A stretch of 64,000 bases of DNA from an uncultured Desulfurellales bacterium (GCA_964544085.1 CAZIZT010000027.1:33676-97675); one strand, 5' to 3'. Shown: positions 1-64,000, counted from the first letter of the stretch. The notes: a model not told the origin generated them from the letters alone. Translations and numbers: made by a program.

Positions 1-519
1 CTTGTTGACATAAAGCAGGTTTCCCCTGTTTATGTGAATTTTTCCATTCCTGATTCCGATATGGCTCGCATGAACAGGATGGTTGCAGCAGGTTACTGGG
101 TCAGAAAGAAGCATTGCACAGCCTATATAAAAGAGGCAAAGAAGGCCGTGAGTGGACAAGTGGATTACATCAGTCCCACAATTGATCCAGAGACATCGAC
201 AATATCAGCACGTGCCGTTTTTAAGAACAACCTTCACCGGCTCGTGCCAGGTCAATTTGTTAAGCTCTACGTCTCTTGTGCTGTAGCAAGGAATGTGATT
301 TTTGTGCCTGCAGAGGCGGTGATTCAGACAAAAAACGGTAAGATTGTTTTTGTTATAAAAGAGGGCAGGGTGGTAATTAGGCCTATAAAGGCTGAGGTTG
401 CTAAGAATGGCTTCATTGTGCTTGCCGGCCTTAAACCTGGTGAGCTTGTAATTGTCGATAACTTTTTCAGGATCAGGCCGGGTGCAGCTGTGAAAGTGGA
501 TAAGATAATTAACAGATGA
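1..519 (+). CDS. RND efflux periplasmic adaptor (HlyD/AcrA family), C-terminal fragment; 5' end lies outside the window
   Basis: Frame 1 is open from base 1, and the track ORF 34..519 is its in-frame tail. The C-terminal region looks like a membrane-fusion protein. Its stop overlaps the start of the downstream RND pump (ATGA at 516-519). Confidence 0.7.
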   Translation, partial: LVDIKQVSPVYVNFSIPDSDMARMNRMVAAGYWVRKKHCTAYIKEAKKAVSGQVDYISPTIDPETSTISARAVFKNNLHRLVPGQFVKLYVSCAVARNVIFVPAEAVIQTKNGKIVFVIKEGRVVIRPIKAEVAKNGFIVLAGLKPGELVIVDNFFRIRPGAAVKVDKIINR

Positions 520-3500
520 TTTCCCGTTTTTTTATAAACAGGCCCATATTTGCAGGAGTAATAGCTGTAGCGATTGTCATTGCTGGTTTGCTTGCTCTTA
601 GGGGGTTGCCTGTTAAGGAGTATCCAAACATAGTTCCGCCAAACGTCTCCGTTAGTGCAATGTATCCTGGTGCGGATCCACAGACACTGTTAAAGAGTGT
701 TGCTGCTCCCCTTGAAGAGGCAATAAACGGCGTAAAAAATATGATTTACATCACTTCGATTGCATCATCCGACGGCTCTGTCAATGTTATTGTTACATTC
801 AAGGTGGGCACAGATCCGGATATTGCCAAAATAGATGTGAACAACAGGGTTCAAATGGCGCTGAACAAGCTGCCCGAGGAGGTGCGACGACTCGGTGTGG
901 TTGTAAGGGAAAGCTCACCGGATCTGCTTGAATTTATTGCTTTTACATCCAGAGGAAACAGAAGAAATGTTGTGAACCTTGCAAATTACGTGCTGATCAA
1001 TGTGCTGGATAGCCTAAAAAGGATACCCGGTGTTGGAGATGCCAAGATATACGGTAGAGAAAACTATTCGATGCGCATCTGGATAGAACCTGATAAGCTG
1101 GCACTCTATCATCTCACTGTTGATGATGTGATAGCAGCCATAAAAGAGCAAAACAACCAGTATCCTGTGGGGAAGATAGCCCAGGCTCCAATGGGCAACA
1201 AACCGGTTTACACATACAGCGTAATTACGTCGGGCAGACTGAAAAGTGTAAAGCAATTTGAGAATATTGTTATCCGTACTAACCCCGATGGTTCGTCGCT
1301 CAGGTTGAAGGATGTGGCAAGGGTGGAGCTCGGTTCTGAGGGCTATTCGGTGATCGGTGATTATAACGGCAAACCAATGGTGCCTGTGGGTATATTCCTC
1401 TCACCTGGTGCAAATGCCCTCACCGTTGCAAAACGAGTCAGGCAAACACTTAAGGAGTTGTCGAAGAGCTTTCCGCCGGATATCACATACATCGTACCGT
1501 ATGACACCACACGTTTTATCAAGGCTTCTATAAGAGAGGTAGAATTTACATTTATTGCTGCAATTGCCCTTGTTGTTTTTATTATTTATCTGTTCCTTGG
1601 TAGCTTAAGAGCCACGCTTATACCGGTACTTGCCATTCCCGTTTCCCTGATAGGTACATTCGCCGGTTTCTGGCTGTTTGGGTTTTCGATAAACCTGCTT
1701 ACATTGTTTGGAATGATCCTTGCCATAGGTCTTGTGGTGGATGATGCCATCGTTGTTATTGAAAATGTTGACAGAATCATGAAGAGTGAAGGTTTACCCT
1801 CGAAGGAAGCGACCATTAAAGCTATGGGAGAGATAACATCACCTATCATTGCTATTGTGCTTGTTCTTGCCAGCGTTTTTGTGCCTGCATCCTTTGTAGG
1901 TGGTTTCAGCGGTAAGATGTACCAGCAGTTTGCTATAACCATAGCCATATCGATTGTCATATCCGGCTTTGTTGCACTCAGTCTTACACCGGCTCTGTGT
2001 GCTCTAATACTGAGATCTGGAGGTGTGAAGCCTGTTGCACCGATAAGATTGTTCAATAGGCTATTTGAACGGGTTACAGCGCTGTTCGGTTCATCTGTCA
2101 GGGTTGCCATCCGTTTATGGTTTGTTGCACTTGTGATTTTCGCAGGTATTCTTCTGGCATCCGGTTGGTTGGTTCGGATGATTCCAAAGGGGCTTGTGCC
2201 AGAGGAAGACAAAGGAGCAATTTTTGTGCTTGCTCAACTAATGCCGGGCTATTCGGTATATCAGACGGAGAAGGTAAACAGATACATAACAAAGGTGGCA
2301 CTCAAGAATCCGTATGTTAAGAGCGTTGCATCTGTAGCAGGTTTTGACATCTCGTCCCAGTCGTTGAGGCCTAATGCTTCTCTGATATTTCTGGATTTGA
2401 AGGATTGGTCCAAGAGAAAGTCTCCAGATGCCAGCTCCTTTGCCATTGCCGGTTATTTTATGCGCAGGTTCTATACCTACAAGAAAGCTCTTGTTTTCGC
2501 CGTCAATCCCCCACCCATTATGGGTATGAGTACGACAGGTGGTTTTGATATGTATGTACAGGATAGGCTTAATGATGACCCTGAAGAGCTTGCAAAATAC
2601 GTAAATAGGCTGGTCAGGGCTGCAAATAGATCTGGCAAACTCATGATGGTAAGAACTTCCCTGACCACGAATACACCTCGCTATAGACTTGTTGTAGATA
2701 AGCAAAAGGCGCTAAGTGACGGTGTGGATCTCTCATCCCTGTACCAGACCATTGCAGCTCTCTATGGATCCTACTATGTCAACGATTTCAATCTATATGG
2801 GCGTGTATTTCACGTAAATTTAGAGGCTGATTGGCCCTATCGTGAATCACCACAGGATTACCGCTTTGTGTTTGTGAGAAACAATAAGGGTGAATTTGTG
2901 CCATTAAGCAGCCTTGTTAAGGTAGTACCAGACGTTGGTCCTGATGTGCTTGAGCACTTCAATCTGTTTCTGGCAGCTCACATCTCAGGTAGTCCTGCAT
3001 TTGGATATACATCTGGAGATGCCATAAAGACCATGGAACAACTTGCACACAAAATCTTACCCGCCGGTTTCACCATATCGTGGTCGGGTTCCTCGTATCA
3101 ACAATTAAAAGCCTCAAGAGAGGGTAATCGGGTATTTATATACGTGGTGATTTTCGTGTTTATGATACTGGCAGCCCTCTACGAGAGTTTACTTGTCCCG
3201 TTTTCCATAATGCTGGTGGTGCCTTTTGCACTTTTCGGAGCTGTAGTTGCGCTGTTTTTGATGAGGCTTGAAAACGATATATACTTTCAGGTCGGTATAA
3301 TCACACTAATTGGTTTGTCTGCAAAGAACGCTATACTGCTTGTTGAGTTTGCTATTGATGGATTGAAGAGGGGATTGACGCTTGTTGATGCCGCTGTGGA
3401 AGCTGCCAAGATAAGATTGAGACCTATCGTGATGACATCTTTTGCCTTTATAGCCGGTACACTCCCTCTTGTTTTGAGCAGCGGTGCTGGTGCCAATTCC

Positions 3501-3614
3501 AGGCATATAGTTGGCGCAACAGTTGTTGGTGGTATGTTGCTGCAAACGTTGATCGGTACCCTTTTCATACCGTTATTTTTCTGGATTGTGATGCGTTTAG
3601 CGGGGAAACGGTAA
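516..3614 (+). CDS. RND efflux transporter permease (AcrB/AcrD/AcrF family)
   Basis: 1032 aa with N-terminal TM1, large periplasmic loops and the TM4 region GLVVDDAIVVIENV typical of RND pumps. Translationally coupled to the upstream adaptor. Confidence 0.9.
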   Translation: MISRFFINRPIFAGVIAVAIVIAGLLALRGLPVKEYPNIVPPNVSVSAMYPGADPQTLLKSVAAPLEEAINGVKNMIYITSIASSDGSVNVIVTFKVGTDPDIAKIDVNNRVQMALNKLPEEVRRLGVVVRESSPDLLEFIAFTSRGNRRNVVNLANYVLINVLDSLKRIPGVGDAKIYGRENYSMRIWIEPDKLALYHLTVDDVIAAIKEQNNQYPVGKIAQAPMGNKPVYTYSVITSGRLKSVKQFENIVIRTNPDGSSLRLKDVARVELGSEGYSVIGDYNGKPMVPVGIFLSPGANALTVAKRVRQTLKELSKSFPPDITYIVPYDTTRFIKASIREVEFTFIAAIALVVFIIYLFLGSLRATLIPVLAIPVSLIGTFAGFWLFGFSINLLTLFGMILAIGLVVDDAIVVIENVDRIMKSEGLPSKEATIKAMGEITSPIIAIVLVLASVFVPASFVGGFSGKMYQQFAITIAISIVISGFVALSLTPALCALILRSGGVKPVAPIRLFNRLFERVTALFGSSVRVAIRLWFVALVIFAGILLASGWLVRMIPKGLVPEEDKGAIFVLAQLMPGYSVYQTEKVNRYITKVALKNPYVKSVASVAGFDISSQSLRPNASLIFLDLKDWSKRKSPDASSFAIAGYFMRRFYTYKKALVFAVNPPPIMGMSTTGGFDMYVQDRLNDDPEELAKYVNRLVRAANRSGKLMMVRTSLTTNTPRYRLVVDKQKALSDGVDLSSLYQTIAALYGSYYVNDFNLYGRVFHVNLEADWPYRESPQDYRFVFVRNNKGEFVPLSSLVKVVPDVGPDVLEHFNLFLAAHISGSPAFGYTSGDAIKTMEQLAHKILPAGFTISWSGSSYQQLKASREGNRVFIYVVIFVFMILAALYESLLVPFSIMLVVPFALFGAVVALFLMRLENDIYFQVGIITLIGLSAKNAILLVEFAIDGLKRGLTLVDAAVEAAKIRLRPIVMTSFAFIAGTLPLVLSSGAGANSRHIVGATVVGGMLLQTLIGTLFIPLFFWIVMRLAGKR

Positions 3615-3615
3615 C

Positions 3616-4281
3616 ATGAAGCAGCTTATTGTGCATCCATGGGAGGTTTCAGCAACCCAGGCAGTAAAAATACAGCGTGAGTTGTTTAAGCGCTTTGAGA
3701 CAAAAAGGTTTTCGGCTGATGGTATCAGACTTGTTGCCGGTATTGATGCAGCTTACGACAAGGGGAGGGGTCTAACCATTGCCGGAGCTGTTGTGTACAA
3801 TGTGGCGGATGGCTCTGTAAAAGAGGAGAAATATGCTGTGATTCCCACAAGATTCCCTTATGTGCCCGGTCTGTTAGCCTTTAGAGAGGGTGAGGCTATA
3901 TGCAGAGTGCTTGAGTCACTTGAAAGCATACCTGAGTGTTTGATGTTCGACGGTCACGGTTATGCTCATCCTCGAAGGATGGGTATTGCTACGCATATCG
4001 GTATACTGTTCGGTATGCCATCCCTTGGGTGTGCCAAGCGAAAACTGATTGGAAACTTTGATCAGAGCAAGGATGAGGATTTCCTTGTTCATAATGGTGA
4101 GATCGTCGGTGTCGCTCTGAGAACCAAGCCACATACCCGCCACATATTCATCTCCGTGGGTAACATGATGAGGCTTGAGGATGCAAAAGAGATTGTTCTG
4201 GCGTGCTTACGCGGTTACAAACTGCCTGAACCCACAAGGCTTGCAGATGCCTACGTTGCCAGAGTGAAAAGGGAGATTTAG
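3616..4281 (+). CDS. nfi: Endonuclease V (deoxyinosine 3' endonuclease)
   Basis: 221 aa. Motifs AGIDAAY, PYVPGLLAFREG and DGHGYAHPRRMGIATHIG match the endonuclease V family. Confidence 0.85.
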   Translation: MKQLIVHPWEVSATQAVKIQRELFKRFETKRFSADGIRLVAGIDAAYDKGRGLTIAGAVVYNVADGSVKEEKYAVIPTRFPYVPGLLAFREGEAICRVLESLESIPECLMFDGHGYAHPRRMGIATHIGILFGMPSLGCAKRKLIGNFDQSKDEDFLVHNGEIVGVALRTKPHTRHIFISVGNMMRLEDAKEIVLACLRGYKLPEPTRLADAYVARVKREI

Positions 4282-4300
4282 CGCCAACGGGCGGGGTTTA

Positions 4301-5185
4301 TTGGTTATGAGTACTCAGGCTCTTGCCATCGTTATCTTCTCTGCACTGATGCACTCTACGTATAATTTTCTTTACAAGTTAAGCAAAAACAAGATCATCT
4401 ATCTCTGGTCAATGTTCTCTGTTGCAATAGTTATAATGACGCTGTTTGGGATATTTGGCGATGGTGTAACCATACTGCCGAATACCAGAACCATTCTTCT
4501 TGCAGCGCTTGCTGCCGTATTTTTTACAATGTATCAGATATTTACAGGTAAGGCTTATGCACTTGCTGAGGGTGATCTGTCTGTAGCGTATCCGCTGAGC
4601 ATAACAGCGCCGCTTTACATTCCGTTTCTTGCTTATATTCTCATTGGAGAACGCATTTCGCCGCGGGTGTATGCTGGAATAGTGCTTGCCCTTGTTGGCA
4701 GCTATCTCTTACAGCAGAAAAGCACTTTGAGGCGTTTGAGATTGGGCAAGGTGGATTTAAGGAAGAGACATATCCGTTACGCTGCTTTTGCTGGTTTTAT
4801 CTACTCTTTTGGCGCTATAGTGGATAAGGTGGGTGTGGGAAAACACGCTTTTTTTACATATACCTATTGGGTGGTGATTTTCATGTTTTGCTATATGAGC
4901 GCAAACATTCTTATAAGAAAAAATCTGAGGTCAGCGATATTCACCTGTCATAGAGATTCGCTGCCGCTTGTATTATTGGGTGGAGCAATCCTCACACTCT
5001 CTTTTCTTTCATATCGTTTTGCCCTTCAACTTGCCAGTGTTTCCTCCGTTGCTGGAGCCCGTCAAATCAGCTCTCTATTTGGAGTGCTTATGGGTATCTT
5101 CATTCTGAAAGAACCATACGGCTCCATACGGTTTGTGGCCACCCTCTTTATCGTGGCAGGAATAATGCTGATAAAAGCCGGGTAG
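4301..5185 (+). CDS. EamA/DMT-superfamily membrane transporter
   Basis: 294 aa with about 10 hydrophobic helices in two halves, as in drug/metabolite transporters. The start is uncertain (TTG 4301 or ATG 4307). Confidence 0.6.
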   Translation: MVMSTQALAIVIFSALMHSTYNFLYKLSKNKIIYLWSMFSVAIVIMTLFGIFGDGVTILPNTRTILLAALAAVFFTMYQIFTGKAYALAEGDLSVAYPLSITAPLYIPFLAYILIGERISPRVYAGIVLALVGSYLLQQKSTLRRLRLGKVDLRKRHIRYAAFAGFIYSFGAIVDKVGVGKHAFFTYTYWVVIFMFCYMSANILIRKNLRSAIFTCHRDSLPLVLLGGAILTLSFLSYRFALQLASVSSVAGARQISSLFGVLMGIFILKEPYGSIRFVATLFIVAGIMLIKAG

Positions 5186-5193
5186 CCTGCTAT

Positions 5194-7326
5194 TTATATA
5201 GAGACGTACTCCTCAAAGAACTCCGCAAGGTGCATAACATTAACGTTTAAAGCCTTCTTCTTGAGACCTCCATCTATCTGCATTACACACCCGGGACACT
5301 CGGTTAGCACCACATTTGCCCCTGTCGATTTTATGTTTTCTATTTTCCTTTCCAGTATAGCGCTTGAAATCTCCGGGTAGTCAAAGGAAAAACTCCCGCC
5401 GAAACCACAGCAATGATCGGCTTCTGGAAGTTCAACAAAGTTTTCGCCGAGAAGTTCTTTAAGAAACGGCTCTATGTTCAGGTTAAGCCCTCGGGATTGG
5501 TGACAGGGCGCATGGTAGGTAAATTTTACATCACCGGGACCTGTGTAGTGTACTTTCTCATGTTGTAAGTACTCTGAAAGCATGACTATTTTTGGAAGGA
5601 TAGCCTTCAGTTTTTTGATCTCATCCGGCTCATCAAAGAGCAGTTTCTCCATTAGGTGAATGTAGGTCGATGCGCAGGTAGGACAGAGCATCACGTATGC
5701 ATCATACCTTTCAGGGTTGCCCAGGTACTTGAGGTTATTGATCATCGTCTTTTTGGCTGACTGTCTATCTCCGTCGTGCATAGCTGGTAACCCGCAACAG
5801 ACGCTTCGTGCTGGTATGTCAACATCGATGCGTGCCTTTCTGAGCAATTTGACCAGTGCCACACCTACCTGTGGATAAATATACTCAATAGCACACCCGG
5901 GATAGAAGAAAACCCTTTTTCTTGCAGTAGTATTCAGCGGTTGAATCTCCTTAAACATATCGCTGAAGCTCACCTGTTTGGGGGTAGGTAGATTTCTGAA
6001 GCTGTGTGAACCGAAGAGGGCTGGCTTAATATAACCCTTTTCGCTAACAGGCTTGATTATACCTCCTGCCAGCTTGGTTATGGTTTTCATGCTTGTGGGT
6101 TTGCTTAGAATTTGCGAATATACCATTTTCTTCAGCGGCGAAATACCAAACTTTTCCTTCGATGCTGCATTGAGAGCCATAATGAGATGTTGTATGTCAA
6201 TGTTAGCAGGACAGATACTGCTGCAGGCTCTACAACCTGTGCACAGTTCAAGCAGATTGCGTGATTTTTCTGCCCCATGATACATTGCGGTTAGCACAAC
6301 GCCGATAGGTCCGGTATAGATGTGGCCGAATACATGCCCTCCAACAGACCCATAAACCGGGCATACGTTTGCACACGAGCCGCAGCGAATGCATCTATAT
6401 GCTTCTCTAATGAGTGGATTGTCGAATAAGGCAAGCCTGCCGTTGTCGAGGAATACGTAATGAATCTCCTTTGTGCCGGTTTCATTTTTTATCGAATCGA
6501 GTGCCCCTTTTATCCAGCTAACATAAACCGATATAATCTGACCGGTTGCGTTTTTTGGAAGCAGTCTTAACACCTTTAGGGCTTCGTCGAAGCTTCTTAC
6601 GAGTTTTTCGTACCCGAGAATGACAAAGTGTACAGGGGGTATTGTGGTTACAAGCCTGCCATTTCCCTCGTTTGTCACGATACCAATGGCGCCCGATTCT
6701 GCAACCGCTATATTTGCACCACTTATACCTGCCTGCGCCTGAAAGTAGTGACGCCTTAGAACGCGTCGCGCTATCTTGACCATCTTCTCAATGTCGTTTT
6801 CATCAACATCTTCACCGGTGTGTTTTCTGAACAATTCTGCAACCTGATGCCTATTTTTATGAATTGCTGGCATTATCATGTGTGATGGCTTCTCACCGGC
6901 AAGCTGAATAATCCATTCACCTAAATCCGTTTCAATGGGTGTGATACCTTCCTTCTCAAGGTATGCATTCAAGCCTATTTCTTCTGCTGTCATGGATTTG
7001 GATTTGACGACGGTCGTTATCCTTTTTTGCTTGCAGATATCCGTGATGTATTTGCAGGCTTCGTCTGCATCCTTTGCCTGATAAACAATTCCACCGGATT
7101 TTTCTACATTGCTTTTAAAAAGAGAAAATAACTCCATACGCTCGCTCAGAGATAGATCCCTGATTGCACCTACCTGTTTTCGTAGTGTTTCGAAATCCAG
7201 GTTTTCATAAGCCTTGGCAAAGGAGACACGGTAATTTTTAAAAAATGTTCTTAGGTTATGCGTTAAAACATCATCTGACAGAGCCTTTTTTATTCCTGCT
7301 TTGAAACGTGAAGCGGTGTAAAACAT
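5194..7326 (-). CDS. Lactate-utilisation Fe-S protein, LutB-like (LUD domain plus 2x[4Fe-4S]) fused to a LutA/GlcF-like double CCG domain
   Basis: 710 aa. The N-terminal LUD/DUF162 region is followed by CIRCGSCANVCP and CTGCRACSSICP ferredoxin motifs. The C-terminal half has two CCG-type cysteine-rich repeats (SVCCGLP, HCCGFGG, ECPGC). Confidence 0.8.
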   Translation of the reverse strand: MFYTASRFKAGIKKALSDDVLTHNLRTFFKNYRVSFAKAYENLDFETLRKQVGAIRDLSLSERMELFSLFKSNVEKSGGIVYQAKDADEACKYITDICKQKRITTVVKSKSMTAEEIGLNAYLEKEGITPIETDLGEWIIQLAGEKPSHMIMPAIHKNRHQVAELFRKHTGEDVDENDIEKMVKIARRVLRRHYFQAQAGISGANIAVAESGAIGIVTNEGNGRLVTTIPPVHFVILGYEKLVRSFDEALKVLRLLPKNATGQIISVYVSWIKGALDSIKNETGTKEIHYVFLDNGRLALFDNPLIREAYRCIRCGSCANVCPVYGSVGGHVFGHIYTGPIGVVLTAMYHGAEKSRNLLELCTGCRACSSICPANIDIQHLIMALNAASKEKFGISPLKKMVYSQILSKPTSMKTITKLAGGIIKPVSEKGYIKPALFGSHSFRNLPTPKQVSFSDMFKEIQPLNTTARKRVFFYPGCAIEYIYPQVGVALVKLLRKARIDVDIPARSVCCGLPAMHDGDRQSAKKTMINNLKYLGNPERYDAYVMLCPTCASTYIHLMEKLLFDEPDEIKKLKAILPKIVMLSEYLQHEKVHYTGPGDVKFTYHAPCHQSRGLNLNIEPFLKELLGENFVELPEADHCCGFGGSFSFDYPEISSAILERKIENIKSTGANVVLTECPGCVMQIDGGLKKKALNVNVMHLAEFFEEYVSI

Positions 7327-7334
7327 CTCTCACC

Positions 7335-7817
7335 TCACAGATCCGTGAGTATGGTTACCTTCATCGATTCAGGTCCGTGCACACCAAGGGATAGAGACAT
7401 CTCAATATCTGCAGTTCTGCTTGCTCCTGTAACGAAAACGGCGTAAGAGGATCCGTCTTTGGAGAATAGATTCTTCAAATACTCTGCTACATCTTCGAGT
7501 TTTTCGACAATCTTTGATGCTCCAACTACAACGTGCAGCTCGTCGCACAGAGAGGTTGCCCTTCTATAATTCTCGTTACCCCCCTCGAGAATGACGGTTC
7601 CTGTCTCGGCTATGCCATACTGCGCCTCTACAAGTGCTTTTTTTATGCCCATCTCGCCAACATCCGTTTCCCTGTTGGCGCTTTCGTTAAAGGAAAGCTT
7701 TACAAATTCATACTCGTTTGCGTCCAGAGTTTCCATGAAGGTTGCTCTGTCGGTTATTTCGTTTATGTTTCCGACCAGCTCCGAGTATCGAATAAACCTC
7801 TCCAGCAACTCACTCAT
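7335..7817 (-). CDS. lutC: LutC-like lactate-utilisation protein (LUD domain)
   Basis: 160 aa LUD-domain protein (GIAETGTVIL, SRTADIE) lying directly upstream of the LutB-LutA fusion. Confidence 0.7.
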   Translation of the reverse strand: MSELLERFIRYSELVGNINEITDRATFMETLDANEYEFVKLSFNESANRETDVGEMGIKKALVEAQYGIAETGTVILEGGNENYRRATSLCDELHVVVGASKIVEKLEDVAEYLKNLFSKDGSSYAVFVTGASRTADIEMSLSLGVHGPESMKVTILTDL

Positions 7818-9069
7818 TGGATAAACCCTTCTTTATGTTTTCATGTATTGTTTCTATTGGGTGCTTAACCCTTGCATCCAGACCTTTTCTTGAACAGAGA
7901 TCTGCAAGCTGCATTACGCAACCAGGACATGGTGAATAGACGGTTTTAAAGCCTTTTTGGGCAATTTCATTCACCTTTTTTGAGCCGACCTGTGCGGAGT
8001 CCGTGGCGTATTTCAGAGAGAAAGTACCGCCGAACCCACAGCAGGAGTCGTTTTTTAGAGGTTCGAAATCGCATGTTAGCTCATTTTTTATAATATTCTC
8101 TAACAGAGAATCCTTTGAGTGATCATAATGGCATGGTATATGCAGGGTTGATTTGGTGTTTCTTTCAGGTTTTAAGCTAATGTTCAGTTTCTCTTTGATA
8201 TAGACGAGTATATCCAGCATCGGTATATTTATCCTGAGCCCTGTGACCCTTTCACCAAGGTCACTTAATGCCCACTGACATGTAGGACATGCCGTTATCA
8301 CAGCCTCGGCGTCCTTGATGGAGTTGAACCATTCTATGTTCTTTTTTACCATTTTTGCATACAGTTCATCATCTCCCATGGTAGCTGCCGGTATGCCGCA
8401 GCAGATATTTTTTTGAGGAACATAAACCGACACGCCGTATGCATTTAGAACCTCAACAACGGCAACACCCCAGTGTGTGTAGATGTAGTTTATGGCACAT
8501 CCGGGATAGAATATGACCCTTGTTTTTTCGCTCTTTGCTTTGTTCAGGCCTCTATAATGTGAAATGAATGATTCAGATTTTATGGGTGCAATGTAGCGGT
8601 TAAGAAAGAGAGGTTTTACAGTTCCGTCTTTGCCCTTCTTTGAGAGAGTTTTGATTGCAGCACTCAGAAGGGGTTGTGCACCGTCTATGATGGAGCCATG
8701 CCCAACAGCTACTTTCATTGCTGCCCTTTGATAGGCAGGTAGCTTCTCCACCTTTCTCAATGCAGACTTCGCCTTAACAAATATCTCATCTGTTTTTACG
8801 CTGCTTGGACAGAACCGTTTGCATCTGCCGCAGAGTATGCAGTAGTCGAGGTATTTTATTACGCTGTCTGTTTTATCTATTCTGCCTTCAAACAGTGCTT
8901 CTATGAGGGATATTTTTCCCCTTGATACGGATTGCTCAAGGAGATCTTTTTCATACAGCGGGCAGACTGCCTGGCAGATGCCACACTTCATGCATTGCAT
9001 TGTGAGCTCTTCAAGCTGGTTGAGTTGCTTTTTTAGCTTTCTCAAAGAGAACAACATGACTGCTTGCAA
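7810..9069 (-). CDS. (Fe-S)-binding oxidoreductase subunit, GlcF-like (2x[4Fe-4S] plus two CCG domains)
   Basis: 419 aa with CMKCGICQAVCP and CILCGRCKRFCP, then the CCG motifs NICCGIP and SCCGFGG...CPGC. Overlaps lutC by 8 nt. Confidence 0.8.
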   Translation of the reverse strand: MQAVMLFSLRKLKKQLNQLEELTMQCMKCGICQAVCPLYEKDLLEQSVSRGKISLIEALFEGRIDKTDSVIKYLDYCILCGRCKRFCPSSVKTDEIFVKAKSALRKVEKLPAYQRAAMKVAVGHGSIIDGAQPLLSAAIKTLSKKGKDGTVKPLFLNRYIAPIKSESFISHYRGLNKAKSEKTRVIFYPGCAINYIYTHWGVAVVEVLNAYGVSVYVPQKNICCGIPAATMGDDELYAKMVKKNIEWFNSIKDAEAVITACPTCQWALSDLGERVTGLRINIPMLDILVYIKEKLNISLKPERNTKSTLHIPCHYDHSKDSLLENIIKNELTCDFEPLKNDSCCGFGGTFSLKYATDSAQVGSKKVNEIAQKGFKTVYSPCPGCVMQLADLCSRKGLDARVKHPIETIHENIKKGLSNE

Positions 9070-9076
9070 CCTCTTG

Positions 9077-10447
9077 TCAGATTACTTTTCCGGGGTTTAG
9101 AAGATTTTTGGGATCCAGGCCATGTTTTAGTTTACGCATAAATGCCACCGTCTGTTTTCCTACCTCGCTTTCAAGGTATCTGGCTTTCGCAACTCCTATA
9201 CCGTGCTCGCCGCTTAATGTTCCATCCAGCTGTAGTGTACGCTCAAAAATCTCATATATTGCAGCTTCCACCCGTTTGAATTCATCGCTATCCCTTCTGT
9301 CGGTAAGGATAGTCGGATGGAGGTTACCGTCTCCAGCATGTCCAAATGTGCCTATGAGAATATCGTATTTCCTGGATATCTCCTGAATTGCACGCATCAT
9401 ATCAGGTACCTTACTGCGGGGTACTGTGGCATCCTCAAGTATAAGGGTAGGTTTCAACAATGCCAAACTGCTTAAGGCATCCCTGCGTGCCTGCCACAGT
9501 TTGTCCCTGTCTTGTGTGCTTTTTGCAATATGGATTTCACCGTGTAACCGTTTACAGATACGCTCTATTTTTGCATACTCATCTTCAACCGCCTGCGGGT
9601 GGCCATCGACTTCTATGAGGAGTATGGCGTCTGCTGATGTCGGTAAACCTATTCTGTGGAATTTTTCTACCGTTTTTATGGTGAAATTGTCCATAATCTC
9701 AAGCGTTGCCGGTAGTATTTTGGAGGCTATAATCTCTGAGACGCTTCTTGATGCGTCCATTATGTCCCTGTAATAAACGAGCATTGTTTTCCTGGCCTCT
9801 GGGGGCGGAACAAGGCGCAGGATGAACTCCACCATTACGCCAAAAAGTCCTTCGGATGAAAGCATAAGTCCCGGTAGATTGAAACCGGTTACCAGCTTCA
9901 CAGGCTTGCCCCCACCCTTGATCAGGTTGCCTTCTGCATCGAAGAACTTTACACCCATCAGATATCTGTCTGTTACACCGTATTTGAGGGCTCTTAGACC
10001 GCCAGAGTTTTCTGCAACATTGCCCCCTATCGTTGATACCTTCATACTTGCCGGATCGGGTGGGTATAGCAGCCCCTCCTTTTCAACCGCTTCAGCGAGC
10101 TTCTGTGTGACAACGCCTGCCTGCGCAACCACGTATAGATCTTCCTTGTTTATCTCCAGTATACGATTCAATCCTGTAGTAAGCAACACACAGCCGCCTT
10201 TAAGCGGCACGGTGCCACCGCTTAGGTTTGTTCCAGCACCACGGACAATCAATGGCGTGTTGCTTTCTCTGCAAAGCTTGATAATCTTCTGCACCTGCTC
10301 ATAGCTGGTTGGTTGCACCACTATGTCGGGCATATGCGGCTGAATAGGGTATGCATCGTAGCTGTATGTTACCAGGTCTGCCGGATCGTAGAAGCACCTT
10401 TCTTTGCCGACAATCTGTTCAAACCTTTTAAGCAGGCTCCTTTTCAT
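9077..10447 (-). CDS. FAD-binding oxidase, GlcD / D-lactate dehydrogenase family
   Basis: 456 aa. Has a FAD_binding_4-type N-terminus (RGAGTNLSGG) and the C-terminal GTLSGEHGIG motif of GlcD-type oxidases. Confidence 0.85.
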   Translation of the reverse strand: MKRSLLKRFEQIVGKERCFYDPADLVTYSYDAYPIQPHMPDIVVQPTSYEQVQKIIKLCRESNTPLIVRGAGTNLSGGTVPLKGGCVLLTTGLNRILEINKEDLYVVAQAGVVTQKLAEAVEKEGLLYPPDPASMKVSTIGGNVAENSGGLRALKYGVTDRYLMGVKFFDAEGNLIKGGGKPVKLVTGFNLPGLMLSSEGLFGVMVEFILRLVPPPEARKTMLVYYRDIMDASRSVSEIIASKILPATLEIMDNFTIKTVEKFHRIGLPTSADAILLIEVDGHPQAVEDEYAKIERICKRLHGEIHIAKSTQDRDKLWQARRDALSSLALLKPTLILEDATVPRSKVPDMMRAIQEISRKYDILIGTFGHAGDGNLHPTILTDRRDSDEFKRVEAAIYEIFERTLQLDGTLSGEHGIGVAKARYLESEVGKQTVAFMRKLKHGLDPKNLLNPGKVI

Positions 10448-10454
10448 GCGTACC

Positions 10455-11780
10455 TCACTTTATTGTCACAGACGGCAGCCACGTGATGAGCTGCGGGAAG
10501 ATGATACACAGGGCAAGCCCGATCATCTGAAGGATCACAAACGGTATAATACCCTTGTAGATGTGGACAAGCGTCATACCCGGGGGTGCCACACCCCTTA
10601 GGTAGAAGAGTGCATACCCAAACGGGGGTGTCAGAAACGACATCTGCAGGTTAATGGATACAAGCATGGCAAAGAACAAAGGATCAAAACCCAGCTTGTT
10701 TACTGCAATTGGTGTAAATATCGGTACGCACAGGAGAAGAATACCGAGCCAATCTACAAACATACCCAGTATGAACAGGATGAACATCATCATGGCAAGG
10801 ATGACCCACTTGTTGGAGCTGATGGCAAAAAGAAGACTTGTGAAGGCTTCACCGCCGCCGATACCCATAAAAATGGATGTGAAGAAATTGGCTCCGACAA
10901 ATATCAACATGACCATGCTTGTTATCTTTACTGTTCCATAGCCTGCATCGAGTAGCATTCTAAGGTTAACTTTCTTGTTGAAGGCTGCTATCAGCAGGGC
11001 ACCAGCACTGCCAAGACCGGCAGCTTCGGTTGGTGTTGCCACGCCGGCAACGATACTGCCCAGCACGGCAAATATAAGAAACAGAGGAGGAACCATGCTT
11101 TTGACTATCATTTCAAGCTTCTGTTTGGTTGAATAGACACGCTCTTCTTTTGGTATGGCTGGTCCTGCATTTTTGTTTATAAAGTTGCAGTAAACAAAGG
11201 TATAGATTAGGTATAGGGTGGAAAGCAGCAAGCCCGGAATGAAAGCTGCCATGAAGAGTTTGCCCACAGACATGTCGATCAATCCACCATAGACAACAAG
11301 CATGATTGAAGGCGGAATGAGAATCCCGAGCGTGCCCCCAGCTGTGATGACACCTGCGGTCAGCTCCTTCTGGTAGCCCCTTTTTAGCATTGCCGGTGCA
11401 GCAAGTAAGCCCATAGCGACAACGCTTGCACCAATTATGCCTGTAGTAGCAGCAAGGACTGTAGATACGACTATTGTTGCCATAGCCAAGCCGCCTCTCA
11501 CAGGACCAAACACCACGTACATAGCGTCATAGAGCTTATCAGCTATGCCGGATTTATCCAGGAATTGAGCCATGAGTATGAACAGCGGTATGGCGACAAG
11601 CACGTAGTTTGTCATCAGGCCATAGGTTTTGTTTGCAAAAATGAACAGGGCTCCCGGACCGTAGGCAATCATCCCAAATATTGCCGCCAGACCACCAAGT
11701 GTGATACCAAGTGGATAACCAAGAAATACGGCAATCAGCAGGGATATAAACATCGCAAAGGAGAGTATGTCTGCACTCAT
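10455..11780 (-). CDS. dctM: TRAP transporter large permease
   Basis: 441 aa polytopic membrane protein of DctM type, overlapping the small permease gene by 4 nt. Confidence 0.85.
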   Translation of the reverse strand: MSADILSFAMFISLLIAVFLGYPLGITLGGLAAIFGMIAYGPGALFIFANKTYGLMTNYVLVAIPLFILMAQFLDKSGIADKLYDAMYVVFGPVRGGLAMATIVVSTVLAATTGIIGASVVAMGLLAAPAMLKRGYQKELTAGVITAGGTLGILIPPSIMLVVYGGLIDMSVGKLFMAAFIPGLLLSTLYLIYTFVYCNFINKNAGPAIPKEERVYSTKQKLEMIVKSMVPPLFLIFAVLGSIVAGVATPTEAAGLGSAGALLIAAFNKKVNLRMLLDAGYGTVKITSMVMLIFVGANFFTSIFMGIGGGEAFTSLLFAISSNKWVILAMMMFILFILGMFVDWLGILLLCVPIFTPIAVNKLGFDPLFFAMLVSINLQMSFLTPPFGYALFYLRGVAPPGMTLVHIYKGIIPFVILQMIGLALCIIFPQLITWLPSVTIK

Positions 11781-12283
11781 ATTTCCTGACCCTTTCCTTT
11801 AGTGTAGATGGATTTTATCAGTTCAGCTATAGCCTGAAGCACAAGCATAGCGAAGGATATGGGCATCAGCGTTTTGAATGGGTAAATTGGAGGTGCCCAT
11901 GTTGATTGGCTATGTTCAAGTATTTGCCATGATTGTATGGTGAAGATTGTTGTGGATTTTAGGGACACGTACGCAAACGGGATAAGAAATAGTACAAAGC
12001 CGAGAATATCCAGCGCAAGCTGAACCTTTGGTCCTACTGCTGCGTAAATAACATCGATAGTAACATGCATTTTGTGTTTTAGTGTGTAACCCAAACCCAG
12101 AAGAAACATGGCTGCATATGACATGTAGCTGGCTTCAAAGTTCCAGATGAACGGGTGGTTTAACACCTTTCTAAAGAACACACCGACCACAACAATGATA
12201 AAGAGGAGGTAGCCTAATAGGCTGGCTACCCTCCCGAACCACTCGTTTACCGTATCTATGACCTTAACAAATTTCAGCAGCAT
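11777..12283 (-). CDS. dctQ: TRAP transporter small permease
   Basis: 168 aa with 4 predicted TM helices, placed between the dctP-like and dctM-like genes. Confidence 0.75.
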   Translation of the reverse strand: MLLKFVKVIDTVNEWFGRVASLLGYLLFIIVVVGVFFRKVLNHPFIWNFEASYMSYAAMFLLGLGYTLKHKMHVTIDVIYAAVGPKVQLALDILGFVLFLIPFAYVSLKSTTIFTIQSWQILEHSQSTWAPPIYPFKTLMPISFAMLVLQAIAELIKSIYTKGKGQEI

Positions 12284-12299
12284 GGCTCTTCTTCAACCC

Positions 12300-13403
12300 T
12301 TATTCGTAATGGTATCCGTGTATATACATCTCGTATGGATAGCACGAAACGCCGCTTCTTAGGACCTTCCAGCTTGCGTAGTGTTTAATAAAGTTGTCCT
12401 GCGATTCAAGCACCTTGTTTAAGAATTTGTGTTTGCTTCTCAGACCATCGATGTATTCTTTTGTTGTTTTTCTGAGTTTGTTCAGTGAGTCGTCAGTAAG
12501 TTTGTTGAATTTGACGCCATCCTTTTTGTATTTCTCAATGTAGATTCCGTTGTAAAATTCGCTTCTTGTCATATCCCATAGCTGCGTGTCAACAGATGCA
12601 ATATAGAGCACTTTCTTCAATCTATCGGGCAATTTATCGTATGCTTTCTTGTTAACATCAAACATCAACTGAACAGCTGTCTGATGCCAGCCGGGTACCA
12701 TGATGTTCTTGGCTATCTCCTGGAATCCCATTGGATAGGTAATGTACGGTGTGGAGAACTCTGCTGAGTCTATCACGCCCCTTTCGAGGGCAAGGTAGAT
12801 TTCTCCGCCTGGAAGGGGAACAACAGAGACTCCCATGTTTTTGAGAATATCTGCAGCCCAACCCACGGTTCTTACTTTCATGCCCTTTAACTGCTCTATG
12901 TGCGTGATGGGTTTTTTGGTGAAGAAACCCATCTCCTGTCCGGAATTACCACCCATTAGCGGAATAACTCCGTACTGACCGTAGAGCTCTCTTGCAAGCT
13001 TCAATCCGCCACCCTGCATTAACCAGATAGAGTATTCCACATCGTTCATGCCAAACGGTACAGAACCAAATGCGACGAAAGCCTGGTTCTTGCCCTTCCA
13101 GTATCCTGACCAGTCATGGCCCATTTCAGCTACACCGTTTCTTACGGCATCAAATACCTGGAAAGCAGGGACAATTGAACCTGCTGCATAAACCTTTATC
13201 TGGAGTTCTCCGTTTGATAGCTCTTCGACCTTTTTTGCAAAGTGTAGCACGGTTTGATGCCAGGGAATGCCTGTGGGCCAGGTAGTTATCAGTCTCCATC
13301 TGTATGTTTTTTTGGCTATCACCTCTGGTGCACCAATTGCCGAGATCGCGCCAGCTGCTGCGGTGACTCCAAGCGCTTTCTTAAAGAAGGATCTGCGCTT
13401 CAT
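12300..13403 (-). CDS. dctP: TRAP transporter substrate-binding protein (DctP type) with a Tat-like signal peptide
   Basis: 367 aa. N-terminus is MKRRSFFKKALGVTAAAGAISAIGA (twin-arginine-like). First gene of the TRAP/lactate operon. Confidence 0.8.
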   Translation of the reverse strand: MKRRSFFKKALGVTAAAGAISAIGAPEVIAKKTYRWRLITTWPTGIPWHQTVLHFAKKVEELSNGELQIKVYAAGSIVPAFQVFDAVRNGVAEMGHDWSGYWKGKNQAFVAFGSVPFGMNDVEYSIWLMQGGGLKLARELYGQYGVIPLMGGNSGQEMGFFTKKPITHIEQLKGMKVRTVGWAADILKNMGVSVVPLPGGEIYLALERGVIDSAEFSTPYITYPMGFQEIAKNIMVPGWHQTAVQLMFDVNKKAYDKLPDRLKKVLYIASVDTQLWDMTRSEFYNGIYIEKYKKDGVKFNKLTDDSLNKLRKTTKEYIDGLRSKHKFLNKVLESQDNFIKHYASWKVLRSGVSCYPYEMYIHGYHYE

Positions 13404-13503
13404 CTTAAACCTCCCTTGGTTAAGATTCTAAAAATTACTCAACAAATTAATTAACAACCCCCTATCTCCGCAAATCGTTGATGTGACACCACTCAGGTGT
13501 AAT

Positions 13504-13514
13504 TGGTATGACCA
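13504..13514. promoter_or_regulatory. Candidate FadR-subfamily GntR operator (TGGT-N3-ACCA, context AATTGGTATGACCA)
   Basis: Perfect inverted repeat TGGTatgACCA in the 233-bp divergent region between dctP and the GntR gene. It resembles the PdhR/LldR half-site pattern ATTGGT-N3-ACCAAT. Confidence 0.5.
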
Positions 13515-13636
13515 CCCTACCAAAAGCATACATTAATTTTTTTCTATTGTCAAGATATTTTAGGGTATGCTTAACAGCCTGCTTGCCCGGGTGAAAAAAT
13601 GTTGATTTCTTTAGATATTTTTTATACATTGGAAGC

Positions 13637-14365
13637 ATGTTTAGAGCTATTAAGCCCAAGCGAATTGCCGACTATATCGTTGAGCAGATAGAGAATTCCA
13701 TAAAACGAGGGGAGCTTTTACCCAACAGCAAACTGCCTTCCGAAAGGGAGCTTGCTCGTATATTTGAGGTCAGCCGATCATCTGTCAGGGAAGCCCTGAA
13801 TATACTCCAGGCCAAGGGTTTAATAGTGAGTACACAGGGTGAAGGTACGTTTGTCAGACCATTTACCGATCATATACTTGATGTTGATCTCAAAACGTTT
13901 ATCAAAGATGACCCTGCACTGATCTGGGACCTTGTTGAAATACGGAAGAATATAGAGCTGTGGGCAGTGAGGAAAGCTGCTGAAGTGGCAGACGAAGCCG
14001 ATCTTGAGATGCTTAAAGATGCTTTTAAGGAACTTTATGAGGATTTTATACATAAAAGAAACGATGAGCAGAGTGATGCTGAGTTTCACTTCAGCATCAT
14101 TAGGGCAACCAAGAATACCGTTTTGATGCACATGATGAGCTCCATATTCAAGTTGCTTAAAGAGGCAACCAATATGGGCCGACACTACCAGTTTGAGGTG
14201 AGAGGCCTTTCACGTGAGGGTTTGTTGAATGAGCACAGGGCGGTTTTTGAGGCAATAATGGAGCGTGATCCGGAGCTTGCTTACGAGAAGATGAAAAAGC
14301 ATCTGAGCTATATTGATGAGAATTTCAAGCGCTACCTGTACGAGCGCTATAACAGGGGTCAGTAG
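13637..14365 (+). CDS. GntR-family transcriptional regulator, FadR subfamily (wHTH plus FCD domain), LldR/PdhR-like
   Basis: 242 aa. N-terminal [31 protein letters not shown] followed by a helical FCD-type C-terminal domain. Divergent from the lactate operon. Confidence 0.85.
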
Positions 14366-16545
14366 AAAAGCTCTTTAAAGAAACGTTTGTGGTAGTCGGC
14401 AAGCTTCTCTATCTCAAGGTCCACAACTCCATTTATTTTCAACGTACTTCCGTGTGATAAGCCTATTTTTTGCACATCTACATCGTGGCTTCTGCACAAC
14501 TCAACGAGTCTATTTTCATTTGAGCTCTGCAGCAGGATAACACCCTGGGTTTCACTGAACAGATAGGCATCGGCTCTGACCTCAATTGGTAATTCCACAA
14601 CAGCACCTACACCACCCTTTATGCACATTTCTGCCAGAGCAACGGCGATACCGCCTTCTGATACATCGTGAGCCGAAAGCACGATGTTCTCATCTACCGC
14701 TTTTATCATCACAGCTGCGAGTTTTTCATGAAACTGCTGATTCACATCTGGTAACCTTCCTGCTTTGATGGAATGTATCCACTTAAAGTAAGCGCTTCCT
14801 CCAAGCTCATAGGACTTGATCTGGCCAAGCATATAGATGGGCATACCACCAACCAGCGCTATAGGTGGTGCATTATGTGGCTTATCGATGATACCCACCA
14901 TTCCTATCGTTGGTGTGGGAAGGATGTTCTTTCCGGCTGTCTCGTTGTAGAAGCTAACGTTTCCACTAACAACAGGCACATTCATCTTTCTGCATATCTC
15001 TGCCAGTCCTTCTGTTGCCTCTTTGAATTGCCACATTATTTCCGGATTTTCAGGGTTTCCAAAGTTTAGACAATCCGTCAGTGCTATAGGTTTGGCCCCA
15101 ACGGTGATAAGATTTCTGTATGCCTCAATGAAGGATAGTTTGCTACCCTTCGACGGGTTTATGTAAACATAAAGCGGATTAACATCTGCAGTCAGGGCAA
15201 TGCCAGTGCCGGTGGGTTTTATTCTCAGGACGGCAGCATCGGCTTCACCGCAGTCGCGCAGGGTGTTTGTCTGGACCGTGGAGTCGTACTGCTCATAGAG
15301 CGGTGATTTGTCGGCTATGTCTGGCGACGAAATGAGCCTCAACAGTACATCATTGTAATCGTCAGGCTCTTCTATGCTACTGAGATTCACATTCTCGATT
15401 TCGTTAATGTATGATGGTTTTTCAGCTTTTCGATTGTAGACTGGTGCTTCTTCAACCATTACACCCACATCGATTTTAGCTACTGTTTTTCCGTTGTGGA
15501 CAAGCTCGACAACCTTCTCTTCGATAACCTCACCAATAACCTCTGCATCCAGCCCCCATTTTTCGAAGATTTTCCTAACAAGCCCCTCCTTTCCTTTCTT
15601 TGCCACTATCAGCATGCGTTCCTGGCTTTCAGAGAGCATTATTTGCTCCGGTGTAAGGGGTTGTCTTGTGGGCACCCTATCCAGATATAGCCTTATGCCC
15701 ATGCCTGCTCTTTGAGCCATTTCGAAACTGCTTGATGTTAGGCCCGCTGCTCCCATGTCCTGAATGCCCTCGATTGCGTCATGCTCCATCAACTCAAGGC
15801 ACGCTTCAAGCAGTAGTTTTTCGGTAAACGGATCCCCAACCTGCACACTTGGCCTTTCCTTTTCGAACTCTTCGTCAAATGCAGCTGATGCCATTGTCGC
15901 ACCCCTTATACCGTCTGCTCCGGTTTTGGATCCTACATAGATGACGGGATTACCAGCCCCACTTGCTTTAGCGAGGAAGATTTTGTCCTTTTTACCCAGA
16001 CCGAGACAGAAGGCGTTGACGAGATTGTTGTAGTTGTAAGACTCATCGAACCCTGTCTGTCCCCCAACGGTGGGTACTCCGACGCAGTTGCCGTAATCAC
16101 CTATACCGCGCACAACTCCGTCAACGAGGTATCGAGTCCTTTCCGCATCTGGGTGACCAAAGAAAAGAACATCCATGTTGGCTATAGGTCGTGCACCCAT
16201 TGTAAATATATCCCTCATTATGCCGCCAACCCCTGTAGCAGCTCCCTGATAGGGTTCGATAAAGGAGGGATGATTGTGGGACTCCATTTTGAAGATTGCC
16301 ACGTAACCCCCACCTATATCCACAACACCGGCATTTTCACCCGGTCCTATAACAACATGCTTTCCTTTGGTGGGGAACTTCTTCAGGTGTATCTTTGAGG
16401 ACTTATAGCTGCAGTGCTCAGACCACATGGCGCCGGCGATTGCAACTTCTATCTCAGTGGGCTCTCTGTTGAGTTTGCTTTTCAATAGTTCATACTCTTC
16501 CTGTGTTAAACCTGCCCGTTTGAGTAGCTGTTCATCAATACTCAT
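14359..16545 (-). CDS. purL: Phosphoribosylformylglycinamidine synthase subunit PurL
   Basis: 728 aa. The N-terminus ([19 protein letters not shown]) and duplicated AIR-synthase-like domains are typical of small-type PurL. Confidence 0.92.
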
Positions 16546-17191
16546 CCTGTCTCCTTAAAAGCATTGTAGTATACTCTTTGCCGAAAATATTTTTCTCGCA
16601 GACGAATCCCAGATTTGAAAACCGAGATTTAACGGTGAAATTTTCTTCTGGTATAATGCCTGAGAGTATCATGTAACCACCTTTGCGGGTTACTTCCGCC
16701 AGCTTTTGAGACATCTTGAGAATGATATCATAGAATATGTTTGCAAGCACAATATCGAACTGCTCCTTTAGAAACTCAGGAGAGGATGCCAGGATACAGT
16801 TGATATTGTCAGTTTTATTTAAAGCTGCGTTTTCAATACACTCTTTTACTGCTCTTTCGTTTATGTCGAATGCCACCACATTACTGGCTCCCAGTTTTGA
16901 AGCTGCAATTGCCAGTATTCCTGTGCCTGTGCCTACATCAAGGACGCTTTTGCCCTTGACATTTAGGTTTTCAAGTAGACTAATGCACTCTGCTGTTGTC
17001 TCATGTACACCTGTTCCAAAGGCGTAGCCATGAGTTAGGGTTATCTTAATGCGATCCTCGGAATTGTACCATGGTGGTGCAACAATGAACCTATTGCCGA
17101 TCTCTATCGTTTTAGCCTCATCCTTAAAGCGCCAATACATGGTGGTTGCATTATACAAATTTTTGACTTTCGGTAAAGCTCCGCTTGTCAT
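16535..17191 (-). CDS. prmA: Ribosomal protein L11 methyltransferase-like SAM-dependent methyltransferase (short form)
   Basis: 218 aa with PPW...[10 protein letters not shown] and [13 protein letters not shown] motifs as in PrmA. An in-frame stop 15 nt upstream of the ATG prevents any N-terminal extension. Confidence 0.6.
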
Positions 17192-17526
17192 AATCGTTAT
17201 TTTTCATCTGCAAATCCTTTTCGGATGGATAAAAATTGCGCTTTTAATCTGACTGTAATCTTTTATTTGTACAATGCCTGCGCTTGAGTTTCTTTGCAGC
17301 CCGTTTGACCGGTGCTGCAGGGAAAGGGGGGTTACCATTATCTCTGCGGTTGTGCATAGATGCACATTCAACAAGCCGGGTCGTCTGTACTTATCGCAGA
17401 AAGAAAATCATATAAAACTTTACAAGTGTTGGCTTTTTTAAAGATTGGTTTTGTGGCCATGGGAGGATTTGTCTGTCCATGCAGAAGGCAATGGGTTTTT
17501 CATAAATACACTTGTGAGGAGGTAGT

Positions 17527-19500
17527 ATGCGGGTTAAAGGCATCATTGCGTTGGTTGCGGTTTCGCTCCTGTTGCTTGCGCCCTATAGTAGAGGTACAAC
17601 ACAGGAGGTGAACCTTGGTGAGGTTGTAGTGCAGGCTACTAAGTCCCAAACGAAGTTGAAGGATGTGCCTGCAACTGTGTATGTTATTACAAACAAACAG
17701 ATCAAGGAGAGCACAGACGAAAGGAACATCGGTGATGTACTCTGGAGCGTTCCGGGTGTTTTCAGCCAGGATAAGAGGCACACCGATGCAAATGTTCTCT
17801 ATTTCAGGGGGGTTACCCTGCACGATCATGTTACCTATGGTATTTTGGTGCTTATTGATGGTATTCCTATCAACAATGCTGATGGATGGGTCGATTTTGA
17901 AGGCATCGATTTCAATAATGTAAAACGCATAGAGGTCATAAAGGGGCCTGTCTCTGCCCTTTATGGGCCTGATGGTACAGTGGGTGTAATAAACATAGTC
18001 ACGAAGAACCCACCCAAAAAACTCACAATGAGAGCATCAGCATCCTATGGATCCTACAGAACATGGAAATTCACAACATCCGCAGGTAAAACATTCGGTA
18101 AGGTTGGCGTGATGCTTGATGCTATGCGCTACGGTTCAAGGGGATACAGACCGCGCAACACGAACTACGAAAGCAAGTTCTCAAGCAAAGTGACAGGCGA
18201 TTTGGGCAAACTCGGTAGATTGCTGTTCACATTTGATTATGTCAATTCCGATAAGGATATTCCGGGGCCGCTGAATGAAGCCCAGTTTCTTGCCCGTGAG
18301 ACCGTATCCACGAGAAAGTTTGCCGGTTCCAGCATGGATTTATATAGGGCGGGAATCGGATACAAGAAGGCATGGGATACAGACTCTCTCCACCTTAATC
18401 TTTATTACCATGGCAAGGTTTATGATGGTGGCTACAGTGACAGCTGGGTTGAGCACTATTATCTGAACCTGTTTGGCGCAGAAGCAAGATTTATCCAGCT
18501 GTTCAATCTGGGTTCTCTTGCTAACAAGCTGACTGTAGGAACAAGTGGATACACAGAGAGCGGTACAACGAAGATCTGGGCGAGGAATAGTGACGGAAGT
18601 AAGGGAAGGTTTTTGAGCAAGGGATACGGTCTCTACAGGGCACTGGGTTTGTACGGTCAGGATCAGATAACAATTATCAAACCACTTAAAGCAACGTTTG
18701 GTTTGAGATACGATCAGATTTATTACAAATACGAAGAGAAGTATCCGGGTTCCTCTGAGGACACAAAAACGTTGCACGCGTGGAGTCCAAAATTCGGTCT
18801 GACTTATGAGTTTGTGAAAAACCACGTTCTCTATCTGGATATAGGAAGAGGTTTTATACCTCCGACGTTACGCGAGATGTTCACATCAAGGTATGCCAAC
18901 AAGGATCTGAAACCTCAGTACCTAACCGATTATGAGACGGGCGTGAGGGGTTTAATAGCCTCTGTTTTGAGATACCAGCTTGCGGTCTACTACATGAAGT
19001 TCAAGGATCAGATCCAGTATGATCCAAACACGGATACTTACGAGAATATAGGCGACACGAAGCATAAAGGTGTTGAGCTTTCATTGAGCTATAGGATACT
19101 CAAGCACATTACATTAAGTGGTAATTACAGTTTCAATATCTCTCGCTTTGACAATGACCCGGTATACGGTAACAACTTTGTCAAAAAGGCACCAAAACAC
19201 CAGCTTGCTTTGGGAGCACTCTATTCCAACAATGGTTTCTCTTTCGGTGTTTGGCTTCGAAGGATCTGGAAATACTACATGGACAATGAAAACACCAAGT
19301 ATTACGGCGGCCACACTGTCGTAAACGCTAAGGTCTCTTACAAGGTTAAGAATTTCTTTGCGTCTCTGTATGTGAACAACCTGCTGGATAACAACTATGC
19401 CACATGGGCTACAAGATATCACTTCGGAAGAAGAACGGTCGATTATTACTATCCAGGCTGGCCAGTTAACATTATGTTTACCCTCGGTATGAAATTCTAA
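17527..19500 (+). CDS. TonB-dependent outer-membrane receptor (copy 1)
   Basis: 657 aa with a signal peptide, a plug domain (VVVQATK..., IEVIKGPVSALYG), a beta-barrel and a C-terminal aromatic residue (...TLGMKF). Confidence 0.88.
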   Translation: MRVKGIIALVAVSLLLLAPYSRGTTQEVNLGEVVVQATKSQTKLKDVPATVYVITNKQIKESTDERNIGDVLWSVPGVFSQDKRHTDANVLYFRGVTLHDHVTYGILVLIDGIPINNADGWVDFEGIDFNNVKRIEVIKGPVSALYGPDGTVGVINIVTKNPPKKLTMRASASYGSYRTWKFTTSAGKTFGKVGVMLDAMRYGSRGYRPRNTNYESKFSSKVTGDLGKLGRLLFTFDYVNSDKDIPGPLNEAQFLARETVSTRKFAGSSMDLYRAGIGYKKAWDTDSLHLNLYYHGKVYDGGYSDSWVEHYYLNLFGAEARFIQLFNLGSLANKLTVGTSGYTESGTTKIWARNSDGSKGRFLSKGYGLYRALGLYGQDQITIIKPLKATFGLRYDQIYYKYEEKYPGSSEDTKTLHAWSPKFGLTYEFVKNHVLYLDIGRGFIPPTLREMFTSRYANKDLKPQYLTDYETGVRGLIASVLRYQLAVYYMKFKDQIQYDPNTDTYENIGDTKHKGVELSLSYRILKHITLSGNYSFNISRFDNDPVYGNNFVKKAPKHQLALGALYSNNGFSFGVWLRRIWKYYMDNENTKYYGGHTVVNAKVSYKVKNFFASLYVNNLLDNNYATWATRYHFGRRTVDYYYPGWPVNIMFTLGMKF

Positions 19501-19521
19501 CAAGTTAGAGAGGAAATCTAA

Positions 19522-21510
19522 ATGGATTTGAAAAAACTTATTGTGAGCAGTGCGACGGCATGCGCACTGCTTTTGTCCTGTAGTGTTGTCTCGAAAGCGG
19601 CTCAGCCTGATGATGTGAATCTTGGTGAGGTGGTAGTGCAAGCTACCAAATCGGAAACAAAGCTTAAAGATGTACCAGCTACCGTGTATATAGTGACGGG
19701 CAAAGATATAAAACAGACCTCTGACACAAGGAATCTCGGAGATATACTCTGGGAAGTTCCGGGTATATTTGGTGAGGATAAAAGACATACGGATTCCAAT
19801 GTAATCTCATTCAGGGGTGTCACACTGCACGATTGGGTAACCTATGGCATACTTGTTCTTGTGGATGGAATACCGCTCAACGATGCAGATGGAAGAGTGG
19901 ATTTTGAGGGTATAAACCTTGATAATGTAAAACGCATCGAAGTCATAAAGGGGCCTGTATCTGCGCTTTACGGACCAAATGGCACGGTGGGTGTCATCAA
20001 TATAGTCACGAAGAATCCGCCCAAGAAACTTACTGGAAAGGCTTACGCTTCTTACGGTTCTTACAAAACGTGGAAGTTGTACACAGAGGGTGGAAAGAGC
20101 TTTAAAAATGTTGGCGTTTGGTTAAGTGCTATGAGATACGGCAGCCAGGGTTATAGACCAAGAAACTCCTATTTCGAGGATAAGCTCAGCGGTAAAGTAA
20201 CCGGCGATTTGGGCGATGCAGGCCACATAACGAGTGACTTGTACTACGGTCACGTCAGCAGAGAAACCCCTGGTCCACTGAATGAGGAGGAGTTCGAGAA
20301 CCAAGAAAGGATAGCCACAAGAGAATCTTCTTCTTCTGAGATGGATCTTTACAGACTCGGTGTGGCATACAGAAAAGCGTGGGATGCAAGTTCGATTCAT
20401 CTAAGTGCTTATTTCCATAGAAGAAAAAGGGATTCGCAATGGACCACTGGCATCACCAATGATCACATAAACACTTTTGGTAGCGAGGCAAGGTTTATCC
20501 AGAAGTACACGTTGTTTAATTTGCAGGACGCCTTTACCGTTGGGGCAAGCCTCATGACCGAGGGTGGTGTCTCCAAGTACTGGATGAGAAATAGAGATGG
20601 CAGTAAAGGCACACAAACGAGGGATGGATATTCAAGACAAACAAATTACGGTGTGTATGCGCAGAATGTATTAGCGTTGGCAAGACCCTTAAAGGTTACG
20701 CTTGGCGTGAGGTACGACAGAGTTCATTTCAAGTATGACGATAGAATCAAATCTAACGGTGACGATTCGGGCACGCGCACCATGGATGCCTGGAGTCCAA
20801 AGGTCGGCATTACGTATGAAGCATTTAAGGGTCAAACCTTTTACATCAACATAGGTAAAGGTTTCGTGCCTCCGACTCTTTACAGGCTTTTTTCCGGTAG
20901 GTATGCCAATAAGGATTTGAAGCCCCAGTATTTGACCGATTACGAGATTGGAGTAAGGGGCAATATTGCAACGAAACTTCACTATGAAATGGCTGTTTAT
21001 TACATGAAATTCAAGGATCAAATTCAATATGATCCTGTGACAGAGAGATATGAGAATATCGGTAATACAAAGCACAAAGGCTTCGAGGTATCTCTGAAGT
21101 ATAGATTCTTGAAGCACTTTATTTTGCGTGGTAATTACAGTTTCAATATCTCTCGCTTTGACAATGACCCGGTCTACGGTAACAACTTTGTCAAAAAGGC
21201 ACCCAAACACATGATGGGGCTGGGAGTTACCTACATTAACCGTGGTTTAACGTTGAGTATGTGGATGAGAAAGGTCTGGAAATACTACATGGACAATGAA
21301 AACACCAAGTATTACGGCGGATACACACTTTTGAACGCCAAGGTTTCCTATCATTGGCACAGGGTATTCGCATCCTTGTATGTGAACAACCTGCTGGACA
21401 ACAACTATGCCACATGGGCTACGAGGTACACAAGAAGAGGTAGAACAACAGACTACTATTTCCCGGGTTGGCCATTGAACGTAATGTTCACGCTGGGTAT
21501 GAAATTTTAG
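19522..21510 (+). CDS. TonB-dependent outer-membrane receptor (copy 2, tandem paralogue)
   Basis: 662 aa, same architecture as copy 1 and the same C-terminus TLGMKF. Starts 21 nt after copy 1. Confidence 0.88.
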   Translation: MDLKKLIVSSATACALLLSCSVVSKAAQPDDVNLGEVVVQATKSETKLKDVPATVYIVTGKDIKQTSDTRNLGDILWEVPGIFGEDKRHTDSNVISFRGVTLHDWVTYGILVLVDGIPLNDADGRVDFEGINLDNVKRIEVIKGPVSALYGPNGTVGVINIVTKNPPKKLTGKAYASYGSYKTWKLYTEGGKSFKNVGVWLSAMRYGSQGYRPRNSYFEDKLSGKVTGDLGDAGHITSDLYYGHVSRETPGPLNEEEFENQERIATRESSSSEMDLYRLGVAYRKAWDASSIHLSAYFHRRKRDSQWTTGITNDHINTFGSEARFIQKYTLFNLQDAFTVGASLMTEGGVSKYWMRNRDGSKGTQTRDGYSRQTNYGVYAQNVLALARPLKVTLGVRYDRVHFKYDDRIKSNGDDSGTRTMDAWSPKVGITYEAFKGQTFYINIGKGFVPPTLYRLFSGRYANKDLKPQYLTDYEIGVRGNIATKLHYEMAVYYMKFKDQIQYDPVTERYENIGNTKHKGFEVSLKYRFLKHFILRGNYSFNISRFDNDPVYGNNFVKKAPKHMMGLGVTYINRGLTLSMWMRKVWKYYMDNENTKYYGGYTLLNAKVSYHWHRVFASLYVNNLLDNNYATWATRYTRRGRTTDYYFPGWPLNVMFTLGMKF

Positions 21511-21566
21511 CTTGTCTGAGGGCTCCCCCATTTCTCCTAAGGGGGAGTCCATCTCTGGAGGATGCA

Positions 21567-22406
21567 ATGAGATACGTTATATTTGCCTTGTTGTTTATCC
21601 TTCTGCAGAACGTGCATGCCTTTGGTAATGAACTGTGGTTTGAGTCAGCAAGGGGTATGAACATGGGTGCTCGCACCTATGCAATATATTTTGGTAAGTT
21701 CCCGTCTCACAGGATGCAACCGGGGGCTCTAAATGGCGTACATGTTTTGTTGAAGGACTATACAAGTCACATAAGGCCGCTGAAGATCAAAAAGAGGAGA
21801 AGGGCCTATTGCGTAAGGGTTCCTGCAATTTTCAACGGCAATTACACGCTTATTGCCATGAAACGTGAGAAAAACAAAAACGTTTCTACCGTTTATGTTG
21901 CAAAGGTAAACTTCTATGTTAGGCATCAAAGAGACGGAAAAATCACCAGACCCAATGACGACATGGCTGTTTTTGGCCCACAGGTGCCCTTTGAGCTGAT
22001 CAGATTAAGGAGTCGAAGGGGTGAGCCGTTTTTCCTGTCACGAACAGGCCACAGGATACGTTTTCGAGTCTACTTTCACGGTAAGCCTGTTTCTGGTGCT
22101 GTCGTTGTTGTAACTACAAGAAGTGGCTGGAGCAAACGCATGATTAGTGATAAAAACGGAGAAGTTGAGTTTACAGCTATTCAGGATAGATTTCCTGCAT
22201 CAAAGTACAGGTGGAGACCGGAGATATACCTTGTAAGTGCCTTTTATACGAACAGTGGCACTCGATATGTTGCTACTTATCCGATTTATACGTACATATC
22301 GCCTGATGCATGGCGAAGCTATGCTGCAGGTATCTTCATACTGCTTGTGGTTATGCTTGCTGTAGGTTTGTGGGCATACTTCAAACGCCGGGAAAGCCGG
22401 TTTTAG
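21567..22406 (+). CDS. DUF4198-like (COG5266 CbiK-like) periplasmic protein with signal peptide and C-terminal TM anchor
   Basis: Start chosen at ATG 21567 (GGAGGA RBS, signal peptide MRYVIFALLFILLQNVHA). The segment FRVYFHGKPVSGAVVVVTTRSGW...DKNGEVEFTA resembles the transthyretin-like core of DUF4198. There is a hydrophobic C-terminal helix. Confidence 0.6.
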   Translation: MRYVIFALLFILLQNVHAFGNELWFESARGMNMGARTYAIYFGKFPSHRMQPGALNGVHVLLKDYTSHIRPLKIKKRRRAYCVRVPAIFNGNYTLIAMKREKNKNVSTVYVAKVNFYVRHQRDGKITRPNDDMAVFGPQVPFELIRLRSRRGEPFFLSRTGHRIRFRVYFHGKPVSGAVVVVTTRSGWSKRMISDKNGEVEFTAIQDRFPASKYRWRPEIYLVSAFYTNSGTRYVATYPIYTYISPDAWRSYAAGIFILLVVMLAVGLWAYFKRRESRF

Positions 22407-22415
22407 GGGGAATCT

Positions 22416-23378
22416 ATGAAGGTTAGAAACTTGCGATGGTTAATTCAGTTCATAGCCTTTGCCGTTCTGGTTTACGGTGGTTTGGTAGCTATAGATCTTG
22501 GCAATAAGCTTCCAACCTTCGCATGCAGGTATGTGGATTCAAGAGGCGGTATGTGTTTTTTGTTTCCGTTTCAGATGCTCCTTGAACACACGCCGTTTCA
22601 AGCCTATTTCATGCATCATGGGTACAGGGCGATCCGCCTGCTCGAATACTTTGGCACCTTTTTTGTGCTTGCAATTATTCTTAACAAGGCATGGTGCGGC
22701 TGGCTGTGTCCATTTGGTTTTCTGCAGGATCTTGCTTCAGAACTGAGAAGTGCACTCAATATTCGTTACTCTTTTATGAAATGGTCCACAAGGGACAGGC
22801 TGCAGTGGGTCAAGTACGGTTTCCTGTTCCTGTTTGTTTTCATTTTGCCGCTTATGATGGCAAATCATCTCTTTTCACCGACAGTTACCAGGGATTTGAG
22901 CAATCCTTTCTGTCAGATATGCCCGGCACGGTTGATACTGCCTATAGCAGAGGGCAACTTCAGCCAGATATACCTTGATACTTCAAGTGGCGTTAAGTTT
23001 GTTCTTACTTCGCTTGCACTATTAATTGCCGGCATTAGTGTGATTGGTGCGTTTTTCTACAAGCGATTTGTATGCCGGTTCTGCCCTATGAATGCTTTTC
23101 TTTCGCTGTTTGATAGGGTAGGTTTTATGCAGCTTAAAAAGGATCCTCAGAAATGCACCAAATGTGGTAACTGCTATCGTGTTTGTCCTATGGAGATAAG
23201 AGAGATCTATCTTGAAGATAAGAAGAGTAATGTGCTTAATCAGGATTGTATGCTCTGTCTGAGATGTATAGAATCCTGCCCGGAGGATGGTGCGCTTAAG
23301 GCAACCTACCTTGGCAAAGCCATCTTTACGTCGTCGAGCAAGGGATTTTTTGAAAGGCAGAATGCCGATAAAAAGTAA
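22416..23378 (+). CDS. Membrane-bound polyferredoxin, NapH/MauN-like (4Fe-4S binding)
   Basis: 320 aa with several TM helices. Has CGWLCPFG, CQICP and CRFCP motifs, plus a C-terminal 2x[4Fe-4S] domain (CTKCGNCYRVCP, CMLCLRCIESCP). Confidence 0.75.
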   Translation: MKVRNLRWLIQFIAFAVLVYGGLVAIDLGNKLPTFACRYVDSRGGMCFLFPFQMLLEHTPFQAYFMHHGYRAIRLLEYFGTFFVLAIILNKAWCGWLCPFGFLQDLASELRSALNIRYSFMKWSTRDRLQWVKYGFLFLFVFILPLMMANHLFSPTVTRDLSNPFCQICPARLILPIAEGNFSQIYLDTSSGVKFVLTSLALLIAGISVIGAFFYKRFVCRFCPMNAFLSLFDRVGFMQLKKDPQKCTKCGNCYRVCPMEIREIYLEDKKSNVLNQDCMLCLRCIESCPEDGALKATYLGKAIFTSSSKGFFERQNADKK

Positions 23379-23396
23379 CTGAACGGAGGAAAAAAG

Positions 23397-24614
23397 GTGA
23401 ACACAGAAGCTATCGATCTGTTAAACGAGCTGAGGAATAAAAGGAAAACTCCAGAAAACATGGGCTATTTTTACGATGTGCTTGAAAGTGTTTATAATAC
23501 GGAGAAGGAACCGGTATTTAAGAAGTTCAACAAAAGGCTTATCGGGACGTACTGCGTTCTTGTGCCTGAAGAGCTTATATATGCCGTTGATGCCATACCT
23601 GTGAGGCTTTGCGGTGGCTCTTACGAAACATCACTTCTGGCTGAAGAGCACTTCCCGGCAGGGTCGTGCTCGTTGACGAAGTCATCGTTTGGTGCTTTCA
23701 AATCCGATGAGTTTCCCTGGATCAAGGATGTTGAGGCGCTTGTTGCACCTGCTACATGCGACTGGAAGAAGAAATTCGGCGATCTGGATATAGATAAGCC
23801 TATTCATATGATGAATGTTCCGTTCTCCAAAAAACGCGATTCGGCTGGGAGGGCATGGCTCGAGGAGACTTACGAGTTAAAGGATTTTTTAGAGAAAATA
23901 ACGCGTAAAAGGATTACGAAAAATAGCCTGATGGCTGCTATAGAGAAGCTCCAGAAGGCTCACATGGAATTTCGAAGGCTTTATGAGTTGAGAAAGAAGA
24001 GACCGTCGGTTATCGGTGGTGTTGATTCATTGATCGCTCTCAATGCCTTTTTCTTTGCTGAGGCTTCTGAATGGGCTCAAGCAATGTCAGCTTTGGTGGA
24101 TGAGCTTCAAAAAAGGGCTCAGTCAGGTGAGAGTGTATGTAGAAAAAACACACCCCGTCTGCTTGTGACGGGTTCTCCTGTGATTTTCCCCAATATGAAA
24201 ATTTTGACATTGATCGAGGAGTCCGGTGGTATAGTTGCAATAGACGATCTGTGTTCTTCTGTCAGGTATATATACGATGAAGTGGCTGTTGATGAGCGCA
24301 ACATGTTCGACATGATGAGAGCTATTGCTGATAGGTACCTCTTTCCCTGCATGTGTCCAATATTCACGCCGAGCGACGATAGGATTACAAGAATTCTTGA
24401 TCTGATTGAGGAGTTTAACATCGACGGGGTTATTTACCACGTTCTTGTGGGTTGCCACCTGTTTGATTTTGAGTTTCCACGTATGATGAAGGAGCTTTCA
24501 AAGATTGATGTGCCTGTTTTGAGAATAGAAACAGACTACAGCCCTGAGGACGTGGAACAGATGAGAACCAGGATCGAGGCGTTTATTGAGACCGTCAGGG
24601 AAAAGAGGAGGTAG
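23397..24614 (+). CDS. 2-hydroxyacyl-CoA dehydratase / BcrB-BadD family protein, stand-alone single subunit (double-cubane-cluster-protein-like)
   Basis: 405 aa with a GTG start after GGAGGA. Conserved-looking cysteines occur in RLCGG, GSCSL, ATCDW, DLCSS, PCMCP and VGCH. There is no second dehydratase subunit, and the activase gene follows after 1 nt. Confidence 0.65.
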   Translation: MNTEAIDLLNELRNKRKTPENMGYFYDVLESVYNTEKEPVFKKFNKRLIGTYCVLVPEELIYAVDAIPVRLCGGSYETSLLAEEHFPAGSCSLTKSSFGAFKSDEFPWIKDVEALVAPATCDWKKKFGDLDIDKPIHMMNVPFSKKRDSAGRAWLEETYELKDFLEKITRKRITKNSLMAAIEKLQKAHMEFRRLYELRKKRPSVIGGVDSLIALNAFFFAEASEWAQAMSALVDELQKRAQSGESVCRKNTPRLLVTGSPVIFPNMKILTLIEESGGIVAIDDLCSSVRYIYDEVAVDERNMFDMMRAIADRYLFPCMCPIFTPSDDRITRILDLIEEFNIDGVIYHVLVGCHLFDFEFPRMMKELSKIDVPVLRIETDYSPEDVEQMRTRIEAFIETVREKRR

Positions 24615-24615
24615 T

Positions 24616-25413
24616 ATGGGATACTTCGTTGGTGTAGACATCGGCACCACATCTACTAAGATTGCAATCATCGACGATTCTTGCAAGCTTTTAAACCATC
24701 TTGTTGTTTTATCGGGAGCTGATTTCAAACGGTCTGCGGATGAGGCATTCGAGACACTCCTTGAGAAGACAAACGTTAAAGAAAGCGAGGTTGAATACAT
24801 TGTCTCAACGGGCTATGGACGCAAGCTCGTTGATTTTGCGGATGAGTCTATAAGCGAGATATCAGCCAACGCCAAGGGCGCAAGTACCATAGGCAGACTA
24901 AATGGTGTTTCCATCAGGACGATAATAGACATTGGAGGTCAGGATAGCAAGGTTATCTCGCTTGACGAAAACGGTAAGGTAAACAACTTTACAATGAACG
25001 ATAAATGTGCAGCAGGTACAGGTAGATTTCTTGAGTCGATGGCACGTGTTCTTGAGGTTAACATAAGCAACTTTGGAGAGTTATTGCTCCAATCCAACCA
25101 GCCCGTGAAGATTAACAGCACCTGCACCGTTTTTGCAGAAACGGAGGTTATCTCCCATCTTGCAAGGGGTCAGAGGAAGGAGGACATAGTTGCAGGGATT
25201 CACCGCTCCATAGTTCAAAGGATAATGGCACTGGGCAAACGTGTAGGCATCAGGGAGGTTGTACTTCTGAGTGGTGGACCTGCAAAGAATGAGGGCCTTG
25301 TTAAGACCATGAAAGAGATGCTGGGTATGGAGGTGTTTGTTCCTGAGCATCCGCAGGTGGTGACAGCATTTGGCGCTGCGATAATTGCAAAGGAAAGAAG
25401 TGGAGATGAGTAG
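24616..25413 (+). CDS. BcrA/BadF/HgdC-type ATPase (activase / ATP-dependent electron-transfer component)
   Basis: Start at ATG 24616 (AGGAGG RBS). Has an ASKHA-fold N-terminus (GVDIGTTSTKIAI) and the cluster-bridging cysteine contexts NDKCAAGTGRF and NSTCTVFAE typical of HgdC-like activases. Confidence 0.85.
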   Translation: MGYFVGVDIGTTSTKIAIIDDSCKLLNHLVVLSGADFKRSADEAFETLLEKTNVKESEVEYIVSTGYGRKLVDFADESISEISANAKGASTIGRLNGVSIRTIIDIGGQDSKVISLDENGKVNNFTMNDKCAAGTGRFLESMARVLEVNISNFGELLLQSNQPVKINSTCTVFAETEVISHLARGQRKEDIVAGIHRSIVQRIMALGKRVGIREVVLLSGGPAKNEGLVKTMKEMLGMEVFVPEHPQVVTAFGAAIIAKERSGDE

Positions 25414-26056
25414 TCTTTACGATGCGTTTGGCTTCTTTACGGTAGGTCTGTTTAGTGGCATTGTTTTCTGTGGATTTGGTTGCCCTGCCTTTATAGGTGT
25501 TTACGTTTCAGCGCTGAGCGAAGATGTGAAGCAAAGCTTGATCATTACTGCTCTGTTCAATCTCGGTCGGGTAGCTGTTTATCTACTGCTTGCCTTTCTC
25601 TCTGTTTATTTGGGCAGGGCTGTGGTGGAGAGTTTAGGTATTGCGCCGCATATTGTGTTGATATCGATGATGGTGGCAATTGGGCTTGTGTTGAGCTTCT
25701 CAAAACCAAAGAGCAACTGTTCAACCGGTTCTTTCTCTTCAGCCTACAGAAGGCTGCTCTCACGCTCCAAATTTTCGGCTTTATTGATAGGGGCTGTTAC
25801 TGGGTTAATACCCTGTTTACCATTTTCGGCGGTTGTGGCATATGCTGTGAATAGCTCATCGCTTGCCAATGCTATGGTTGCTGCAGCCTCTTTCGGGCTT
25901 GGTAGCTCCATAGCCTATCTGTTGGTTGTGGGGGCGCTTCTGGGACTGTTTGCAAAGAGTGTGAGTCTTCGCATTGCCAACAAGGCGATCTTTAACAGGA
26001 TTTGCGGTGTAATAATTCTACTGATAGCTTTTAAAGATATCCTTGTCCTGCTTTAA
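25406..26056 (+). CDS. CcdA/DsbD_2-like polytopic membrane protein (thiol:disulfide or metal conduit)
   Basis: About 216 aa with about 6 TM helices. Cys-Pro motifs sit in two helices (FGCPAF and LIPCLPF), as in CcdA/DsbD-type proteins. The start is ambiguous (TTG 25385 or ATG 25406). Confidence 0.5.
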   Translation: MSSLYDAFGFFTVGLFSGIVFCGFGCPAFIGVYVSALSEDVKQSLIITALFNLGRVAVYLLLAFLSVYLGRAVVESLGIAPHIVLISMMVAIGLVLSFSKPKSNCSTGSFSSAYRRLLSRSKFSALLIGAVTGLIPCLPFSAVVAYAVNSSSLANAMVAAASFGLGSSIAYLLVVGALLGLFAKSVSLRIANKAIFNRICGVIILLIAFKDILVLL

Positions 26057-26066
26057 GGAGGCGAAC

Positions 26067-27323
26067 GTGAGCAGGCTAATCTGTGTTGTTTTAATGGTCG
26101 TTATCTCATCGGTTGTTTCTGTAAATGTGTTTGCCACAACCAGAGTTGTGAAAAGGAAATATATCACGGCTTATTACAACAGCAAAGGAGAACTCACACG
26201 GGTGGATATCGATTCAAACCATAACGGCAGAATGGACACGGTTAAGTACATCAGCAAAGGTAGGGTGTATAAGGTTAAAAGGGACGCCAACGGAGATGGT
26301 CGCTTTGATACCTACATCTTTTTCGAAGACGGCAAGGTTTCAATGATAAAGAAAGACACAAACGGTGACGGTAAACTGGATACGTATATCTATTTCAGGA
26401 AAGGCCATCTCTACAAAACGGAAAAGGATACCAATCATGATGGCAGAATTGATTACGTTCTTGTTCATAAGGGTCACGGTTTAGCACTGGAAAAGATAGA
26501 TACCAACCACGATGGGAAGTTTGACACCGTGAACTTCTATAGACACAGAAGGCTCTATAAATGTGTGCAAAACGGTAAGGTTGTCCTCTACGGCAAAAAC
26601 GGCTTACCATTAAAAATAAAAGATGGCAAAGCACATTACGTCTATAAAAATGGGAGACTTAGTAAGGTGGAATTTAAATATAGAGTGATTGCCTATAAAG
26701 ATGGAAAGAAGAGTTTTGAAAAGATAGATACCAACCACGACGGGAAGTTCGATCTGTTTGTCTATTACCGCAATGGTACAGTGTATAAGGTTGAGAAGGA
26801 TACAAATTACGATGGACGTATAGATGCTGTTGAAACCATAGCCGGAAATACGAGAAAGCTAAGGGTAGATAAGAATCACAATGGCTTTTTCAATATAACA
26901 CTGACGTTTAAGAACGGAAAGCTTATACAAAAGGAGTTTTTCAAGAAGGGTTGTAGTCTGCCTTATCGAATTGAAAGCAAGACCAAGATAATGGTGGATA
27001 GTAACTGTGACGGCAAATATGAAAAGATTGAAAAGATAAGACCTGATCGCATAGATATTCTCGTTGATGCCAATCATGACGGGAAGTTTGACTGTGAGTA
27101 TGTGTATTCGCCAAAGCACAAACTTGTTGAGGTGTTGAAAGACACCAACCATGATGGAAAATTCGACACATTCATAACATACAACGGCAAAGAGTGCTAC
27201 ACTATCAGCCGGGATAGTGACTTCAACGGCATGGTGGATCTTTGGAAGAAATACAAGGATGGAAAGCTCGTCTCTGTGGAGAGGGATCTAAATGGAGACG
27301 GCAAGCCCGACATTACATACTAA
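26067..27323 (+). CDS. Secreted repeat protein with about 13 DxNxDG (EF-hand/FG-GAP-like) putative cation-binding loops
   Basis: GTG start after AAGGAGG and signal peptide VSRLICVVLMVVISSVVSVNVFA. The unit (E/K)KDTNHDGK(F/I)D-x-hYY-x-G-x-hYK repeats with a period of about 24 aa. Confidence 0.7.
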   Translation: MSRLICVVLMVVISSVVSVNVFATTRVVKRKYITAYYNSKGELTRVDIDSNHNGRMDTVKYISKGRVYKVKRDANGDGRFDTYIFFEDGKVSMIKKDTNGDGKLDTYIYFRKGHLYKTEKDTNHDGRIDYVLVHKGHGLALEKIDTNHDGKFDTVNFYRHRRLYKCVQNGKVVLYGKNGLPLKIKDGKAHYVYKNGRLSKVEFKYRVIAYKDGKKSFEKIDTNHDGKFDLFVYYRNGTVYKVEKDTNYDGRIDAVETIAGNTRKLRVDKNHNGFFNITLTFKNGKLIQKEFFKKGCSLPYRIESKTKIMVDSNCDGKYEKIEKIRPDRIDILVDANHDGKFDCEYVYSPKHKLVEVLKDTNHDGKFDTFITYNGKECYTISRDSDFNGMVDLWKKYKDGKLVSVERDLNGDGKPDITY

Positions 27324-27345
27324 GCTTGTGAAGAGGTGTTCTTAA

Positions 27346-27987
27346 ATGTGGGATCTTATACAGAAATCTGGCGTCTTTGGTTACCTTATTATTGTCTGCT
27401 CGGTTTTTTCTGTTGCAATCATACTGGAGCGTTACTTTGCATTTAGAAGGATAAAACTGAAGGATCCGGATTTTATCATTCGTATAGTTGAAGCGCTCAA
27501 CAAAGGTGAAATAGAAAAACTGCTCCCGGAATTGGAGAGGTCAAAGTCTCCTGTTGTGAGGATAGTTTATGAAATTATAACAAGGCATGTAAGCTCGGGC
27601 AATGGCAGGGAATCAAAAGAAGCAGTGGAGAGGACAATACACTTCATTGCTGAAAGAGAAGTGAGAGAGATGGAGAAATACCTACCGTCTCTTGCATCCA
27701 TTGCGCAGGTTTCTCCCTTGCTTGGTCTGCTTGGTACGGTGGTTGGAATGATCAAGGCTTTCATGGTTATCCAGTCCTATGGCGGTAGGGTCAATGCGCA
27801 GGTACTCGCAGGGGGTATCTGGGAAGCTATGCTCACAACAGCAATGGGCCTGATAGTTGCTATTCCCTCTATGCTTGCCTACAACTACTTCAATGCACGA
27901 ATAAACAAAACAATAGGTTTAATGGATGAGATAAGCAACGAACTTATCCATGCGCTGGAGAAGGCAAACTACTTCAAGGAGAGCTGA
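27346..27987 (+). CDS. exbB: MotA/TolQ/ExbB proton-channel protein
   Basis: 213 aa with 3 TM helices and a conserved C-terminal channel region (LGLLGTVVGMI...GGIWEAMLTTA). Followed by exbD and tonB. Confidence 0.88.
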   Translation: MWDLIQKSGVFGYLIIVCSVFSVAIILERYFAFRRIKLKDPDFIIRIVEALNKGEIEKLLPELERSKSPVVRIVYEIITRHVSSGNGRESKEAVERTIHFIAEREVREMEKYLPSLASIAQVSPLLGLLGTVVGMIKAFMVIQSYGGRVNAQVLAGGIWEAMLTTAMGLIVAIPSMLAYNYFNARINKTIGLMDEISNELIHALEKANYFKES

Positions 27988-27989
27988 TC

Positions 27990-28400
27990 ATGATTAACAT
28001 AAAAAGAAGGGCAACCTCCAGCGAAGGCGCCAATATCAATCTCACGCCATTGATAGATATTGTTTTTCTGCTGCTTATATTCTTTATGTTGACGGCAAAT
28101 TTTGTCGTCAATGAGGGAATAAAAATAAAGTTACCCGAGACCAAAGCTCGTTCAGAGTTAGCGAAGAAGCCTATTGTTGTGTATTTGACAAAGGACAACA
28201 GAATATACTTCAAGGGAAGGTTCGTCACGTTGGACCAATTGAAGACTCTTTTACCCCAACAGATAGCTGAGAATGTGACAAAAACGGTTGTTCTTAAGTC
28301 TGATAAGAACGCTAAGGTTGATATAGCTGTGAAGATCCTCGATGTAGCCAAACTATCAGGCGCAAAGAAGTTTATAATCGCCACCCGGAAAGAGGAATGA
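27990..28400 (+). CDS. exbD: Biopolymer transport protein ExbD/TolR
   Basis: 136 aa. N-terminal INLTPLIDIVFLLLIFFM is the ExbD/TolR signature helix. Confidence 0.88.
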   Translation: MINIKRRATSSEGANINLTPLIDIVFLLLIFFMLTANFVVNEGIKIKLPETKARSELAKKPIVVYLTKDNRIYFKGRFVTLDQLKTLLPQQIAENVTKTVVLKSDKNAKVDIAVKILDVAKLSGAKKFIIATRKEE

Positions 28401-29119
28401 GTACATCAGAAAAGAGATTCCTGCTCATTCTTTTCTTTTCAATTGTTTTACATGCGGGCATACTGGTGGTTTTCAGTTTATCGTTTCAGAAGCCCGACGA
28501 GAATGAGAACAGGGTAGAGATCAATCTGAATAACTACCAGTTGCCCCGTGATACACCCATAGAACAGCCTGTGGAACCGGAGAAGATGACGCGATTAAAT
28601 TTTAACCAGATAGAGATACCTAAAGACAATGTTCAACCTGAAAAGATAAAACGTGTAAAGAGGATCCTGAAGGAGCGTGTGACCGATTACAGCGAATTGG
28701 CGAAATTGCCTGAAAATATCCCACAAAACTATCCCTTGCCGCAGCCGGTGGTGACACATAAGCCAGCAAAAAAGCCTCTACGACACCCTGCACCAGCAGT
28801 TGCTGGAAATCCGCATTTGCTTTCTATATACTTGCGAAGGGTTAGAGGTATCATCGAGTCTCACAAGATGTACCCTCTCTCTGCGAAAGAGAATGGGGTG
28901 GAAGGTAAGGTGCTTTTGGAGTTCACTCTGCTTAGGAACGGAAATATTGCATCGTTGAGAATACTTCGCTCATCTGGTTCGGATGCACTCGATAGGGCAG
29001 CTAAACGAGCTATACTTGATTCTGTTCCCTTTCCACCGTTTCCTGCCGGGGTAAAGCGCAAAAGGTTGCATGTGAAGCTTTACATAGTATTTAAACTCGA
29101 AGAAGAAGACGAATGGTGA
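28397..29119 (+). CDS. tonB: Energy transducer TonB
   Basis: 240 aa with an N-terminal anchor, a Pro-rich spacer (PQPVVTHKPAKKPLRHPAP) and a C-terminal TonB domain (YPLSAKENGVEGKVLLEFTL...). Confidence 0.85.
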   Translation: MSTSEKRFLLILFFSIVLHAGILVVFSLSFQKPDENENRVEINLNNYQLPRDTPIEQPVEPEKMTRLNFNQIEIPKDNVQPEKIKRVKRILKERVTDYSELAKLPENIPQNYPLPQPVVTHKPAKKPLRHPAPAVAGNPHLLSIYLRRVRGIIESHKMYPLSAKENGVEGKVLLEFTLLRNGNIASLRILRSSGSDALDRAAKRAILDSVPFPPFPAGVKRKRLHVKLYIVFKLEEEDEW

Positions 29120-30486
29120 AAAGGGTTTTCTCTTTCGTATTACTTGTGGTTATCCTAACTGCATGTGTTTCTACACACCAGAAGAATTTGAAAGTTCATC
29201 TGCAGAGCCGGTATGTTAATAAGACTGAGCCGGCTGGTGAGTTTGGGAGTAGCTGGTGGCGCTCGTTCAAAAGCGATGAACTCAATAGCCTCATACAAAG
29301 GGCTCTTGCATCCAACTACGACTTAGCCATCGCTCTAACGAAACTCAAAGAGGCTGTTCTTGGCTACAGGATGAGCAAGAAGCGGTTACTACCTGAAGTG
29401 AACACTACTTTCAGCTACTCTCGTACCAGAAGGAATCAAAGCGGCTTTAAGAGTACATCCAGGAGTGCATCCCTCGGGTTTGCCGCAAACTATGAGGTTG
29501 ATCTCTGGAGCAAGATTAGAAACGGTATCGACGTCTATAGACTTGAGAAGGAAAAGGCTTGTTACTATTACGATACAGCCATGATATCGCTTTTATCGAC
29601 ATTGACAGACAACTGGTTGGTGTGTGTCTCGGTAAACGAGAAGCTTCCAATACTGAAAAAGCGCATGAAAATATTGAGCAAGAAGGTAAAACTTTTGGGC
29701 TATGGTTACAAGGAGGGGACATACACCTTGAGCGAATATCTGTTGGCAAGGGATAATCTGGAAAGACTCAAAACCCAGCTTGCGCAGTTGAAGGCAGATT
29801 ACAGAACCGCACTCGGGCACATAAAGACAATACTCGGCTTAAAACAGAACGATGATTTGACTGTTAGAACCAGCAAATTGCCGAATATACTGGCTCCACT
29901 GGACATAGGTAAACCGTATATGCTGCTTGAGCGCAGACCCGATATACGCAAAGCTTACGCAAACCTTAAGGAAGCTTATCTGAACGTGAAGATAGCAAAA
30001 GCAGAAAGACTGCCGCAATTTTCACTTTCTGCTCAGCTTAGCTACTCAACCATAAAGGACAGCATAGTGGATCTTATTAACAATTGGTTTTACTCATTGG
30101 CAGCCCGCATTGCGTATGTTTTGGTAGATTTCAATAGAGCTAAGTTGAATGAGAAAATAAAGCAGGTTGCTACTAATGGTGCGATGCTTGAGTATAAGAA
30201 AACGGTTTTGAAAGCCGTCGAAGAGGTTGAGGATGCTTACATTCGTCTTCGGGTGGCAAGAAAGAATGTGAATTCACTAAAAAAGACAATTGCAAACGCA
30301 AAGATAAGACTCGGTTTAGCGAGGCAGCGATATCTATCAGGGCAATCGGATGTGATAGCGTATCTGTCTGCTCTGGATTCGCTACTGGCCTATCGGATGC
30401 AACTTGTGGACTTGCAGCAGGTCTATCTGACAGACCTGGTTAACCTCTACCAAGCCGCAGGGGGGATATATTGCAATGAAGAATAA
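29113..30486 (+). CDS. Efflux outer-membrane factor lipoprotein (NodT/TolC family)
   Basis: 457 aa with lipobox LTAC near the N-terminus and two OEP-type repeats. Overlaps tonB by 7 nt and the adaptor gene by 11 nt. Confidence 0.8.
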   Translation: MVKRVFSFVLLVVILTACVSTHQKNLKVHLQSRYVNKTEPAGEFGSSWWRSFKSDELNSLIQRALASNYDLAIALTKLKEAVLGYRMSKKRLLPEVNTTFSYSRTRRNQSGFKSTSRSASLGFAANYEVDLWSKIRNGIDVYRLEKEKACYYYDTAMISLLSTLTDNWLVCVSVNEKLPILKKRMKILSKKVKLLGYGYKEGTYTLSEYLLARDNLERLKTQLAQLKADYRTALGHIKTILGLKQNDDLTVRTSKLPNILAPLDIGKPYMLLERRPDIRKAYANLKEAYLNVKIAKAERLPQFSLSAQLSYSTIKDSIVDLINNWFYSLAARIAYVLVDFNRAKLNEKIKQVATNGAMLEYKKTVLKAVEEVEDAYIRLRVARKNVNSLKKTIANAKIRLGLARQRYLSGQSDVIAYLSALDSLLAYRMQLVDLQQVYLTDLVNLYQAAGGIYCNEE

Positions 30487-31630
30487 GATAGTTTCTGTAA
30501 TTTTGATTATCATGATTGTAGCAGCCGGTGTGTATGTAAGCGATTATTTGAAATCGCACAGGCGCAAGCCTCACAGGTGGAAACGCAGGGCAATGCCAGT
30601 TTATGTGGAAACAAAGAAAGCTGTGCGTGTAAATATCCGCTACAGAATAGAGGGCTTTGGCAATGTTGAAGCAATGAGAGATGTTACCCTTGTGCCTGAG
30701 GTATCGGGCAAGGTGATATGGGTGAATAGCAAGTTTTATCCGGGGGGATACTTCAAAAAGGGTGAGGTTATATTGAAAATTGACCCTACCGATTACAGGC
30801 TGGATCTGATAAAGAAAAAGGCTGCTCTTGAATCGTTACGGGAGGATTTAAAGATAGAGCAGGGCAAAAGAAGGGCAGCTTTTAAGGAGTATATGGCAGC
30901 AAAGGGCGTTATAAGAGGTGGTTTTGACAACAGCTCTTTGTATTTAATTCTAAGAGAGCCCTATTTAAAGAAGCTTCAGGATTCGATTAAGCGCGCAGAG
31001 GCAGATCTCAAACTGGCAGAGATCAGGCTTTCGAAAACGGTTGTAAAGGCGCCATTTGATTGTTATGTAGTTGCTCGGTATGTGAACCTTGGTTCGTACC
31101 TTTCTGCGGCAAGCCGAATTGCAGAGGTGGTATACTCGAACGCTTACTACATAAAAGCCTTCATACCTGTGGAAGAATTGAAGCAGCTGGGTAATTACCT
31201 GCACGATCCGGTGCGGGTCTATTTTTCAAAGAATGATGTATATTCTGCACATATCATCTCTATTTTGCCAGATGTTGACAAGAAAGGGTTGCTTGCGGGT
31301 TTGTTGCTTGTAGTAAAGGGTTTGGATGATCCTCTTTCTGGTTTAAAGCTGAACAATTATGCAAAGGTTGTGATAGAGGGTAAGAAGCTGGAGGATGTTA
31401 CGAGGATACCAGTAAGAGCCCTTAGAGAAAACTCACGCGTCTGGCTATACGTAAACGGTAGGCTAAAAATCAAGACGATCAGTGTGGTGTTCAGGGATAA
31501 GCATTTCGCTTACACATACGATGTTAAACCCGGTAGTGATGTGATAGTCTCTGAAATTGCTACCCCTGTTGAAAATATGAGACTTTACAAGGGCACAGAT
31601 GACAAGGATCATAAAGTTTTTTATAGATAA
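30476..31630 (+). CDS. Efflux RND periplasmic adaptor (HlyD/MFP family)
   Basis: 384 aa with an N-terminal TM helix, a coiled-coil hairpin and barrel-sandwich hybrid features. Lies between the OMF and RND genes. Confidence 0.8.
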   Translation: MKNKIVSVILIIMIVAAGVYVSDYLKSHRRKPHRWKRRAMPVYVETKKAVRVNIRYRIEGFGNVEAMRDVTLVPEVSGKVIWVNSKFYPGGYFKKGEVILKIDPTDYRLDLIKKKAALESLREDLKIEQGKRRAAFKEYMAAKGVIRGGFDNSSLYLILREPYLKKLQDSIKRAEADLKLAEIRLSKTVVKAPFDCYVVARYVNLGSYLSAASRIAEVVYSNAYYIKAFIPVEELKQLGNYLHDPVRVYFSKNDVYSAHIISILPDVDKKGLLAGLLLVVKGLDDPLSGLKLNNYAKVVIEGKKLEDVTRIPVRALRENSRVWLYVNGRLKIKTISVVFRDKHFAYTYDVKPGSDVIVSEIATPVENMRLYKGTDDKDHKVFYR

Positions 31631-34600
31631 TCCGGTTGCTGCAAACATATTGATGATATTCCTCCTGGTTGGTGGATTTTATTACTCCTACCATATAAAG
31701 CAGGAGGTCTTTCCCGAGTACACAATAGATGAGGTTGTAGTCCAGGTTTCATATCCTGGTGCCACACCCAAGGAGATAGAGAACGGTATTATTTTGCCAA
31801 TAGAAGAGGCTATAGATGGTCTTGAGGGCATCGACAAGGTTATTTCCACAGCCCGGGAAGGGGTGGGAACAGTTACCATCGAAGCGGTAAATGGAGCGGA
31901 TATAAACCAGCTTTACAACGATGTAAAGAATGCTGTTGACAGAATCACCACGTTTCCTGCCGATGCGGAGAAACCCACAATCTATATACCTACAAGAAAA
32001 AGAGCGGTGATAACAATGATCCTCTATGGGGATGTACCGTATTATCAGTTGATGGGGCTCGCCCAGCAGTACAAGGATAGATTGCTTAACTTCAAGAACA
32101 TAACCAACGTTGAGCTCTCAGGCAACAAGCCTTATCAGATAACCATTAGTGTTTCAGAGAACGCGCTGAAAAAGTATTCCCTGACTTTCTCGGACATTGC
32201 GAGGAAAATACGCGATTTTGATACTGAGCTCGGTGGGGGCAGGATACGAACAAGGGGCGGTGATATTCTAATAAAAACAGGTACACGAAAGGAATATGGC
32301 AGTCAGCTTGCAAATATACCAATCATAACCACATCCGGTGGCGGCGTTGTAAAACTGAAAGATATTGCGAAGATAGACGACGGCTTTGAGGATACGGACA
32401 CCTATCTGAAATACAATGGTAAAAGAGCTATTGGCATAACTGTATACAGGGTTGGTGACCAGAAACCTGTTGAGATAGCCGATACGGTTAAGGCATTTAT
32501 TGCCAGGATACGGGATGAATTACCCCCCGGAATCGGTGTCGATTATGTTAGTGACTACTCGCGCATATTCAAACAGCGTAAGGAATTGTTGCTGAAAAAC
32601 GCCAAATTTGGTCTTGTGCTCGTACTTATACTGCTTGCGCTCTTTCTTGAACTTAGGCTTGCATTTTGGGTTATGCTCGGTATACCCGTATCGTTCCTTG
32701 GTTCAATGCTGATATTCCCAATGTTTGGTGTCACAATAAACATGATCTCTATGTTTGCTTTCATTATTTGTCTCGGTATTGTTGTGGATGATGCGATAGT
32801 GGTGGGAGAGAACATCTACTCCTATAGGGAGAAGGGTCTGAGTTTCAAAGAGGCTGCACTGGTGGGCACAAGAGAGGTTTTTGTGCCTGTGGTTTTTAGC
32901 GTTTTGACGAATATGGTGGCGTTTCTCCCGATGTATTTTGTGCCAGGTACGGCAGGAAAGATATTCAGGATAATACCGGTTATTGTCTGTTCTGTTTTTA
33001 CTATATCACTCCTTGAGAGTCTGTTTATTTTGCCTTCTCATATTGCACATCAGAGGGAAAACCCGATCCTGCCGATTAGGGCAATAAACAGGGTTCAGGG
33101 AAAGATTAGCAAGATTATTCACAGGTTAATAAATCTGCTATATACGCCGGTTTTGAAGCTTGCCTTGAGGTTTAGGTATGTGGTTTTCGTGCTTGCAGCT
33201 GTAATACTGTATCTTGCTTTTGTATTTGTTGAGACAGGCAAAATAGGTATTGTCTACTTCCCACGCATTGAGAGGAGTCATGCTACGGTTAGATTCCAGC
33301 TGCCACCGGAGAGCTCTGTATATGACACATTGAAGATAGCCGATATGCTTGTCCAGAGAGCAAAACGTATAATCAAGGAACATGGTGGTAGTAAGCTTGC
33401 ACAGGGTATATTGACGCGTATAGACGGCAATTCAGGTGACATAAGGGTTTATCTGACACCACCGGGTGTTAGGCCTATAAGCACATCCCAATTCACCAGA
33501 CTGTGGCGCAGGGCGTCCAGGGGTATACCGGGTTTGGAGAAAATACGCTTCTCAGCGGATTTTGGTGGACCGGGAGCTGGTGCTTCTCTGACAATAGAGC
33601 TCTCTCATCGGAATACCGCTGTACTTACGCAGGCATGCAAGCAGCTTGCGAATTACCTTAAGACCTTCAAGAACGTATCCGACATAGATGATGGCACTTC
33701 GGCTGGCAAGTACCAGTTTACGCTTACATTGAACAGTCTCGGCAGGGCGCTTGGACTTGATCCTTCCTATATTGCCACTCAACTGCGCGGCGCTTATTAT
33801 GGCATAGAGGCTAAGAAGTTTATCCGTCAAGGCAACGAGGTAAAGATAAAGGTAACACTTCCAGAGCAGCAGAGAAGCCTTGTTTATTATTTCGATCATT
33901 TCATGCTCACGCTTCCAGATGGTACCAGGATACCTCTTAAAGAGGTGGTTAACGTAGAAAAGGGTAGATCCTACGTAACGATAACGCGCGAGGATTTCAG
34001 ACGGGTTATGTACGTGACAGCCAACGTGACACCCGAGAGGGACACAAGGAAGATTGTGGAAAACCTGATGAGGGACTTTCTTCCAAAATTAAAGCAACAC
34101 TATCCTGGGCTCAGCTACTCCTTCGGTGGAAGACAGTCGAGGCTGAAAGAAAGCATGAGTGTTCTTACAAAAGGCTTGCTTGTATCGGTTCTTGTTATAT
34201 TTACAATGCTTGCCATACCATTTAAAAGCTATATCCAGCCTATCATTATTATGACAGCTATACCATTTGGCATAATTGGAGCTATAATAGGTCACGTTAT
34301 CATGGGTTACGATATAAGCATCGTTAGTATGTTTGGAATTGTAGCACTGTGTGGTGTTGTAATCAACGATTCTCTTGTTTTGATAGACTTTGCTAATAGA
34401 ATAAGGCGAACACTCAACAAGAGTCACTACGAGGCTGTGTTTGAAGCAGGAATAAAGCGCTTCAGGCCTATAATTCTCACGACACTGACCACCTTCTTCG
34501 GGCTTATGCCCATGATTTTTGAACCATCAACTCAAGCTCGATTTCTTGTGCCTATGGCTATATCGCTGGGTTTCGGTATCCTGTTTTCGACCTTTATTAT

Positions 34601-34673
34601 TCTGATACTGGTGCCTGGTTTGTATCTCATAGTTGAGGATATCGCGAACCTGTTTGGGTTCACGACAAAATAA
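31599..34673 (+). CDS. RND efflux transporter permease
   Basis: 1024 aa RND architecture with the TM4 motif GIVVDDAIVVGENI. Overlaps the adaptor gene by 32 nt. Confidence 0.9.
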   Translation: MTRIIKFFIDNPVAANILMIFLLVGGFYYSYHIKQEVFPEYTIDEVVVQVSYPGATPKEIENGIILPIEEAIDGLEGIDKVISTAREGVGTVTIEAVNGADINQLYNDVKNAVDRITTFPADAEKPTIYIPTRKRAVITMILYGDVPYYQLMGLAQQYKDRLLNFKNITNVELSGNKPYQITISVSENALKKYSLTFSDIARKIRDFDTELGGGRIRTRGGDILIKTGTRKEYGSQLANIPIITTSGGGVVKLKDIAKIDDGFEDTDTYLKYNGKRAIGITVYRVGDQKPVEIADTVKAFIARIRDELPPGIGVDYVSDYSRIFKQRKELLLKNAKFGLVLVLILLALFLELRLAFWVMLGIPVSFLGSMLIFPMFGVTINMISMFAFIICLGIVVDDAIVVGENIYSYREKGLSFKEAALVGTREVFVPVVFSVLTNMVAFLPMYFVPGTAGKIFRIIPVIVCSVFTISLLESLFILPSHIAHQRENPILPIRAINRVQGKISKIIHRLINLLYTPVLKLALRFRYVVFVLAAVILYLAFVFVETGKIGIVYFPRIERSHATVRFQLPPESSVYDTLKIADMLVQRAKRIIKEHGGSKLAQGILTRIDGNSGDIRVYLTPPGVRPISTSQFTRLWRRASRGIPGLEKIRFSADFGGPGAGASLTIELSHRNTAVLTQACKQLANYLKTFKNVSDIDDGTSAGKYQFTLTLNSLGRALGLDPSYIATQLRGAYYGIEAKKFIRQGNEVKIKVTLPEQQRSLVYYFDHFMLTLPDGTRIPLKEVVNVEKGRSYVTITREDFRRVMYVTANVTPERDTRKIVENLMRDFLPKLKQHYPGLSYSFGGRQSRLKESMSVLTKGLLVSVLVIFTMLAIPFKSYIQPIIIMTAIPFGIIGAIIGHVIMGYDISIVSMFGIVALCGVVINDSLVLIDFANRIRRTLNKSHYEAVFEAGIKRFRPIILTTLTTFFGLMPMIFEPSTQARFLVPMAISLGFGILFSTFIILILVPGLYLIVEDIANLFGFTTK

Positions 34674-34678
34674 TCCCC

Positions 34679-35995
34679 TTAGTTTGTTCTTTTATCAATA
34701 AGACGTTTTACCTTGCCACTTACCGGGCTTCTTGCCAGAGTTCCAGTGGGTACAAACTCAACGGCGAATGTGCTGAAATACTTTTCCTTTACGGCGAGGT
34801 TTACCATATCCACATGCTGCTTCACTGATTCTAATATTTCTTCTTCAAGCGCTTTGCTTTTTGGAGGATTCGACGACTCAATGCGTAAAATGAAATTCAT
34901 CCTTCCATCATCCGCAAGGGAGAGCACAAGCTGGTATGTTGGTGTTACGCCTTCCTTTCCGAAGTATGGCGAAATAGCAGCTTCAACGTCTTCCATGGAG
35001 ACATAAGCACCTCCGATTTTGAAGTCATCGCCAGCTCTGCCTTTCAGCACAAGCAGGGGGTTTTCGTCACCACACGAACAGCGCTTCTGTTTTATGTAGC
35101 CAACATCGCCAAGACGGTATCTGATCATGGGCATGGAGAATCTGTGAAGATTTGTGACCACTATCTCGCCTTCCTCACCCGGCTCACAGGGTCTATTTTC
35201 CTCAAAATTGTAGATCTCCACCAGCTGAAAGTCTGTCGGTATGTGATACTCGTTGATTCCGCATGAGTTGCACTGGTAGCCTATGATACCGCAATCTGCG
35301 CTGGTGTAGCTGGCAGACCTGATACTGGCGTTAACAAAAACGCTTTTTATGTACTCCTCTGTATTTTGTGGCAGCGGCTCGGAGGTGAACTGAAGCAGTC
35401 TAAAACTCTCAAGTGTTATCTTACGTTTTTTGCACTCCTCAGTTAGTATGGTTATCACCGTTGGCAAGGTAAGCAGCACCGTCGGTTTGAACAGCTCAAA
35501 GTACTCAAGGACCCTATCCATGTGCTCCTTCGGTATGGCACCTATGGGCAAACAGACGGCGCCGGTCCTTTTTATGACCTCGTAGCCACCTATGAAGGAT
35601 GGCCACAGATAACCAGAAACGAACATATTGGCTACAATGTCCCTTTTGCCAACACCCAACAGCTTCATTGCTTTTGACTGGTACTCTGCAAATAGATCCC
35701 ATTCGTTGTAGGTCAAGACGCTGTATCTGGCTATGCCGCTTGAACCACCGGTTGAAACGACAATCATGCTTTCGATTGGCACCGTTAGCATCTTTTTCGA
35801 TTTCGGATACGAGTTTTCATAGACTTCACCGCGGGTTAAAAATGGGATTTTCAGCCAGTCCGAATAGCTTTCCACATCTTCTATATTCTCAAATTTCTCC
35901 TTGTAAAAGGCAGACTTCGTTTTAGCGTGCTGGAATACCTTTGCGGCGAGTTTTAATTGCTCTTCCAGTGAGATTCTATTGAATAGCGTCTCCAT
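34679..35995 (-). CDS. PaaK / coenzyme-F390-synthetase-like adenylate-forming ligase (paralogue of the C-terminal half of 40433..43135)
   Basis: 438 aa with a P-loop-like STGGSSGIARY. It shares the blocks GYQC, VVTNL...RYRLGD, CSCG and LKGRAGDD with the fused ligase domain. Confidence 0.7.
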   Translation of the reverse strand: METLFNRISLEEQLKLAAKVFQHAKTKSAFYKEKFENIEDVESYSDWLKIPFLTRGEVYENSYPKSKKMLTVPIESMIVVSTGGSSGIARYSVLTYNEWDLFAEYQSKAMKLLGVGKRDIVANMFVSGYLWPSFIGGYEVIKRTGAVCLPIGAIPKEHMDRVLEYFELFKPTVLLTLPTVITILTEECKKRKITLESFRLLQFTSEPLPQNTEEYIKSVFVNASIRSASYTSADCGIIGYQCNSCGINEYHIPTDFQLVEIYNFEENRPCEPGEEGEIVVTNLHRFSMPMIRYRLGDVGYIKQKRCSCGDENPLLVLKGRAGDDFKIGGAYVSMEDVEAAISPYFGKEGVTPTYQLVLSLADDGRMNFILRIESSNPPKSKALEEEILESVKQHVDMVNLAVKEKYFSTFAVEFVPTGTLARSPVSGKVKRLIDKRTN

Positions 35996-35998
35996 GCA

Positions 35999-37351
35999 TC
36001 ACTCCTTTATGTACTTATGCTTTATGGAGGCTTTTGTTTTATCTATCTTTTCGAGTTTTACATCTATCAGATCCATGCCGGTTGCCCGTGTTAGGTTGTC
36101 GTATTTTGCAACAAACTCCTTTGAGAACTGCTTTAGAAACTGCACAAGTCTCTGTTTGCATAGCTCTTTTTTGTCAGACACATCATCAAACGTGTAGATG
36201 GTAAATATGAACCTGTCGATTCCCTCAATGCTTTCCTTTTTCACGTCAAACAGACCGGTGTAGGAGATTTCCTTTTCCATAGAGTACAGGAAGTTGCCTA
36301 TATCCTGAATCATCAGGTTTGTGCCATAGAAAATAACGCTATTCTCTGGCCTACCGTGTATGTAGAACATATCATTCGGCAGTTTCTCATAGAGTTCCTT
36401 ATCAATCTTCCCTTCCAGCTGGGCTTTTTTCAAAAGACCACCTCTGTCTTTGGTGTTGTATCTCACAAGCGGTATTAACTGATCCTTTGTTACGACTATC
36501 TGGCCATCTATGACATCTATGTGTGCAGTACCAAGATCCCTCATAATCATAGGCGTGTCATCTGTGCCGAACAGTTCCTTTGAGAGCGCCTTGTTTTCAA
36601 ATTCAAGGTATTTGCGAAGGGCGATTGTCTCTCTTGTCTCCATGGCTATACCACCCGTATCGGCTGAACCGTATCCGGTCCATAGTACAGCTTCCTCGTT
36701 TTCGTTATGTCCAAAGCGTCTTGCCATATCTCTTCTGTAGTTTTCGCTGAAATACTCTCCGATTACGCCGAAATAGACCCTGCCATTAAGGAGTTCGGGC
36801 TCATCTTTGAGCAGCGAATAGATTATGCTCACGTTGGAGGCGTTCGTTATAAAAAGAATCTGATCGTACAGATGCTTGAACCTTTTAGCAACATTAGCAG
36901 CTTCCTCCAGATCAAGACCTGGAAAGGCTGAGGTCAATGGGTAGGGTGTCCTTGAAGCGAGGCTTCTCATGTAGCAGGCTACCTGCATGCCTCCGAACCA
37001 CATACCAAACGCTGTGGCAACAAGTATCAACGTTTTGCGCCTGTCGATAGCGTATAGCTCCTTGAAGTTCTTTTCAAAGAGTTTGAGTTCAGCATCCTCG
37101 TTTTCTGGACCTTTCAGCCAGTAGACACTTCCGGTTTTCGAAAAGCCGCTTGAAGCACCGATTAAAGCACACCTGTCTATATCGCCCCTTCTTACAACCT
37201 TCTCTATCGGGTATTGGAGCAGGTAGTTATCCTTTGTGGTGATCGGTATCTTTTCCCACTCTTTTACCTTTTCAGCGCCGTGTTTTTTCAGAAAATCTGC
37301 ATAAGCCTCGACGTTCTTTTTCACATCCTCAAATAGAGCCATCCTATCCAT
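35999..37351 (-). CDS. Divergent PaaK-like adenylate-forming enzyme family protein
   Basis: 450 aa. N-terminal layout resembles PaaK-type ligases (IPITTKDNYL, GASSGFSKTGS, later LVRYNTKDRG). AAGGAG RBS. The next ligase gene follows after 3 nt. Confidence 0.5.
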   Translation of the reverse strand: MDRMALFEDVKKNVEAYADFLKKHGAEKVKEWEKIPITTKDNYLLQYPIEKVVRRGDIDRCALIGASSGFSKTGSVYWLKGPENEDAELKLFEKNFKELYAIDRRKTLILVATAFGMWFGGMQVACYMRSLASRTPYPLTSAFPGLDLEEAANVAKRFKHLYDQILFITNASNVSIIYSLLKDEPELLNGRVYFGVIGEYFSENYRRDMARRFGHNENEEAVLWTGYGSADTGGIAMETRETIALRKYLEFENKALSKELFGTDDTPMIMRDLGTAHIDVIDGQIVVTKDQLIPLVRYNTKDRGGLLKKAQLEGKIDKELYEKLPNDMFYIHGRPENSVIFYGTNLMIQDIGNFLYSMEKEISYTGLFDVKKESIEGIDRFIFTIYTFDDVSDKKELCKQRLVQFLKQFSKEFVAKYDNLTRATGMDLIDVKLEKIDKTKASIKHKYIKE

Positions 37352-37519
37352 TTTTGTTCTCCTTACAGGTTTTTCGTTGTTTTTTATCTGTCAGTCCGCA
37401 GTGCAACCCACCAACTCCTTTGCCGGGCTTCATATCACCCATTCCGCTTTGTCTGTATCAACCTCTGATGCAGTGCGGCGGCTTTTGTCTGCTTCTTTCT
37501 TTGTTGAGCTTGGAGTTTT

Positions 37520-37552
37520 AAGACCGCTTGTGTCGGTCTTTTTTGATTTTTT
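37520..37552 (+). terminator. Intrinsic-terminator-like hairpin plus T-tract, oriented on the plus strand inside a minus-strand cluster
   Basis: AAGACCG-cttgtgt-CGGTCTT followed by TTTTGATTTTTT. On the minus strand the hairpin is followed by AAAACTCC, so it does not terminate transcription in that direction. Confidence 0.35.
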
Positions 37553-37694
37553 CTGGTTATCGAGCAAACGTTCAACGCTTTTAACCCCTTTGGCGTCATA
37601 ATCCAAACAAAGGGTACGTGAGTAACATCATTACAGCATTACAGGTTTATTGATAAACCTTTGTGTACATTATTGGAACGTGCGACTTATCGAT

Positions 37695-37723
37695 AATGTA
37701 TATTGCACAGGAACCTCTGTCAA
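37695..37723 (-). promoter_or_regulatory. Candidate sigma-70 promoter for the two distal PaaK-like genes
   Basis: Minus strand reads TTGACA, a 17-nt spacer, then TACATT. It would give a leader of about 335 nt before ATG 37351. Confidence 0.35.
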
Positions 37724-37787
37724 CACCAATTTGCGTATCATCGGCTAACAACAGATTATAGTCGCAATAGAACAGCCGTTGAGCCAC

Positions 37788-38978
37788 TTAATTGAGCTCC
37801 TTGATTTTTAGCATCTGAAATGACATGAAAATTATGATAATACCGCTTACAATGAGGATTGACCTTGTACCGATTAGAGAAACAAGCACGCCGGTCAAAG
37901 CATAACTCACCGGCAGAAGCGACAGGGCAATGGCTCCAAGAAAAGACATAATCCTGCCTAAAACTTGATCGGGCAAACGCTTCTGGTATACCGAGATTAT
38001 GCTTACGTTGGAGATGTTTACTCCTGCTCCAATTAGAAACAGGCTCAGCAGCGAGATATAGAAATTGCAGAGTGTGCCGAAGACAATAAACATCACACCC
38101 ATAAGAAGGGTGCTGAAAGATACAACAATCCTATCCGATGTGGTTATTCGTACACTTCCCATGACAATTGATGATACAAAGATGCCCGCTGCGAATGCAC
38201 CCATCATAAAACCTATGCCCTTTGCACCCATGTGGTATATGTTACCGGCAAACAGCGGGATTATGATTGTGACAGAACCGTAAAACAGGTTGATAATGGC
38301 GGCTTTTCCGATGAGCCTGGATACTATCGGATGCTGTTTGATTAGCTTAAGCCCATCCTTTATGGAGGCAATAAACGATGTCACCTGTGCCTGAACCGAT
38401 AGAGCAACCGTTTTGATGCCATACAGCAGTAGCGCGGATAAGAGAAATGATACACCGTTTGCAGCGAAAGCAAGCGGCAAACCGATAAGTGCTATAAGGC
38501 TGACCCCCACAAGTGGCCCTATGAGAATACTGAAGCTCGATCCTATTTGAACAAGCGCATTGGCTTTCGTGATCTCTTCCTGCTTAACAATTTGCGGCAC
38601 GATGGATAGAGAAGCAGGCATGAAGAAGCCCTGAGCCACCGACATAACGACGGTTATAGCGATTAGATTCCACAGATTAAGCGCATGGCTGAAAGCAAGA
38701 AAAGAGAGGGCGAAAACACAAACCGCCTGAACGATGTCGGTGGCAGCCATGATCCTTGCACGTCTCATTCTGTCTGCAATCTGACCGGCAAGCGGTGATA
38801 CCAGCACACCGGGAAGGGAGAATGCAACCATAACGGCGGCTATGATTATACCGGATTTGCCCCACTTGTAGGCTATCCACAGCAGTGCCAGTGAGTGTAC
38901 ACCGTCACCTATGCGCGATACAAAGCGCGACAGGAAAAATCTGAGGAAATACCTGTTTTCTTTGAAGAGTTTAAACAA
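37788..38978 (-). CDS. MFS transporter
   Basis: 396 aa with about 12 TM helices and the MFS loop motif GQIADRMRRARIM between TM2 and TM3. Overlaps the GNAT gene by 8 nt. Confidence 0.8.
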   Translation of the reverse strand: MFKLFKENRYFLRFFLSRFVSRIGDGVHSLALLWIAYKWGKSGIIIAAVMVAFSLPGVLVSPLAGQIADRMRRARIMAATDIVQAVCVFALSFLAFSHALNLWNLIAITVVMSVAQGFFMPASLSIVPQIVKQEEITKANALVQIGSSFSILIGPLVGVSLIALIGLPLAFAANGVSFLLSALLLYGIKTVALSVQAQVTSFIASIKDGLKLIKQHPIVSRLIGKAAIINLFYGSVTIIIPLFAGNIYHMGAKGIGFMMGAFAAGIFVSSIVMGSVRITTSDRIVVSFSTLLMGVMFIVFGTLCNFYISLLSLFLIGAGVNISNVSIISVYQKRLPDQVLGRIMSFLGAIALSLLPVSYALTGVLVSLIGTRSILIVSGIIIIFMSFQMLKIKELN

Positions 38979-40449
38979 CGTTACCCATAACCTCCTTCAT
39001 CATTCTGACCGAATAGTCAAAGAGTGTTTTGGCAAAATCGCTGTATATCTGTATCCTCGATAGGTCTATTTTTGAGTTTAGGTACTGAAATCTTATCGCA
39101 TCCTTGCCATTGAAGGCATAAGGAACCACGCCACAGAAAAAGAAGCCCATCTGTTCAAGCTCTGGCAGGAATTCATCTATCCTTGCATCGTACATCGAGA
39201 TGTTGAGAAGTATAACCTCTGCACCGGTGGATAGTCTCAACTGGTAAAGGGCATTCTTAACCTTTGATGATAGATCCCTTCCAACAGCCGGTACATTGAT
39301 AATACCGAACTCGCCGATAGAGCTGAACTTTGCTGTAACCTGTGTTGTGCTGGAAAAGCGTTCCTCCTCCGGTTGTACAACCCCAAGACCCAGTTTTGAA
39401 TATATCACCATAACCATCTCTCTATGCTTTTCCGGTATGTACAGGTGGCGTGGCTTGAACTCAAGCGGCTTGAAGTAGAACATACACGTTTCCCTTCCCC
39501 TGCCGGGTTTTATGTCCATTTTCCTGAAGCTAAACTCCTTGTATAGCAAACCAAACGAGACGCCGCATGGTGTTGATCCGAATTTCTCGTTGAGCTTTTG
39601 GGTGCGCGTGTGGCTTGTGACCGGCTGGGAATAGATACCCAGTATGTTTAAGCTCCTTGCAACCTCCTCAAGTTTCTGTCTCATTTTGACAACAATACCT
39701 CTGCCTCTGTATTCGGGATCCACGACGGCAAGTCCAAGTTCAACAACATCGCCGTGATCGTATCGCTCTATGGCGTAGTGTCCAACGACACGGCCGTAGG
39801 TTTTATCGACAGCTACTATGGAGACAAGTTTCCCCTGTCTGTTTAAGCTTTCCACAACCTCCGGGTAGTACATATCCTCGTTGGGATAGGTGTAACCGTA
39901 CGCCTTGTAGATCAAACGGGTTACCTGATACGCATCCTCGGGGTTTAGAATTTCAATTGAGATGTTGTCAGTGGGCGGTTCCTGCTTTTCCTTTGTTGGA
40001 GGTTTGAAGGAGGTTATAGCCTTTCTTGGTCTGCGGAAGCGTATTCTTAACTCCTTGCCCTGTTTGCCGTGATTGATCCACTCTAACTTGTAGCAGGTGT
40101 TTCTTATGATTTTCAGCTGCAGTTCACTTATATCATCACCAGTTTCATAGGGTTTCACACCGAAGGGCAATCCCTTGTCGAAGAAAGAGAGCACAAACTC
40201 CACCTCTCCAATGGAGGCAACGAGTTTTATCTCGGACTCCTCGTCTTCCTCAAAGGCACTCGTCAGGGTGTACACGAAAGCCTCTTCAGCTATCAGCTCA
40301 AACTTCAGCAGTTCGGCATCCTCAAAGCCAGCTATCTGTGCAGTGGTTGATGCAAAGCCCCTGACAACAGAAAGCAGGGCTATGTCGTTGGGCACTATCA
40401 GGCTGCAGCTTAAGGTGTTTTTGCTTGGCTTTTTATTTTGATCTTTCAT
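38971..40449 (-). CDS. Three-part protein: N-terminal anti-sigma-factor/HATPase-like domain, central GNAT acetyltransferase, C-terminal uncharacterised domain
   Basis: 492 aa. Residues about 15-135 resemble the RsbW/SpoIIAB fold (FELIAEEAF...VLSFFDKGLPF...ELRIRF). The GNAT core is GHYAIERY...LAVVDPEYRGRGIVVKM. The last 180 aa or so are unassigned. Confidence 0.6.
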   Translation of the reverse strand: MKDQNKKPSKNTLSCSLIVPNDIALLSVVRGFASTTAQIAGFEDAELLKFELIAEEAFVYTLTSAFEEDEESEIKLVASIGEVEFVLSFFDKGLPFGVKPYETGDDISELQLKIIRNTCYKLEWINHGKQGKELRIRFRRPRKAITSFKPPTKEKQEPPTDNISIEILNPEDAYQVTRLIYKAYGYTYPNEDMYYPEVVESLNRQGKLVSIVAVDKTYGRVVGHYAIERYDHGDVVELGLAVVDPEYRGRGIVVKMRQKLEEVARSLNILGIYSQPVTSHTRTQKLNEKFGSTPCGVSFGLLYKEFSFRKMDIKPGRGRETCMFYFKPLEFKPRHLYIPEKHREMVMVIYSKLGLGVVQPEEERFSSTTQVTAKFSSIGEFGIINVPAVGRDLSSKVKNALYQLRLSTGAEVILLNISMYDARIDEFLPELEQMGFFFCGVVPYAFNGKDAIRFQYLNSKIDLSRIQIYSDFAKTLFDYSVRMMKEVMGNVV

Positions 40450-43135
40450 CTATTACAAGCCTTATCTTGCCGGTTCTTGGGTTTCTCTCAATTGTATTGT
40501 ACGGCACAATCTTCACATCTATATCGTTTATAAGCCCCTCAGCGTACATCGTGCTCAATTCCTTTGATCTGCTTCTTATAGCCTTCTTAAGCCTTTCTTC
40601 GTCTTCAGCCGTTATGTTCGTGTATCCATCTTTTGCCTCGACTATAACAACAAGTGTATCCCTGGCGTTTTCAGTTTTTGCTTTCATCTGGAAATGGTTA
40701 CTCAAAAAGTCAAACTGTGCTATAGCACCAGCCACCACTTCAGGGTATATATTGCCACCACCTATAATCAGCACATCATCGCTTCTACCCAGCAGCTCAA
40801 ATACCCTTGTTTTTCTACCACATGCACACTCTGTCTCCACCCATCTTGCCATATCGCCAACTTCGTACCTTATCGTGGGCATCAGTTTTCTAAACAGGTT
40901 TGTTACAACCACCCTCCCGGGTTCACCTATTCTACAAGGCTCATCGTTGTCGTTTAAAATCTCCATGTAGTGCACATCTTCATGCACATGGTAGAATCCT
41001 GATGGCAGGTGCCTGCACTGATAGCCTATGGTCCCCGTGTCGTTGGTCGTGTAATCTGTGGAAGAGAACCTTTCAACGCCGAGTATGCTCTTTATGTATT
41101 CCCTTGCTTCGTTGAAGAGATGCTCACCGCCTGTTACTATTTTCTTTATCTTGAGGTTGAGTCTGTTTTTCTCAACGTACTCAGCAATGGATATGGCAAC
41201 CGACGGTATCGTGATGAAACCCGTTGCACCGAACATCATGAGGTTGTTAACCACAGCCTCTATTGAGATATTGCCGCTTATGGGCAAAACCCTGCATCCG
41301 ACAACCTCGAGTGCCATATTGAACGAGACAAAAGACGCCCACATGTTACCGGCAAACAGTAGATTAGCCACAACGTCGTTTTCGTCGAATATGGAGAGCT
41401 TGAGACCTTTACCTAATTTGTATGCATTGAACCACTGCTCCTCGAACGTCCTGTAAACAACCTTGGGTTTGCCTGTGGTACCACCGCTTGCAAAGACAAA
41501 GCCCCTGGGGTTGTCATCTGTTAGAAGCCCACTGCCAAAGGGAGGAATGTATTGCTTGTAATCATCGCCGGTCAAGAGCGGAACCTTCCTGAACTCCTCA
41601 AAGCTGTCGATTCTATCGATATCCCTGTATCTTTCCTTCAACAGCGGTGAATGCTCCTTAGCGTATTTGAAAACCTCGTTTATGCGTATAAGAGTCAACC
41701 TGTCTCTTTCTTCCTGCGGCAGGAAATCAAAGTAGTCCTCTTCAGGGTTATACGTGTGTTTGGGGATGGTAATATCCCACTGGGCTTCCAGTTTATCGCG
41801 TGAAAGCGAAATCCACTTCACAAGCTCGCTAAGGCCCCTTGTACCATCATGCGGCGTGCCGTGTTTCCTTGTGGCCATTCTGCCCGCCTCGACAAACCTA
41901 TCGGCACCCACATCACCGAGCTTATCCGCAAGATCCGCTGCAGTCTCATCATCAACAACCAGAGCGACAGACTGCATATACTCGCCCATCGGTTCCACGG
42001 CTTTGATCACGTCAAATACACTGTCGATTGCTTTTACAAAGAGCGTTCTGTTCTGGCACGATATCTGAAATTGCTTATCCTTCTGGTAAACGACCGTGCT
42101 TAAGCCCTTTTTGCCTATCTTAAAATCACTTACTCCCAGTGCCTTTTCAACCTTGGCAAGTTCTCTTACCTTATTTATCTCGACAGCCTCGTCATCGTAA
42201 ACCTCACCCTGCGGCAGTGTATCAAACCACTCATCGAAGCTCTCAGCAACCTTCTCCATGAGCTTAAGTGCGTTGTCTTCACCTTCCACATAGACCACGT
42301 GGGGCGATGAACAGGCTGACTGCTCCCACATAAGGGCATCCTTAGCAATCATACGCGCCACATTGTCTATGCCCCTTTTCTTTAATTCACCTTCCTGCAC
42401 CACTATAAAGCTGTACTTTGGTCCGTATTCAACCAGTTTGGTGTGAAGCCCCAGGTCCTTTCTGTAGCTTAAAACCGTGTCTCTTCCACCGTAGACAACG
42501 ATGCAGTCGGCAAGCTGCTTTAGGGGTTTCTCAACAACCTCATTGCCCCCCTTCCAGTGGATTAACGCCATGGCTTTGTGCAAAACGCCCGTTTCATCGT
42601 TTTCCTTTAAGCTTTTTGCAAAAAGCACCGGAAACAGCGGATCAACGGTGGACATCTTCATAATGTTCACGTTTTTGGTGATTATACCCTGAATAAGACT
42701 ATCCACACCGCCTACAAACACGTTACCTGCTGAAACATGTACAACCACACCGCGCGGTTTTGCCATGATGTAGCCCTTAAAGGTCGGATGGTAAACCCAC
42801 TCGTCGAGGTACTTGAAATCACCAAGATCGGTGTTCAGTCTTATCATAAGGTTTCTTTTTTTGAGAAGGTCGCACATACTCTTTATGCCTTCCTCTACCA
42901 TCTCCCTTGAGAAACCTATCATGGAAGGGAGCTTTTCAAGTGCTTCCTTTCTGTATGGGTAGTTCTCATCCATCCAAAGGTGGGAGAGTTTATCGAGGGT
43001 CTCTACGATCTGTTGCATCTTCAGGTTCGCTACTTGCTGTTTTAGGGACTTTGCCTCATCCATAATTTCGTATATCTTTTCCCTGCCTAAGGGAGAGTCG
43101 AGCTCTTCCAGCCTGCCGAACAGATAAAATTCCAT
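40433..43135 (-). CDS. Fusion protein: LuxC-type acyl-CoA (thioester) reductase N-terminal half plus PaaK/F390-synthetase-like adenylating C-terminal half
   Basis: Start taken at ATG 43135 (AGGAGG RBS), which gives 900 aa. The LuxC-like half has the catalytic-Cys context EQSACSSPH. The ligase half has the ASGGTTGKPK P-loop, GYQC, RYEVGD and CACG. Confidence 0.75.
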   Translation of the reverse strand: MEFYLFGRLEELDSPLGREKIYEIMDEAKSLKQQVANLKMQQIVETLDKLSHLWMDENYPYRKEALEKLPSMIGFSREMVEEGIKSMCDLLKKRNLMIRLNTDLGDFKYLDEWVYHPTFKGYIMAKPRGVVVHVSAGNVFVGGVDSLIQGIITKNVNIMKMSTVDPLFPVLFAKSLKENDETGVLHKAMALIHWKGGNEVVEKPLKQLADCIVVYGGRDTVLSYRKDLGLHTKLVEYGPKYSFIVVQEGELKKRGIDNVARMIAKDALMWEQSACSSPHVVYVEGEDNALKLMEKVAESFDEWFDTLPQGEVYDDEAVEINKVRELAKVEKALGVSDFKIGKKGLSTVVYQKDKQFQISCQNRTLFVKAIDSVFDVIKAVEPMGEYMQSVALVVDDETAADLADKLGDVGADRFVEAGRMATRKHGTPHDGTRGLSELVKWISLSRDKLEAQWDITIPKHTYNPEEDYFDFLPQEERDRLTLIRINEVFKYAKEHSPLLKERYRDIDRIDSFEEFRKVPLLTGDDYKQYIPPFGSGLLTDDNPRGFVFASGGTTGKPKVVYRTFEEQWFNAYKLGKGLKLSIFDENDVVANLLFAGNMWASFVSFNMALEVVGCRVLPISGNISIEAVVNNLMMFGATGFITIPSVAISIAEYVEKNRLNLKIKKIVTGGEHLFNEAREYIKSILGVERFSSTDYTTNDTGTIGYQCRHLPSGFYHVHEDVHYMEILNDNDEPCRIGEPGRVVVTNLFRKLMPTIRYEVGDMARWVETECACGRKTRVFELLGRSDDVLIIGGGNIYPEVVAGAIAQFDFLSNHFQMKAKTENARDTLVVIVEAKDGYTNITAEDEERLKKAIRSRSKELSTMYAEGLINDIDVKIVPYNTIERNPRTGKIRLVIDERSK

Positions 43136-43148
43136 TTTTTCCTCCTGC

Positions 43149-44270
43149 TTATGCATTTTTGAGCAGCTCTGCCGCCGTGATGGCGCATCCTTTGTGTTTC
43201 TGTTTGCCGGCCCTTCCTAAAAGCTCGATGTAAGGCGTTTTTATGCCGCAGGTGCAATTGTTTTTCAGCATGCCGTAATCTGTGGAGAGTATCGAAATAG
43301 TGGGCTGGGCAAGGTTGTATGGCGACAGAAGATGCAAAAGGCCCTTTTTAGCAAAACCCAGAAACTCCAGATGACCCGGTTTTCTCACAAATACGGATGC
43401 ATAAATGGGCACATGGAAGTGCCCTTCGCGGCAGGTGAGATACGGTACGCCATGCTCAACGAATCCATAGATGTCTCTGAAGTTGCTCATCGGTATACCC
43501 AATGTCTCATGTATCTCTTTTTTGAAGAGCTCATACGGTATGCTTTTTTCCTGCTTATCCTTCCAGCCGCCACCTGTTATTACCATGCTTTCTTCGTGGT
43601 TGAAATCGTAGCTTAAGTGTTTCTCTTTTAGGGTAAGCGCTATCTCGTGCATAAATGCCGGAAAACCAACCAGCCTCAGTGGTGTGTTTTTATCCTTTGC
43701 ATACTCTTCAAGCTTCTTCAAAACACCGTCCTCGTCGAATTGTGGAACGCCTTTTTCGTTAGCGTGTATGGCGAAGAACTTATCTTTAGCAGGGGCAAAT
43801 GTGGTGTACATATTGTGCGTGTAGGCTGCTCCTTTGTTGCCTGCAATCTCTGGATCGTAACTAAAAACAATATAGTTTACCGGTTTCTGTGTCGGTACGC
43901 CCACAGCCTTGACTATGCGCTCCCTCATCCTATTCTGCCTTTCTTTGGATGCGGTATCACACAGGACATGGCTCTTCTGACCGCTTGTTCCGCTCGATGT
44001 GAACTCATATGCTATCTCCTCTTCTGGCAGTGTTCTGAGCGTGTACCACTTCAGAACGTTGACCATGATGTGCGGTATGTGCCTGATATCGTCGGGTGTT
44101 TTCAGATCGTCCGGAGAAAAATCCTCGAAATCGCATACCTTTCTGTAGACCTCGTTGCGCGTGTAGTGAAATTCGAACACCTCCTTCATTGCTTTAAAAT
44201 AGATTTCTCTGCATTCGTCGCTGGTGCAATACGGATCTTCTATTGTAAACAGCCTATCGAGATACTCCAT
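43149..44270 (-). CDS. LuxE-family acyl-protein synthetase / acyl-adenylate-forming enzyme
   Basis: 373 aa with P-loop TSSGTSGQKSHV and overall LuxE layout. AAGGAGG RBS. First gene of the cluster. Confidence 0.75.
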   Translation of the reverse strand: MEYLDRLFTIEDPYCTSDECREIYFKAMKEVFEFHYTRNEVYRKVCDFEDFSPDDLKTPDDIRHIPHIMVNVLKWYTLRTLPEEEIAYEFTSSGTSGQKSHVLCDTASKERQNRMRERIVKAVGVPTQKPVNYIVFSYDPEIAGNKGAAYTHNMYTTFAPAKDKFFAIHANEKGVPQFDEDGVLKKLEEYAKDKNTPLRLVGFPAFMHEIALTLKEKHLSYDFNHEESMVITGGGWKDKQEKSIPYELFKKEIHETLGIPMSNFRDIYGFVEHGVPYLTCREGHFHVPIYASVFVRKPGHLEFLGFAKKGLLHLLSPYNLAQPTISILSTDYGMLKNNCTCGIKTPYIELLGRAGKQKHKGCAITAAELLKNA

Positions 44271-44548
44271 GGAGAAACTCCTCCTTTATAGGTTTTAGAA
44301 TCGATTAAACATAATAACTGTGCTTTACGCTAACTCTATTATACACCTTTTATCAAGTTTTAGAAAGCATATTTGTTTAAAAATGTCAAGTTGCTGCTAA
44401 AGTGCGTTAATGCTGCCAACTTAGGGTTTGTTTTTGGTTCTTCAATCTGTGTTAATTAATGTTTAAGTATCATAAATCTTACAGAACCATCTTAGAAGGT
44501 TTAACCACTTATACTTAATAATTAACTAACTGGTTACAAAGAGATGTC

Positions 44549-44576
44549 TTGACAAATTAAAGCAAAGTGTTAGAGT
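44549..44576 (+). promoter_or_regulatory. Candidate sigma-70 promoter (TTGACA, 16-nt spacer, TG-extended TAGAGT) for the gltP-like operon
   Basis: cTTGACAaattaaagcaaagTGtTAGAGT lies about 35 nt upstream of ATG 44613. Confidence 0.5.
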
Positions 44577-44612
44577 TCTATGAGTAATAAACATCTACAC
44601 AGGAGGTGGCTT

Positions 44613-45896
44613 ATGGCGAAAGGTTCTTCGTGGCTGTCGTGGTATTTCAAGCCGAGTCTGCTTTTGAGAATCCTCATTGGACTCGTTTTGGGTGCTATCT
44701 TTGGTCTAATCTTTGGTGAAAAGATCATGTGGGTTAAGCCCTTCGGCGAAGTCTTCGTGAGATTGCTTAAGATGATCGTCATGCCTGTTGTGATCACATC
44801 ACTTGTGGTCGGTGCTGCAAGCATCGAACCCTCAAGGTTGGGAAGAGTAGGTGTGAAGATTGTCATACTCTATCTAATCACATCTGCTATCGCCGTGGCT
44901 CTGGGTCTGATTTTTGGTAACCTGTTTCATGTAGGAAGTGGTGTGAACCTTGCTGAAATTGGTCATGGAGTTGTCAAGAAGGCTTCTTCTACGAGCTTTG
45001 TGGATACGCTTTTAAACATCATACCGAAAAATCCATTTGCTGCTATAGTTAAGGGGCAGGTTTTGCCTGTAATCTTTTTCTCGATTATCTTCGGTATTGG
45101 CATAGCCTTTTTGAAAGATAGCAAGGATGAGAGGCTAAAGAGCGCAGGTGAGGTTGTATTTAAGTTCTTCGACGGCTCAGCTGAGATTATCTACAAGATG
45201 GTTGGCTGGATTCTGGAGTATGCTCCTATCGGTGTTTTTGCGCTGCTTGCCGTTGTCTTCGCAAAAGAGGGTTCAAAGGCTATTGGACCACTGGCACTCG
45301 TCGTATTCGTTGTGTATCTCGCTCTGATTGCTCATGTGGTAATCACATACGGAACACTCCTGAAGATAAACGGCATATCGCCGCTTAAATTCTTCAACAA
45401 AATCAAAGAGGCATCCATTACAGCATTTGTTACAAGAAGCTCAAGCGGTACTCTGCCTGTGACGATGAAGGTTGCAGAGGAGAATCTCGGCATTGCCAAG
45501 GGTGTTTACTCCTTCACACTTCCGCTTGGTGCGACAATCAATATGGACGGAACAGCTATTTATCAGGGTATATGTGCCCTGTTTGTTGCTACCGCGGTAG
45601 GCGTGCACCTGAGTATAGCCCAGCAGATAACGGTCATCATAACAGCTGTTCTTGCGTCAATCGGTACTGCAGGTGTTCCGGGTGCTGGTGCGATAATGCT
45701 ACTTATGGTGCTGAGCTCTGTCGGGCTTGATCTGTCGGCAAATAGCCCTGTAGCGCTCGCCTATGCGATGATACTGGGTGTGGATGCGCTTCTTGATATG
45801 GGTAGGACATCAGTGAATGTGACAGGAGATTTGACGTGCACCACAATTGTTGCTAAATCAGAAAAAGAGGTTAACTGGGAAGTGCTTCAGAAATGA
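44613..45896 (+). CDS. Dicarboxylate/amino acid:cation symporter (DAACS, GltP-like)
   Basis: Start at ATG 44613 (AGGAGG RBS). Motifs [17 protein letters not shown] and [11 protein letters not shown] are characteristic of the glutamate/aspartate symporter family. Confidence 0.85.
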
Positions 45897-46588
45897 AGAG
45901 GCTCGGCATTATAGGGGGAATGGGTCCACAGGCAACTGTGGACCTGTTTCAAAAAATTATCGATCTTACCCCGGCCAACAGGGACCAGGATCATATACCC
46001 ATCGTTATTGACAACTACCCACAGGTACCGGATAGGACGGCATACCTGTGTGGTGATGGTGAAAATCCCCTTCCATATTTGCTTGAATCGGTAAAAAGGC
46101 TTGAAAGGGCAGGCGTTGATTGCCTGTGCATGGCATGCAACACGGCTCACTACTTTATAGATGAGCTGAGGGCGGCTACGAGCCTTGAATTCATAAGCAT
46201 GGTTGAGTCTGTGCTTAACGATATAAAGAGAAGCCCGCGTCGTTATTCAAAGGTGGGTATTCTTGCAACAGATGGAACAATCAAGGGCAGGGTTTACCAT
46301 AGACCGTTTTCTAAAGCTGGTATTGAGATAGTGGACCTTGATGCTAACCTGCAAAAGATTGTGATGGATGCGATCTATCTTCTGAAGGCGGGCAGAACGC
46401 AGAAAGCCGTTGAAAGGTTCAAAGAGGCTTTAGCCGCCATTGAAAAAGAAGGGTATGAGTGTCTGATTGCCGCATGCACGGAGATACCCGTTCTGTTTTC
46501 ACATGTTAAGGAATATAGCGGCGCAGATGTTTATGATGCCACCTATTCCCTTGCAAAAAGGGTTGTGGAGTACTGTTTTGTTGAGTAA
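45893..46588 (+). CDS. Aspartate/glutamate/hydantoin racemase-family protein (aspartate-racemase-like)
   Basis: 231 aa. N-terminal [11 protein letters not shown] and two catalytic-Cys contexts ([15 protein letters not shown]). ATGA overlap with the symporter gene. Confidence 0.8.
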
Positions 46589-46594
46589 AGGAAC

Positions 46595-47698
46595 ATGAGC
46601 CACACGCTTGTCTGTTACCTGTGCAATAGATCCTATAAGCCGGATAGTTTGAAGTGGAGATGCGATTGCGGTGGGTATCTGGATGTGCGCATGGATGAGC
46701 GCAGGATCGATTTTGAGAAACTTGATGGCAATAGGGGCATGTGGCGATACGAAGCAATACTGCCCGTTGAGGATCCACACAGCATTGTGTCGTTTAATGA
46801 GGGTTTTACACCGCTTGTTGATACCGGTTTTTCGAATGGTAAGGTGTATTTCAAACTCGACTATTTGTTTCCCTCCGGTTCATACAAGGACAGAGGGGCA
46901 AGTGTGCTGTTAAGTATGGTTAAACAGCTCGGTGTCACTGAGATTATTGAAGACTCCTCCGGTAATGCTGGCTCCTCGATAGCCCTGTATGCTGCGAGGG
47001 CTAACGTGAAAGCCACAATCTACGTGCCGGCTGATACATCCGCATCAAAGATCACGCAGATCAGAGCCTCTGGTGCGCGTATAATGCTGATTGAGGGCTC
47101 AAGAAGGGATGTGTACGAAAGGGCTATCAACGATGCAACAGAGAAAAGCATCTATTATGCAAGCCATATATGGAATCCATACTTCTTTCAGGGTACAAAG
47201 ACGTTCGCTCTTGAGCTCTTTGAACAGATGGGCTATACATCACCGGATGCGATTGTTATCCCTGTGGGCAATGGAACGCTGTTTATTGGTGCCTATCTGG
47301 GGTTTGAGTATCTCAAAAGACTCGGATACATCAAAAGGATGCCGTCATTAATAGGGGTTCAGGCAAAAAACTGTGCGCCACTTTTTGCCAGTAAACATTC
47401 CTTGAGATTTAGCTCTTCTGAAACCATAGCCGAGGGTATAGCCATTGAGAATCCACCAAGGATAAAGCAGATACTGGATATTGTCGAGGAAACGGGTGGT
47501 GATATTGTAGTTGTAGGGGAGGGAGAAATCGTCGATGCGATGAAGAAGCTCCATAGGAGTGGCTTCTATGTTGAGCCCACATCGGCAGCTGCCGTAGCCG
47601 CCCTTGACAGGATAACAATTGCTCAAAATAGCAGTGTTGTTGTCCCACTAACAGGAAGTGGACTGAAAACACAGGATAAAATAGAAAAATTTCTTTAA
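46595..47698 (+). CDS. Threonine-synthase-like fold-type-II PLP enzyme with an N-terminal Cys4 zinc-ribbon-like segment
   Basis: 367 aa with CYLC...CDCGG at the N-terminus, PLP-lysine context SGSYKDRG and the glycine loop PVGNGT. Confidence 0.65.
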   Translation: MSHTLVCYLCNRSYKPDSLKWRCDCGGYLDVRMDERRIDFEKLDGNRGMWRYEAILPVEDPHSIVSFNEGFTPLVDTGFSNGKVYFKLDYLFPSGSYKDRGASVLLSMVKQLGVTEIIEDSSGNAGSSIALYAARANVKATIYVPADTSASKITQIRASGARIMLIEGSRRDVYERAINDATEKSIYYASHIWNPYFFQGTKTFALELFEQMGYTSPDAIVIPVGNGTLFIGAYLGFEYLKRLGYIKRMPSLIGVQAKNCAPLFASKHSLRFSSSETIAEGIAIENPPRIKQILDIVEETGGDIVVVGEGEIVDAMKKLHRSGFYVEPTSAAAVAALDRITIAQNSSVVVPLTGSGLKTQDKIEKFL

Positions 47699-47739
47699 GC
47701 CAGACTCAGGTGAAATATGTTTATGTTTTCTAAAAAGGG

Positions 47740-47768
47740 TTGACATGGTGCGCGCAGAGGTATATGTT
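47740..47768 (+). promoter_or_regulatory. Candidate sigma-70 promoter upstream of the riboswitch
   Basis: TTGACA, a 17-nt spacer, then TATGTT (TATATG is offset by 2 nt). Confidence 0.45.
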
Positions 47769-47771
47769 ATT

Positions 47772-47888
47772 GAGTGAGTTAATTCTCCGAGCTTTTAAAC
47801 CTAAGGCTTCCTTTGATGGGAGCTATGGTTTTTAAGCCGATAGGGTGAGTGTGGAAACGCATTCGCCTCCCGTGCTTGGAAAGGAGAA
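47772..47888 (+). promoter_or_regulatory. Molybdenum/tungsten-cofactor (Moco, moaA-motif) riboswitch candidate
   Basis: Contains CTCCGAGC near the 5' end and a stem AGCTTT/AAGGCT. The 3' segment TTCGCCTCCCGTGCTTGGAAAGGAG closely resembles the E. coli moaA leader (...CUUCGCCUCCCGUAUCUGGAAAGG...). The RBS is embedded in the 3' arm, and a Mo/W transporter lies directly downstream. Confidence 0.72.
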
Positions 47889-47891
47889 GTT

Positions 47892-48962
47892 GTGATTTCT
47901 CTTTCTATTCGTAAGCGGCTTGGCGCTTTTCAGCTTGATGCCTCCTTTGAGCTTTCCACCAATCGCTGTGTGATATTCGGACCTTCCGGTAGTGGAAAAT
48001 CATCTCTACTAAAAATGATAGCTGGGTTTTTTGATCCGGATGAGGGCAGGATCATCATAAATGGCAAATGTTATTTCGATAGCAAACGGTCTATCTCCCT
48101 GGCTATTCAGAAACGTAATGTGGGTTATCTTCCTCAAGAGTATACGCTATTTCCGCATATGAAGGTCAGGCAGAATATTGAGTATGGTTTAAAGAAGCGA
48201 AAGATACGGGAATTTCTGCCGGTTGAGGATCTGGTGAAGAGGTTTGGTATAGACGATTGTATGGACAGATACCCTTCAGAACTCTCAGGCGGACAGCGTC
48301 AGAGAGCTGCACTGGTAAGGGCTCTTGTTGTTAAACCCGATCTACTTCTGCTGGATGAGCCCTTCAGTGCCCTTGATAAGCCGATAAGGGAGGAGTTGAG
48401 AACGCTGGTTGCCGACGTATCCGAAACATTCGATATACCGGTACTGTTTGTTACTCATGATCCGGATGAGGCGTTTGTATTTGCAGATCAGATGGTGATA
48501 ATAAAAGACGGCATCGTGCTTGAATGCGATTATAAAGAGAGGGTCTTCAATGCGCCCCGTTTTGTTGAAACTGCACTCCTCTTCAATTTTTTCAATATCT
48601 GGCATGTCAAAGAGGCGACAAATGGATCTGTTAAGCTAAGGAATGGCTATGTGCTTAAAACCAATGCTGCTTCCTGCGATTATGTCTCAGTGAAACCGGA
48701 GAATGTAATGATACTTAGACCTGACGCAGATTTCAGGCAGAAGGAGAACGTGATAAGTGTTGTTGTGGAGAGACTAACGTGGCATAACCGATATGTCTCT
48801 GTTTCGACCAGAACAGATGATGGTATGAAAATCAGAATCAATGTCCCTGAACATGTGATAGGCAAGATGCGTATAGAAGAGGGTGTAAGGCTGAGGGTGT
48901 CCCTGGATAGAGGCTCCTTAATCCCGCTTAAAGTGCACAGGAATGTGCATGTTAATTCGTGA
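47892..48962 (+). CDS. modC: Molybdate/tungstate ABC transporter ATP-binding protein with a C-terminal TOBE-like domain
   Basis: 356 aa with a GTG start after AAGGAG. Has Walker A GPSGSGKSS, signature LSGGQRQR, Walker B LLLLDEP and a C-terminal extension of about 120 aa. Confidence 0.75.
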   Translation: MISLSIRKRLGAFQLDASFELSTNRCVIFGPSGSGKSSLLKMIAGFFDPDEGRIIINGKCYFDSKRSISLAIQKRNVGYLPQEYTLFPHMKVRQNIEYGLKKRKIREFLPVEDLVKRFGIDDCMDRYPSELSGGQRQRAALVRALVVKPDLLLLDEPFSALDKPIREELRTLVADVSETFDIPVLFVTHDPDEAFVFADQMVIIKDGIVLECDYKERVFNAPRFVETALLFNFFNIWHVKEATNGSVKLRNGYVLKTNAASCDYVSVKPENVMILRPDADFRQKENVISVVVERLTWHNRYVSVSTRTDDGMKIRINVPEHVIGKMRIEEGVRLRVSLDRGSLIPLKVHRNVHVNS

Positions 48963-48978
48963 TGTTCGGAGGTGCTCA

Positions 48979-49722
48979 GTGAAACGGTTATTATCTGCAG
49001 CTGTATTAGTATTCGGGTTTGTTTCCACGGTTTATGCCGCCAACATCTACTGGTTCTGTGCCGCTGCTATAAGGGTACCATCGGAAAAGATTGTGCGTAT
49101 GTTCAATGCCACACATAAGGATAAGGTGGTCTTTATATCAGGTGGCACTGGTCAGGTGCTTCAACAAATGATCATGGCAAAGAAAGGTGATATCTATACG
49201 CCGCTTGATCAGAAGTTCTTTGAGCTTGCAAAATCCAAAGGTCTTGTCCTGAAGGCGGTCAGATTTCTGAAGCTAACGCCGGTTTTTGCCCTTGCCAGAG
49301 GATCAGAAAATAGGATAAAAAACTTCTCGGATCTTCTAAAGCCGGGCATCAGGATAGCCGCTGGCAACCCTAAAACGATGGCGCTGGGAAAAACCTACGC
49401 CTACATACTTGCACATATGCCGAAGGATATGCGCAGGAAACTGAAAAGAAATGTTGTGGTTGAAGCCATCAATATCTCTCAGATAGTGAACTACTTAAAG
49501 CTTGGCAACGTTGATGCCGGCATTGTGTTCGATGCGGTTGCGAACATGAACCATTTCAGGTACGTTTCTATACCGGCTAAATACAACCAGGTAAAGAGTG
49601 GCTATATTGTTGAGATGAGTTTTCCATCCAGCAGACAGCTGAAGGATGAGCTGTTTAACTATATTCTTAAACATCTGGATGTATACAAAAAATACGGTTT
49701 TGTCGTGGTCAGACAAAAATGA
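48979..49722 (+). CDS. modA: Periplasmic molybdate/tungstate-binding protein (ModA/WtpA-like PBP)
   Basis: GTG start after GGAGG, signal peptide VKRLLSAAVLVFGFVSTVYA, type-II PBP-like sequence. Lies between the ATPase and permease genes. Confidence 0.6.
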   Translation: MKRLLSAAVLVFGFVSTVYAANIYWFCAAAIRVPSEKIVRMFNATHKDKVVFISGGTGQVLQQMIMAKKGDIYTPLDQKFFELAKSKGLVLKAVRFLKLTPVFALARGSENRIKNFSDLLKPGIRIAAGNPKTMALGKTYAYILAHMPKDMRRKLKRNVVVEAINISQIVNYLKLGNVDAGIVFDAVANMNHFRYVSIPAKYNQVKSGYIVEMSFPSSRQLKDELFNYILKHLDVYKKYGFVVVRQK

Positions 49723-50483
49723 AACTAACCAGGTTTTCTCTTGTCTTTGCAGTTGTTCTGGGTTTGTTCATACTTGTAGTGATCCTGTACGGATTTGAGT
49801 GCGTAAGCCCCAAGGAGATCATTTCGCTTGGTAGTGATAAAGAGTTTATCGCCTCGGTCGTTTTCGGTTTAAAAACCTCCCTGCTGGCTACGCTGTTCTC
49901 AGCCGTATTTGGCATTCCTACCGGGTTTTTCCTGGCAAGGAGTGCAAGCATGGCGGCTAAGGTCCTGGATGCCTTCTTTGATATTCCCATTATCATTCCG
50001 CCGCTTGTTGTTGGAGCCCTTCTTTTGAATTTTTTTAACGCGCCGTTTATCAAGCAGTTTTATTCCTTTATTTTCACAACAGCAGGTGCTACCGTTGCTC
50101 AATTTTTTGTGGCATTCCCGTTTAGTGTCAAGGCGTCCAGGACCGCCTTTGAGCTTGTGCCACCTGTTTACGAAAGGATAGCAATGACACTTGGTGCATC
50201 AAATCTTGCCTCTTTCTTTGACACCACGTTTAAGCTTGCCTTCAATGGTATACTCTCCGGGTTAATGCTGACGTGGTTGCGCAGTCTTGGTGAGTTTGGA
50301 GCTACCCTGATGGTTGGTGGTGGAATAGCCTACAAAACTGCAAATATTCCGATTAACATCTATCTTAAAATGACGGAGGGTGATTTCAATAAGGGACTTG
50401 CTGCAAGCATCGTCGTCGTGGTGCTCTCATTTATAAGCGTGGTCATAGTGAAGCTTCTTTTTAAGAAACCCCGCGCTTACTGA
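49719..50483 (+). CDS. modB: ABC transporter permease (ModB-like)
   Basis: 254 aa BPD_transp_1-type permease with 5-6 TM helices. ATGA overlap with the binding-protein gene. Confidence 0.7.
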   Translation: MKLTRFSLVFAVVLGLFILVVILYGFECVSPKEIISLGSDKEFIASVVFGLKTSLLATLFSAVFGIPTGFFLARSASMAAKVLDAFFDIPIIIPPLVVGALLLNFFNAPFIKQFYSFIFTTAGATVAQFFVAFPFSVKASRTAFELVPPVYERIAMTLGASNLASFFDTTFKLAFNGILSGLMLTWLRSLGEFGATLMVGGGIAYKTANIPINIYLKMTEGDFNKGLAASIVVVVLSFISVVIVKLLFKKPRAY

Positions 50484-50568
50484 TCCTCCTTACTCTTTCC
50501 AAAACAAGCCAAGCTCATTGACAATATTTGCTAATTTATTTAGAATTTCCAGACCATTGGAGGTGTGT

Positions 50569-51435
50569 TTGAAGAAGACTATAACGATTCTCCTTGTAAT
50601 GGGTCTGTTATACGGTTGCTCAAACGCTTCCAAGGAGGAGATAAAATACTTAAAAACCCGTATCGATACGCTGCAGGTGCTTATAAACCAGAACACAAGC
50701 AACATCAAAAACAACACGCAACGCATAAACTCCTTGGACGAAAGGCTTCTTCTGATAGAGAAAAGGTTACAGCAGGAGCGAAAGAGGCAGAGCCTGTTAA
50801 TCGATAAAATACCGCCCATTACGGAGATAGTTGGTGATAATGCCTCCGACAATAATTCAGGTGTGGCTTCAAGGGCTATGCCCAAAGAAGCCAAACACGG
50901 TACCAGTGTGGTTTCTTTAAGACCCATTGCGTCGGGCAAAAAGAGCGGTGCTCCTTCTGCAGAGAAGGTTACACAAAAAGTCCATGTAAAAGTTGCAGAA
51001 TCGAATTCTTCAAAAACTGCACCCACAAAACAGGAGAGGTGTAACAGTAGTGAGGACTTCAAGGTGTTTTACAAAAAGGCTCTAAAGAGATTTATGGCGA
51101 CTGATTATCCATCTGCAGCACGAATGTTTGAAGAGTTTCTGCGCTGTTATAAGGAAAACAGCCTTACCGATAATGCAATTTACTGGCTTGCCCTGTCAAA
51201 TCTGCGAATGGGTAAGCAGAAAAGGGCAATTGAACTGTTTAAGAGATTGATTAGGGAGTATCCCTACGGAGCCACAACCATGGGTGGCAAAACGGATGCG
51301 GCATTGTTTGAGCTAATCAGGATTTATAGGGATGATGTTTCCTTGAGAAAAAGGTACATGGATATTCTGCTTAAGCGTTTTCCGGGTAGCGTTTATGCCA
51401 AGCGCGTTAAAAAGATGTTTTCCGGGAGGAGTTGA
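50569..51435 (+). CDS. cpoB: Tol-Pal system protein YbgF/CpoB-like lipoprotein (coiled coil plus TPR)
   Basis: TTG start after GGAGG, lipobox LLYGC, an N-terminal coiled coil and a C-terminal TPR region (FYKKALKRF...AIYWLALSNLRMGK...). Confidence 0.65.
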   Translation: MKKTITILLVMGLLYGCSNASKEEIKYLKTRIDTLQVLINQNTSNIKNNTQRINSLDERLLLIEKRLQQERKRQSLLIDKIPPITEIVGDNASDNNSGVASRAMPKEAKHGTSVVSLRPIASGKKSGAPSAEKVTQKVHVKVAESNSSKTAPTKQERCNSSEDFKVFYKKALKRFMATDYPSAARMFEEFLRCYKENSLTDNAIYWLALSNLRMGKQKRAIELFKRLIREYPYGATTMGGKTDAALFELIRIYRDDVSLRKRYMDILLKRFPGSVYAKRVKKMFSGRS

Positions 51436-52475
51436 TGAGAAAAATCGCGTTGCCAATAGTGGTTCTTTTATTGTTGACGGTTAATGCAATGGCTGCAAGC
51501 AATCTCCATATTGTACAGCCTGGCGATACACTGTGGTCACTGTCCAGGTCCCATTACAAAAACCCGTTTTTGTGGGGCAAAATCTGGATGAACAACACAT
51601 ACTTGAACGATCCGAATCTGATATTCCCCGGCGAGCTTATTCGTTACACAAAGCATGGAATTGTTCTCTACTCTGGCTCTAAAAGGAAAGGAAGGGTATC
51701 CCTGAGCGGGTTGATGCACTTTGTTTTGTACGACTCGTTTGTCTTTTATGATGGAAAGTACTACTACTCCGATTGTGGCAACGGTTTTTGTATCTGGAAG
51801 CCAAAAAATTTCAGGCTTGGACATGTACGTTTCGATCTTTACAACGAGCTTGAGGCAAGGCCGCACACGAAGGTTTTTGTCTATACGCAAAGGGATGTTG
51901 GTGTAAGGTATTTTTACGTATACAGGCAGATCAAGGATTACTGGTACAATAAGGTGTGTAGCTCTTTGAGTCTGTTTGTTCCCATAGGTTTGATTAGGGT
52001 TACAAAAAAGGTTAAACCTGGCATATATGAGGGTGTTATCGAGAAAGCTTATGCTGAGATATCCGGAGATGATATTGTCAACACAGTCTATCCTTTCAAA
52101 GCTGTGCCAAAGCATCCAAAACAGACCAAGTTAAACAACCTGCCTGTTGAATTAATCGGCATTTACGATTACAGTCTGACGCCCCATACTGGCTATTATC
52201 TGTTTTTGAAGGTGCCCTCTGCCAGCTATAAGTGGATGAAGAAGGAGTCGGGAAAGGGTTATCACATGGTTAAGTATCCCCCTCCCTTGCTGAGGGATAT
52301 AGTGGGCAGGAGTGTTACTCTTGAACGCGTAAACCCAAATCTCCCGGTGAATACAGCTATCGGCACCGGTGTTGTTGTTAGCCAGTATGAGAATTATCTT
52401 GTTCTGTATTTCAACACATATAACAGCGATTTAAAAGAGATTCCTGATAAAACACAACACTATGTTTTGAGGTAG
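51432..52475 (+). CDS. LysM-domain peptidoglycan-binding protein
   Basis: 347 aa with a signal peptide and a LysM motif (HIVQPGDTLWSLSRSHYKNPFLWGKIWMNN...IFPGELI). Confidence 0.7.
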   Translation: MMRKIALPIVVLLLLTVNAMAASNLHIVQPGDTLWSLSRSHYKNPFLWGKIWMNNTYLNDPNLIFPGELIRYTKHGIVLYSGSKRKGRVSLSGLMHFVLYDSFVFYDGKYYYSDCGNGFCIWKPKNFRLGHVRFDLYNELEARPHTKVFVYTQRDVGVRYFYVYRQIKDYWYNKVCSSLSLFVPIGLIRVTKKVKPGIYEGVIEKAYAEISGDDIVNTVYPFKAVPKHPKQTKLNNLPVELIGIYDYSLTPHTGYYLFLKVPSASYKWMKKESGKGYHMVKYPPPLLRDIVGRSVTLERVNPNLPVNTAIGTGVVVSQYENYLVLYFNTYNSDLKEIPDKTQHYVLR

Positions 52476-52481
52476 GTGGAC

Positions 52482-53909
52482 ATGCTAAGGGTGTTTGATA
52501 CTGCCAGAGGAAAACAGGTGGAGTTTATTCCAATCAAAAATGATAGTGTTGGCATGTACGTGTGCGGGGTTACCGTATATGACTACTGCCATGTGGGCCA
52601 TGCAAGGAGTGCAGTGAGTTTTGATGTGATTTACCGCTATCTGGAGTATAAGGGATATAAGGTTACGTTTGTTAAGAACTTTACGGATGTTGACGATAAA
52701 ATCATTAACCGTGCAAACCAGGAAGGTGTTTCCTCCTCACAGATAGCTGAGCGTTATATCGAGGAGTATTATCGTGACATGGAAGCTATCGGTATAAAGA
52801 GACCCACATACGAGCCGAAGGCAACGGAACATATAGATGAGATTATCAAGCTTATTGAGCGACTGATAGAGAAGGGTTATGCCTATGTGGTTGATGGTGA
52901 CGTTTATTACCGCGTAGAGAGGTTTAAGGATTACGGCAAGCTGTCCCATAAAAATATAGAGGAACTCCTTAGTGGGGCGCGGGTTGAGGTAAACGAAAAA
53001 AAGGAGAGCCCCCTCGATTTCGCATTGTGGAAACGCTCCAAAGACAACGAGCCTGCATGGGATTCACCGTGGGGTAAAGGACGGCCCGGGTGGCACATTG
53101 AGTGTTCCGCGATGAGTATGAAGTACCTTGGTGAAACCTTTGATATACACGGTGGCGGAGAGGACCTGATCTTTCCGCACCATGAAAATGAGATTGCTCA
53201 GAGTGAAGCTGCAACGGGCAAACGATTTGTAAATTACTGGTTGCATAACGCCTTTGTTAGAATAAATAAGGAAAAGATGAGCAAGTCTCTTGGTAATTTC
53301 TTTACCATTCGTGATATACTTAAAGAGTTTAGAGGCGACGTATTAAGGTATTTCCTTTTGCTTACGCATTACAGGAGTCCCATAGAGTTCTCTTTTGAGG
53401 GCTTAAAAAGCGCTCGCGAAGCTTTGGATAGGTATTACAACTTTGTAAAGCGTCTTGAGGATACAGCTTTTGATGCAAATGGCATGAAGGACAATCTGCT
53501 GGGTGAGGAACTTGATGGGATGATCGACCGCTTTGAGAGTGCAATGGACGATGATTTTAACACGCCAAAAGCAATAGGAGAGATTTTCAAAACCATAAGG
53601 GAGTTTAATGCTTACCTCGATAAGTGTGAGAAGGAAAACAAAAGACCACTTGATGCTTATAGGGATAGCTTCCTTGGAGCAATCAAGAAAATTAACAGTG
53701 TGCTTGGCGTATTCGAAAGTGACTCCTCGGTCTGGTACAGGGCTGATGGTGTGGATGTAGCATACATCGAGGAGAAGATTCGCCAGCGTGCTGAAGCCAG
53801 AAAAAGGAAGGATTTCAAAACCGCAGACGCCATTAGAGATGAGCTGAAACGAATGGGTGTTGTACTTGAAGATACCAGGGATGGGACCAAATGGAAGATA
53901 GAAAGCTAA
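52482..53909 (+). CDS. cysS: Cysteine--tRNA ligase
   Basis: HIGH region [13 protein letters not shown] motif present, Zn-binding cysteines. ATG 52482 is preferred over GTG 52476 on RBS spacing. Confidence 0.93.
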
Positions 53910-54769
53910 AAAAGAATCAGGATAGCAGTAACGATATAAGCGTGGATACAGTGCCAAACGATGAGACATCGGATGCGCTTACGCTCTATTTGAAAGAGAT
54001 AAGCAAGATACCTGTTCTATCACCCGAAGAGGAAAAGGAGCTAAGCAGGCGAATCAGGCAGGGTGACAGGGAGGCACTGAAAAAACTGGTTAAACACAAT
54101 CTGAGATTCGTCGTTAGCATAGCCAAAAAATACAGAAACTTCGGTGTGCCTTTTCTGGACCTGATAAATGAGGGAAACCTTGGACTGATCAAGGCTGCAA
54201 AAAAGTTCGATCCGGATAAGGATATTAAGTTTATCTCTTACGCATCATGGTGGGTAAAGCAGTCGATAATTAAGTTTCTAACCGAGCAGAGCACTCCGAT
54301 AAAGATACCAATCAAAGCGAAAACGAGAAACAGAAAGATAGATGAGATAATCAGCCGTTTTAAAAAGGAGCTGAATCAGGATCCGAACAAGGAAGAGATA
54401 ATGGAGGAAAGCGGCTTAAGCGAGAAGGAGCTAAAAAACGCAGAGCTCGCTAAGCTGACTTTTGACTCACTCGATCAGTTCGTAAATGACGATAAGGATG
54501 CAACGCTTTTGGATCTTATCAGTTCTGATGAGCCTTCCCTTGAGGAGAAGCACATACAGGAGTCGTTGATCGAAGATATCAATAAGTACCTATCTACGCT
54601 GCCTGAGCGTGAACAGGACATTATCCGCTTAAGATACGGTCTGTATGATGGTAAACCTCGTACATTGAGAGAGATTGGAAACAAGTACAATATCAGCAAG
54701 GAACGTGTCAGGCAGCTTGAAAACAGCATCATGGAAAAGCTCAGAAAGAAATTCAAGGGGTACAAATGA
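53891..54769 (+). CDS. RNA polymerase sigma-70-family factor (RpoD/RpoS-like, regions 1.2-4)
   Basis: 292 aa. Region 2 reads NLRFVVSIAKKY...DLINEGNLGLIKAAKKFD...FISYASWWVKQSI, and region 4 reads REIGNKYNISKERVRQLEN. Confidence 0.85.
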   Translation: MEDRKLKKNQDSSNDISVDTVPNDETSDALTLYLKEISKIPVLSPEEEKELSRRIRQGDREALKKLVKHNLRFVVSIAKKYRNFGVPFLDLINEGNLGLIKAAKKFDPDKDIKFISYASWWVKQSIIKFLTEQSTPIKIPIKAKTRNRKIDEIISRFKKELNQDPNKEEIMEESGLSEKELKNAELAKLTFDSLDQFVNDDKDATLLDLISSDEPSLEEKHIQESLIEDINKYLSTLPEREQDIIRLRYGLYDGKPRTLREIGNKYNISKERVRQLENSIMEKLRKKFKGYK

Positions 54770-55386
54770 ACCCATACGAAGTGCTTGGCGTAAGGAAGGA
54801 TGCCACGCTCGAAGAGGTGGCGCACGCCTTCAGGGAGCTTGCCAGAAGGTATCATCCTGATATTGCAACAGATGAGAGTGATAGAAGGTTGCGTCGTGAG
54901 CGTTTTGTACAGATTTCTCAAGCCTACAACCAGATTAAATCTCAACTAACAGGACAGAAAAACGCGCAGAATGAAAGTGATGAATCAGACGATAAGGATC
55001 GTCTCAAATGGATTATGGAAAGAGCCAGTGCATTTTTTGCCTCTAATAACCTTGATGCGGTCATTGCTCTCCTTAAGCCCCTAAAAGACAAGCTATCGGA
55101 GAAGGGCTGGATGCTGCTTGGGGAAAGCTACCTGAAAAAGAAGCGTTTCCACGAAGCATTGAGGTGTTTCAAAAAGGCTTCTGACATGAATCAGTGGAAT
55201 ATAGAAGCCATGATAGGCATAGCTCATGTTTACGAAAAGGTTGGCCTTATAAGCTCAGCTATTAAGGTTTATGAGGATATTTTAAAGCTTGACAGCACAA
55301 ATAGTATAGCCTTGAAGAAGCTCTCCGCCTTAAAAGGTAAGCAGAAGTTTTCACTGGGCACTCTTTTTAAAAAGGTTGAGGTTTGA
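54766..55386 (+). CDS. J-domain (DnaJ-like) protein with C-terminal TPR repeats
   Basis: N-terminal NPYEVLGV...YHPD J-domain motif, followed by a TPR-like region. Confidence 0.7.
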   Translation: MNPYEVLGVRKDATLEEVAHAFRELARRYHPDIATDESDRRLRRERFVQISQAYNQIKSQLTGQKNAQNESDESDDKDRLKWIMERASAFFASNNLDAVIALLKPLKDKLSEKGWMLLGESYLKKKRFHEALRCFKKASDMNQWNIEAMIGIAHVYEKVGLISSAIKVYEDILKLDSTNSIALKKLSALKGKQKFSLGTLFKKVEV

Positions 55387-55841
55387 AGTTAGGGATCGAA
55401 TCTTATAGACGCATCCTTAAAACACTAATACGCCTGGACGATAGTGCTCACAAAATAGCTCTCTCGTTTGCCGTTGGTGTTTACATTGCAGTCTCTCCCT
55501 TTTTTGGTATACATACAATACTGGCTATAGTGGTTTCACTTATCTTTCGTCTCAACAAGATCTCCACTATTGCAGGTTCATGGGTCAACATGCCCTGGAG
55601 CGCACCGTTTGTCTATTACTTCGAGTACAAGCTGGGCTGCCTTATTACAGGTGTCCATGCCAGGTTTCATCTGAAACCATTCACGCTTGAACACTACTTA
55701 GAAAGTGGTAGGAATGCGTTTTGGTCAATTTTTATTGGTAGTGTGATAACCGGAGTTGTACTGAGTATTGTTTTTTACTTCATAGTGAGGTATCTAATAG
55801 AACTCTACAGAAGGAGGAAATATGTTTCCACTAAAGGATGA
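55383..55841 (+). CDS. DUF2062-family membrane protein
   Basis: 152 aa with the typical DUF2062 layout (SAHKIALSFAVGVYIAVSPFFGIHT...). Confidence 0.55.
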   Translation: MKLGIESYRRILKTLIRLDDSAHKIALSFAVGVYIAVSPFFGIHTILAIVVSLIFRLNKISTIAGSWVNMPWSAPFVYYFEYKLGCLITGVHARFHLKPFTLEHYLESGRNAFWSIFIGSVITGVVLSIVFYFIVRYLIELYRRRKYVSTKG

Positions 55842-56484
55842 TGTGCCTTCATATAGGCAACCTGTAGTGAATATTTTGCTGATTGTTGTTAATATCATTG
55901 TCTTTATTTATGAGCTTAAAGTGCCCAATATCAACGCGTTTCTATACAACCACGCATTTATACCGGCGATGCTTTTTGAATACCACGATTTTTTCCGTTC
56001 CTTTGTCAGAATGTTTGAGTCCATGTTTATGCACGGTGGTTTTTTGCATATTCTTGGTAATATGTGGTTTCTATGGATTTTCGGTGATAATGTGGAAGAT
56101 AGGATGGGTCATGTTAACTATCTGCTCTTCTATCTTGCAGGTGGTATTGTAGCGACCCTGGCTCAAGGCGTAGCAAACCCCTCATCCACCATACCCATGA
56201 TAGGTGCAAGCGGTGCAATTTCTGCAGTAGTAGGTGCTTATTTTGTTATGTTTCCGCAGGCAAAGATCCTATCTTTGGTGCCCATATTCTTTTTTATCAC
56301 ATTTTTGTGGATCCCGGCGTGGCTATTTATTGTTTTCTGGTTTTTCATTCAGTATTTCAACGGTATGCTTGCGATAGCTGCTCATTTCTCTGGTGGCGTT
56401 GCATGGTTTGCACATATCGGTGGTTTTCTGTTCGGATATCTTTTTGTGAAGTATGTATTCAATAGAAATAGGCTATACTTCTAA
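55822..56484 (+). CDS. Rhomboid-family intramembrane serine protease
   Basis: 220 aa with the HGGFLHILGNM motif, the catalytic GASGA serine context and a downstream AHIGG histidine. Confidence 0.85.
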   Translation: MFPLKDDVPSYRQPVVNILLIVVNIIVFIYELKVPNINAFLYNHAFIPAMLFEYHDFFRSFVRMFESMFMHGGFLHILGNMWFLWIFGDNVEDRMGHVNYLLFYLAGGIVATLAQGVANPSSTIPMIGASGAISAVVGAYFVMFPQAKILSLVPIFFFITFLWIPAWLFIVFWFFIQYFNGMLAIAAHFSGGVAWFAHIGGFLFGYLFVKYVFNRNRLYF

Positions 56485-56487
56485 GAA

Positions 56488-59209
<2,722 letters not shown>

Positions 59210-59210
59210 G

Positions 59211-59507
59211 GTGAACAACGAAAATGGCCTTGTCGTTGATCCAAAGTGGGTTGCATCGCTATACGGATTAAGTGCTACTGCCGTTTGTATCCTCGTATTC
59301 ACCTACTCAAGTACCGATTTCATGACAGCCTTGTTAAAGACCTTTTTTACGTCTATTGCGTTCTATCTCACCGGCATCGTCACTTCGGCGCTTATAAATT
59401 TCATAGTTCTGAATTTCTTTAAGAAAAAAGAAAAAAACAACGGCGCCGAAGCGGAATCCGCAGGCTCCAGTGAAGGTACTTCTGAGAGTGTAGAGGAGAG
59501 TAGGTGA
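59211..59507 (+). CDS. Small hypothetical membrane protein (2 TM helices, acidic/Ser-rich tail)
   Basis: 98-aa ORF with two hydrophobic helices, tightly placed between ligA and fliA. No recognisable family. Confidence 0.4.
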   Translation: MNNENGLVVDPKWVASLYGLSATAVCILVFTYSSTDFMTALLKTFFTSIAFYLTGIVTSALINFIVLNFFKKKEKNNGAEAESAGSSEGTSESVEESR

Positions 59508-59527
59508 GCTTTGCGGCAAGATAGACG

Positions 59528-60235
59528 ATGAGAATCGATAAAGATGAACTTGTTGAGCAGTACTACCCTATAGTAAGAAGAATGGTTAGAAAGCTCGTTG
59601 TGCGGATGCCTGATGGGTATGATGAGGAGGACTTCGTTCAGGTTGGCATGATGGGACTTTTGAAGGCAATAGAGGCATTTGATCACTCCAAATCTCCTGC
59701 AGAATTCAAATCCTACGCAAGCCTGAAGATTAGGGGCGCAATTCTTGATAAGCTTAGAAGTGTGGATAGGGTTTCAAGGTACGGCAGGGATAAACTCAAG
59801 AGAATTTCGGAGGCTTACAGACAGCTCATGGATGAAGGGGTATTCAATCCATCAGATGAGAGCGTTGCCGAAAAAGCCGGGATGGGGCTTGATGAGTTTA
59901 ATCGAGTGCTTACAGCAAATTCCAATCTGGATATGCTTAGTCTGGATGAGGTTTTGAGTGATGGCGACATGCTGGTTATAGAAGCCATCGAAAACAGGAT
60001 GGCAAAAACCCCCAGCAAAGAGCTTGAGGAGAAAGAGAAAGAAGAGCTGATCAAGGAGGCGCTGGGTAAACTCAGTGAACTTGAGCTAACGGTTTTGAGT
60101 CTATACTACTACGAGGATTTAAATATCAGGCAGATAGCATCAGTGATTGGGAAAACAGAGTCGCGTGTTTCGCAAATAAAGACAAAGGCGCTAATGAAGA
60201 TACGTCAGTACGTGAAAAGGAGGTTGGAGGAGTGA
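59528..60235 (+). CDS. fliA: Flagellar sigma factor FliA/WhiG (sigma-28 family)
   Basis: 235 aa. Region 2 reads DFVQVGMMGLLKAIEAFD and region 4 reads IASVIGKTESRVSQIKTKAL. Size and layout fit the sigma-28 family. Confidence 0.8.
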   Translation: MRIDKDELVEQYYPIVRRMVRKLVVRMPDGYDEEDFVQVGMMGLLKAIEAFDHSKSPAEFKSYASLKIRGAILDKLRSVDRVSRYGRDKLKRISEAYRQLMDEGVFNPSDESVAEKAGMGLDEFNRVLTANSNLDMLSLDEVLSDGDMLVIEAIENRMAKTPSKELEEKEKEELIKEALGKLSELELTVLSLYYYEDLNIRQIASVIGKTESRVSQIKTKALMKIRQYVKRRLEE

Positions 60236-60753
60236 GCAATGTAATTAAGGAGGCATTGGATGTTGTTTCGCGTTTACTTATTGCCAATGCTATAACGGCT
60301 CCCAAAGGTGTTGGCAGGGATGATATTGTTGTAAAGCTTTTGGAAAAAGAAGAGGAAAAACGGGTTGTTCTTGAACAATCCAAGCGAATAGCGAAAAGAA
60401 GCGGTTTTAAATTCTATGAGCGAGATGCTCTAAACTGTGAAACCGTTAGCCACATTATCCTGATAGGCTATAAGCTGTTTTACCATAAGTTCAACTGTGG
60501 TTTTTGCGGATTTGCCACTTGTGATGAGGCACAGGCAAAAGGGGCACGGTGCGCAATAAGCGTTACAGATGCCGGCATAGCTATTGGTAGTGTTGTTAAG
60601 CTCGCTTCCATTTTCGGAATTGACAACAGAATTATGCTTTCGATTGGTCAGGCAGCTGTAGAGGCGGGGTATTTTGAAGAAAAGGTAGGTGGTGCCTACG
60701 GCATACCGCTTTCGGCAACCACCAAGAATCCGTTTTTCGATAGGAAAAAGTAG
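60232..60753 (+). CDS. DUF2148-family ferredoxin-like protein
   Basis: 173 aa with NCGFCGF.TC and a C-terminal YGIPLSA...NPFFDR typical of DUF2148. Confidence 0.6.
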   Translation: MSNVIKEALDVVSRLLIANAITAPKGVGRDDIVVKLLEKEEEKRVVLEQSKRIAKRSGFKFYERDALNCETVSHIILIGYKLFYHKFNCGFCGFATCDEAQAKGARCAISVTDAGIAIGSVVKLASIFGIDNRIMLSIGQAAVEAGYFEEKVGGAYGIPLSATTKNPFFDRKK

Positions 60754-60948
60754 TTACTTTACAGCTTTCTGTACCCTGCCGGATTTCAGACAAGATGTGC
60801 ACACATGAATATGTTTGACCTGGCCATCAACGATAGCCTTTACCCTCTGTATGTTTGGGAGCCATCTCGTCTTTGTTTTCCTGTGGGAGTGACTTATCTT
60901 GAATCCCACCTGGGCTGACTTACCACAAATTTCGCATCTTCTTGCCAT
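60754..60948 (-). CDS. rpmB: 50S ribosomal protein L28
   Basis: Start at the MARRCEICGK methionine (GGAGG RBS). 64 aa with the typical L28 sequence. Confidence 0.9.
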   Translation of the reverse strand: MARRCEICGKSAQVGFKISHSHRKTKTRWLPNIQRVKAIVDGQVKHIHVCTSCLKSGRVQKAVK

Positions 60949-61006
60949 TTGTTCGACCTCCACGTTCTTTGTGACCAACGACTTATATCAAAAAAAGCAG
61001 AATAGC

Positions 61007-61345
61007 TCAAGACAAATCTTGATGCTTTGTGGTTTCTGAAAGGAGCCACTCAAGATAATCAGGGTTACTTGCAACCGACTCAAACGCTACGATCTCTGGT
61101 ACATCATAAGGGTGGTGCTCTGAGATTGTATCTATTACCCGTTCTACAAACTCCCTGCGTGTTTTGATCAGAAGGATGTACTCTTTGGATTGTTCGATTT
61201 TGTTCTCCCACCAGTAGGAGCTTTGCACAGGACCTATGGTGCTAACACATGCTGCAAGCCTTTCTCTAAGTAGACGTTCCGTTAATCTCTCGGCATCTGG
61301 TTTATCCTGAGTGGTTGTCATAATAAGCGCAAGTTTCTCAGCCAT
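61007..61345 (-). CDS. cutA: Divalent-cation tolerance protein CutA
   Basis: Start at MAEKLALIMTT (AAGGAGG RBS). The CutA1 motifs LAACV...S.Y.W and HPYDVPEI are present. Confidence 0.85.
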   Translation of the reverse strand: MAEKLALIMTTTQDKPDAERLTERLLRERLAACVSTIGPVQSSYWWENKIEQSKEYILLIKTRREFVERVIDTISEHHPYDVPEIVAFESVASNPDYLEWLLSETTKHQDLS

Positions 61346-61477
61346 ATCTGCCACCTCCTTTTTGTTTCTTTTATAGGGCATATCCCGATTTCAGGTCAAG
61401 TGAGCTTCCCTTCTTTCGACATCTAAACATGCTTGACAAGCGCCGTAAAATAGGTTATTCAATAGCTGCCTTAACAA

Positions 61478-61564
61478 GCCGAGGTGGTGGAACAGGTAGA
61501 CACGCCATCTTGAGGGGGTGGTGGGATCATTCCCGTGCGGGTTCAAGTCCCGCCCTCGGCACCA
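61478..61564 (+). tRNA. tRNA-Leu (anticodon GAG), class II with a long variable arm, CCA encoded
   Basis: Acceptor stem GCCGAGG/CCTCGGC, anticodon stem CCATC/GGTGG with loop TTGAGGG, variable arm TGGGATCATTCCCGT, T-arm GCGGGTTCAAGTCCCGC, 3' ACCA. A candidate promoter (TTGACA, 17 nt, TATTCA) lies at 61433-61461. Confidence 0.9.
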
Positions 61565-61701
61565 TTTTTCCTATTCTGCTGCGTATTTTCCTTCGCCTTT
61601 TTGTTTCACATGTTAAGCTGTCATATTTTATTTGATAAAAACTCCGTTTTTGTGTATATTAGGCTATAGTATTGTTAAGTTCTTATTGAGGAGTGTCACT
61701 T

Positions 61702-62991
61702 ATGACGAAAATAGAGGCTGCAAGAAAAGGAATAGCAACTGAAGAGATAAAGCAGGTTGCGCAGGATGAGCGAAGAAGCGAAGAGTTCATAATGGAAGGT
61801 CTTGTTAAGGGTACTATCGTTATACCCAGGAATGTGAACCATCATAATGTCAGGCCCATTGGTATAGGCGAGGGTTTGCGCACAAAGGTTAATGCAAACA
61901 TCGGAACCTCAAGCGACATTGCAGATCTGGACAACGAGCTTGCCAAGCTTAGAGCTGCTGTTGAGGCTAAGGCGGATTCTGTTATGGATCTCTCCACCGG
62001 CGGCGATCTTGATCTCATCAGGCGCACCATTTTGAAGCATTCACCTATTGTTGTCGGCAACGTGCCAATTTATCAGATTGCCGTTGAGGCTGCGGAGAAA
62101 AGGGGAAGCATTGCGTACATGACCAAGGATGACATCTTTGATACCATCGAGAAGCAAGCGAAAGATGGTATTGATTACATGACACTGCACTGCGGTGTAA
62201 CGATGGAGACGCTGGAAAGGCTTATCAAACAGGGCAGGGTTGAGGATATCGTCTCCCGCGGAGGCACGTTCCTGTCTGTTTGGATGCTATACAACGAAAA
62301 ACAGAATCCACTGTATGAGGATTTTGATCGCCTGCTTGAGATTGCCAGAAGGTACGATGTGACGCTCTCGCTGGGGGATGGTTTTAGACCCGGTGCGATT
62401 GCCGACGCTACCGATAGGGCTCAGATCCATGAGTTAATACTGCTTGGGGAACTGCACAGAAGAGCACTTGAAGCTGGTGTCCAATCCATGATTGAAGGGC
62501 CCGGACATGTGCCTATCGATCAGGTTATTACCAACGCAAAGATAGAAAAGAGCGTATGTGAAGGTGCGCCTTTTTACGTGCTTGGGCCTGTGGTCACGGA
62601 TATTGCTCCTGGCTATGATCACATCACAAGCGCCATAGGTGGGGCGCTGATGGCTGCAAATGGTGCTGATTTTCTCTGCTACGTGACGAGGGCTGAACAT
62701 GTTAGGCTCCCGCGTCCTGAGGATGTTAGGGAAGTGGTTATTGTTACACGTATAGCCGCTCATGCTGCAGACATAGCAAAGGGAATACCTGGAGCTTTCG
62801 AGTGGGATCTGGAGATGAGCAAAGCAAGAAAAGCTCTAAAATGGGATAGGATGATTGAGCTGTCCATTGATCCGGAGTATGTAAGGAAGGAGAGGAGCCG
62901 CTCCAAACCCACCGAAAGCGATGTCTGTACCATGTGTGGCAAGTTTTGTGCTATAAAACTGTTGAATAAGGCGTTGAGAGAGAAGAAATGA
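61702..62991 (+). CDS. thiC: Phosphomethylpyrimidine synthase ThiC
   Basis: Conserved ThiC blocks (NANIGTS, MDLSTGG, EGPGHVP) and the C-terminal CTMCGKFCA cluster motif. ATG 61702 is preferred on GGAG spacing. A candidate promoter (TTGATA, 17 nt, TATATT) lies at 61632-61660. Confidence 0.93.
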   Translation: MTKIEAARKGIATEEIKQVAQDERRSEEFIMEGLVKGTIVIPRNVNHHNVRPIGIGEGLRTKVNANIGTSSDIADLDNELAKLRAAVEAKADSVMDLSTGGDLDLIRRTILKHSPIVVGNVPIYQIAVEAAEKRGSIAYMTKDDIFDTIEKQAKDGIDYMTLHCGVTMETLERLIKQGRVEDIVSRGGTFLSVWMLYNEKQNPLYEDFDRLLEIARRYDVTLSLGDGFRPGAIADATDRAQIHELILLGELHRRALEAGVQSMIEGPGHVPIDQVITNAKIEKSVCEGAPFYVLGPVVTDIAPGYDHITSAIGGALMAANGADFLCYVTRAEHVRLPRPEDVREVVIVTRIAAHAADIAKGIPGAFEWDLEMSKARKALKWDRMIELSIDPEYVRKERSRSKPTESDVCTMCGKFCAIKLLNKALREKK

Positions 62992-63977
62992 ATGATGTAA
63001 TTCTTGATGAGCTGTACAAGAACTTGGGTCGCTATATCACAAGTGATGTTATATGCAAGAAGCTCGGTATAAGCAGAATTGCTGTGTGGAACAGGATTAA
63101 GGGTCTTGAGAAATTGGGCTATAAGATTGAAGCAAAAAGGAGTGTTGGCTACAGACTTGTAGAAGAGGGAAAGGACATACTTATACCTTACGAGATCCGT
63201 AGAAGACTCAATACGAAGCTTTTTGGCAGGGAGATTGAATACTTCAGGTTAACCTCCTCCACCATGGATGAAGCGCAGTATCTGATAGAAAAGGGTTGCC
63301 CAAATGGAATGCTTATTGTTTCCGAAGAACAAACGAGCGGAAGGGGCAGGCAGAAGAGAAAGTGGTTATCCCCTCACGGTGTTAACATCTACGCATCCGT
63401 TGTGTATATGCCCGAACACATGCCGATGGTGAAGTCGATTGATTTGATGTTCGCCACATCCATTGCTATCGTGGAGGCCTTAAGTGACATAGGTATAGAT
63501 AACGCTGGTATAAAATGGCCCAATGATATCATCGTCAATGGTAAGAAGATAGCAGGTGTTCTCCTTGAGACAAAGAGTGAGTCTGGTATGCTGAAAACAG
63601 CTATTATAGGCTTTGGCATCAATGTGAACATGGAGAAGATACCTGATGATATCAAGGATGTTGCCACAAGTGTTTATCTTGAGGTTGGAGAGAAGGTTGA
63701 TAGAACCCAGCTTCTTGTTAATGTGCTTTACTACCTTGAAAACCTGATCGGTTTGATTGAGGCGAACAGGGAGAACGAAGTTGTGGAGATGTGGAAGCGT
63801 TACGATATAACGCTGGGTAAGCGTGTAGCTGTAATAAGCGGTGATACAAAGGTTGAGGGAATAGCTGAAAAACTTGATGATAAGGGGTTTTTGGTTGTAA
63901 AACTGGATGATGGGACCCATAGAAGGGTTGTAACAGCTGAGAGTGTGAGAATTCTTGATGAGCCAGAAAAACGGTAA
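62988..63977 (+). CDS. birA: Bifunctional biotin--[acetyl-CoA-carboxylase] ligase / biotin operon repressor
   Basis: 329 aa with an N-terminal HTH (LGISRIAVWNRIKGLEKLGY), the GRGRQKRKW biotin-binding loop and a KWPNDI motif. Confidence 0.9.
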   Translation: MNDVILDELYKNLGRYITSDVICKKLGISRIAVWNRIKGLEKLGYKIEAKRSVGYRLVEEGKDILIPYEIRRRLNTKLFGREIEYFRLTSSTMDEAQYLIEKGCPNGMLIVSEEQTSGRGRQKRKWLSPHGVNIYASVVYMPEHMPMVKSIDLMFATSIAIVEALSDIGIDNAGIKWPNDIIVNGKKIAGVLLETKSESGMLKTAIIGFGINVNMEKIPDDIKDVATSVYLEVGEKVDRTQLLVNVLYYLENLIGLIEANRENEVVEMWKRYDITLGKRVAVISGDTKVEGIAEKLDDKGFLVVKLDDGTHRRVVTAESVRILDEPEKR

Positions 63978-64000
63978 GCTTGCTTCCATTATAAAAGAGG

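Follow-up and report, generated by a model that had tools for sequence, protein, structure and literature searches.

What does a group of genes make that encodes several adenylate-forming enzymes, one thioester reductase, one acyltransferase and one exporter, but no carrier protein? Such a group lies on the minus strand, from 34679 to 44270, in a stretch of DNA from an uncultured Desulfurellales bacterium. The whole stretch, 64,000 nucleotides long, is called the window here. Of the six ORFs in the group, one encodes a LuxE-like synthetase, one a LuxC~PaaK fusion, one an RsbW-like~GNAT~C-domain protein and one an MFS transporter; the remaining two encode further PaaK-fold ligases, P5 and PaaK6.

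The original prediction described an orphan cluster, of a composition known from no characterised pathway, that activates carboxylates, reduces one, N-acylates an amine and exports the product. The compact carrier-less set of enzymes is indeed there, and the proposed logic agrees with the closest characterised system, the leupeptin (leup) operon. That same operon undoes the claim of novelty. It has the same inventory, all its biosynthetic proteins are homologous to those described here, and LeupB is the same fusion. Given a known and homologous operon, the cluster is by the prediction's own standard not an orphan.

Layout and conservation of the cassette

The coordinates are collected in Table 1. 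The six co-directional genes had been predicted with a specific set of gaps and overlaps, and these are borne out. Spacings were computed from the start of the fusion at 43135 (900 aa), as in the public gene call. A gap of 13 nt separates the LuxE-like gene from the fusion. The fusion and GNAT genes then overlap by 17 nt, the GNAT and MFS genes by 8 nt, and the last two genes (P5 and PaaK6) are 3 nt apart.

Table 1 Features of the cassette, with domains listed separately.
Feature	Position	Strand	Basis or remark
Upstream intergenic region, common to divergent SDF-symporter gene	44271..44579	(-)	read from sequence
LuxE/LeupA-like acyl-protein synthetase, 373 aa	43149..44270	(-)	Pfam LuxE E 1.5e-51
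LuxC-type thioester reductase domain, residues about 1-469 of 900	41729..43135	(-)	Pfam LuxC E 7e-86
PaaK-like ligase domain fused to reductase, residues about 470-900	40433..41728	(-)	AMP-binding, AMP-binding_C_2
RsbW/SpoIIAB-like (HATPase_c_2) N-terminal domain of GNAT protein, residues 12-140	40030..40416	(-)	family profile
LeupD-like GNAT acyltransferase domain, residues 163-302	39544..39963	(-)	Pfam Acetyltransf_1 E 4.7e-9
C-terminal alpha/beta domain of GNAT protein, residues about 320-490, to stop codon	38971..39492	(-)	pLDDT mostly >90
MFS exporter, MFS_3 / EntS type, 396 aa	37788..38978	(-)	Pfam MFS_1 E 2e-35, MFS_3 E 8e-33
Spacer inside cassette	37352..37787	(-)	436 nt
P5, divergent PaaK-fold adenylate-forming enzyme, 450 aa	35999..37351	(-)	hhalign and predicted structure
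PaaK6, LeupC-like stand-alone PaaK-family ligase, 438 aa	34679..35995	(-)	AMP-binding E 3e-10

Upstream of the LuxE-like gene, an extended -10-like TGTATAAT can be read at 44345-44338, and a ribosome-binding site AAAGGAGG immediately 5' of the ATG. A consensus scan reported no minus-strand promoter in 44271-44579, so this promoter is a putative one. The spacer holds a sigma-70-like TTGACA-17-TACATT on the minus strand (37723-37695) and a terminator-like hairpin on the plus strand (37520-37540). It has no Rfam match, and none of its ORFs of at least 25 aa resembles a carrier protein. The equivalent junction in the closest relative, L001, is just 38 nt long. The two genes past the spacer belong to the cassette, as had been proposed, and are co-conserved with it.

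This co-conservation was measured in 80 related loci from more than 10 phyla. The cassette passes: all six genes are found together in 35 of the 80, in at least three gene orders. Of the 28 loci that have 3 kb or more of flank to spare, 16 contain the full set, and 2 more do so with a MATE pump replacing the MFS transporter. P5 and the MFS gene are each kept in 47/80 loci, with a MATE pump taking the place of the latter in some. This grouping of families, recurring across many phyla, is far beyond chance. The flanking genes vary among the related loci. Near the cassette the window also holds genes for TonB, ExbB, two TonB-dependent receptors and an RND pump.

The predicted absence of carrier, condensation, PKS, thioesterase and luciferase domains holds for window ORFs of at least 150 aa and for spacer ORFs of at least 25 aa. 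The same is true of the recurrent ORF families of at least 80 aa in the 80 related loci.

Enzymes of the cassette and of the leup operon

Pfam finds LuxE, LuxC, AMP-binding, GNAT and MFS where these had been expected, and the motifs quoted for the LuxE-type synthetase (FTSSGTSGQKSHV) and the fused ligase (FASGGTTGKPK) are both present. The LuxE-like enzyme has a TSSGTSGQKS P-loop and, close to its C-terminus, a cysteine (Cys362) that is kept in 61 of 62 homologues. LuxC, AMP-binding and AMP-binding_C_2 sit in one protein of 900/907 aa. The catalytic cysteine of its reductase domain, within EQSACSSPH, is invariant in 68/68 homologues. The fused ligase domain has the P-loop SGGTTGKPK and a C-terminal TGK...VIDER, and it matches PaaK-family 4r1l with E 5e-41.

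The two separate ligases are less regular. PaaK6, with P-loop STGGSSGIAR and C-terminal SGK...LIDKR, is readily aligned to the fused ligase domain (hhalign E 3e-100). P5 has zero Pfam or NCBIfam matches, but its description as PaaK-like is supported by profile-profile comparison with the fused domain (hhalign probability 98.7%, E 1.5e-16) and by its AF2 model (pLDDT 88.9; Foldseek to 4r1l E 2.4e-17, TM 0.63). It retains the core motifs GASSGFSKTGS, GYGSADTG, RYNTKD, GR and K444-H445, in which the motif residues are invariant. P5 is a separate family that lacks a Pfam model, with 471 clusters at E<=1e-10. The P-loops of P5 and PaaK6 are non-canonical. One of these enzymes might thus have no activity, work iteratively or catalyse a different reaction, and the number of ligases may therefore not equal the chain length.

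The names LuxC and LuxE bring to mind the fatty acid reductase of the lux operon, of which there is a cryo-EM structure, 7xc6 (PMC9157457). Its ATP-dependent chemistry, from acyl-adenylate to acyl-Cys on LuxE, to acyl-Cys on LuxC and on to an aldehyde by NADPH reduction, is that of the last step proposed here, and both cysteines align with those in the window proteins (reductase domain to 7xc6_A, E 1e-43). Together with the Pfam hits, this could be taken to mean that the cassette makes long-chain fatty aldehydes that serve light emission or the synthesis of waxes, alkanes or ether lipids. Such a function is extremely unlikely, and the original prediction was right that this is not a lux operon. 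Domains of luxA, luxB and luxD are absent from the window and from the recurrent ORF families of related loci. NCBIfam equivalog scores fall far short of their cut-offs, with 177 bits against 750 for LuxC and 119 against 550 for LuxE. Against LeupA the window LuxE scores 225 bits, but against the true LuxE 7xc6_E only 95, although the acylated Cys is aligned in this weaker match. The reductase here is fused to a ligase and probably acts on something other than a fatty acid, and a lux-type system would have no use for a GNAT, an exporter and three additional ligases.

The leupeptin operon (MFS plus leupABCD) occurs in Klebsiella michiganensis/oxytoca, Photorhabdus and Xenorhabdus (Li et al. 2020, Angew Chem, doi 10.1002/anie.202005506; PMC8283571; PMC11480411). 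Its annotation comprises an MFS transporter, the LuxE-family LeupA, the acyl-CoA reductase LeupB, the PaaK-family LeupC and the GNAT LeupD (bioRxiv 10.64898/2026.08.25.747093; PMC8283571). The Klebsiella locus (L082) was retrieved with the published primers leupA_f and leupB_r (PMC8283571); their spacing in it, 1,235 bp, is exactly the published one. The gene order, MFS, LuxE-like, reductase, PaaK-like and GNAT, also agrees with the annotation (bioRxiv 10.64898/2026.08.25.747093).

The two sets are homologous, with an architecture in common and conserved catalytic residues, and the six genes here are co-conserved. LeupA and the window LuxE share 34% identity across 378 aa (E 1e-73). LeupB, too, joins LuxC to AMP-binding in one protein, and its match to the window fusion spans both domains (E 2.5e-65), with its ligase domain closest to the fused one here (31% identity). 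LeupC matches the fused ligase domain (30%, E 2e-38) and PaaK6 (27% identity, E 1e-31; E 9e-58 with the PaaK6 family HMM). LeupD matches the window GNAT domain with E 1e-13. Family HMMs give stronger matches to the Leup proteins than these pairwise ones: E 5e-104, 4e-52, 2e-65, 1e-77 and 2e-25.

The motifs follow suit. LeupA has the identical TSSGTSGQKS P-loop, and both it and the window LuxE have CxCG...ELLGRA and a C-terminal Cys. Both reductases carry QxACSSP (DQQACSSPQ in LeupB), the ligases end in (S/T)GK...(V/L)ID(K/E)R, and both GNATs have YGxxYxYP and SHxxSQ. In both systems an MFS gene adjoins and a carrier protein is lacking.

There are also clear differences. Identities between Leup and window proteins are only 22-34%. 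The fourth adenylating enzyme, P5, has no counterpart in leupABCD, and the fused ligase domain of the window retains about 80 additional N-terminal residues. The window GNAT protein, at 492 aa, has a degenerate RsbW-like N-domain and another C-terminal domain, while LeupD is 305 aa long. The window MFS belongs to another subfamily, and the Klebsiella leup MFS is no orthologue of it (E 0.14). The NCBIfam matches of the window MFS, 2A0121 (E 7e-63) and EntS (E 1e-30), are both under cut-off. The hosts of the window type are anaerobes of many phyla; those of leup are Enterobacterales.

The GNAT protein and its neighbours

The GNAT protein has three domains, the first of which had been called anti-sigma-like. 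At the level of the family this is correct: HATPase_c_2 has matches in 22 of 25 homologues, and a profile of the family finds RsbW 6m36 (E 6e-10) and SpoIIAB (E 3e-6). The window protein alone, at 25.0 bits, stays under the Pfam cut-off of 27.4. In place of the N-box Asn this protein has Tyr and the family Y/H/N/D, and G1 reads D-K-G-L-P. Lacking the N-box Asn and the second G1 glycine, the domain is probably no kinase but a pseudokinase serving as docking site for a STAS protein.

The middle domain is specifically LeupD-like (hhalign of LeupD to the family: probability 98.8%, E 7e-17), with YGxxYxYPxxYxP, GHxAL and SHxxSQ in common. The C-terminal domain matches nothing in PDB or Pfam by sequence, nor the C-terminal half of LeupD by HMM.

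RsbW/SpoIIAB, RsbV/SpoIIAA (STAS) and RsbU/SpoIIE (PP2C) form partner-switching modules. Relatives of the cassette encode STAS, a stand-alone or PP2C-fused RsbW-like kinase and a dCache-HAMP-SpoIIE phosphatase beside it (35/80 and 32/80 loci). Such genes adjoin in about half of the relatives, a further departure from leup. The GNAT N-domain resembles the stand-alone kinases of these loci (hhalign probability 96.6%). The apparent output is then an enzyme, the GNAT, and not a sigma factor. The window itself has no STAS or PP2C gene.

GNAT control of AMP-forming synthetases is established biology. The GNAT protein might accordingly be a regulator, a partner-switch-controlled lysine acetyltransferase (Pat/AcuA-like) that turns adenylate-forming enzymes off and on at their catalytic C-terminal lysine, or the cassette might more broadly be a protein-acylation system. 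That lysine is conserved in all cassette ligases, and the RsbW-like domain with its adjoining STAS, RsbW and PP2C genes fits such a role. In Sulfurovum the partner-switching genes are directly 3' of the GNAT gene, in a four-gene unit with no ligase or reductase gene within 10 kb, an arrangement equally compatible with a regulatory and a biosynthetic role of the GNAT. We still consider this improbable. The domain is of the LeupD kind, and LeupD, which has no regulatory domain, is the only candidate source of the N-acetyl group of leupeptin. In Foldseek the window domain finds mostly N-acetyltransferases of small molecules and amino acids (ArsN, PAT, SpeG), although protein N-terminal ones (RimI/RimJ, Ard1) are also among the top hits. 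An N-capping step would moreover be needed against self-condensation of an amino aldehyde. A protein-acylation or regulatory system, which the original prediction offered as its alternative, is unsupported as the main function; a regulatory flavour remains, in that the RsbW-like domain accompanies STAS/PP2C genes in relatives.

A putative pathway and its product

Taken together, we are moderately confident that the cassette is a distant, enlarged homologue of the leup operon, which as such most likely makes and exports a small N-acyl peptide aldehyde without using a carrier protein. The first amino acid would be N-acylated from acyl-CoA by the LeupD-like GNAT domain. Chain growth would fall to the fused ligase domain, PaaK6 and probably P5, each of which would turn the free carboxylate of the N-acyl chain into an adenylate and join it to the amine of the incoming building block. 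The LuxE/LeupA-like enzyme would adenylate the final carboxylate and load it on its own Cys362. From there the acyl group would move to the LuxC domain and its catalytic Cys, where reduction with NAD(P)H would yield the aldehyde, to be exported by the MFS pump. In relatives, partner switching by dCache-PP2C, RsbW-kinase and STAS would control the first step via the RsbW-like N-domain. The cassette has four adenylating modules to the three of leup, which suggests one extra amide bond, as in an N-acyl tetrapeptide aldehyde. We infer the reaction order, substrates, number of residues and regulatory role of the RsbW-like domain; the Leup enzymes were assigned to steps by domain content, and by what Li et al. 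2020 and the older Streptomyces enzymology reportedly show.

There is precedent for ligases that work in this way. Carrier-free enzymes of the ANL superfamily share their fold and adenylation motifs with the fused domain, PaaK6 and P5 (NatL2, AjiA1, McbA; NCBIfam DdaG, BagE/FevW). Sequence and structure matches include NatL2 (6siw/6tm4) and AjiA1 (6wuq), of the PaaK family, which form amides or esters without CoA, and the amide synthetase McbA. In such enzymes the acyl-adenylate is captured by an amine or alcohol. The similarity is remote, with 12-16% identity in structural alignments, and in the window cassette several paralogues act in one pathway.

With Leup identities this low, the substrates need not be amino acids, nor the product a peptide. 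The same machinery could join fatty, aryl or dicarboxylic acids to amines or polyamines, reduce one carboxylate and export an amide-linked aldehyde: a lipoamino aldehyde, a metallophore-like compound or a precursor of a pyrazinone/pyrazine signal. This is possible, if rather unlikely. PaaK-family relatives do use aryl and acyl acids, the exporter is of the EntS / MFS_3 type, and leupeptin itself is converted to pyrazinone signals in Klebsiella and Photorhabdus (PMC11480411). The nearby TonB, ExbB, receptor and RND genes would also suit such a product, but they are kept with the cassette in 0/80 loci, and no Fur-type or siderophore-uptake gene accompanies it. The sole characterised homologous operon yields a peptide aldehyde, and the specific motifs common to LeupD and the window GNAT point the same way.

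The likely product class, an N-acyl peptide aldehyde or pyrazinone precursor, is also that of NRPS lines with a terminal reductase, like those for Streptomyces leupeptin, antipain and flavopeptins, and for the dipeptide aldehydes of gut Clostridia. Those lines use adenylation-thiolation-condensation modules, a phosphopantetheine carrier and an SDR-type R domain, all of which the cassette lacks. Their machinery is unrelated to that of the cassette, and convergent with it, as PMC10548850 notes for leup.

The cassette and the leupeptin operon

The cassette consists of six minus-strand genes, and the ORFs, coordinates and spacings described in the original prediction were all borne out by the ORF calls. 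Pfam bore out the domains too, apart from the ligase P5 and the anti-sigma-like (RsbW-like) domain of the GNAT protein, which took family profiles to recognise. The fusion of a LuxC-type reductase to a PaaK-like ligase was taken to start at 43135, after the public gene call (900 aa). A 13-nt gap separates the LuxE-like gene from the fusion gene. The fusion and GNAT genes overlap by 17 nt, the GNAT and MFS genes by 8 nt. The two further PaaK-fold ligases, P5 (450 aa) and PaaK6 (438 aa), lie 3 nt apart. Across homologues two cysteines are essentially invariant: the C-terminal Cys of the LuxE-like protein (61/62) and the catalytic Cys of the LuxC domain (68/68). The NCBIfam models nearest to the ligases are PaaK, DVU_1553 and F390-synthetase-type, all far under their cut-offs.

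Features of the cassette and of its GNAT protein
Feature	Position	Strand	Evidence or description
LuxE-like	43149-44270	minus	Pfam LuxE, E 1.5e-51
Fusion	40433-43135	minus	Pfam LuxC, E 7e-86; AMP-binding; AMP-binding_C_2
GNAT protein	38971-40449	minus	Pfam Acetyltransf_1, E 4.7e-9; HATPase_c_2 sub-threshold, 25.0 vs 27.4 bits
GNAT protein, RsbW-like domain	residues 12-140		AlphaFold model
GNAT protein, GNAT domain	residues 163-302		AlphaFold model
GNAT protein, alpha/beta C-domain	residues 320-490		AlphaFold model, confident
MFS	37788-38978	minus	Pfam MFS_1 / MFS_3
Spacer	37352-37787		436 nt, between MFS and P5
P5	35999-37351	minus	Pfam: no match
PaaK6	34679-35995	minus	Pfam AMP-binding

The spacer inside the cassette is specific to the window genome. 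It is absent from the closest relative, where the gap is 38 nt and the fusion protein has 78% identity. On the minus strand it holds TTGACA-17-TACATT, on the plus strand a terminator-like hairpin (37520-37540), and its ORFs are all short and rich in lysine; an Rfam scan and a plasmid BLAST of the 436 nt gave no match.

The cassette is neither a lux operon nor an NRPS, and within the window it does not make up a complete system of partner switching (STAS / RsbW-kinase / PP2C regulation). For lux, luxA/luxB and luxD are absent from the window ORFs by Pfam and from the ORF families recurring in 80 related loci, and the NCBIfam equivalog scores are missed widely (LuxC 176.6 vs 750 bits, LuxE 119.1 vs 550 bits). 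An NRPS or PKS assembly line finds no phosphopantetheine carrier, condensation or ketosynthase match in the Pfam scan of window ORFs, and PP-binding and Condensation are also missing among the ORF families recurring in related loci. For partner switching, profile HMMs picked up no STAS or PP2C gene in the 64 kb, and the N-box and G boxes of the RsbW-like domain are not intact. The Aeromonas flagellin-glycosylation islands that carry luxC/luxE are a different context, as these hold an ACP and glycosyltransferases (PMC7874193).

The system that does resemble the cassette is the leupeptin (leup) operon, for which leupA-D gene names and PCR primers have been published (PMC8283571). When metagenome contigs were scanned for exact matches to primer leupA_f, eight loci came up. 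In the Klebsiella locus used for comparison (L082), two published primers lie 1,235 bp apart, which is exactly the published amplicon size.

Proteins of the Klebsiella leup locus L082 and their BLASTP matches in the window
Protein	Length	Domains	Match in window	Identity	E
MFS	419 aa
LeupA	378 aa	Pfam LuxE	LuxE-like	34% over 378 aa	1e-73
LeupB	803 aa	LuxC (E 1e-111), AMP-binding	fusion, both domains	24% over 837 columns	2.5e-65
LeupC	446 aa	PaaK-like	fused ligase domain	30%	2e-38
LeupC			PaaK6	27%	1e-31
LeupD	305 aa	GNAT, C-terminal extension	GNAT protein residues 163-372	22.5%	1e-13

Since LuxC and AMP-binding domains sit in one protein, LeupB is also a fusion of LuxC to a ligase; the two fused ligase domains share 31% identity. 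HMMs of the cassette families matched the Leup proteins at E 5e-104, 4e-52, 2e-65, 1e-77 and 2e-25. LeupC is matched by the PaaK6 family HMM (E 9e-58), but the fused-domain family HMM scores higher (E 1e-77). With 225 bits, the window LuxE-like protein is far nearer to LeupA than to Photobacterium LuxE (95 bits), and the Cys that accepts the acyl group lines up in the two comparisons. LeupD and the window GNAT protein align with an hhalign probability of 98.8% (E 7e-17), and have YGxxYxYPxxYxP, GHxAL and SHxxSQ in common.

Further likenesses are found in the motifs. LeupA and the LuxE-like protein have an identical P-loop, TSSGTSGQKS, and both contain CxCG...ELLGRA and the C-terminal Cys. QxACSSP surrounds the reductase Cys in LeupB and the window fusion, and the ligase C-termini carry (S/T)GK...(V/L)ID(K/E)R. 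Both systems lack a carrier protein and condensation domain, and both adjoin an exporter.

There are also differences. Identity to the window proteins is low (22-34%), the cassette has the extra ligase P5, and its GNAT protein has three domains, two of which LeupD does not have. The window MFS is not orthologous to the leup MFS. Relatives of the cassette are associated with partner switching, and the cassette is distributed very broadly among anaerobes.

Judged by sequence, the cassette has every leup feature that was examined: putative LeupA-, LeupB-, LeupC- and LeupD-type proteins, no carrier, and an exporter. It is predicted to work like the leup operon, and its product class is likewise a prediction. 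The original prediction had called the cluster an orphan without a characterised pathway. Its pathway logic stands, now through leup homology; the orphan status does not, because every biosynthetic protein of the leup operon has a homologue in the window. The core chemistry is accounted for by a known pathway, and what is new is how broadly the family is spread, the additional ligase and the proposed partner switch directed at an enzyme.

Distribution of the cassette

One genome per GTDB species was scanned with an alignment of fusion-protein homologues, which yielded 80 loci. Their hosts are Thermodesulfobacteriota, Desulfurellaceae, Acidobacteriota, Geobacteraceae, Kapabacteria, Armatimonadota, Chloroflexota, Melainabacteria, Riflebacteria and many Bacteroidales, the latter including gut Prevotella, Muribaculaceae, Rikenellaceae, Cryptobacteroides and Paludibacteraceae. 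Cultured hosts are Hippea alviniae (ATUV01000002.1), which has the same six cassette genes, Marichromatium gracile (DSM 203), Rhodopseudomonas palustris and Ca. Sulfidibacterium (CP083760.1). The leup-like logic, enlarged by one ligase, reaches at least 80 species-level genomes in more than 10 phyla, animal and human gut Bacteroidales among them, while the ligase-based peptide-aldehyde route has been termed narrowly distributed (PMC11480411). The literature searched, which included few subscription papers, contained no leup-like clusters beyond Gammaproteobacteria, and had leup only in Klebsiella, Photorhabdus and Xenorhabdus.

The original prediction had asked whether the genes occur together in other genomes, and they do. 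When the ORFs of the 80 loci were searched with the window proteins, all six families were present together in 35. Counting only the 28 loci whose spare flanks run to 3 kb or more on each side, the full set was present in 16, and in 2 others a MATE pump stood in for the MFS. At least three gene orders exist: LuxE-Fusion-GNAT-MFS-P5/PaaK6, GNAT-MFS-P5-PaaK6-LuxE-Fusion and MFS-P5-PaaK6-LuxE-Fusion-GNAT.

A MATE efflux pump replaces or supplements the MFS in L028, L042, L044, L048, L074-L076 and L080, which supports export as a conserved step, whatever the pump family. The most divergent fusion homologues, at 36-38% identity, are in L066, L068, L071, L073-L075 and L079 (Armatimonadota, Chloroflexota, Riflebacteria, Melainabacteria). 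LuxE and the fusion are kept in these loci, but P5 and PaaK6 cannot be recognised, nor in many of them the GNAT. They may represent cut-down versions of the cassette, or versions with other equipment.

The GNAT protein and a possible regulatory layer

AlphaFold modelled the full-length GNAT protein with three domains (pLDDT 88.7). That the first is RsbW/SpoIIAB-like becomes clear from its family: HATPase_c_2 is matched by 22 of 25 homologues (best E 5e-17), and a profile of the family hits RsbW 6m36 (E 6e-10) and SpoIIAB (E 3e-6). It is also related to the kinases that neighbour the cassette in relatives (hhalign probability 96.6%). Sequence-only PDB and Pfam searches gave nothing significant for the C-domain, and hhalign found no internal GNAT duplication.

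The stand-alone kinases next to relatives' cassettes retain EEL..N and GGLGL. In the RsbW-like domain of the GNAT protein the N-box Asn is lost (Tyr60 in the window protein; Y/H/N/D in the family as a whole), as is the second G1 glycine, G1 being D-K-G-L-P. The domain is nevertheless conserved about as much as the C-domain, with 60% identity to the closest relative.

Clustering all ORFs of the 80 loci gave three further recurrent families. A STAS protein of about 100 aa occurs in 35 loci and a dCache-HAMP-SpoIIE PP2C phosphatase in 32. An RsbW-like HATPase_c_2 protein of about 130 aa stands alone in 11, and is fused to the phosphatase in others. STAS / PP2C partners are also found in three extra loci (L092-L094). 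Ca. Sulfidibacterium hydrothermale has nine genes in a row, GNAT-MFS-P5-PaaK6-LuxE-Fusion-STAS-RsbW-PP2C. In the window, single sequences and profile HMMs of the related-loci families found no STAS, kinase or PP2C genes.

We infer that the RsbW-like domain may be a pseudokinase docking site, through which unphosphorylated STAS would control the first enzyme. Partner switching with a GNAT output did not appear in the literature searched, which again included few subscription papers.

In two Sulfurovum genomes a GNAT homologue is directly followed by STAS, RsbW and PP2C, and neither ligase nor reductase genes lie within 10 kb of it. These tight GNAT-STAS-RsbW-dCache/PP2C units are at 10001-13791 of L092 (Sulfurovum sp. 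NBC37-1, AP009179.1) and 3864-7657 of L093. Either the rest of the pathway is elsewhere in the genome, or the GNAT has its own role there. This arrangement would suit a GNAT that is a regulatory protein acetyltransferase rather than a biosynthetic enzyme, in the manner of the Pat/AcuA-type lysine acetyltransferases, which modify the catalytic Lys of AMP-forming synthetases; the reading is kept alive here. The LeupD-specific motifs in the window protein speak against it. So do most of the structural neighbours, which are small-molecule acetyltransferases, although RimI/RimJ and Ard1, which act on protein N-termini, are among the top matches too.

With the GNAT as a biosynthetic enzyme, one may tentatively go further, to a reading that we consider possible though rather doubtful. 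The cassette would be the founding member of an undescribed, very widespread leup-like family of carrier-free aldehyde pathways, whose N-acyl peptide aldehydes would be longer or of another kind. Control of the first committed enzyme would be post-translational, by dCache-PP2C, RsbW kinase and STAS docking on the GNAT pseudokinase domain, so that the output of the partner switch would be a biosynthetic enzyme and not a sigma factor. The exported product, or a host or environmental ligand, might close the loop at the dCache domain. Such a family would extend across Thermodesulfobacteriota, Desulfurellales/Hippea, Campylobacterales, Acidobacteriota, Geobacterales, Chromatiales, Rhodopseudomonas, Chloroflexota, Armatimonadota, Melainabacteria and many gut Bacteroidales (Prevotella, Muribaculaceae, Rikenellaceae, Cryptobacteroides).

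Leupeptin and other peptide aldehydes are strong inhibitors of proteases, and in Klebsiella and Photorhabdus such compounds give rise to pyrazinone signals (PMC11480411). Should the cassette products likewise act as protease inhibitors or signals, they would form a class of metabolites in microbiomes and sediments that is unexplored and probably abundant. Standard genome mining centred on NRPSs would probably pass over the cassette, since it carries no NRPS or PKS domain. With its RsbW-like domain, the GNAT protein would also be a testable case of partner switching acting directly on an enzyme.

Predicted chemistry and surroundings

The most likely mechanism, drawn from homology to leup and to the LuxC-LuxE reductase (PMC9157457), has five steps. 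The GNAT domain would N-acylate the first building block. The PaaK-fold ligases would then lengthen the N-acyl chain, the next amine capturing the acyl-adenylate. The LuxE-like enzyme would activate the terminal carboxylate and carry the acyl group on Cys362, from where the LuxC-domain Cys (aligned with 7xc6_A) would accept it for reduction to the aldehyde. The product would leave via the MFS.

Leupeptin enzymology in Streptomyces roseus comprises a leucine acyltransferase, an ATP-dependent leupeptin acid synthetase and an ATP/NADPH-dependent leupeptin acid reductase, and by analogy the proposed steps would match these. The abstract of Li et al. from 2020 reportedly has the leupeptin route run via 'discretely expressed ligases and accessory enzymes'. 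Carrier-free precedents for forming amides or esters are present among the sequence and structure matches: NatL2 and AjiA1 of the PaaK family, and the ANL amide synthetase McbA.

The leup operon has three adenylating modules for a tripeptide aldehyde, the cassette four. The simplest guess would be one amide bond more than in leupeptin; it is only a guess because the P-loops of PaaK6 (STGGSSGIAR) and P5 are unusual.

P5, the fourth module, has no match in Pfam, NCBIfam or PDB by sequence-only search, its family has no Pfam model, and it matches no leup protein. Its family profile does align with the fused ligase domain (hhalign probability 98.7%, E 1.5e-16) and with PaaK6 (97.3%). The AlphaFold model (pLDDT 88.9, pTM 0.86) has as its best structure match the PaaK-family protein BT_0428 (4r1l, E 2.4e-17, TM 0.63), followed by PaaK1/2 and NatL2 and, further off, McbA. 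P5 is probably active, since its invariant residues map to adenylation core motifs (GASSGFSKTGS, GYGSADTG, RYNTKD, GR and K444-H445). Among 1.84 billion representatives the family numbers 771 clusters at E<=1e-3, 471 at E<=1e-10 and 59 at E<=1e-30.

The window neighbours of the cassette (TonB, OEP/HlyD/AcrB, SDF symporter, racemase, PALP) do not travel with it in the 80 loci. Divergent from it at 44580-47698 are an SDF-family dicarboxylate/amino-acid symporter, an Asp/Glu racemase and a PLP-dependent (PALP) enzyme. These could be a source of an unusual amino acid; as precursor supply for the cassette they are unsupported, because each accompanies it in only 1 of the 80 loci. The nearby TonB, ExbB, TonB-dependent receptors and RND pump brought siderophore or metal uptake to mind; that link was rejected, as none of these recurs with the cassette in the 80 loci either.

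They belong to a long plus-strand run (17527-34673), which begins with two TonB-dependent receptors, a weak DUF4198-like protein and a 4Fe-4S protein. It goes on with an HGD-D dehydratase-like protein and BcrAD/BadFG activase, DsbD_2 and a GEVED-domain protein, and ends with ExbB, TonB and the OEP/HlyD/AcrB efflux pump. The run has the look of an island for uptake or redox functions, and it does not accompany the cassette elsewhere.

A Moco (molybdenum/tungsten cofactor) riboswitch at 47773-47902 (87 bits) is directly upstream of an operon for an ABC ATPase, solute-binding protein and permease (47892-50483), which is probably a molybdate or tungstate importer. At 5194-14365 there is probably a cluster for the use of lactate- or glycolate-type compounds, in which LUD-domain, CCG and 4Fe-4S proteins and an FAD-linked oxidase adjoin a TRAP transporter (DctPQM) and a GntR/FCD regulator. 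The window also encodes two sigma-70-family factors (53891-54769 and 59528-60235). The second, of 235 aa, has regions 2-4 only, and belongs to a group usually bound by RsbW/SpoIIAB-type anti-sigma factors. A tRNA gene lies at 61478-61561 (Rfam, 49.5 bits).

What the first reader, a model, noticed from the sequence alone, without database searches (positions are those of the whole stretch)
40433..43135. LuxC reductase fused to a PaaK-type adenylating domain: a carboxylic-acid-reductase-like enzyme without a carrier domain
Seen: one ORF encodes an N-terminal half of about 450 aa with LuxC features (NAD(P)-dependent aldehyde-dehydrogenase-like fold, Cys context EQSACSSPH). The C-terminal half of about 450 aa is a PaaK/F390-synthetase-like ligase. 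A short linker joins them, with no Ser-containing PP-binding motif between them. The reductase-first, ligase-second order is the reverse of classical carboxylic acid reductases (A-T-R). Established: LuxC receives its acyl group from LuxE by direct acyl transfer onto the LuxC cysteine, and CAR enzymes need a phosphopantetheinyl arm. Inference: the fusion may hard-wire a LuxE-like hand-off from acyl-AMP to the reductase cysteine and then to aldehyde. That would allow carrier-independent carboxylate reduction. The separate LuxE gene upstream would then serve a second substrate or act as a loader.
Basis: partly seen in the sequence, partly recalled or inferred. Interest (0 to 1): 0.65.

Follow-up and report, generated by a model that had tools for sequence, protein, structure and literature searches.

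The report
LeupB-like reductase–ligase in leupeptin-type cluster
The LuxC-reductase/PaaK-ligase fusion is real, but it is the same kind of two-domain enzyme as LeupB of the known leupeptin pathway, and it sits in a six-gene cluster that probably builds an unknown small peptide aldehyde without a carrier protein.

Summary
One intact ORF (40433-43135, minus strand, 900 aa; 907 aa from an upstream ATG) encodes a LuxC reductase domain, a 30-residue serine-free linker and a complete PaaK-type ligase domain. The catalytic residues are invariant in 50 homologues.

The architecture is not new. LeupB of the characterised leupeptin operon (leupABCD plus an MFS transporter) of Klebsiella michiganensis is the same LuxC-ligase fusion and aligns collinearly (E 1e-69). 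All five leup components have a counterpart in this six-gene operon (34679-44270). Four are sequence homologues. The MFS transporter matches in kind only.

The operon has two extras: a third, divergent PaaK-fold ligase, and an HATPase_c_2-like domain on the LeupD-like acyltransferase.

The adjacent LuxE keeps the Lys, Arg and C-terminal Cys that load LuxC in the lux system. It accompanies the fusion in 55 of 64 loci. In some genomes it is fused in front of it as LuxE-LuxC-ligase.

So the LuxC cysteine is most likely loaded by LuxE. The fused ligase most likely makes an amide bond of a peptide aldehyde.

This six-gene variant is widespread in anaerobes and its product is unknown.

The parts
43149..44270 (-). 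LuxE / LeupA-like acyl-protein synthetase (373 aa). It is the first gene of the operon. K237 is at codon 43560-43562 and the C-terminal C362 at codon 43185-43187.
   Evidence: Pfam LuxE E 1.5e-51. It is 34% identical to K. michiganensis LeupA over the full length, E 4e-74. It aligns to P. phosphoreum LuxE 7xc6_E with the GGGWK and KGC motifs conserved. These residues are invariant in 7 partners.
40433..43135 (-). LuxC-PaaK fusion gene (LeupB-like), 900 aa. An alternative upstream ATG at 43156 would give 907 aa.
   Evidence: It aligns collinearly with LeupB, E 1e-69.
41813..43033 (-). LuxC (acyl-thioester reductase, ALDH-fold) domain, residues 42-448. The catalytic Cys282 is at codon 42311-42313.
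   Evidence: Pfam PF05893 E 7e-86. 7xc6_A E 1e-43. C282 is invariant in 50 homologues.
41711..41800 (-). Inter-domain linker, residues 453-482. It has no serine, and its start lies in the lowest-confidence part of the model.
40442..41710 (-). PaaK-type adenylate-forming ligase domain, residues 483-905. The P-loop SGGTTGKPK is at 41462-41488 and the catalytic Lys897 at codon 40466-40468.
   Evidence: NCBIfam PaaK models E 1e-45. 4r1l E 5e-41. Foldseek 4rvo/2y27, TM normalised by target 0.85. The P-loop and K897 are invariant. Its best match among the Klebsiella proteins is the ligase half of LeupB (31%, E 8e-50).
38971..40449 (-). LeupD-like GNAT acyltransferase (492 aa) with an extra N-terminal HATPase_c_2-like domain (about residues 20-137).
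   Evidence: Pfam Acetyltransf_1 E 5e-9. HATPase_c_2 E 2e-5, which is below the gathering score. Residues 163-372 align to LeupD 2-203, E 1e-14. The protein is conserved in the cassette.
37788..38978 (-). MFS_3 (EntS-like) transporter, the presumed exporter.
   Evidence: Pfam MFS_1 / MFS_3 E 1e-33 or better. It is conserved in the cassette.
37352..37787 (.). A 436-bp non-coding gap inside the operon. It may hold an internal promoter.
   Evidence: The gap is 10 bp in Hippea alviniae.
35999..37351 (-). Divergent PaaK-fold ligase ('lig450', 450 aa). It has no counterpart in leupABCD.
   Evidence: No Pfam or NCBIfam hit. hhalign to the fused ligase domain gives prob 96.9%, E 1.5e-10. AF2 pLDDT 88, pTM 0.85; Foldseek top hits are PaaK ligases at E 3e-19. 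The invariant residues include G65, S67-F70 and G74 (motif GASSGFSKxGS) and K444.
34679..35995 (-). Stand-alone PaaK-like ligase ('lig438', 438 aa), the LeupC counterpart.
   Evidence: NCBIfam PaaK-type models E 1e-30. 26% identical to LeupC, E 1e-30. 28% identical to the fused ligase, E 1e-58.

Best explanation
The ORF encodes a LeupB-type bifunctional enzyme. It belongs to a six-gene operon that is ligase-based and NRPS-independent, a distant relative of the leupeptin cluster leupABCD plus MFS. The operon most likely makes a secreted N-acylated short peptide aldehyde.

Proposed mechanism:
1. Free-standing PaaK-fold ligases (lig438, lig450) and the ligase domain fused to LuxC each adenylate a carboxylate and couple it to the amine of the next amino acid. 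This gives up to three amide bonds. (Inferred.)
2. The LeupD-like GNAT caps the N-terminus with an acyl group. (Inferred.)
3. LuxE adenylates the C-terminal carboxylate, self-acylates on its C-terminal Cys362 and passes the acyl group to Cys282 of the LuxC domain. NAD(P)H then reduces the thioester to the aldehyde. (By homology with the lux fatty-acid reductase.)
4. The MFS protein exports the product.

The conserved fusion of ligase to reductase probably couples the last ligation with the reduction of the same residue. It is not an acyl-AMP loader of the cysteine.

What is shown: the domain identities, the conserved catalytic residues, homology to four of the five leup components, and the gene-neighbourhood conservation. 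The MFS transporter matches only in kind. What is inferred: the substrates, the order of steps and the role of each ligase.
For: [quoted passage not shown] It is linked to leupeptin production.

I fetched that locus (L006/L007).
- LeupB is 802 aa with LuxC 42-413 plus AMP-binding. It aligns collinearly with the window protein through both domains, E 1e-69.
- LeupA matches LuxE at 34% identity, E 4e-74.
- The ligase half of LeupB and the fused ligase here are reciprocal best matches (164 bits).
- LeupC matches lig438, E 1e-30.
- LeupD matches the GNAT protein, E 1e-14.

Leupeptin has two peptide bonds, one N-acetyl group and one aldehyde. The leup operon has two PaaK-type ligase modules, one GNAT and one LuxE/LuxC pair.

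The LuxE relay residues are invariant across both families (mechanism in PMC9157457 and PMC12041015). LuxE-LuxC-ligase triple fusions exist.

The cassette is modular across 64 loci: 2-gene, 3-gene and 6-gene forms all contain LuxE plus the fusion.

PaaK-fold enzymes that couple adenylates directly to nucleophiles without CoA are among the structural neighbours: NatL2 and AjiA1 for the fusion, and NatL2, McbA and GH3 JAR1 for lig450. That AjiA1 is CoA-independent is from my own knowledge.
Against: - No product, substrate or activity is known for this six-gene family.
- Identity to the Leup proteins is low (23-34%).
- The MFS proteins are not detectably similar at E 1e-3.
- I could not read Li et al. 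2020, so the experimentally assigned role of each LeupB domain is not verified here.
- Three loci (L036, L042, L060) have 1.7-6.7 kb upstream of the fusion without a LuxE gene.
- The inter-domain geometry of the model is uncertain (pTM 0.62) and no coordinates were available. A direct ligase-to-Cys path cannot be excluded structurally.
Confidence: 0.6

Rival explanations
1. The fused PaaK domain adenylates the substrate and transfers the acyl group directly from acyl-AMP to the LuxC cysteine within one polypeptide. This would be a carrier-free carboxylic acid reductase. LuxE would serve another substrate.
For: The fusion is strictly conserved, with both active sites intact. At least 91 fusion proteins of 750 aa or more are among the 150 best 50%-identity cluster representatives matched by a query across the junction. 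There is no carrier domain. A few loci lack a nearby LuxE (L036, L042, L060).
Against: LuxE with the invariant acyl-carrying Cys is present in 55 of 64 loci, and in some genomes it is fused in front of LuxC. The fused ligase has no cysteine tail. In leupeptin biosynthesis two peptide bonds must be made, and apart from LuxE only two ligase modules exist; one of them is this domain. No other ANL enzyme is known to me that acylates a cysteine of a fused ALDH-fold domain.
Confidence: 0.1
2. The fused PaaK domain is a true CoA ligase. It makes an acyl-CoA that is then either reduced by the LuxC domain (LuxC reduces acyl-CoA in vitro; my own knowledge of the lux literature) or used by the GNAT protein as its acyl donor.
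For: The best sequence and structure matches are phenylacetate-CoA ligases. Databases name the protein 'acyl-CoA reductase'. GNATs use acyl-CoA donors. Three-gene modules of LuxE + fusion + GNAT exist.
Against: This would leave LuxE redundant for loading LuxC, yet its relay cysteine is invariant. Two-gene and single-gene (triple fusion) forms have no GNAT. The leupeptin acyl cap is acetyl, which needs no dedicated ligase. The count of ligases matches the count of amide bonds only if this domain makes an amide.
Confidence: 0.15
3. The operon is a lux-like fatty-acid reductase system. It would make fatty aldehydes or alcohols for lipids, waxes or signalling, and would be unrelated to peptides.
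For: The LuxC and LuxE domains are closest to the bioluminescence fatty acid reductase in the PDB.
Against: There are no luciferase, thioesterase (LuxD) or lipid genes in the cassette. Three extra amide-type ligases, a LeupD-like GNAT and an exporter are conserved. There is gene-for-gene correspondence with the leupeptin cluster, by sequence for four of five components.
Confidence: 0.05

Closest known systems
LeupB and the leupeptin operon leupABCD + MFS of Klebsiella michiganensis/oxytoca, Photorhabdus and Xenorhabdus (Li et al. 2020, Angew Chem 59:17872; an antiSMASH 'Leupeptin' region type exists)
   Same: The N-terminal LuxC / C-terminal PaaK-type ligase didomain is the same, with the catalytic Cys, P-loop and C-terminal Lys aligned. 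An adjacent LuxE-like gene, a stand-alone PaaK-like ligase, a GNAT and an MFS transporter sit in one operon. There is no carrier protein and no NRPS.
   Different: Identity is only 23-34%. The window protein is about 100 aa longer: it keeps the N-terminal helical subdomain of PaaK, which is reduced to a short linker in LeupB. It has one additional divergent ligase (lig450). The GNAT carries an N-terminal HATPase_c_2-like domain. The MFS is of another subfamily (MFS_3 versus Sugar_tr-like). The hosts are anaerobes (Hippea, Desulfobacterota, Bacteroidales, Kapabacteria) and Rhodopseudomonas rather than enteric or entomopathogenic Gammaproteobacteria. The product is unknown.
LuxC-LuxE fatty acid reductase of bacterial bioluminescence (PDB 7xc6)
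   Same: It has the same two protein families and the same key residues: LuxC Cys, LuxE Lys238, Arg355 and Cys364 (PMC9157457). Carboxylate reduction is carrier-free, through a Cys-to-Cys thioester relay.
   Different: In lux, no ligase is fused to LuxC, there is no GNAT and there are no extra ligases. The substrate is myristate supplied by LuxD. Here the substrate is presumably an (acyl)peptide or amino-acid carboxylate.
Carboxylic acid reductases (CAR, A-T-R) and NRPS terminal reductase domains
   Same: The net chemistry is the same: ATP- and NAD(P)H-dependent reduction of a carboxylate to an aldehyde.
   Different: CARs use a phosphopantetheinyl carrier domain and an SDR-fold reductase. Here the reductase is ALDH-fold, there is no carrier domain, and the acyl carrier is a cysteine on LuxE.
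CoA-independent PaaK-fold and ANL coupling enzymes (NatL2, AjiA1, ClxA, McbA, GH3 JAR1)
   Same: They share the adenylate-forming fold. NatL2, AjiA1 and ClxA are among the structural neighbours of the fused ligase. NatL2, McbA and GH3 JAR1 are among those of lig450. They are precedents for direct amide or ester formation from an acyl-adenylate.
   Different: Sequence identity is low (11-24% over the Foldseek alignments). The substrates are different. None of them is fused to a reductase.

Membership tests
Leupeptin-type (leup) ligase-based peptide aldehyde cluster | LuxC-ligase didomain protein (LeupB) | tested here: met
   BLASTP against K. michiganensis LeupB gives E 1e-69, collinear over 840 columns through both domains. 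Pfam shows the same architecture in both proteins.
Leupeptin-type (leup) ligase-based peptide aldehyde cluster | Adjacent LuxE-like protein (LeupA) | tested here: met
   34% identity, E 4e-74, full length. The gene lies immediately upstream, with 13 nt between its stop and the fusion start.
Leupeptin-type (leup) ligase-based peptide aldehyde cluster | Stand-alone PaaK-like ligase (LeupC) | tested here: met
   lig438 against LeupC: 26% identity, E 1e-30. The best window match of LeupC is the fused ligase, so one-to-one orthology is not resolved.
Leupeptin-type (leup) ligase-based peptide aldehyde cluster | GNAT acyltransferase (LeupD) | tested here: met
   Residues 163-372 against LeupD 2-203: 23% identity, E 1e-14. 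The extra N-terminal domain is absent from LeupD.
Leupeptin-type (leup) ligase-based peptide aldehyde cluster | MFS transporter in the operon | tested here: inconclusive
   An MFS gene is present. It has no BLAST similarity to the Klebsiella MFS at E 1e-3 and belongs to a different Pfam subfamily.
Leupeptin-type (leup) ligase-based peptide aldehyde cluster | Product is leupeptin (acetyl-Leu-Leu-argininal) or a close analogue | not testable with these tools
The extra ligase and the low identity argue for a different product.
LuxC/LuxE fatty acid reductase (lux) | Catalytic Cys of LuxC; Lys, Arg and C-terminal Cys of LuxE | tested here: met
   Residue roles are from PMC9157457.
LuxC/LuxE fatty acid reductase (lux) | Context with luciferase luxAB and acyl-transferase luxD | tested here: not met
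   Pfam scans of the six operon genes and 14 neighbouring ORFs (26043-52475) gave no luciferase-like or LuxD-like hit. The related loci show none either.
Carboxylic acid reductase (CAR, A-T-R) | Phosphopantetheine carrier (T) domain between the A and R domains | tested here: not met
   No PP-binding hit. The linker is 30 residues long, has no Ser, and its start is modelled at low confidence. The GVDSL at residues 150-154 lies inside the LuxC fold.
Carboxylic acid reductase (CAR, A-T-R) | SDR-fold terminal reductase | tested here: not met
   The reductase is ALDH-fold LuxC.
Phenylacetate-CoA ligase PaaK (equivalog) | Score above the NCBIfam equivalog cut-off | tested here: not met
   155 bits against a cut-off of 700 (NF041878), and 125 against 646 (TIGR02155). 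The fold and superfamily match, but not the specific function.

The most novel reading that the evidence does not exclude
The six-gene cassette defines an unrecognised, widely distributed branch of carrier-free, ligase-built peptide aldehydes. Its hosts are anaerobes (Hippea, Desulfobacterota, Acidobacteria, Kapabacteria), Rhodopseudomonas and gut Bacteroidales. It would make a longer N-acyl peptide aldehyde, with three ligase modules instead of two. The conserved reductase-ligase fusion would exist to channel a labile intermediate between the last ligation and the reduction. The HATPase_c_2-like domain on the acyltransferase would tie production to STAS/SpoIIE partner-switching signalling.
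Probability: 0.3. Interest if true: 0.6.

Novelty: new variant of a known kind. Interest (0 to 1): 0.4.

Why it matters
Peptide aldehydes such as leupeptin are potent protease inhibitors. They are also precursors of pyrazinone signals that act on bacteria and on host receptors. The only characterised ligase-based route, leup, is described as narrowly distributed.

This window shows a distant relative with an extra ligase. That variant is common in environmental anaerobes and in gut Bacteroidales. It is a source of unknown protease-inhibitor-like metabolites.

The natural series of LuxE + LuxC-ligase, LuxE-LuxC-ligase triple fusions, and 2-, 3- and 6-gene forms could serve two purposes. It could be used to work out how carrier-free carboxylate reduction is coupled to amide ligation. 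It could also be used to engineer short peptide aldehydes without NRPS machinery.

Tried and rejected
- **Cryptic carrier domain.** No PP-binding hit was found and the linker has no serine. The one GxDSL-like match (GVDSL, residues 150-154) lies in a helix of the LuxC NAD-binding fold and aligns to GVTSI in P. phosphoreum LuxC. Rejected.
- **Frameshift or assembly artefact.** Rejected. More than 120 full-length homologues exist, and an independent 99%-identical contig is continuous across the junction.
- **The 'unknown' 450-aa protein as something other than a ligase.** Rejected, on the basis of hhalign and the structure model with Foldseek.
- **Measuring the distance between Cys282 and the ligase active site in the AF2 model.** Not possible. 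No coordinates are exposed, and pTM 0.62 means the domain arrangement is not reliable.
- **Reading Li et al. 2020.** The paper is not held. Secondary papers give the gene list but not the per-domain biochemistry.
- **Literature searches for this domain combination outside leup.** They found only the LuxC-LuxE cryo-EM paper.
- **Rfam scan of the window.** No RNA element was found in or next to the operon.
- **The promoter and terminator scan of the operon.** It is not above shuffled expectation.

Full report
**Observation.**
The minus strand carries one uninterrupted ORF at 40433-43156 (907 codons). The ATG at 43135 is preceded by AGGAGG at 6 nt and lies 13 nt after the stop of the upstream gene. 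Homologues also begin at the equivalent residue. I use 907-numbering below.

The domain evidence is as follows.
- Pfam places LuxC at residues 42-448 (E 7e-86). It places AMP-binding plus AMP-binding_C_2 at 557-905.
- NCBIfam PaaK models cover 479-905 (E 1.5e-45) but score far below their equivalog cut-offs.
- The nearest solved structures by sequence are P. phosphoreum LuxC 7xc6 (E 1e-43) and the Bacteroides PaaK-like ligase 4r1l (E 5e-41).
- An AlphaFold2 model built on 50 homologues is confident per domain (mean pLDDT 86.5) but not for the domain arrangement (pTM 0.62).
- Foldseek returns PaaK ligases and LuxC as top matches.

EQSACSSPH is present, and its Cys282 aligns with the catalytic cysteine of LuxC.

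The linker (453-482, RDKLEAQWDITIPKHTYNPEEDYFDFLPQE) is 30 residues long and has no serine. Its start lies in the lowest-confidence part of the model. No PP-binding domain is detected in any gene of the operon.

In 50 homologues the following are invariant: C282, the P-loop residues S557, G558, G559, T560, G562 and K565 (motif SGGTTGxPK), and the C-terminal catalytic K897.

**Surroundings.**
The gene is the second of six tightly packed minus-strand genes (34679-44270; gaps of 13, -17, -8, 436 and 3 nt).
- LuxE (43149-44270)
- the fusion
- a 492-aa protein with a GNAT domain and an N-terminal HATPase_c_2-like domain (38971-40449)
- an MFS_3 transporter (37788-38978)
- a 450-aa protein with no Pfam or NCBIfam hit (35999-37351)
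- a 438-aa PaaK-like ligase (34679-35995)

The 450-aa protein is a divergent PaaK-fold ligase.
- Profile-profile comparison aligns its family to the fused ligase domain (probability 96.9%, E 1.5e-10).
- Its model (pLDDT 88, pTM 0.85) matches PaaK ligases at E 3e-19. Amide synthetases (McbA, GH3 JAR1) follow further down the list.
- It keeps a degenerate P-loop (GASSGFSKxGS) and a C-terminal invariant Lys.

The operon therefore encodes four adenylate-forming modules, one reductase, one acyltransferase and one exporter. It encodes no carrier protein.

**Relatives.**
The fusion is common. The first protein search listed 120 hits, nearly all full-length at about 900 aa, with 42-79% identity (apart from a 99%-identical partial copy). 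They come from Hippea alviniae (71%), Desulfofustis, Desulfuromonas, Marichromatium, Rhodopseudomonas, Kapabacteria, Bacteroidales, Armatimonadota and many metagenomes. They are mostly annotated 'acyl-CoA reductase'.

I also searched 1.84 billion cluster representatives with a 281-residue query that spans the junction. That gave 167 hits at E<=1e-10. Of the best 150, 91 are 750 aa or longer, with the junction at the same position.

The same six genes, in the same or a permuted order, occur in Hippea, Desulfofustis, Rhodopseudomonas and a Bacteroidales MAG.

**What it is.**
A preprint on Klebsiella oxytoca lists the leupeptin operon (leup). [quoted passage not shown] Other papers tie leupABCD to leupeptin and to leupeptin-derived pyrazinones.

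Using a published leupB primer I retrieved the K. michiganensis locus (L006; L007).
- LeupB is 802 aa and has the same architecture: LuxC 42-413 followed by an AMP-binding ligase.
- It aligns collinearly with the window protein through both domains (25% identity over 840 columns, E 1e-69). The aligned features include the Cys motif (DQQACSSPQ), the P-loop and the C-terminal GK motif.
- LeupA matches the window LuxE (34%, E 4e-74).
- The ligase half of LeupB and the fused ligase here are each other's best matches (31%, E 8e-50).
- LeupC matches lig438 (26%, E 1e-30).
- LeupD matches residues 163-372 of the GNAT protein (E 1e-14).

So four of the five leup components have a sequence homologue here. 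The fifth, the MFS transporter, has a counterpart in kind only. The window adds one ligase (lig450) and one domain (HATPase_c_2-like).

antiSMASH even has a 'Leupeptin' region type.

**Mechanism.**
In the lux system LuxE adenylates the acid and forms a thioester on Cys364 near its C-terminus. That tail then delivers the acyl group to the LuxC cysteine, which is reduced by NADPH. LuxE Lys238 and Arg355 are required (PMC9157457; PMC12041015).

The window LuxE aligns with P. phosphoreum LuxE with GGGWK and the KGC cysteine in place. The P-loop, K237, R353 and C362 are invariant in LuxE partners from seven loci, among them K. michiganensis LeupA.

I surveyed 64 non-redundant loci with HMMs built from the cassette proteins.
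- LuxE is present in 55.
- Six of the other nine loci end within 0.75 kb upstream of the fusion or are fragments.
- Three (L036, L042, L060) have 1.7-6.7 kb upstream without a LuxE.
- The cassette comes in several forms: 2-gene (LuxE + fusion), 3-gene (+ LeupD-like) and 6-gene.

In L044, L065 and P0470, LuxE is fused in front of LuxC-ligase in one 1276-1314-aa protein. In L065, the one I translated, the LuxE cysteine (RGCAIA) is retained ahead of a roughly 30-residue linker.

The fused PaaK domain, by contrast, is a complete ANL enzyme. It has its own C-terminal subdomain and lysine, and it has no cysteine tail.

Leupeptin needs two peptide bonds, one acetylation and one reduction. The leup operon offers two PaaK-type ligase modules, one GNAT and one LuxE/LuxC pair.

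The most economical reading is therefore as follows.
- LuxE loads LuxC.
- The fused ligase makes an amide bond, probably the one next to the residue that is reduced. This would also explain why ligase and reductase stay fused.
- By the same count, the window cassette could make three amide bonds.

These assignments are inference. No substrate or product is known for this family, and I could not read the primary leupeptin paper.

**Rivals.**
It makes the invariant LuxE cysteine and the LuxE fusions hard to explain, and I give it about 0.1.
- A true CoA-ligase role is possible (about 0.15). The acyl-CoA would then be reduced by LuxC or used by the GNAT. That role again leaves the LuxE relay unexplained, and it does not fit the forms without a GNAT.
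- A lux-like fatty aldehyde pathway is unlikely (about 0.05).

**Novelty and value.**
The architecture and the kind of pathway are known. The window's protein belongs to a distant branch (23-34% identity to the Leup proteins). That branch has a different gene complement and different hosts, and its product is unknown.

A 2024 paper calls the leup operon narrowly distributed. This related six-gene family, in contrast, is widespread in anaerobes and in gut Bacteroidales.

I rate it a new variant of a known kind. It is of moderate interest, mainly for natural-product discovery and for understanding carrier-free reduction coupled to ligation.

Noticed in passing
window 47773-47902 (+), with genes 47892-50483: A Moco/tungsten riboswitch (RF01055, 87 bits) lies directly upstream of a ModC/WtpC-like ABC ATPase, a solute-binding protein and a permease. 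This is presumably a riboswitch-controlled molybdate or tungstate uptake operon.
   Followed up: partly
window 44580-47698 (+): This operon runs divergently from the leup-like operon. It holds an SDF (DAACS) transporter, a CuyB cysteate racemase that scores above its equivalog cut-off (249 vs 190 bits), and a ThrC-like PLP enzyme below every threonine-synthase cut-off. It may be a cysteate/sulfonate metabolism operon.
   Followed up: no
window 37352-37787: A 436-bp non-coding gap lies inside the six-gene operon between the MFS gene and lig450. The equivalent gap is 10 bp in Hippea alviniae. It contains a promoter-like TTGACA-17-TACATT on the minus strand (37723-37695) and a hairpin with a T-run on the plus strand (37520-37540). 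There is no Rfam hit.
   Followed up: partly
L065 7069-11013; L044 4286-8263; protein P0470: These are natural triple fusions, LuxE-LuxC-PaaK ligase, in one polypeptide of 1276-1314 aa. In L065, the one translated, the LuxE acyl-carrying cysteine is retained. In L065 the gene stands alone among unrelated genes.
   Followed up: partly
window 38971-40449 (N-terminal about 150 aa); L004 2736-4511; L009 6190-8866; L008 15957-16808: The LeupD-like acyltransferase of the six-gene family carries an N-terminal HATPase_c_2 (anti-sigma-kinase-like) domain that is absent from LeupD. In Rhodopseudomonas, a Bacteroidales MAG and a Kapabacteria genome, the cassette lies next to STAS / HATPase_c_2 / SpoIIE partner-switching genes. 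This suggests a regulatory link.
   Followed up: partly
window 27346-34673 (+): ExbB/TonB genes and an RND efflux system (OEP, HlyD-like, AcrB) end 5 bp from the 3' end of the operon, in convergent orientation. It is unknown whether the RND pump helps export the product across the outer membrane.
   Followed up: no
L008 8826-12676; L047, L048, L050: These are minimal two-gene forms: LuxE + LuxC-ligase only, with no other cassette gene within 8-10 kb. They are 32-45% identical to the window protein. They may make a simpler N-acyl amino aldehyde.
   Followed up: partly
L042 5018-12160: One LuxC-ligase gene without a nearby LuxE is flanked by an M49-like peptidase, an amidohydrolase and an M24 peptidase. 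The context is related to peptide metabolism but differs from the cassette.
   Followed up: no
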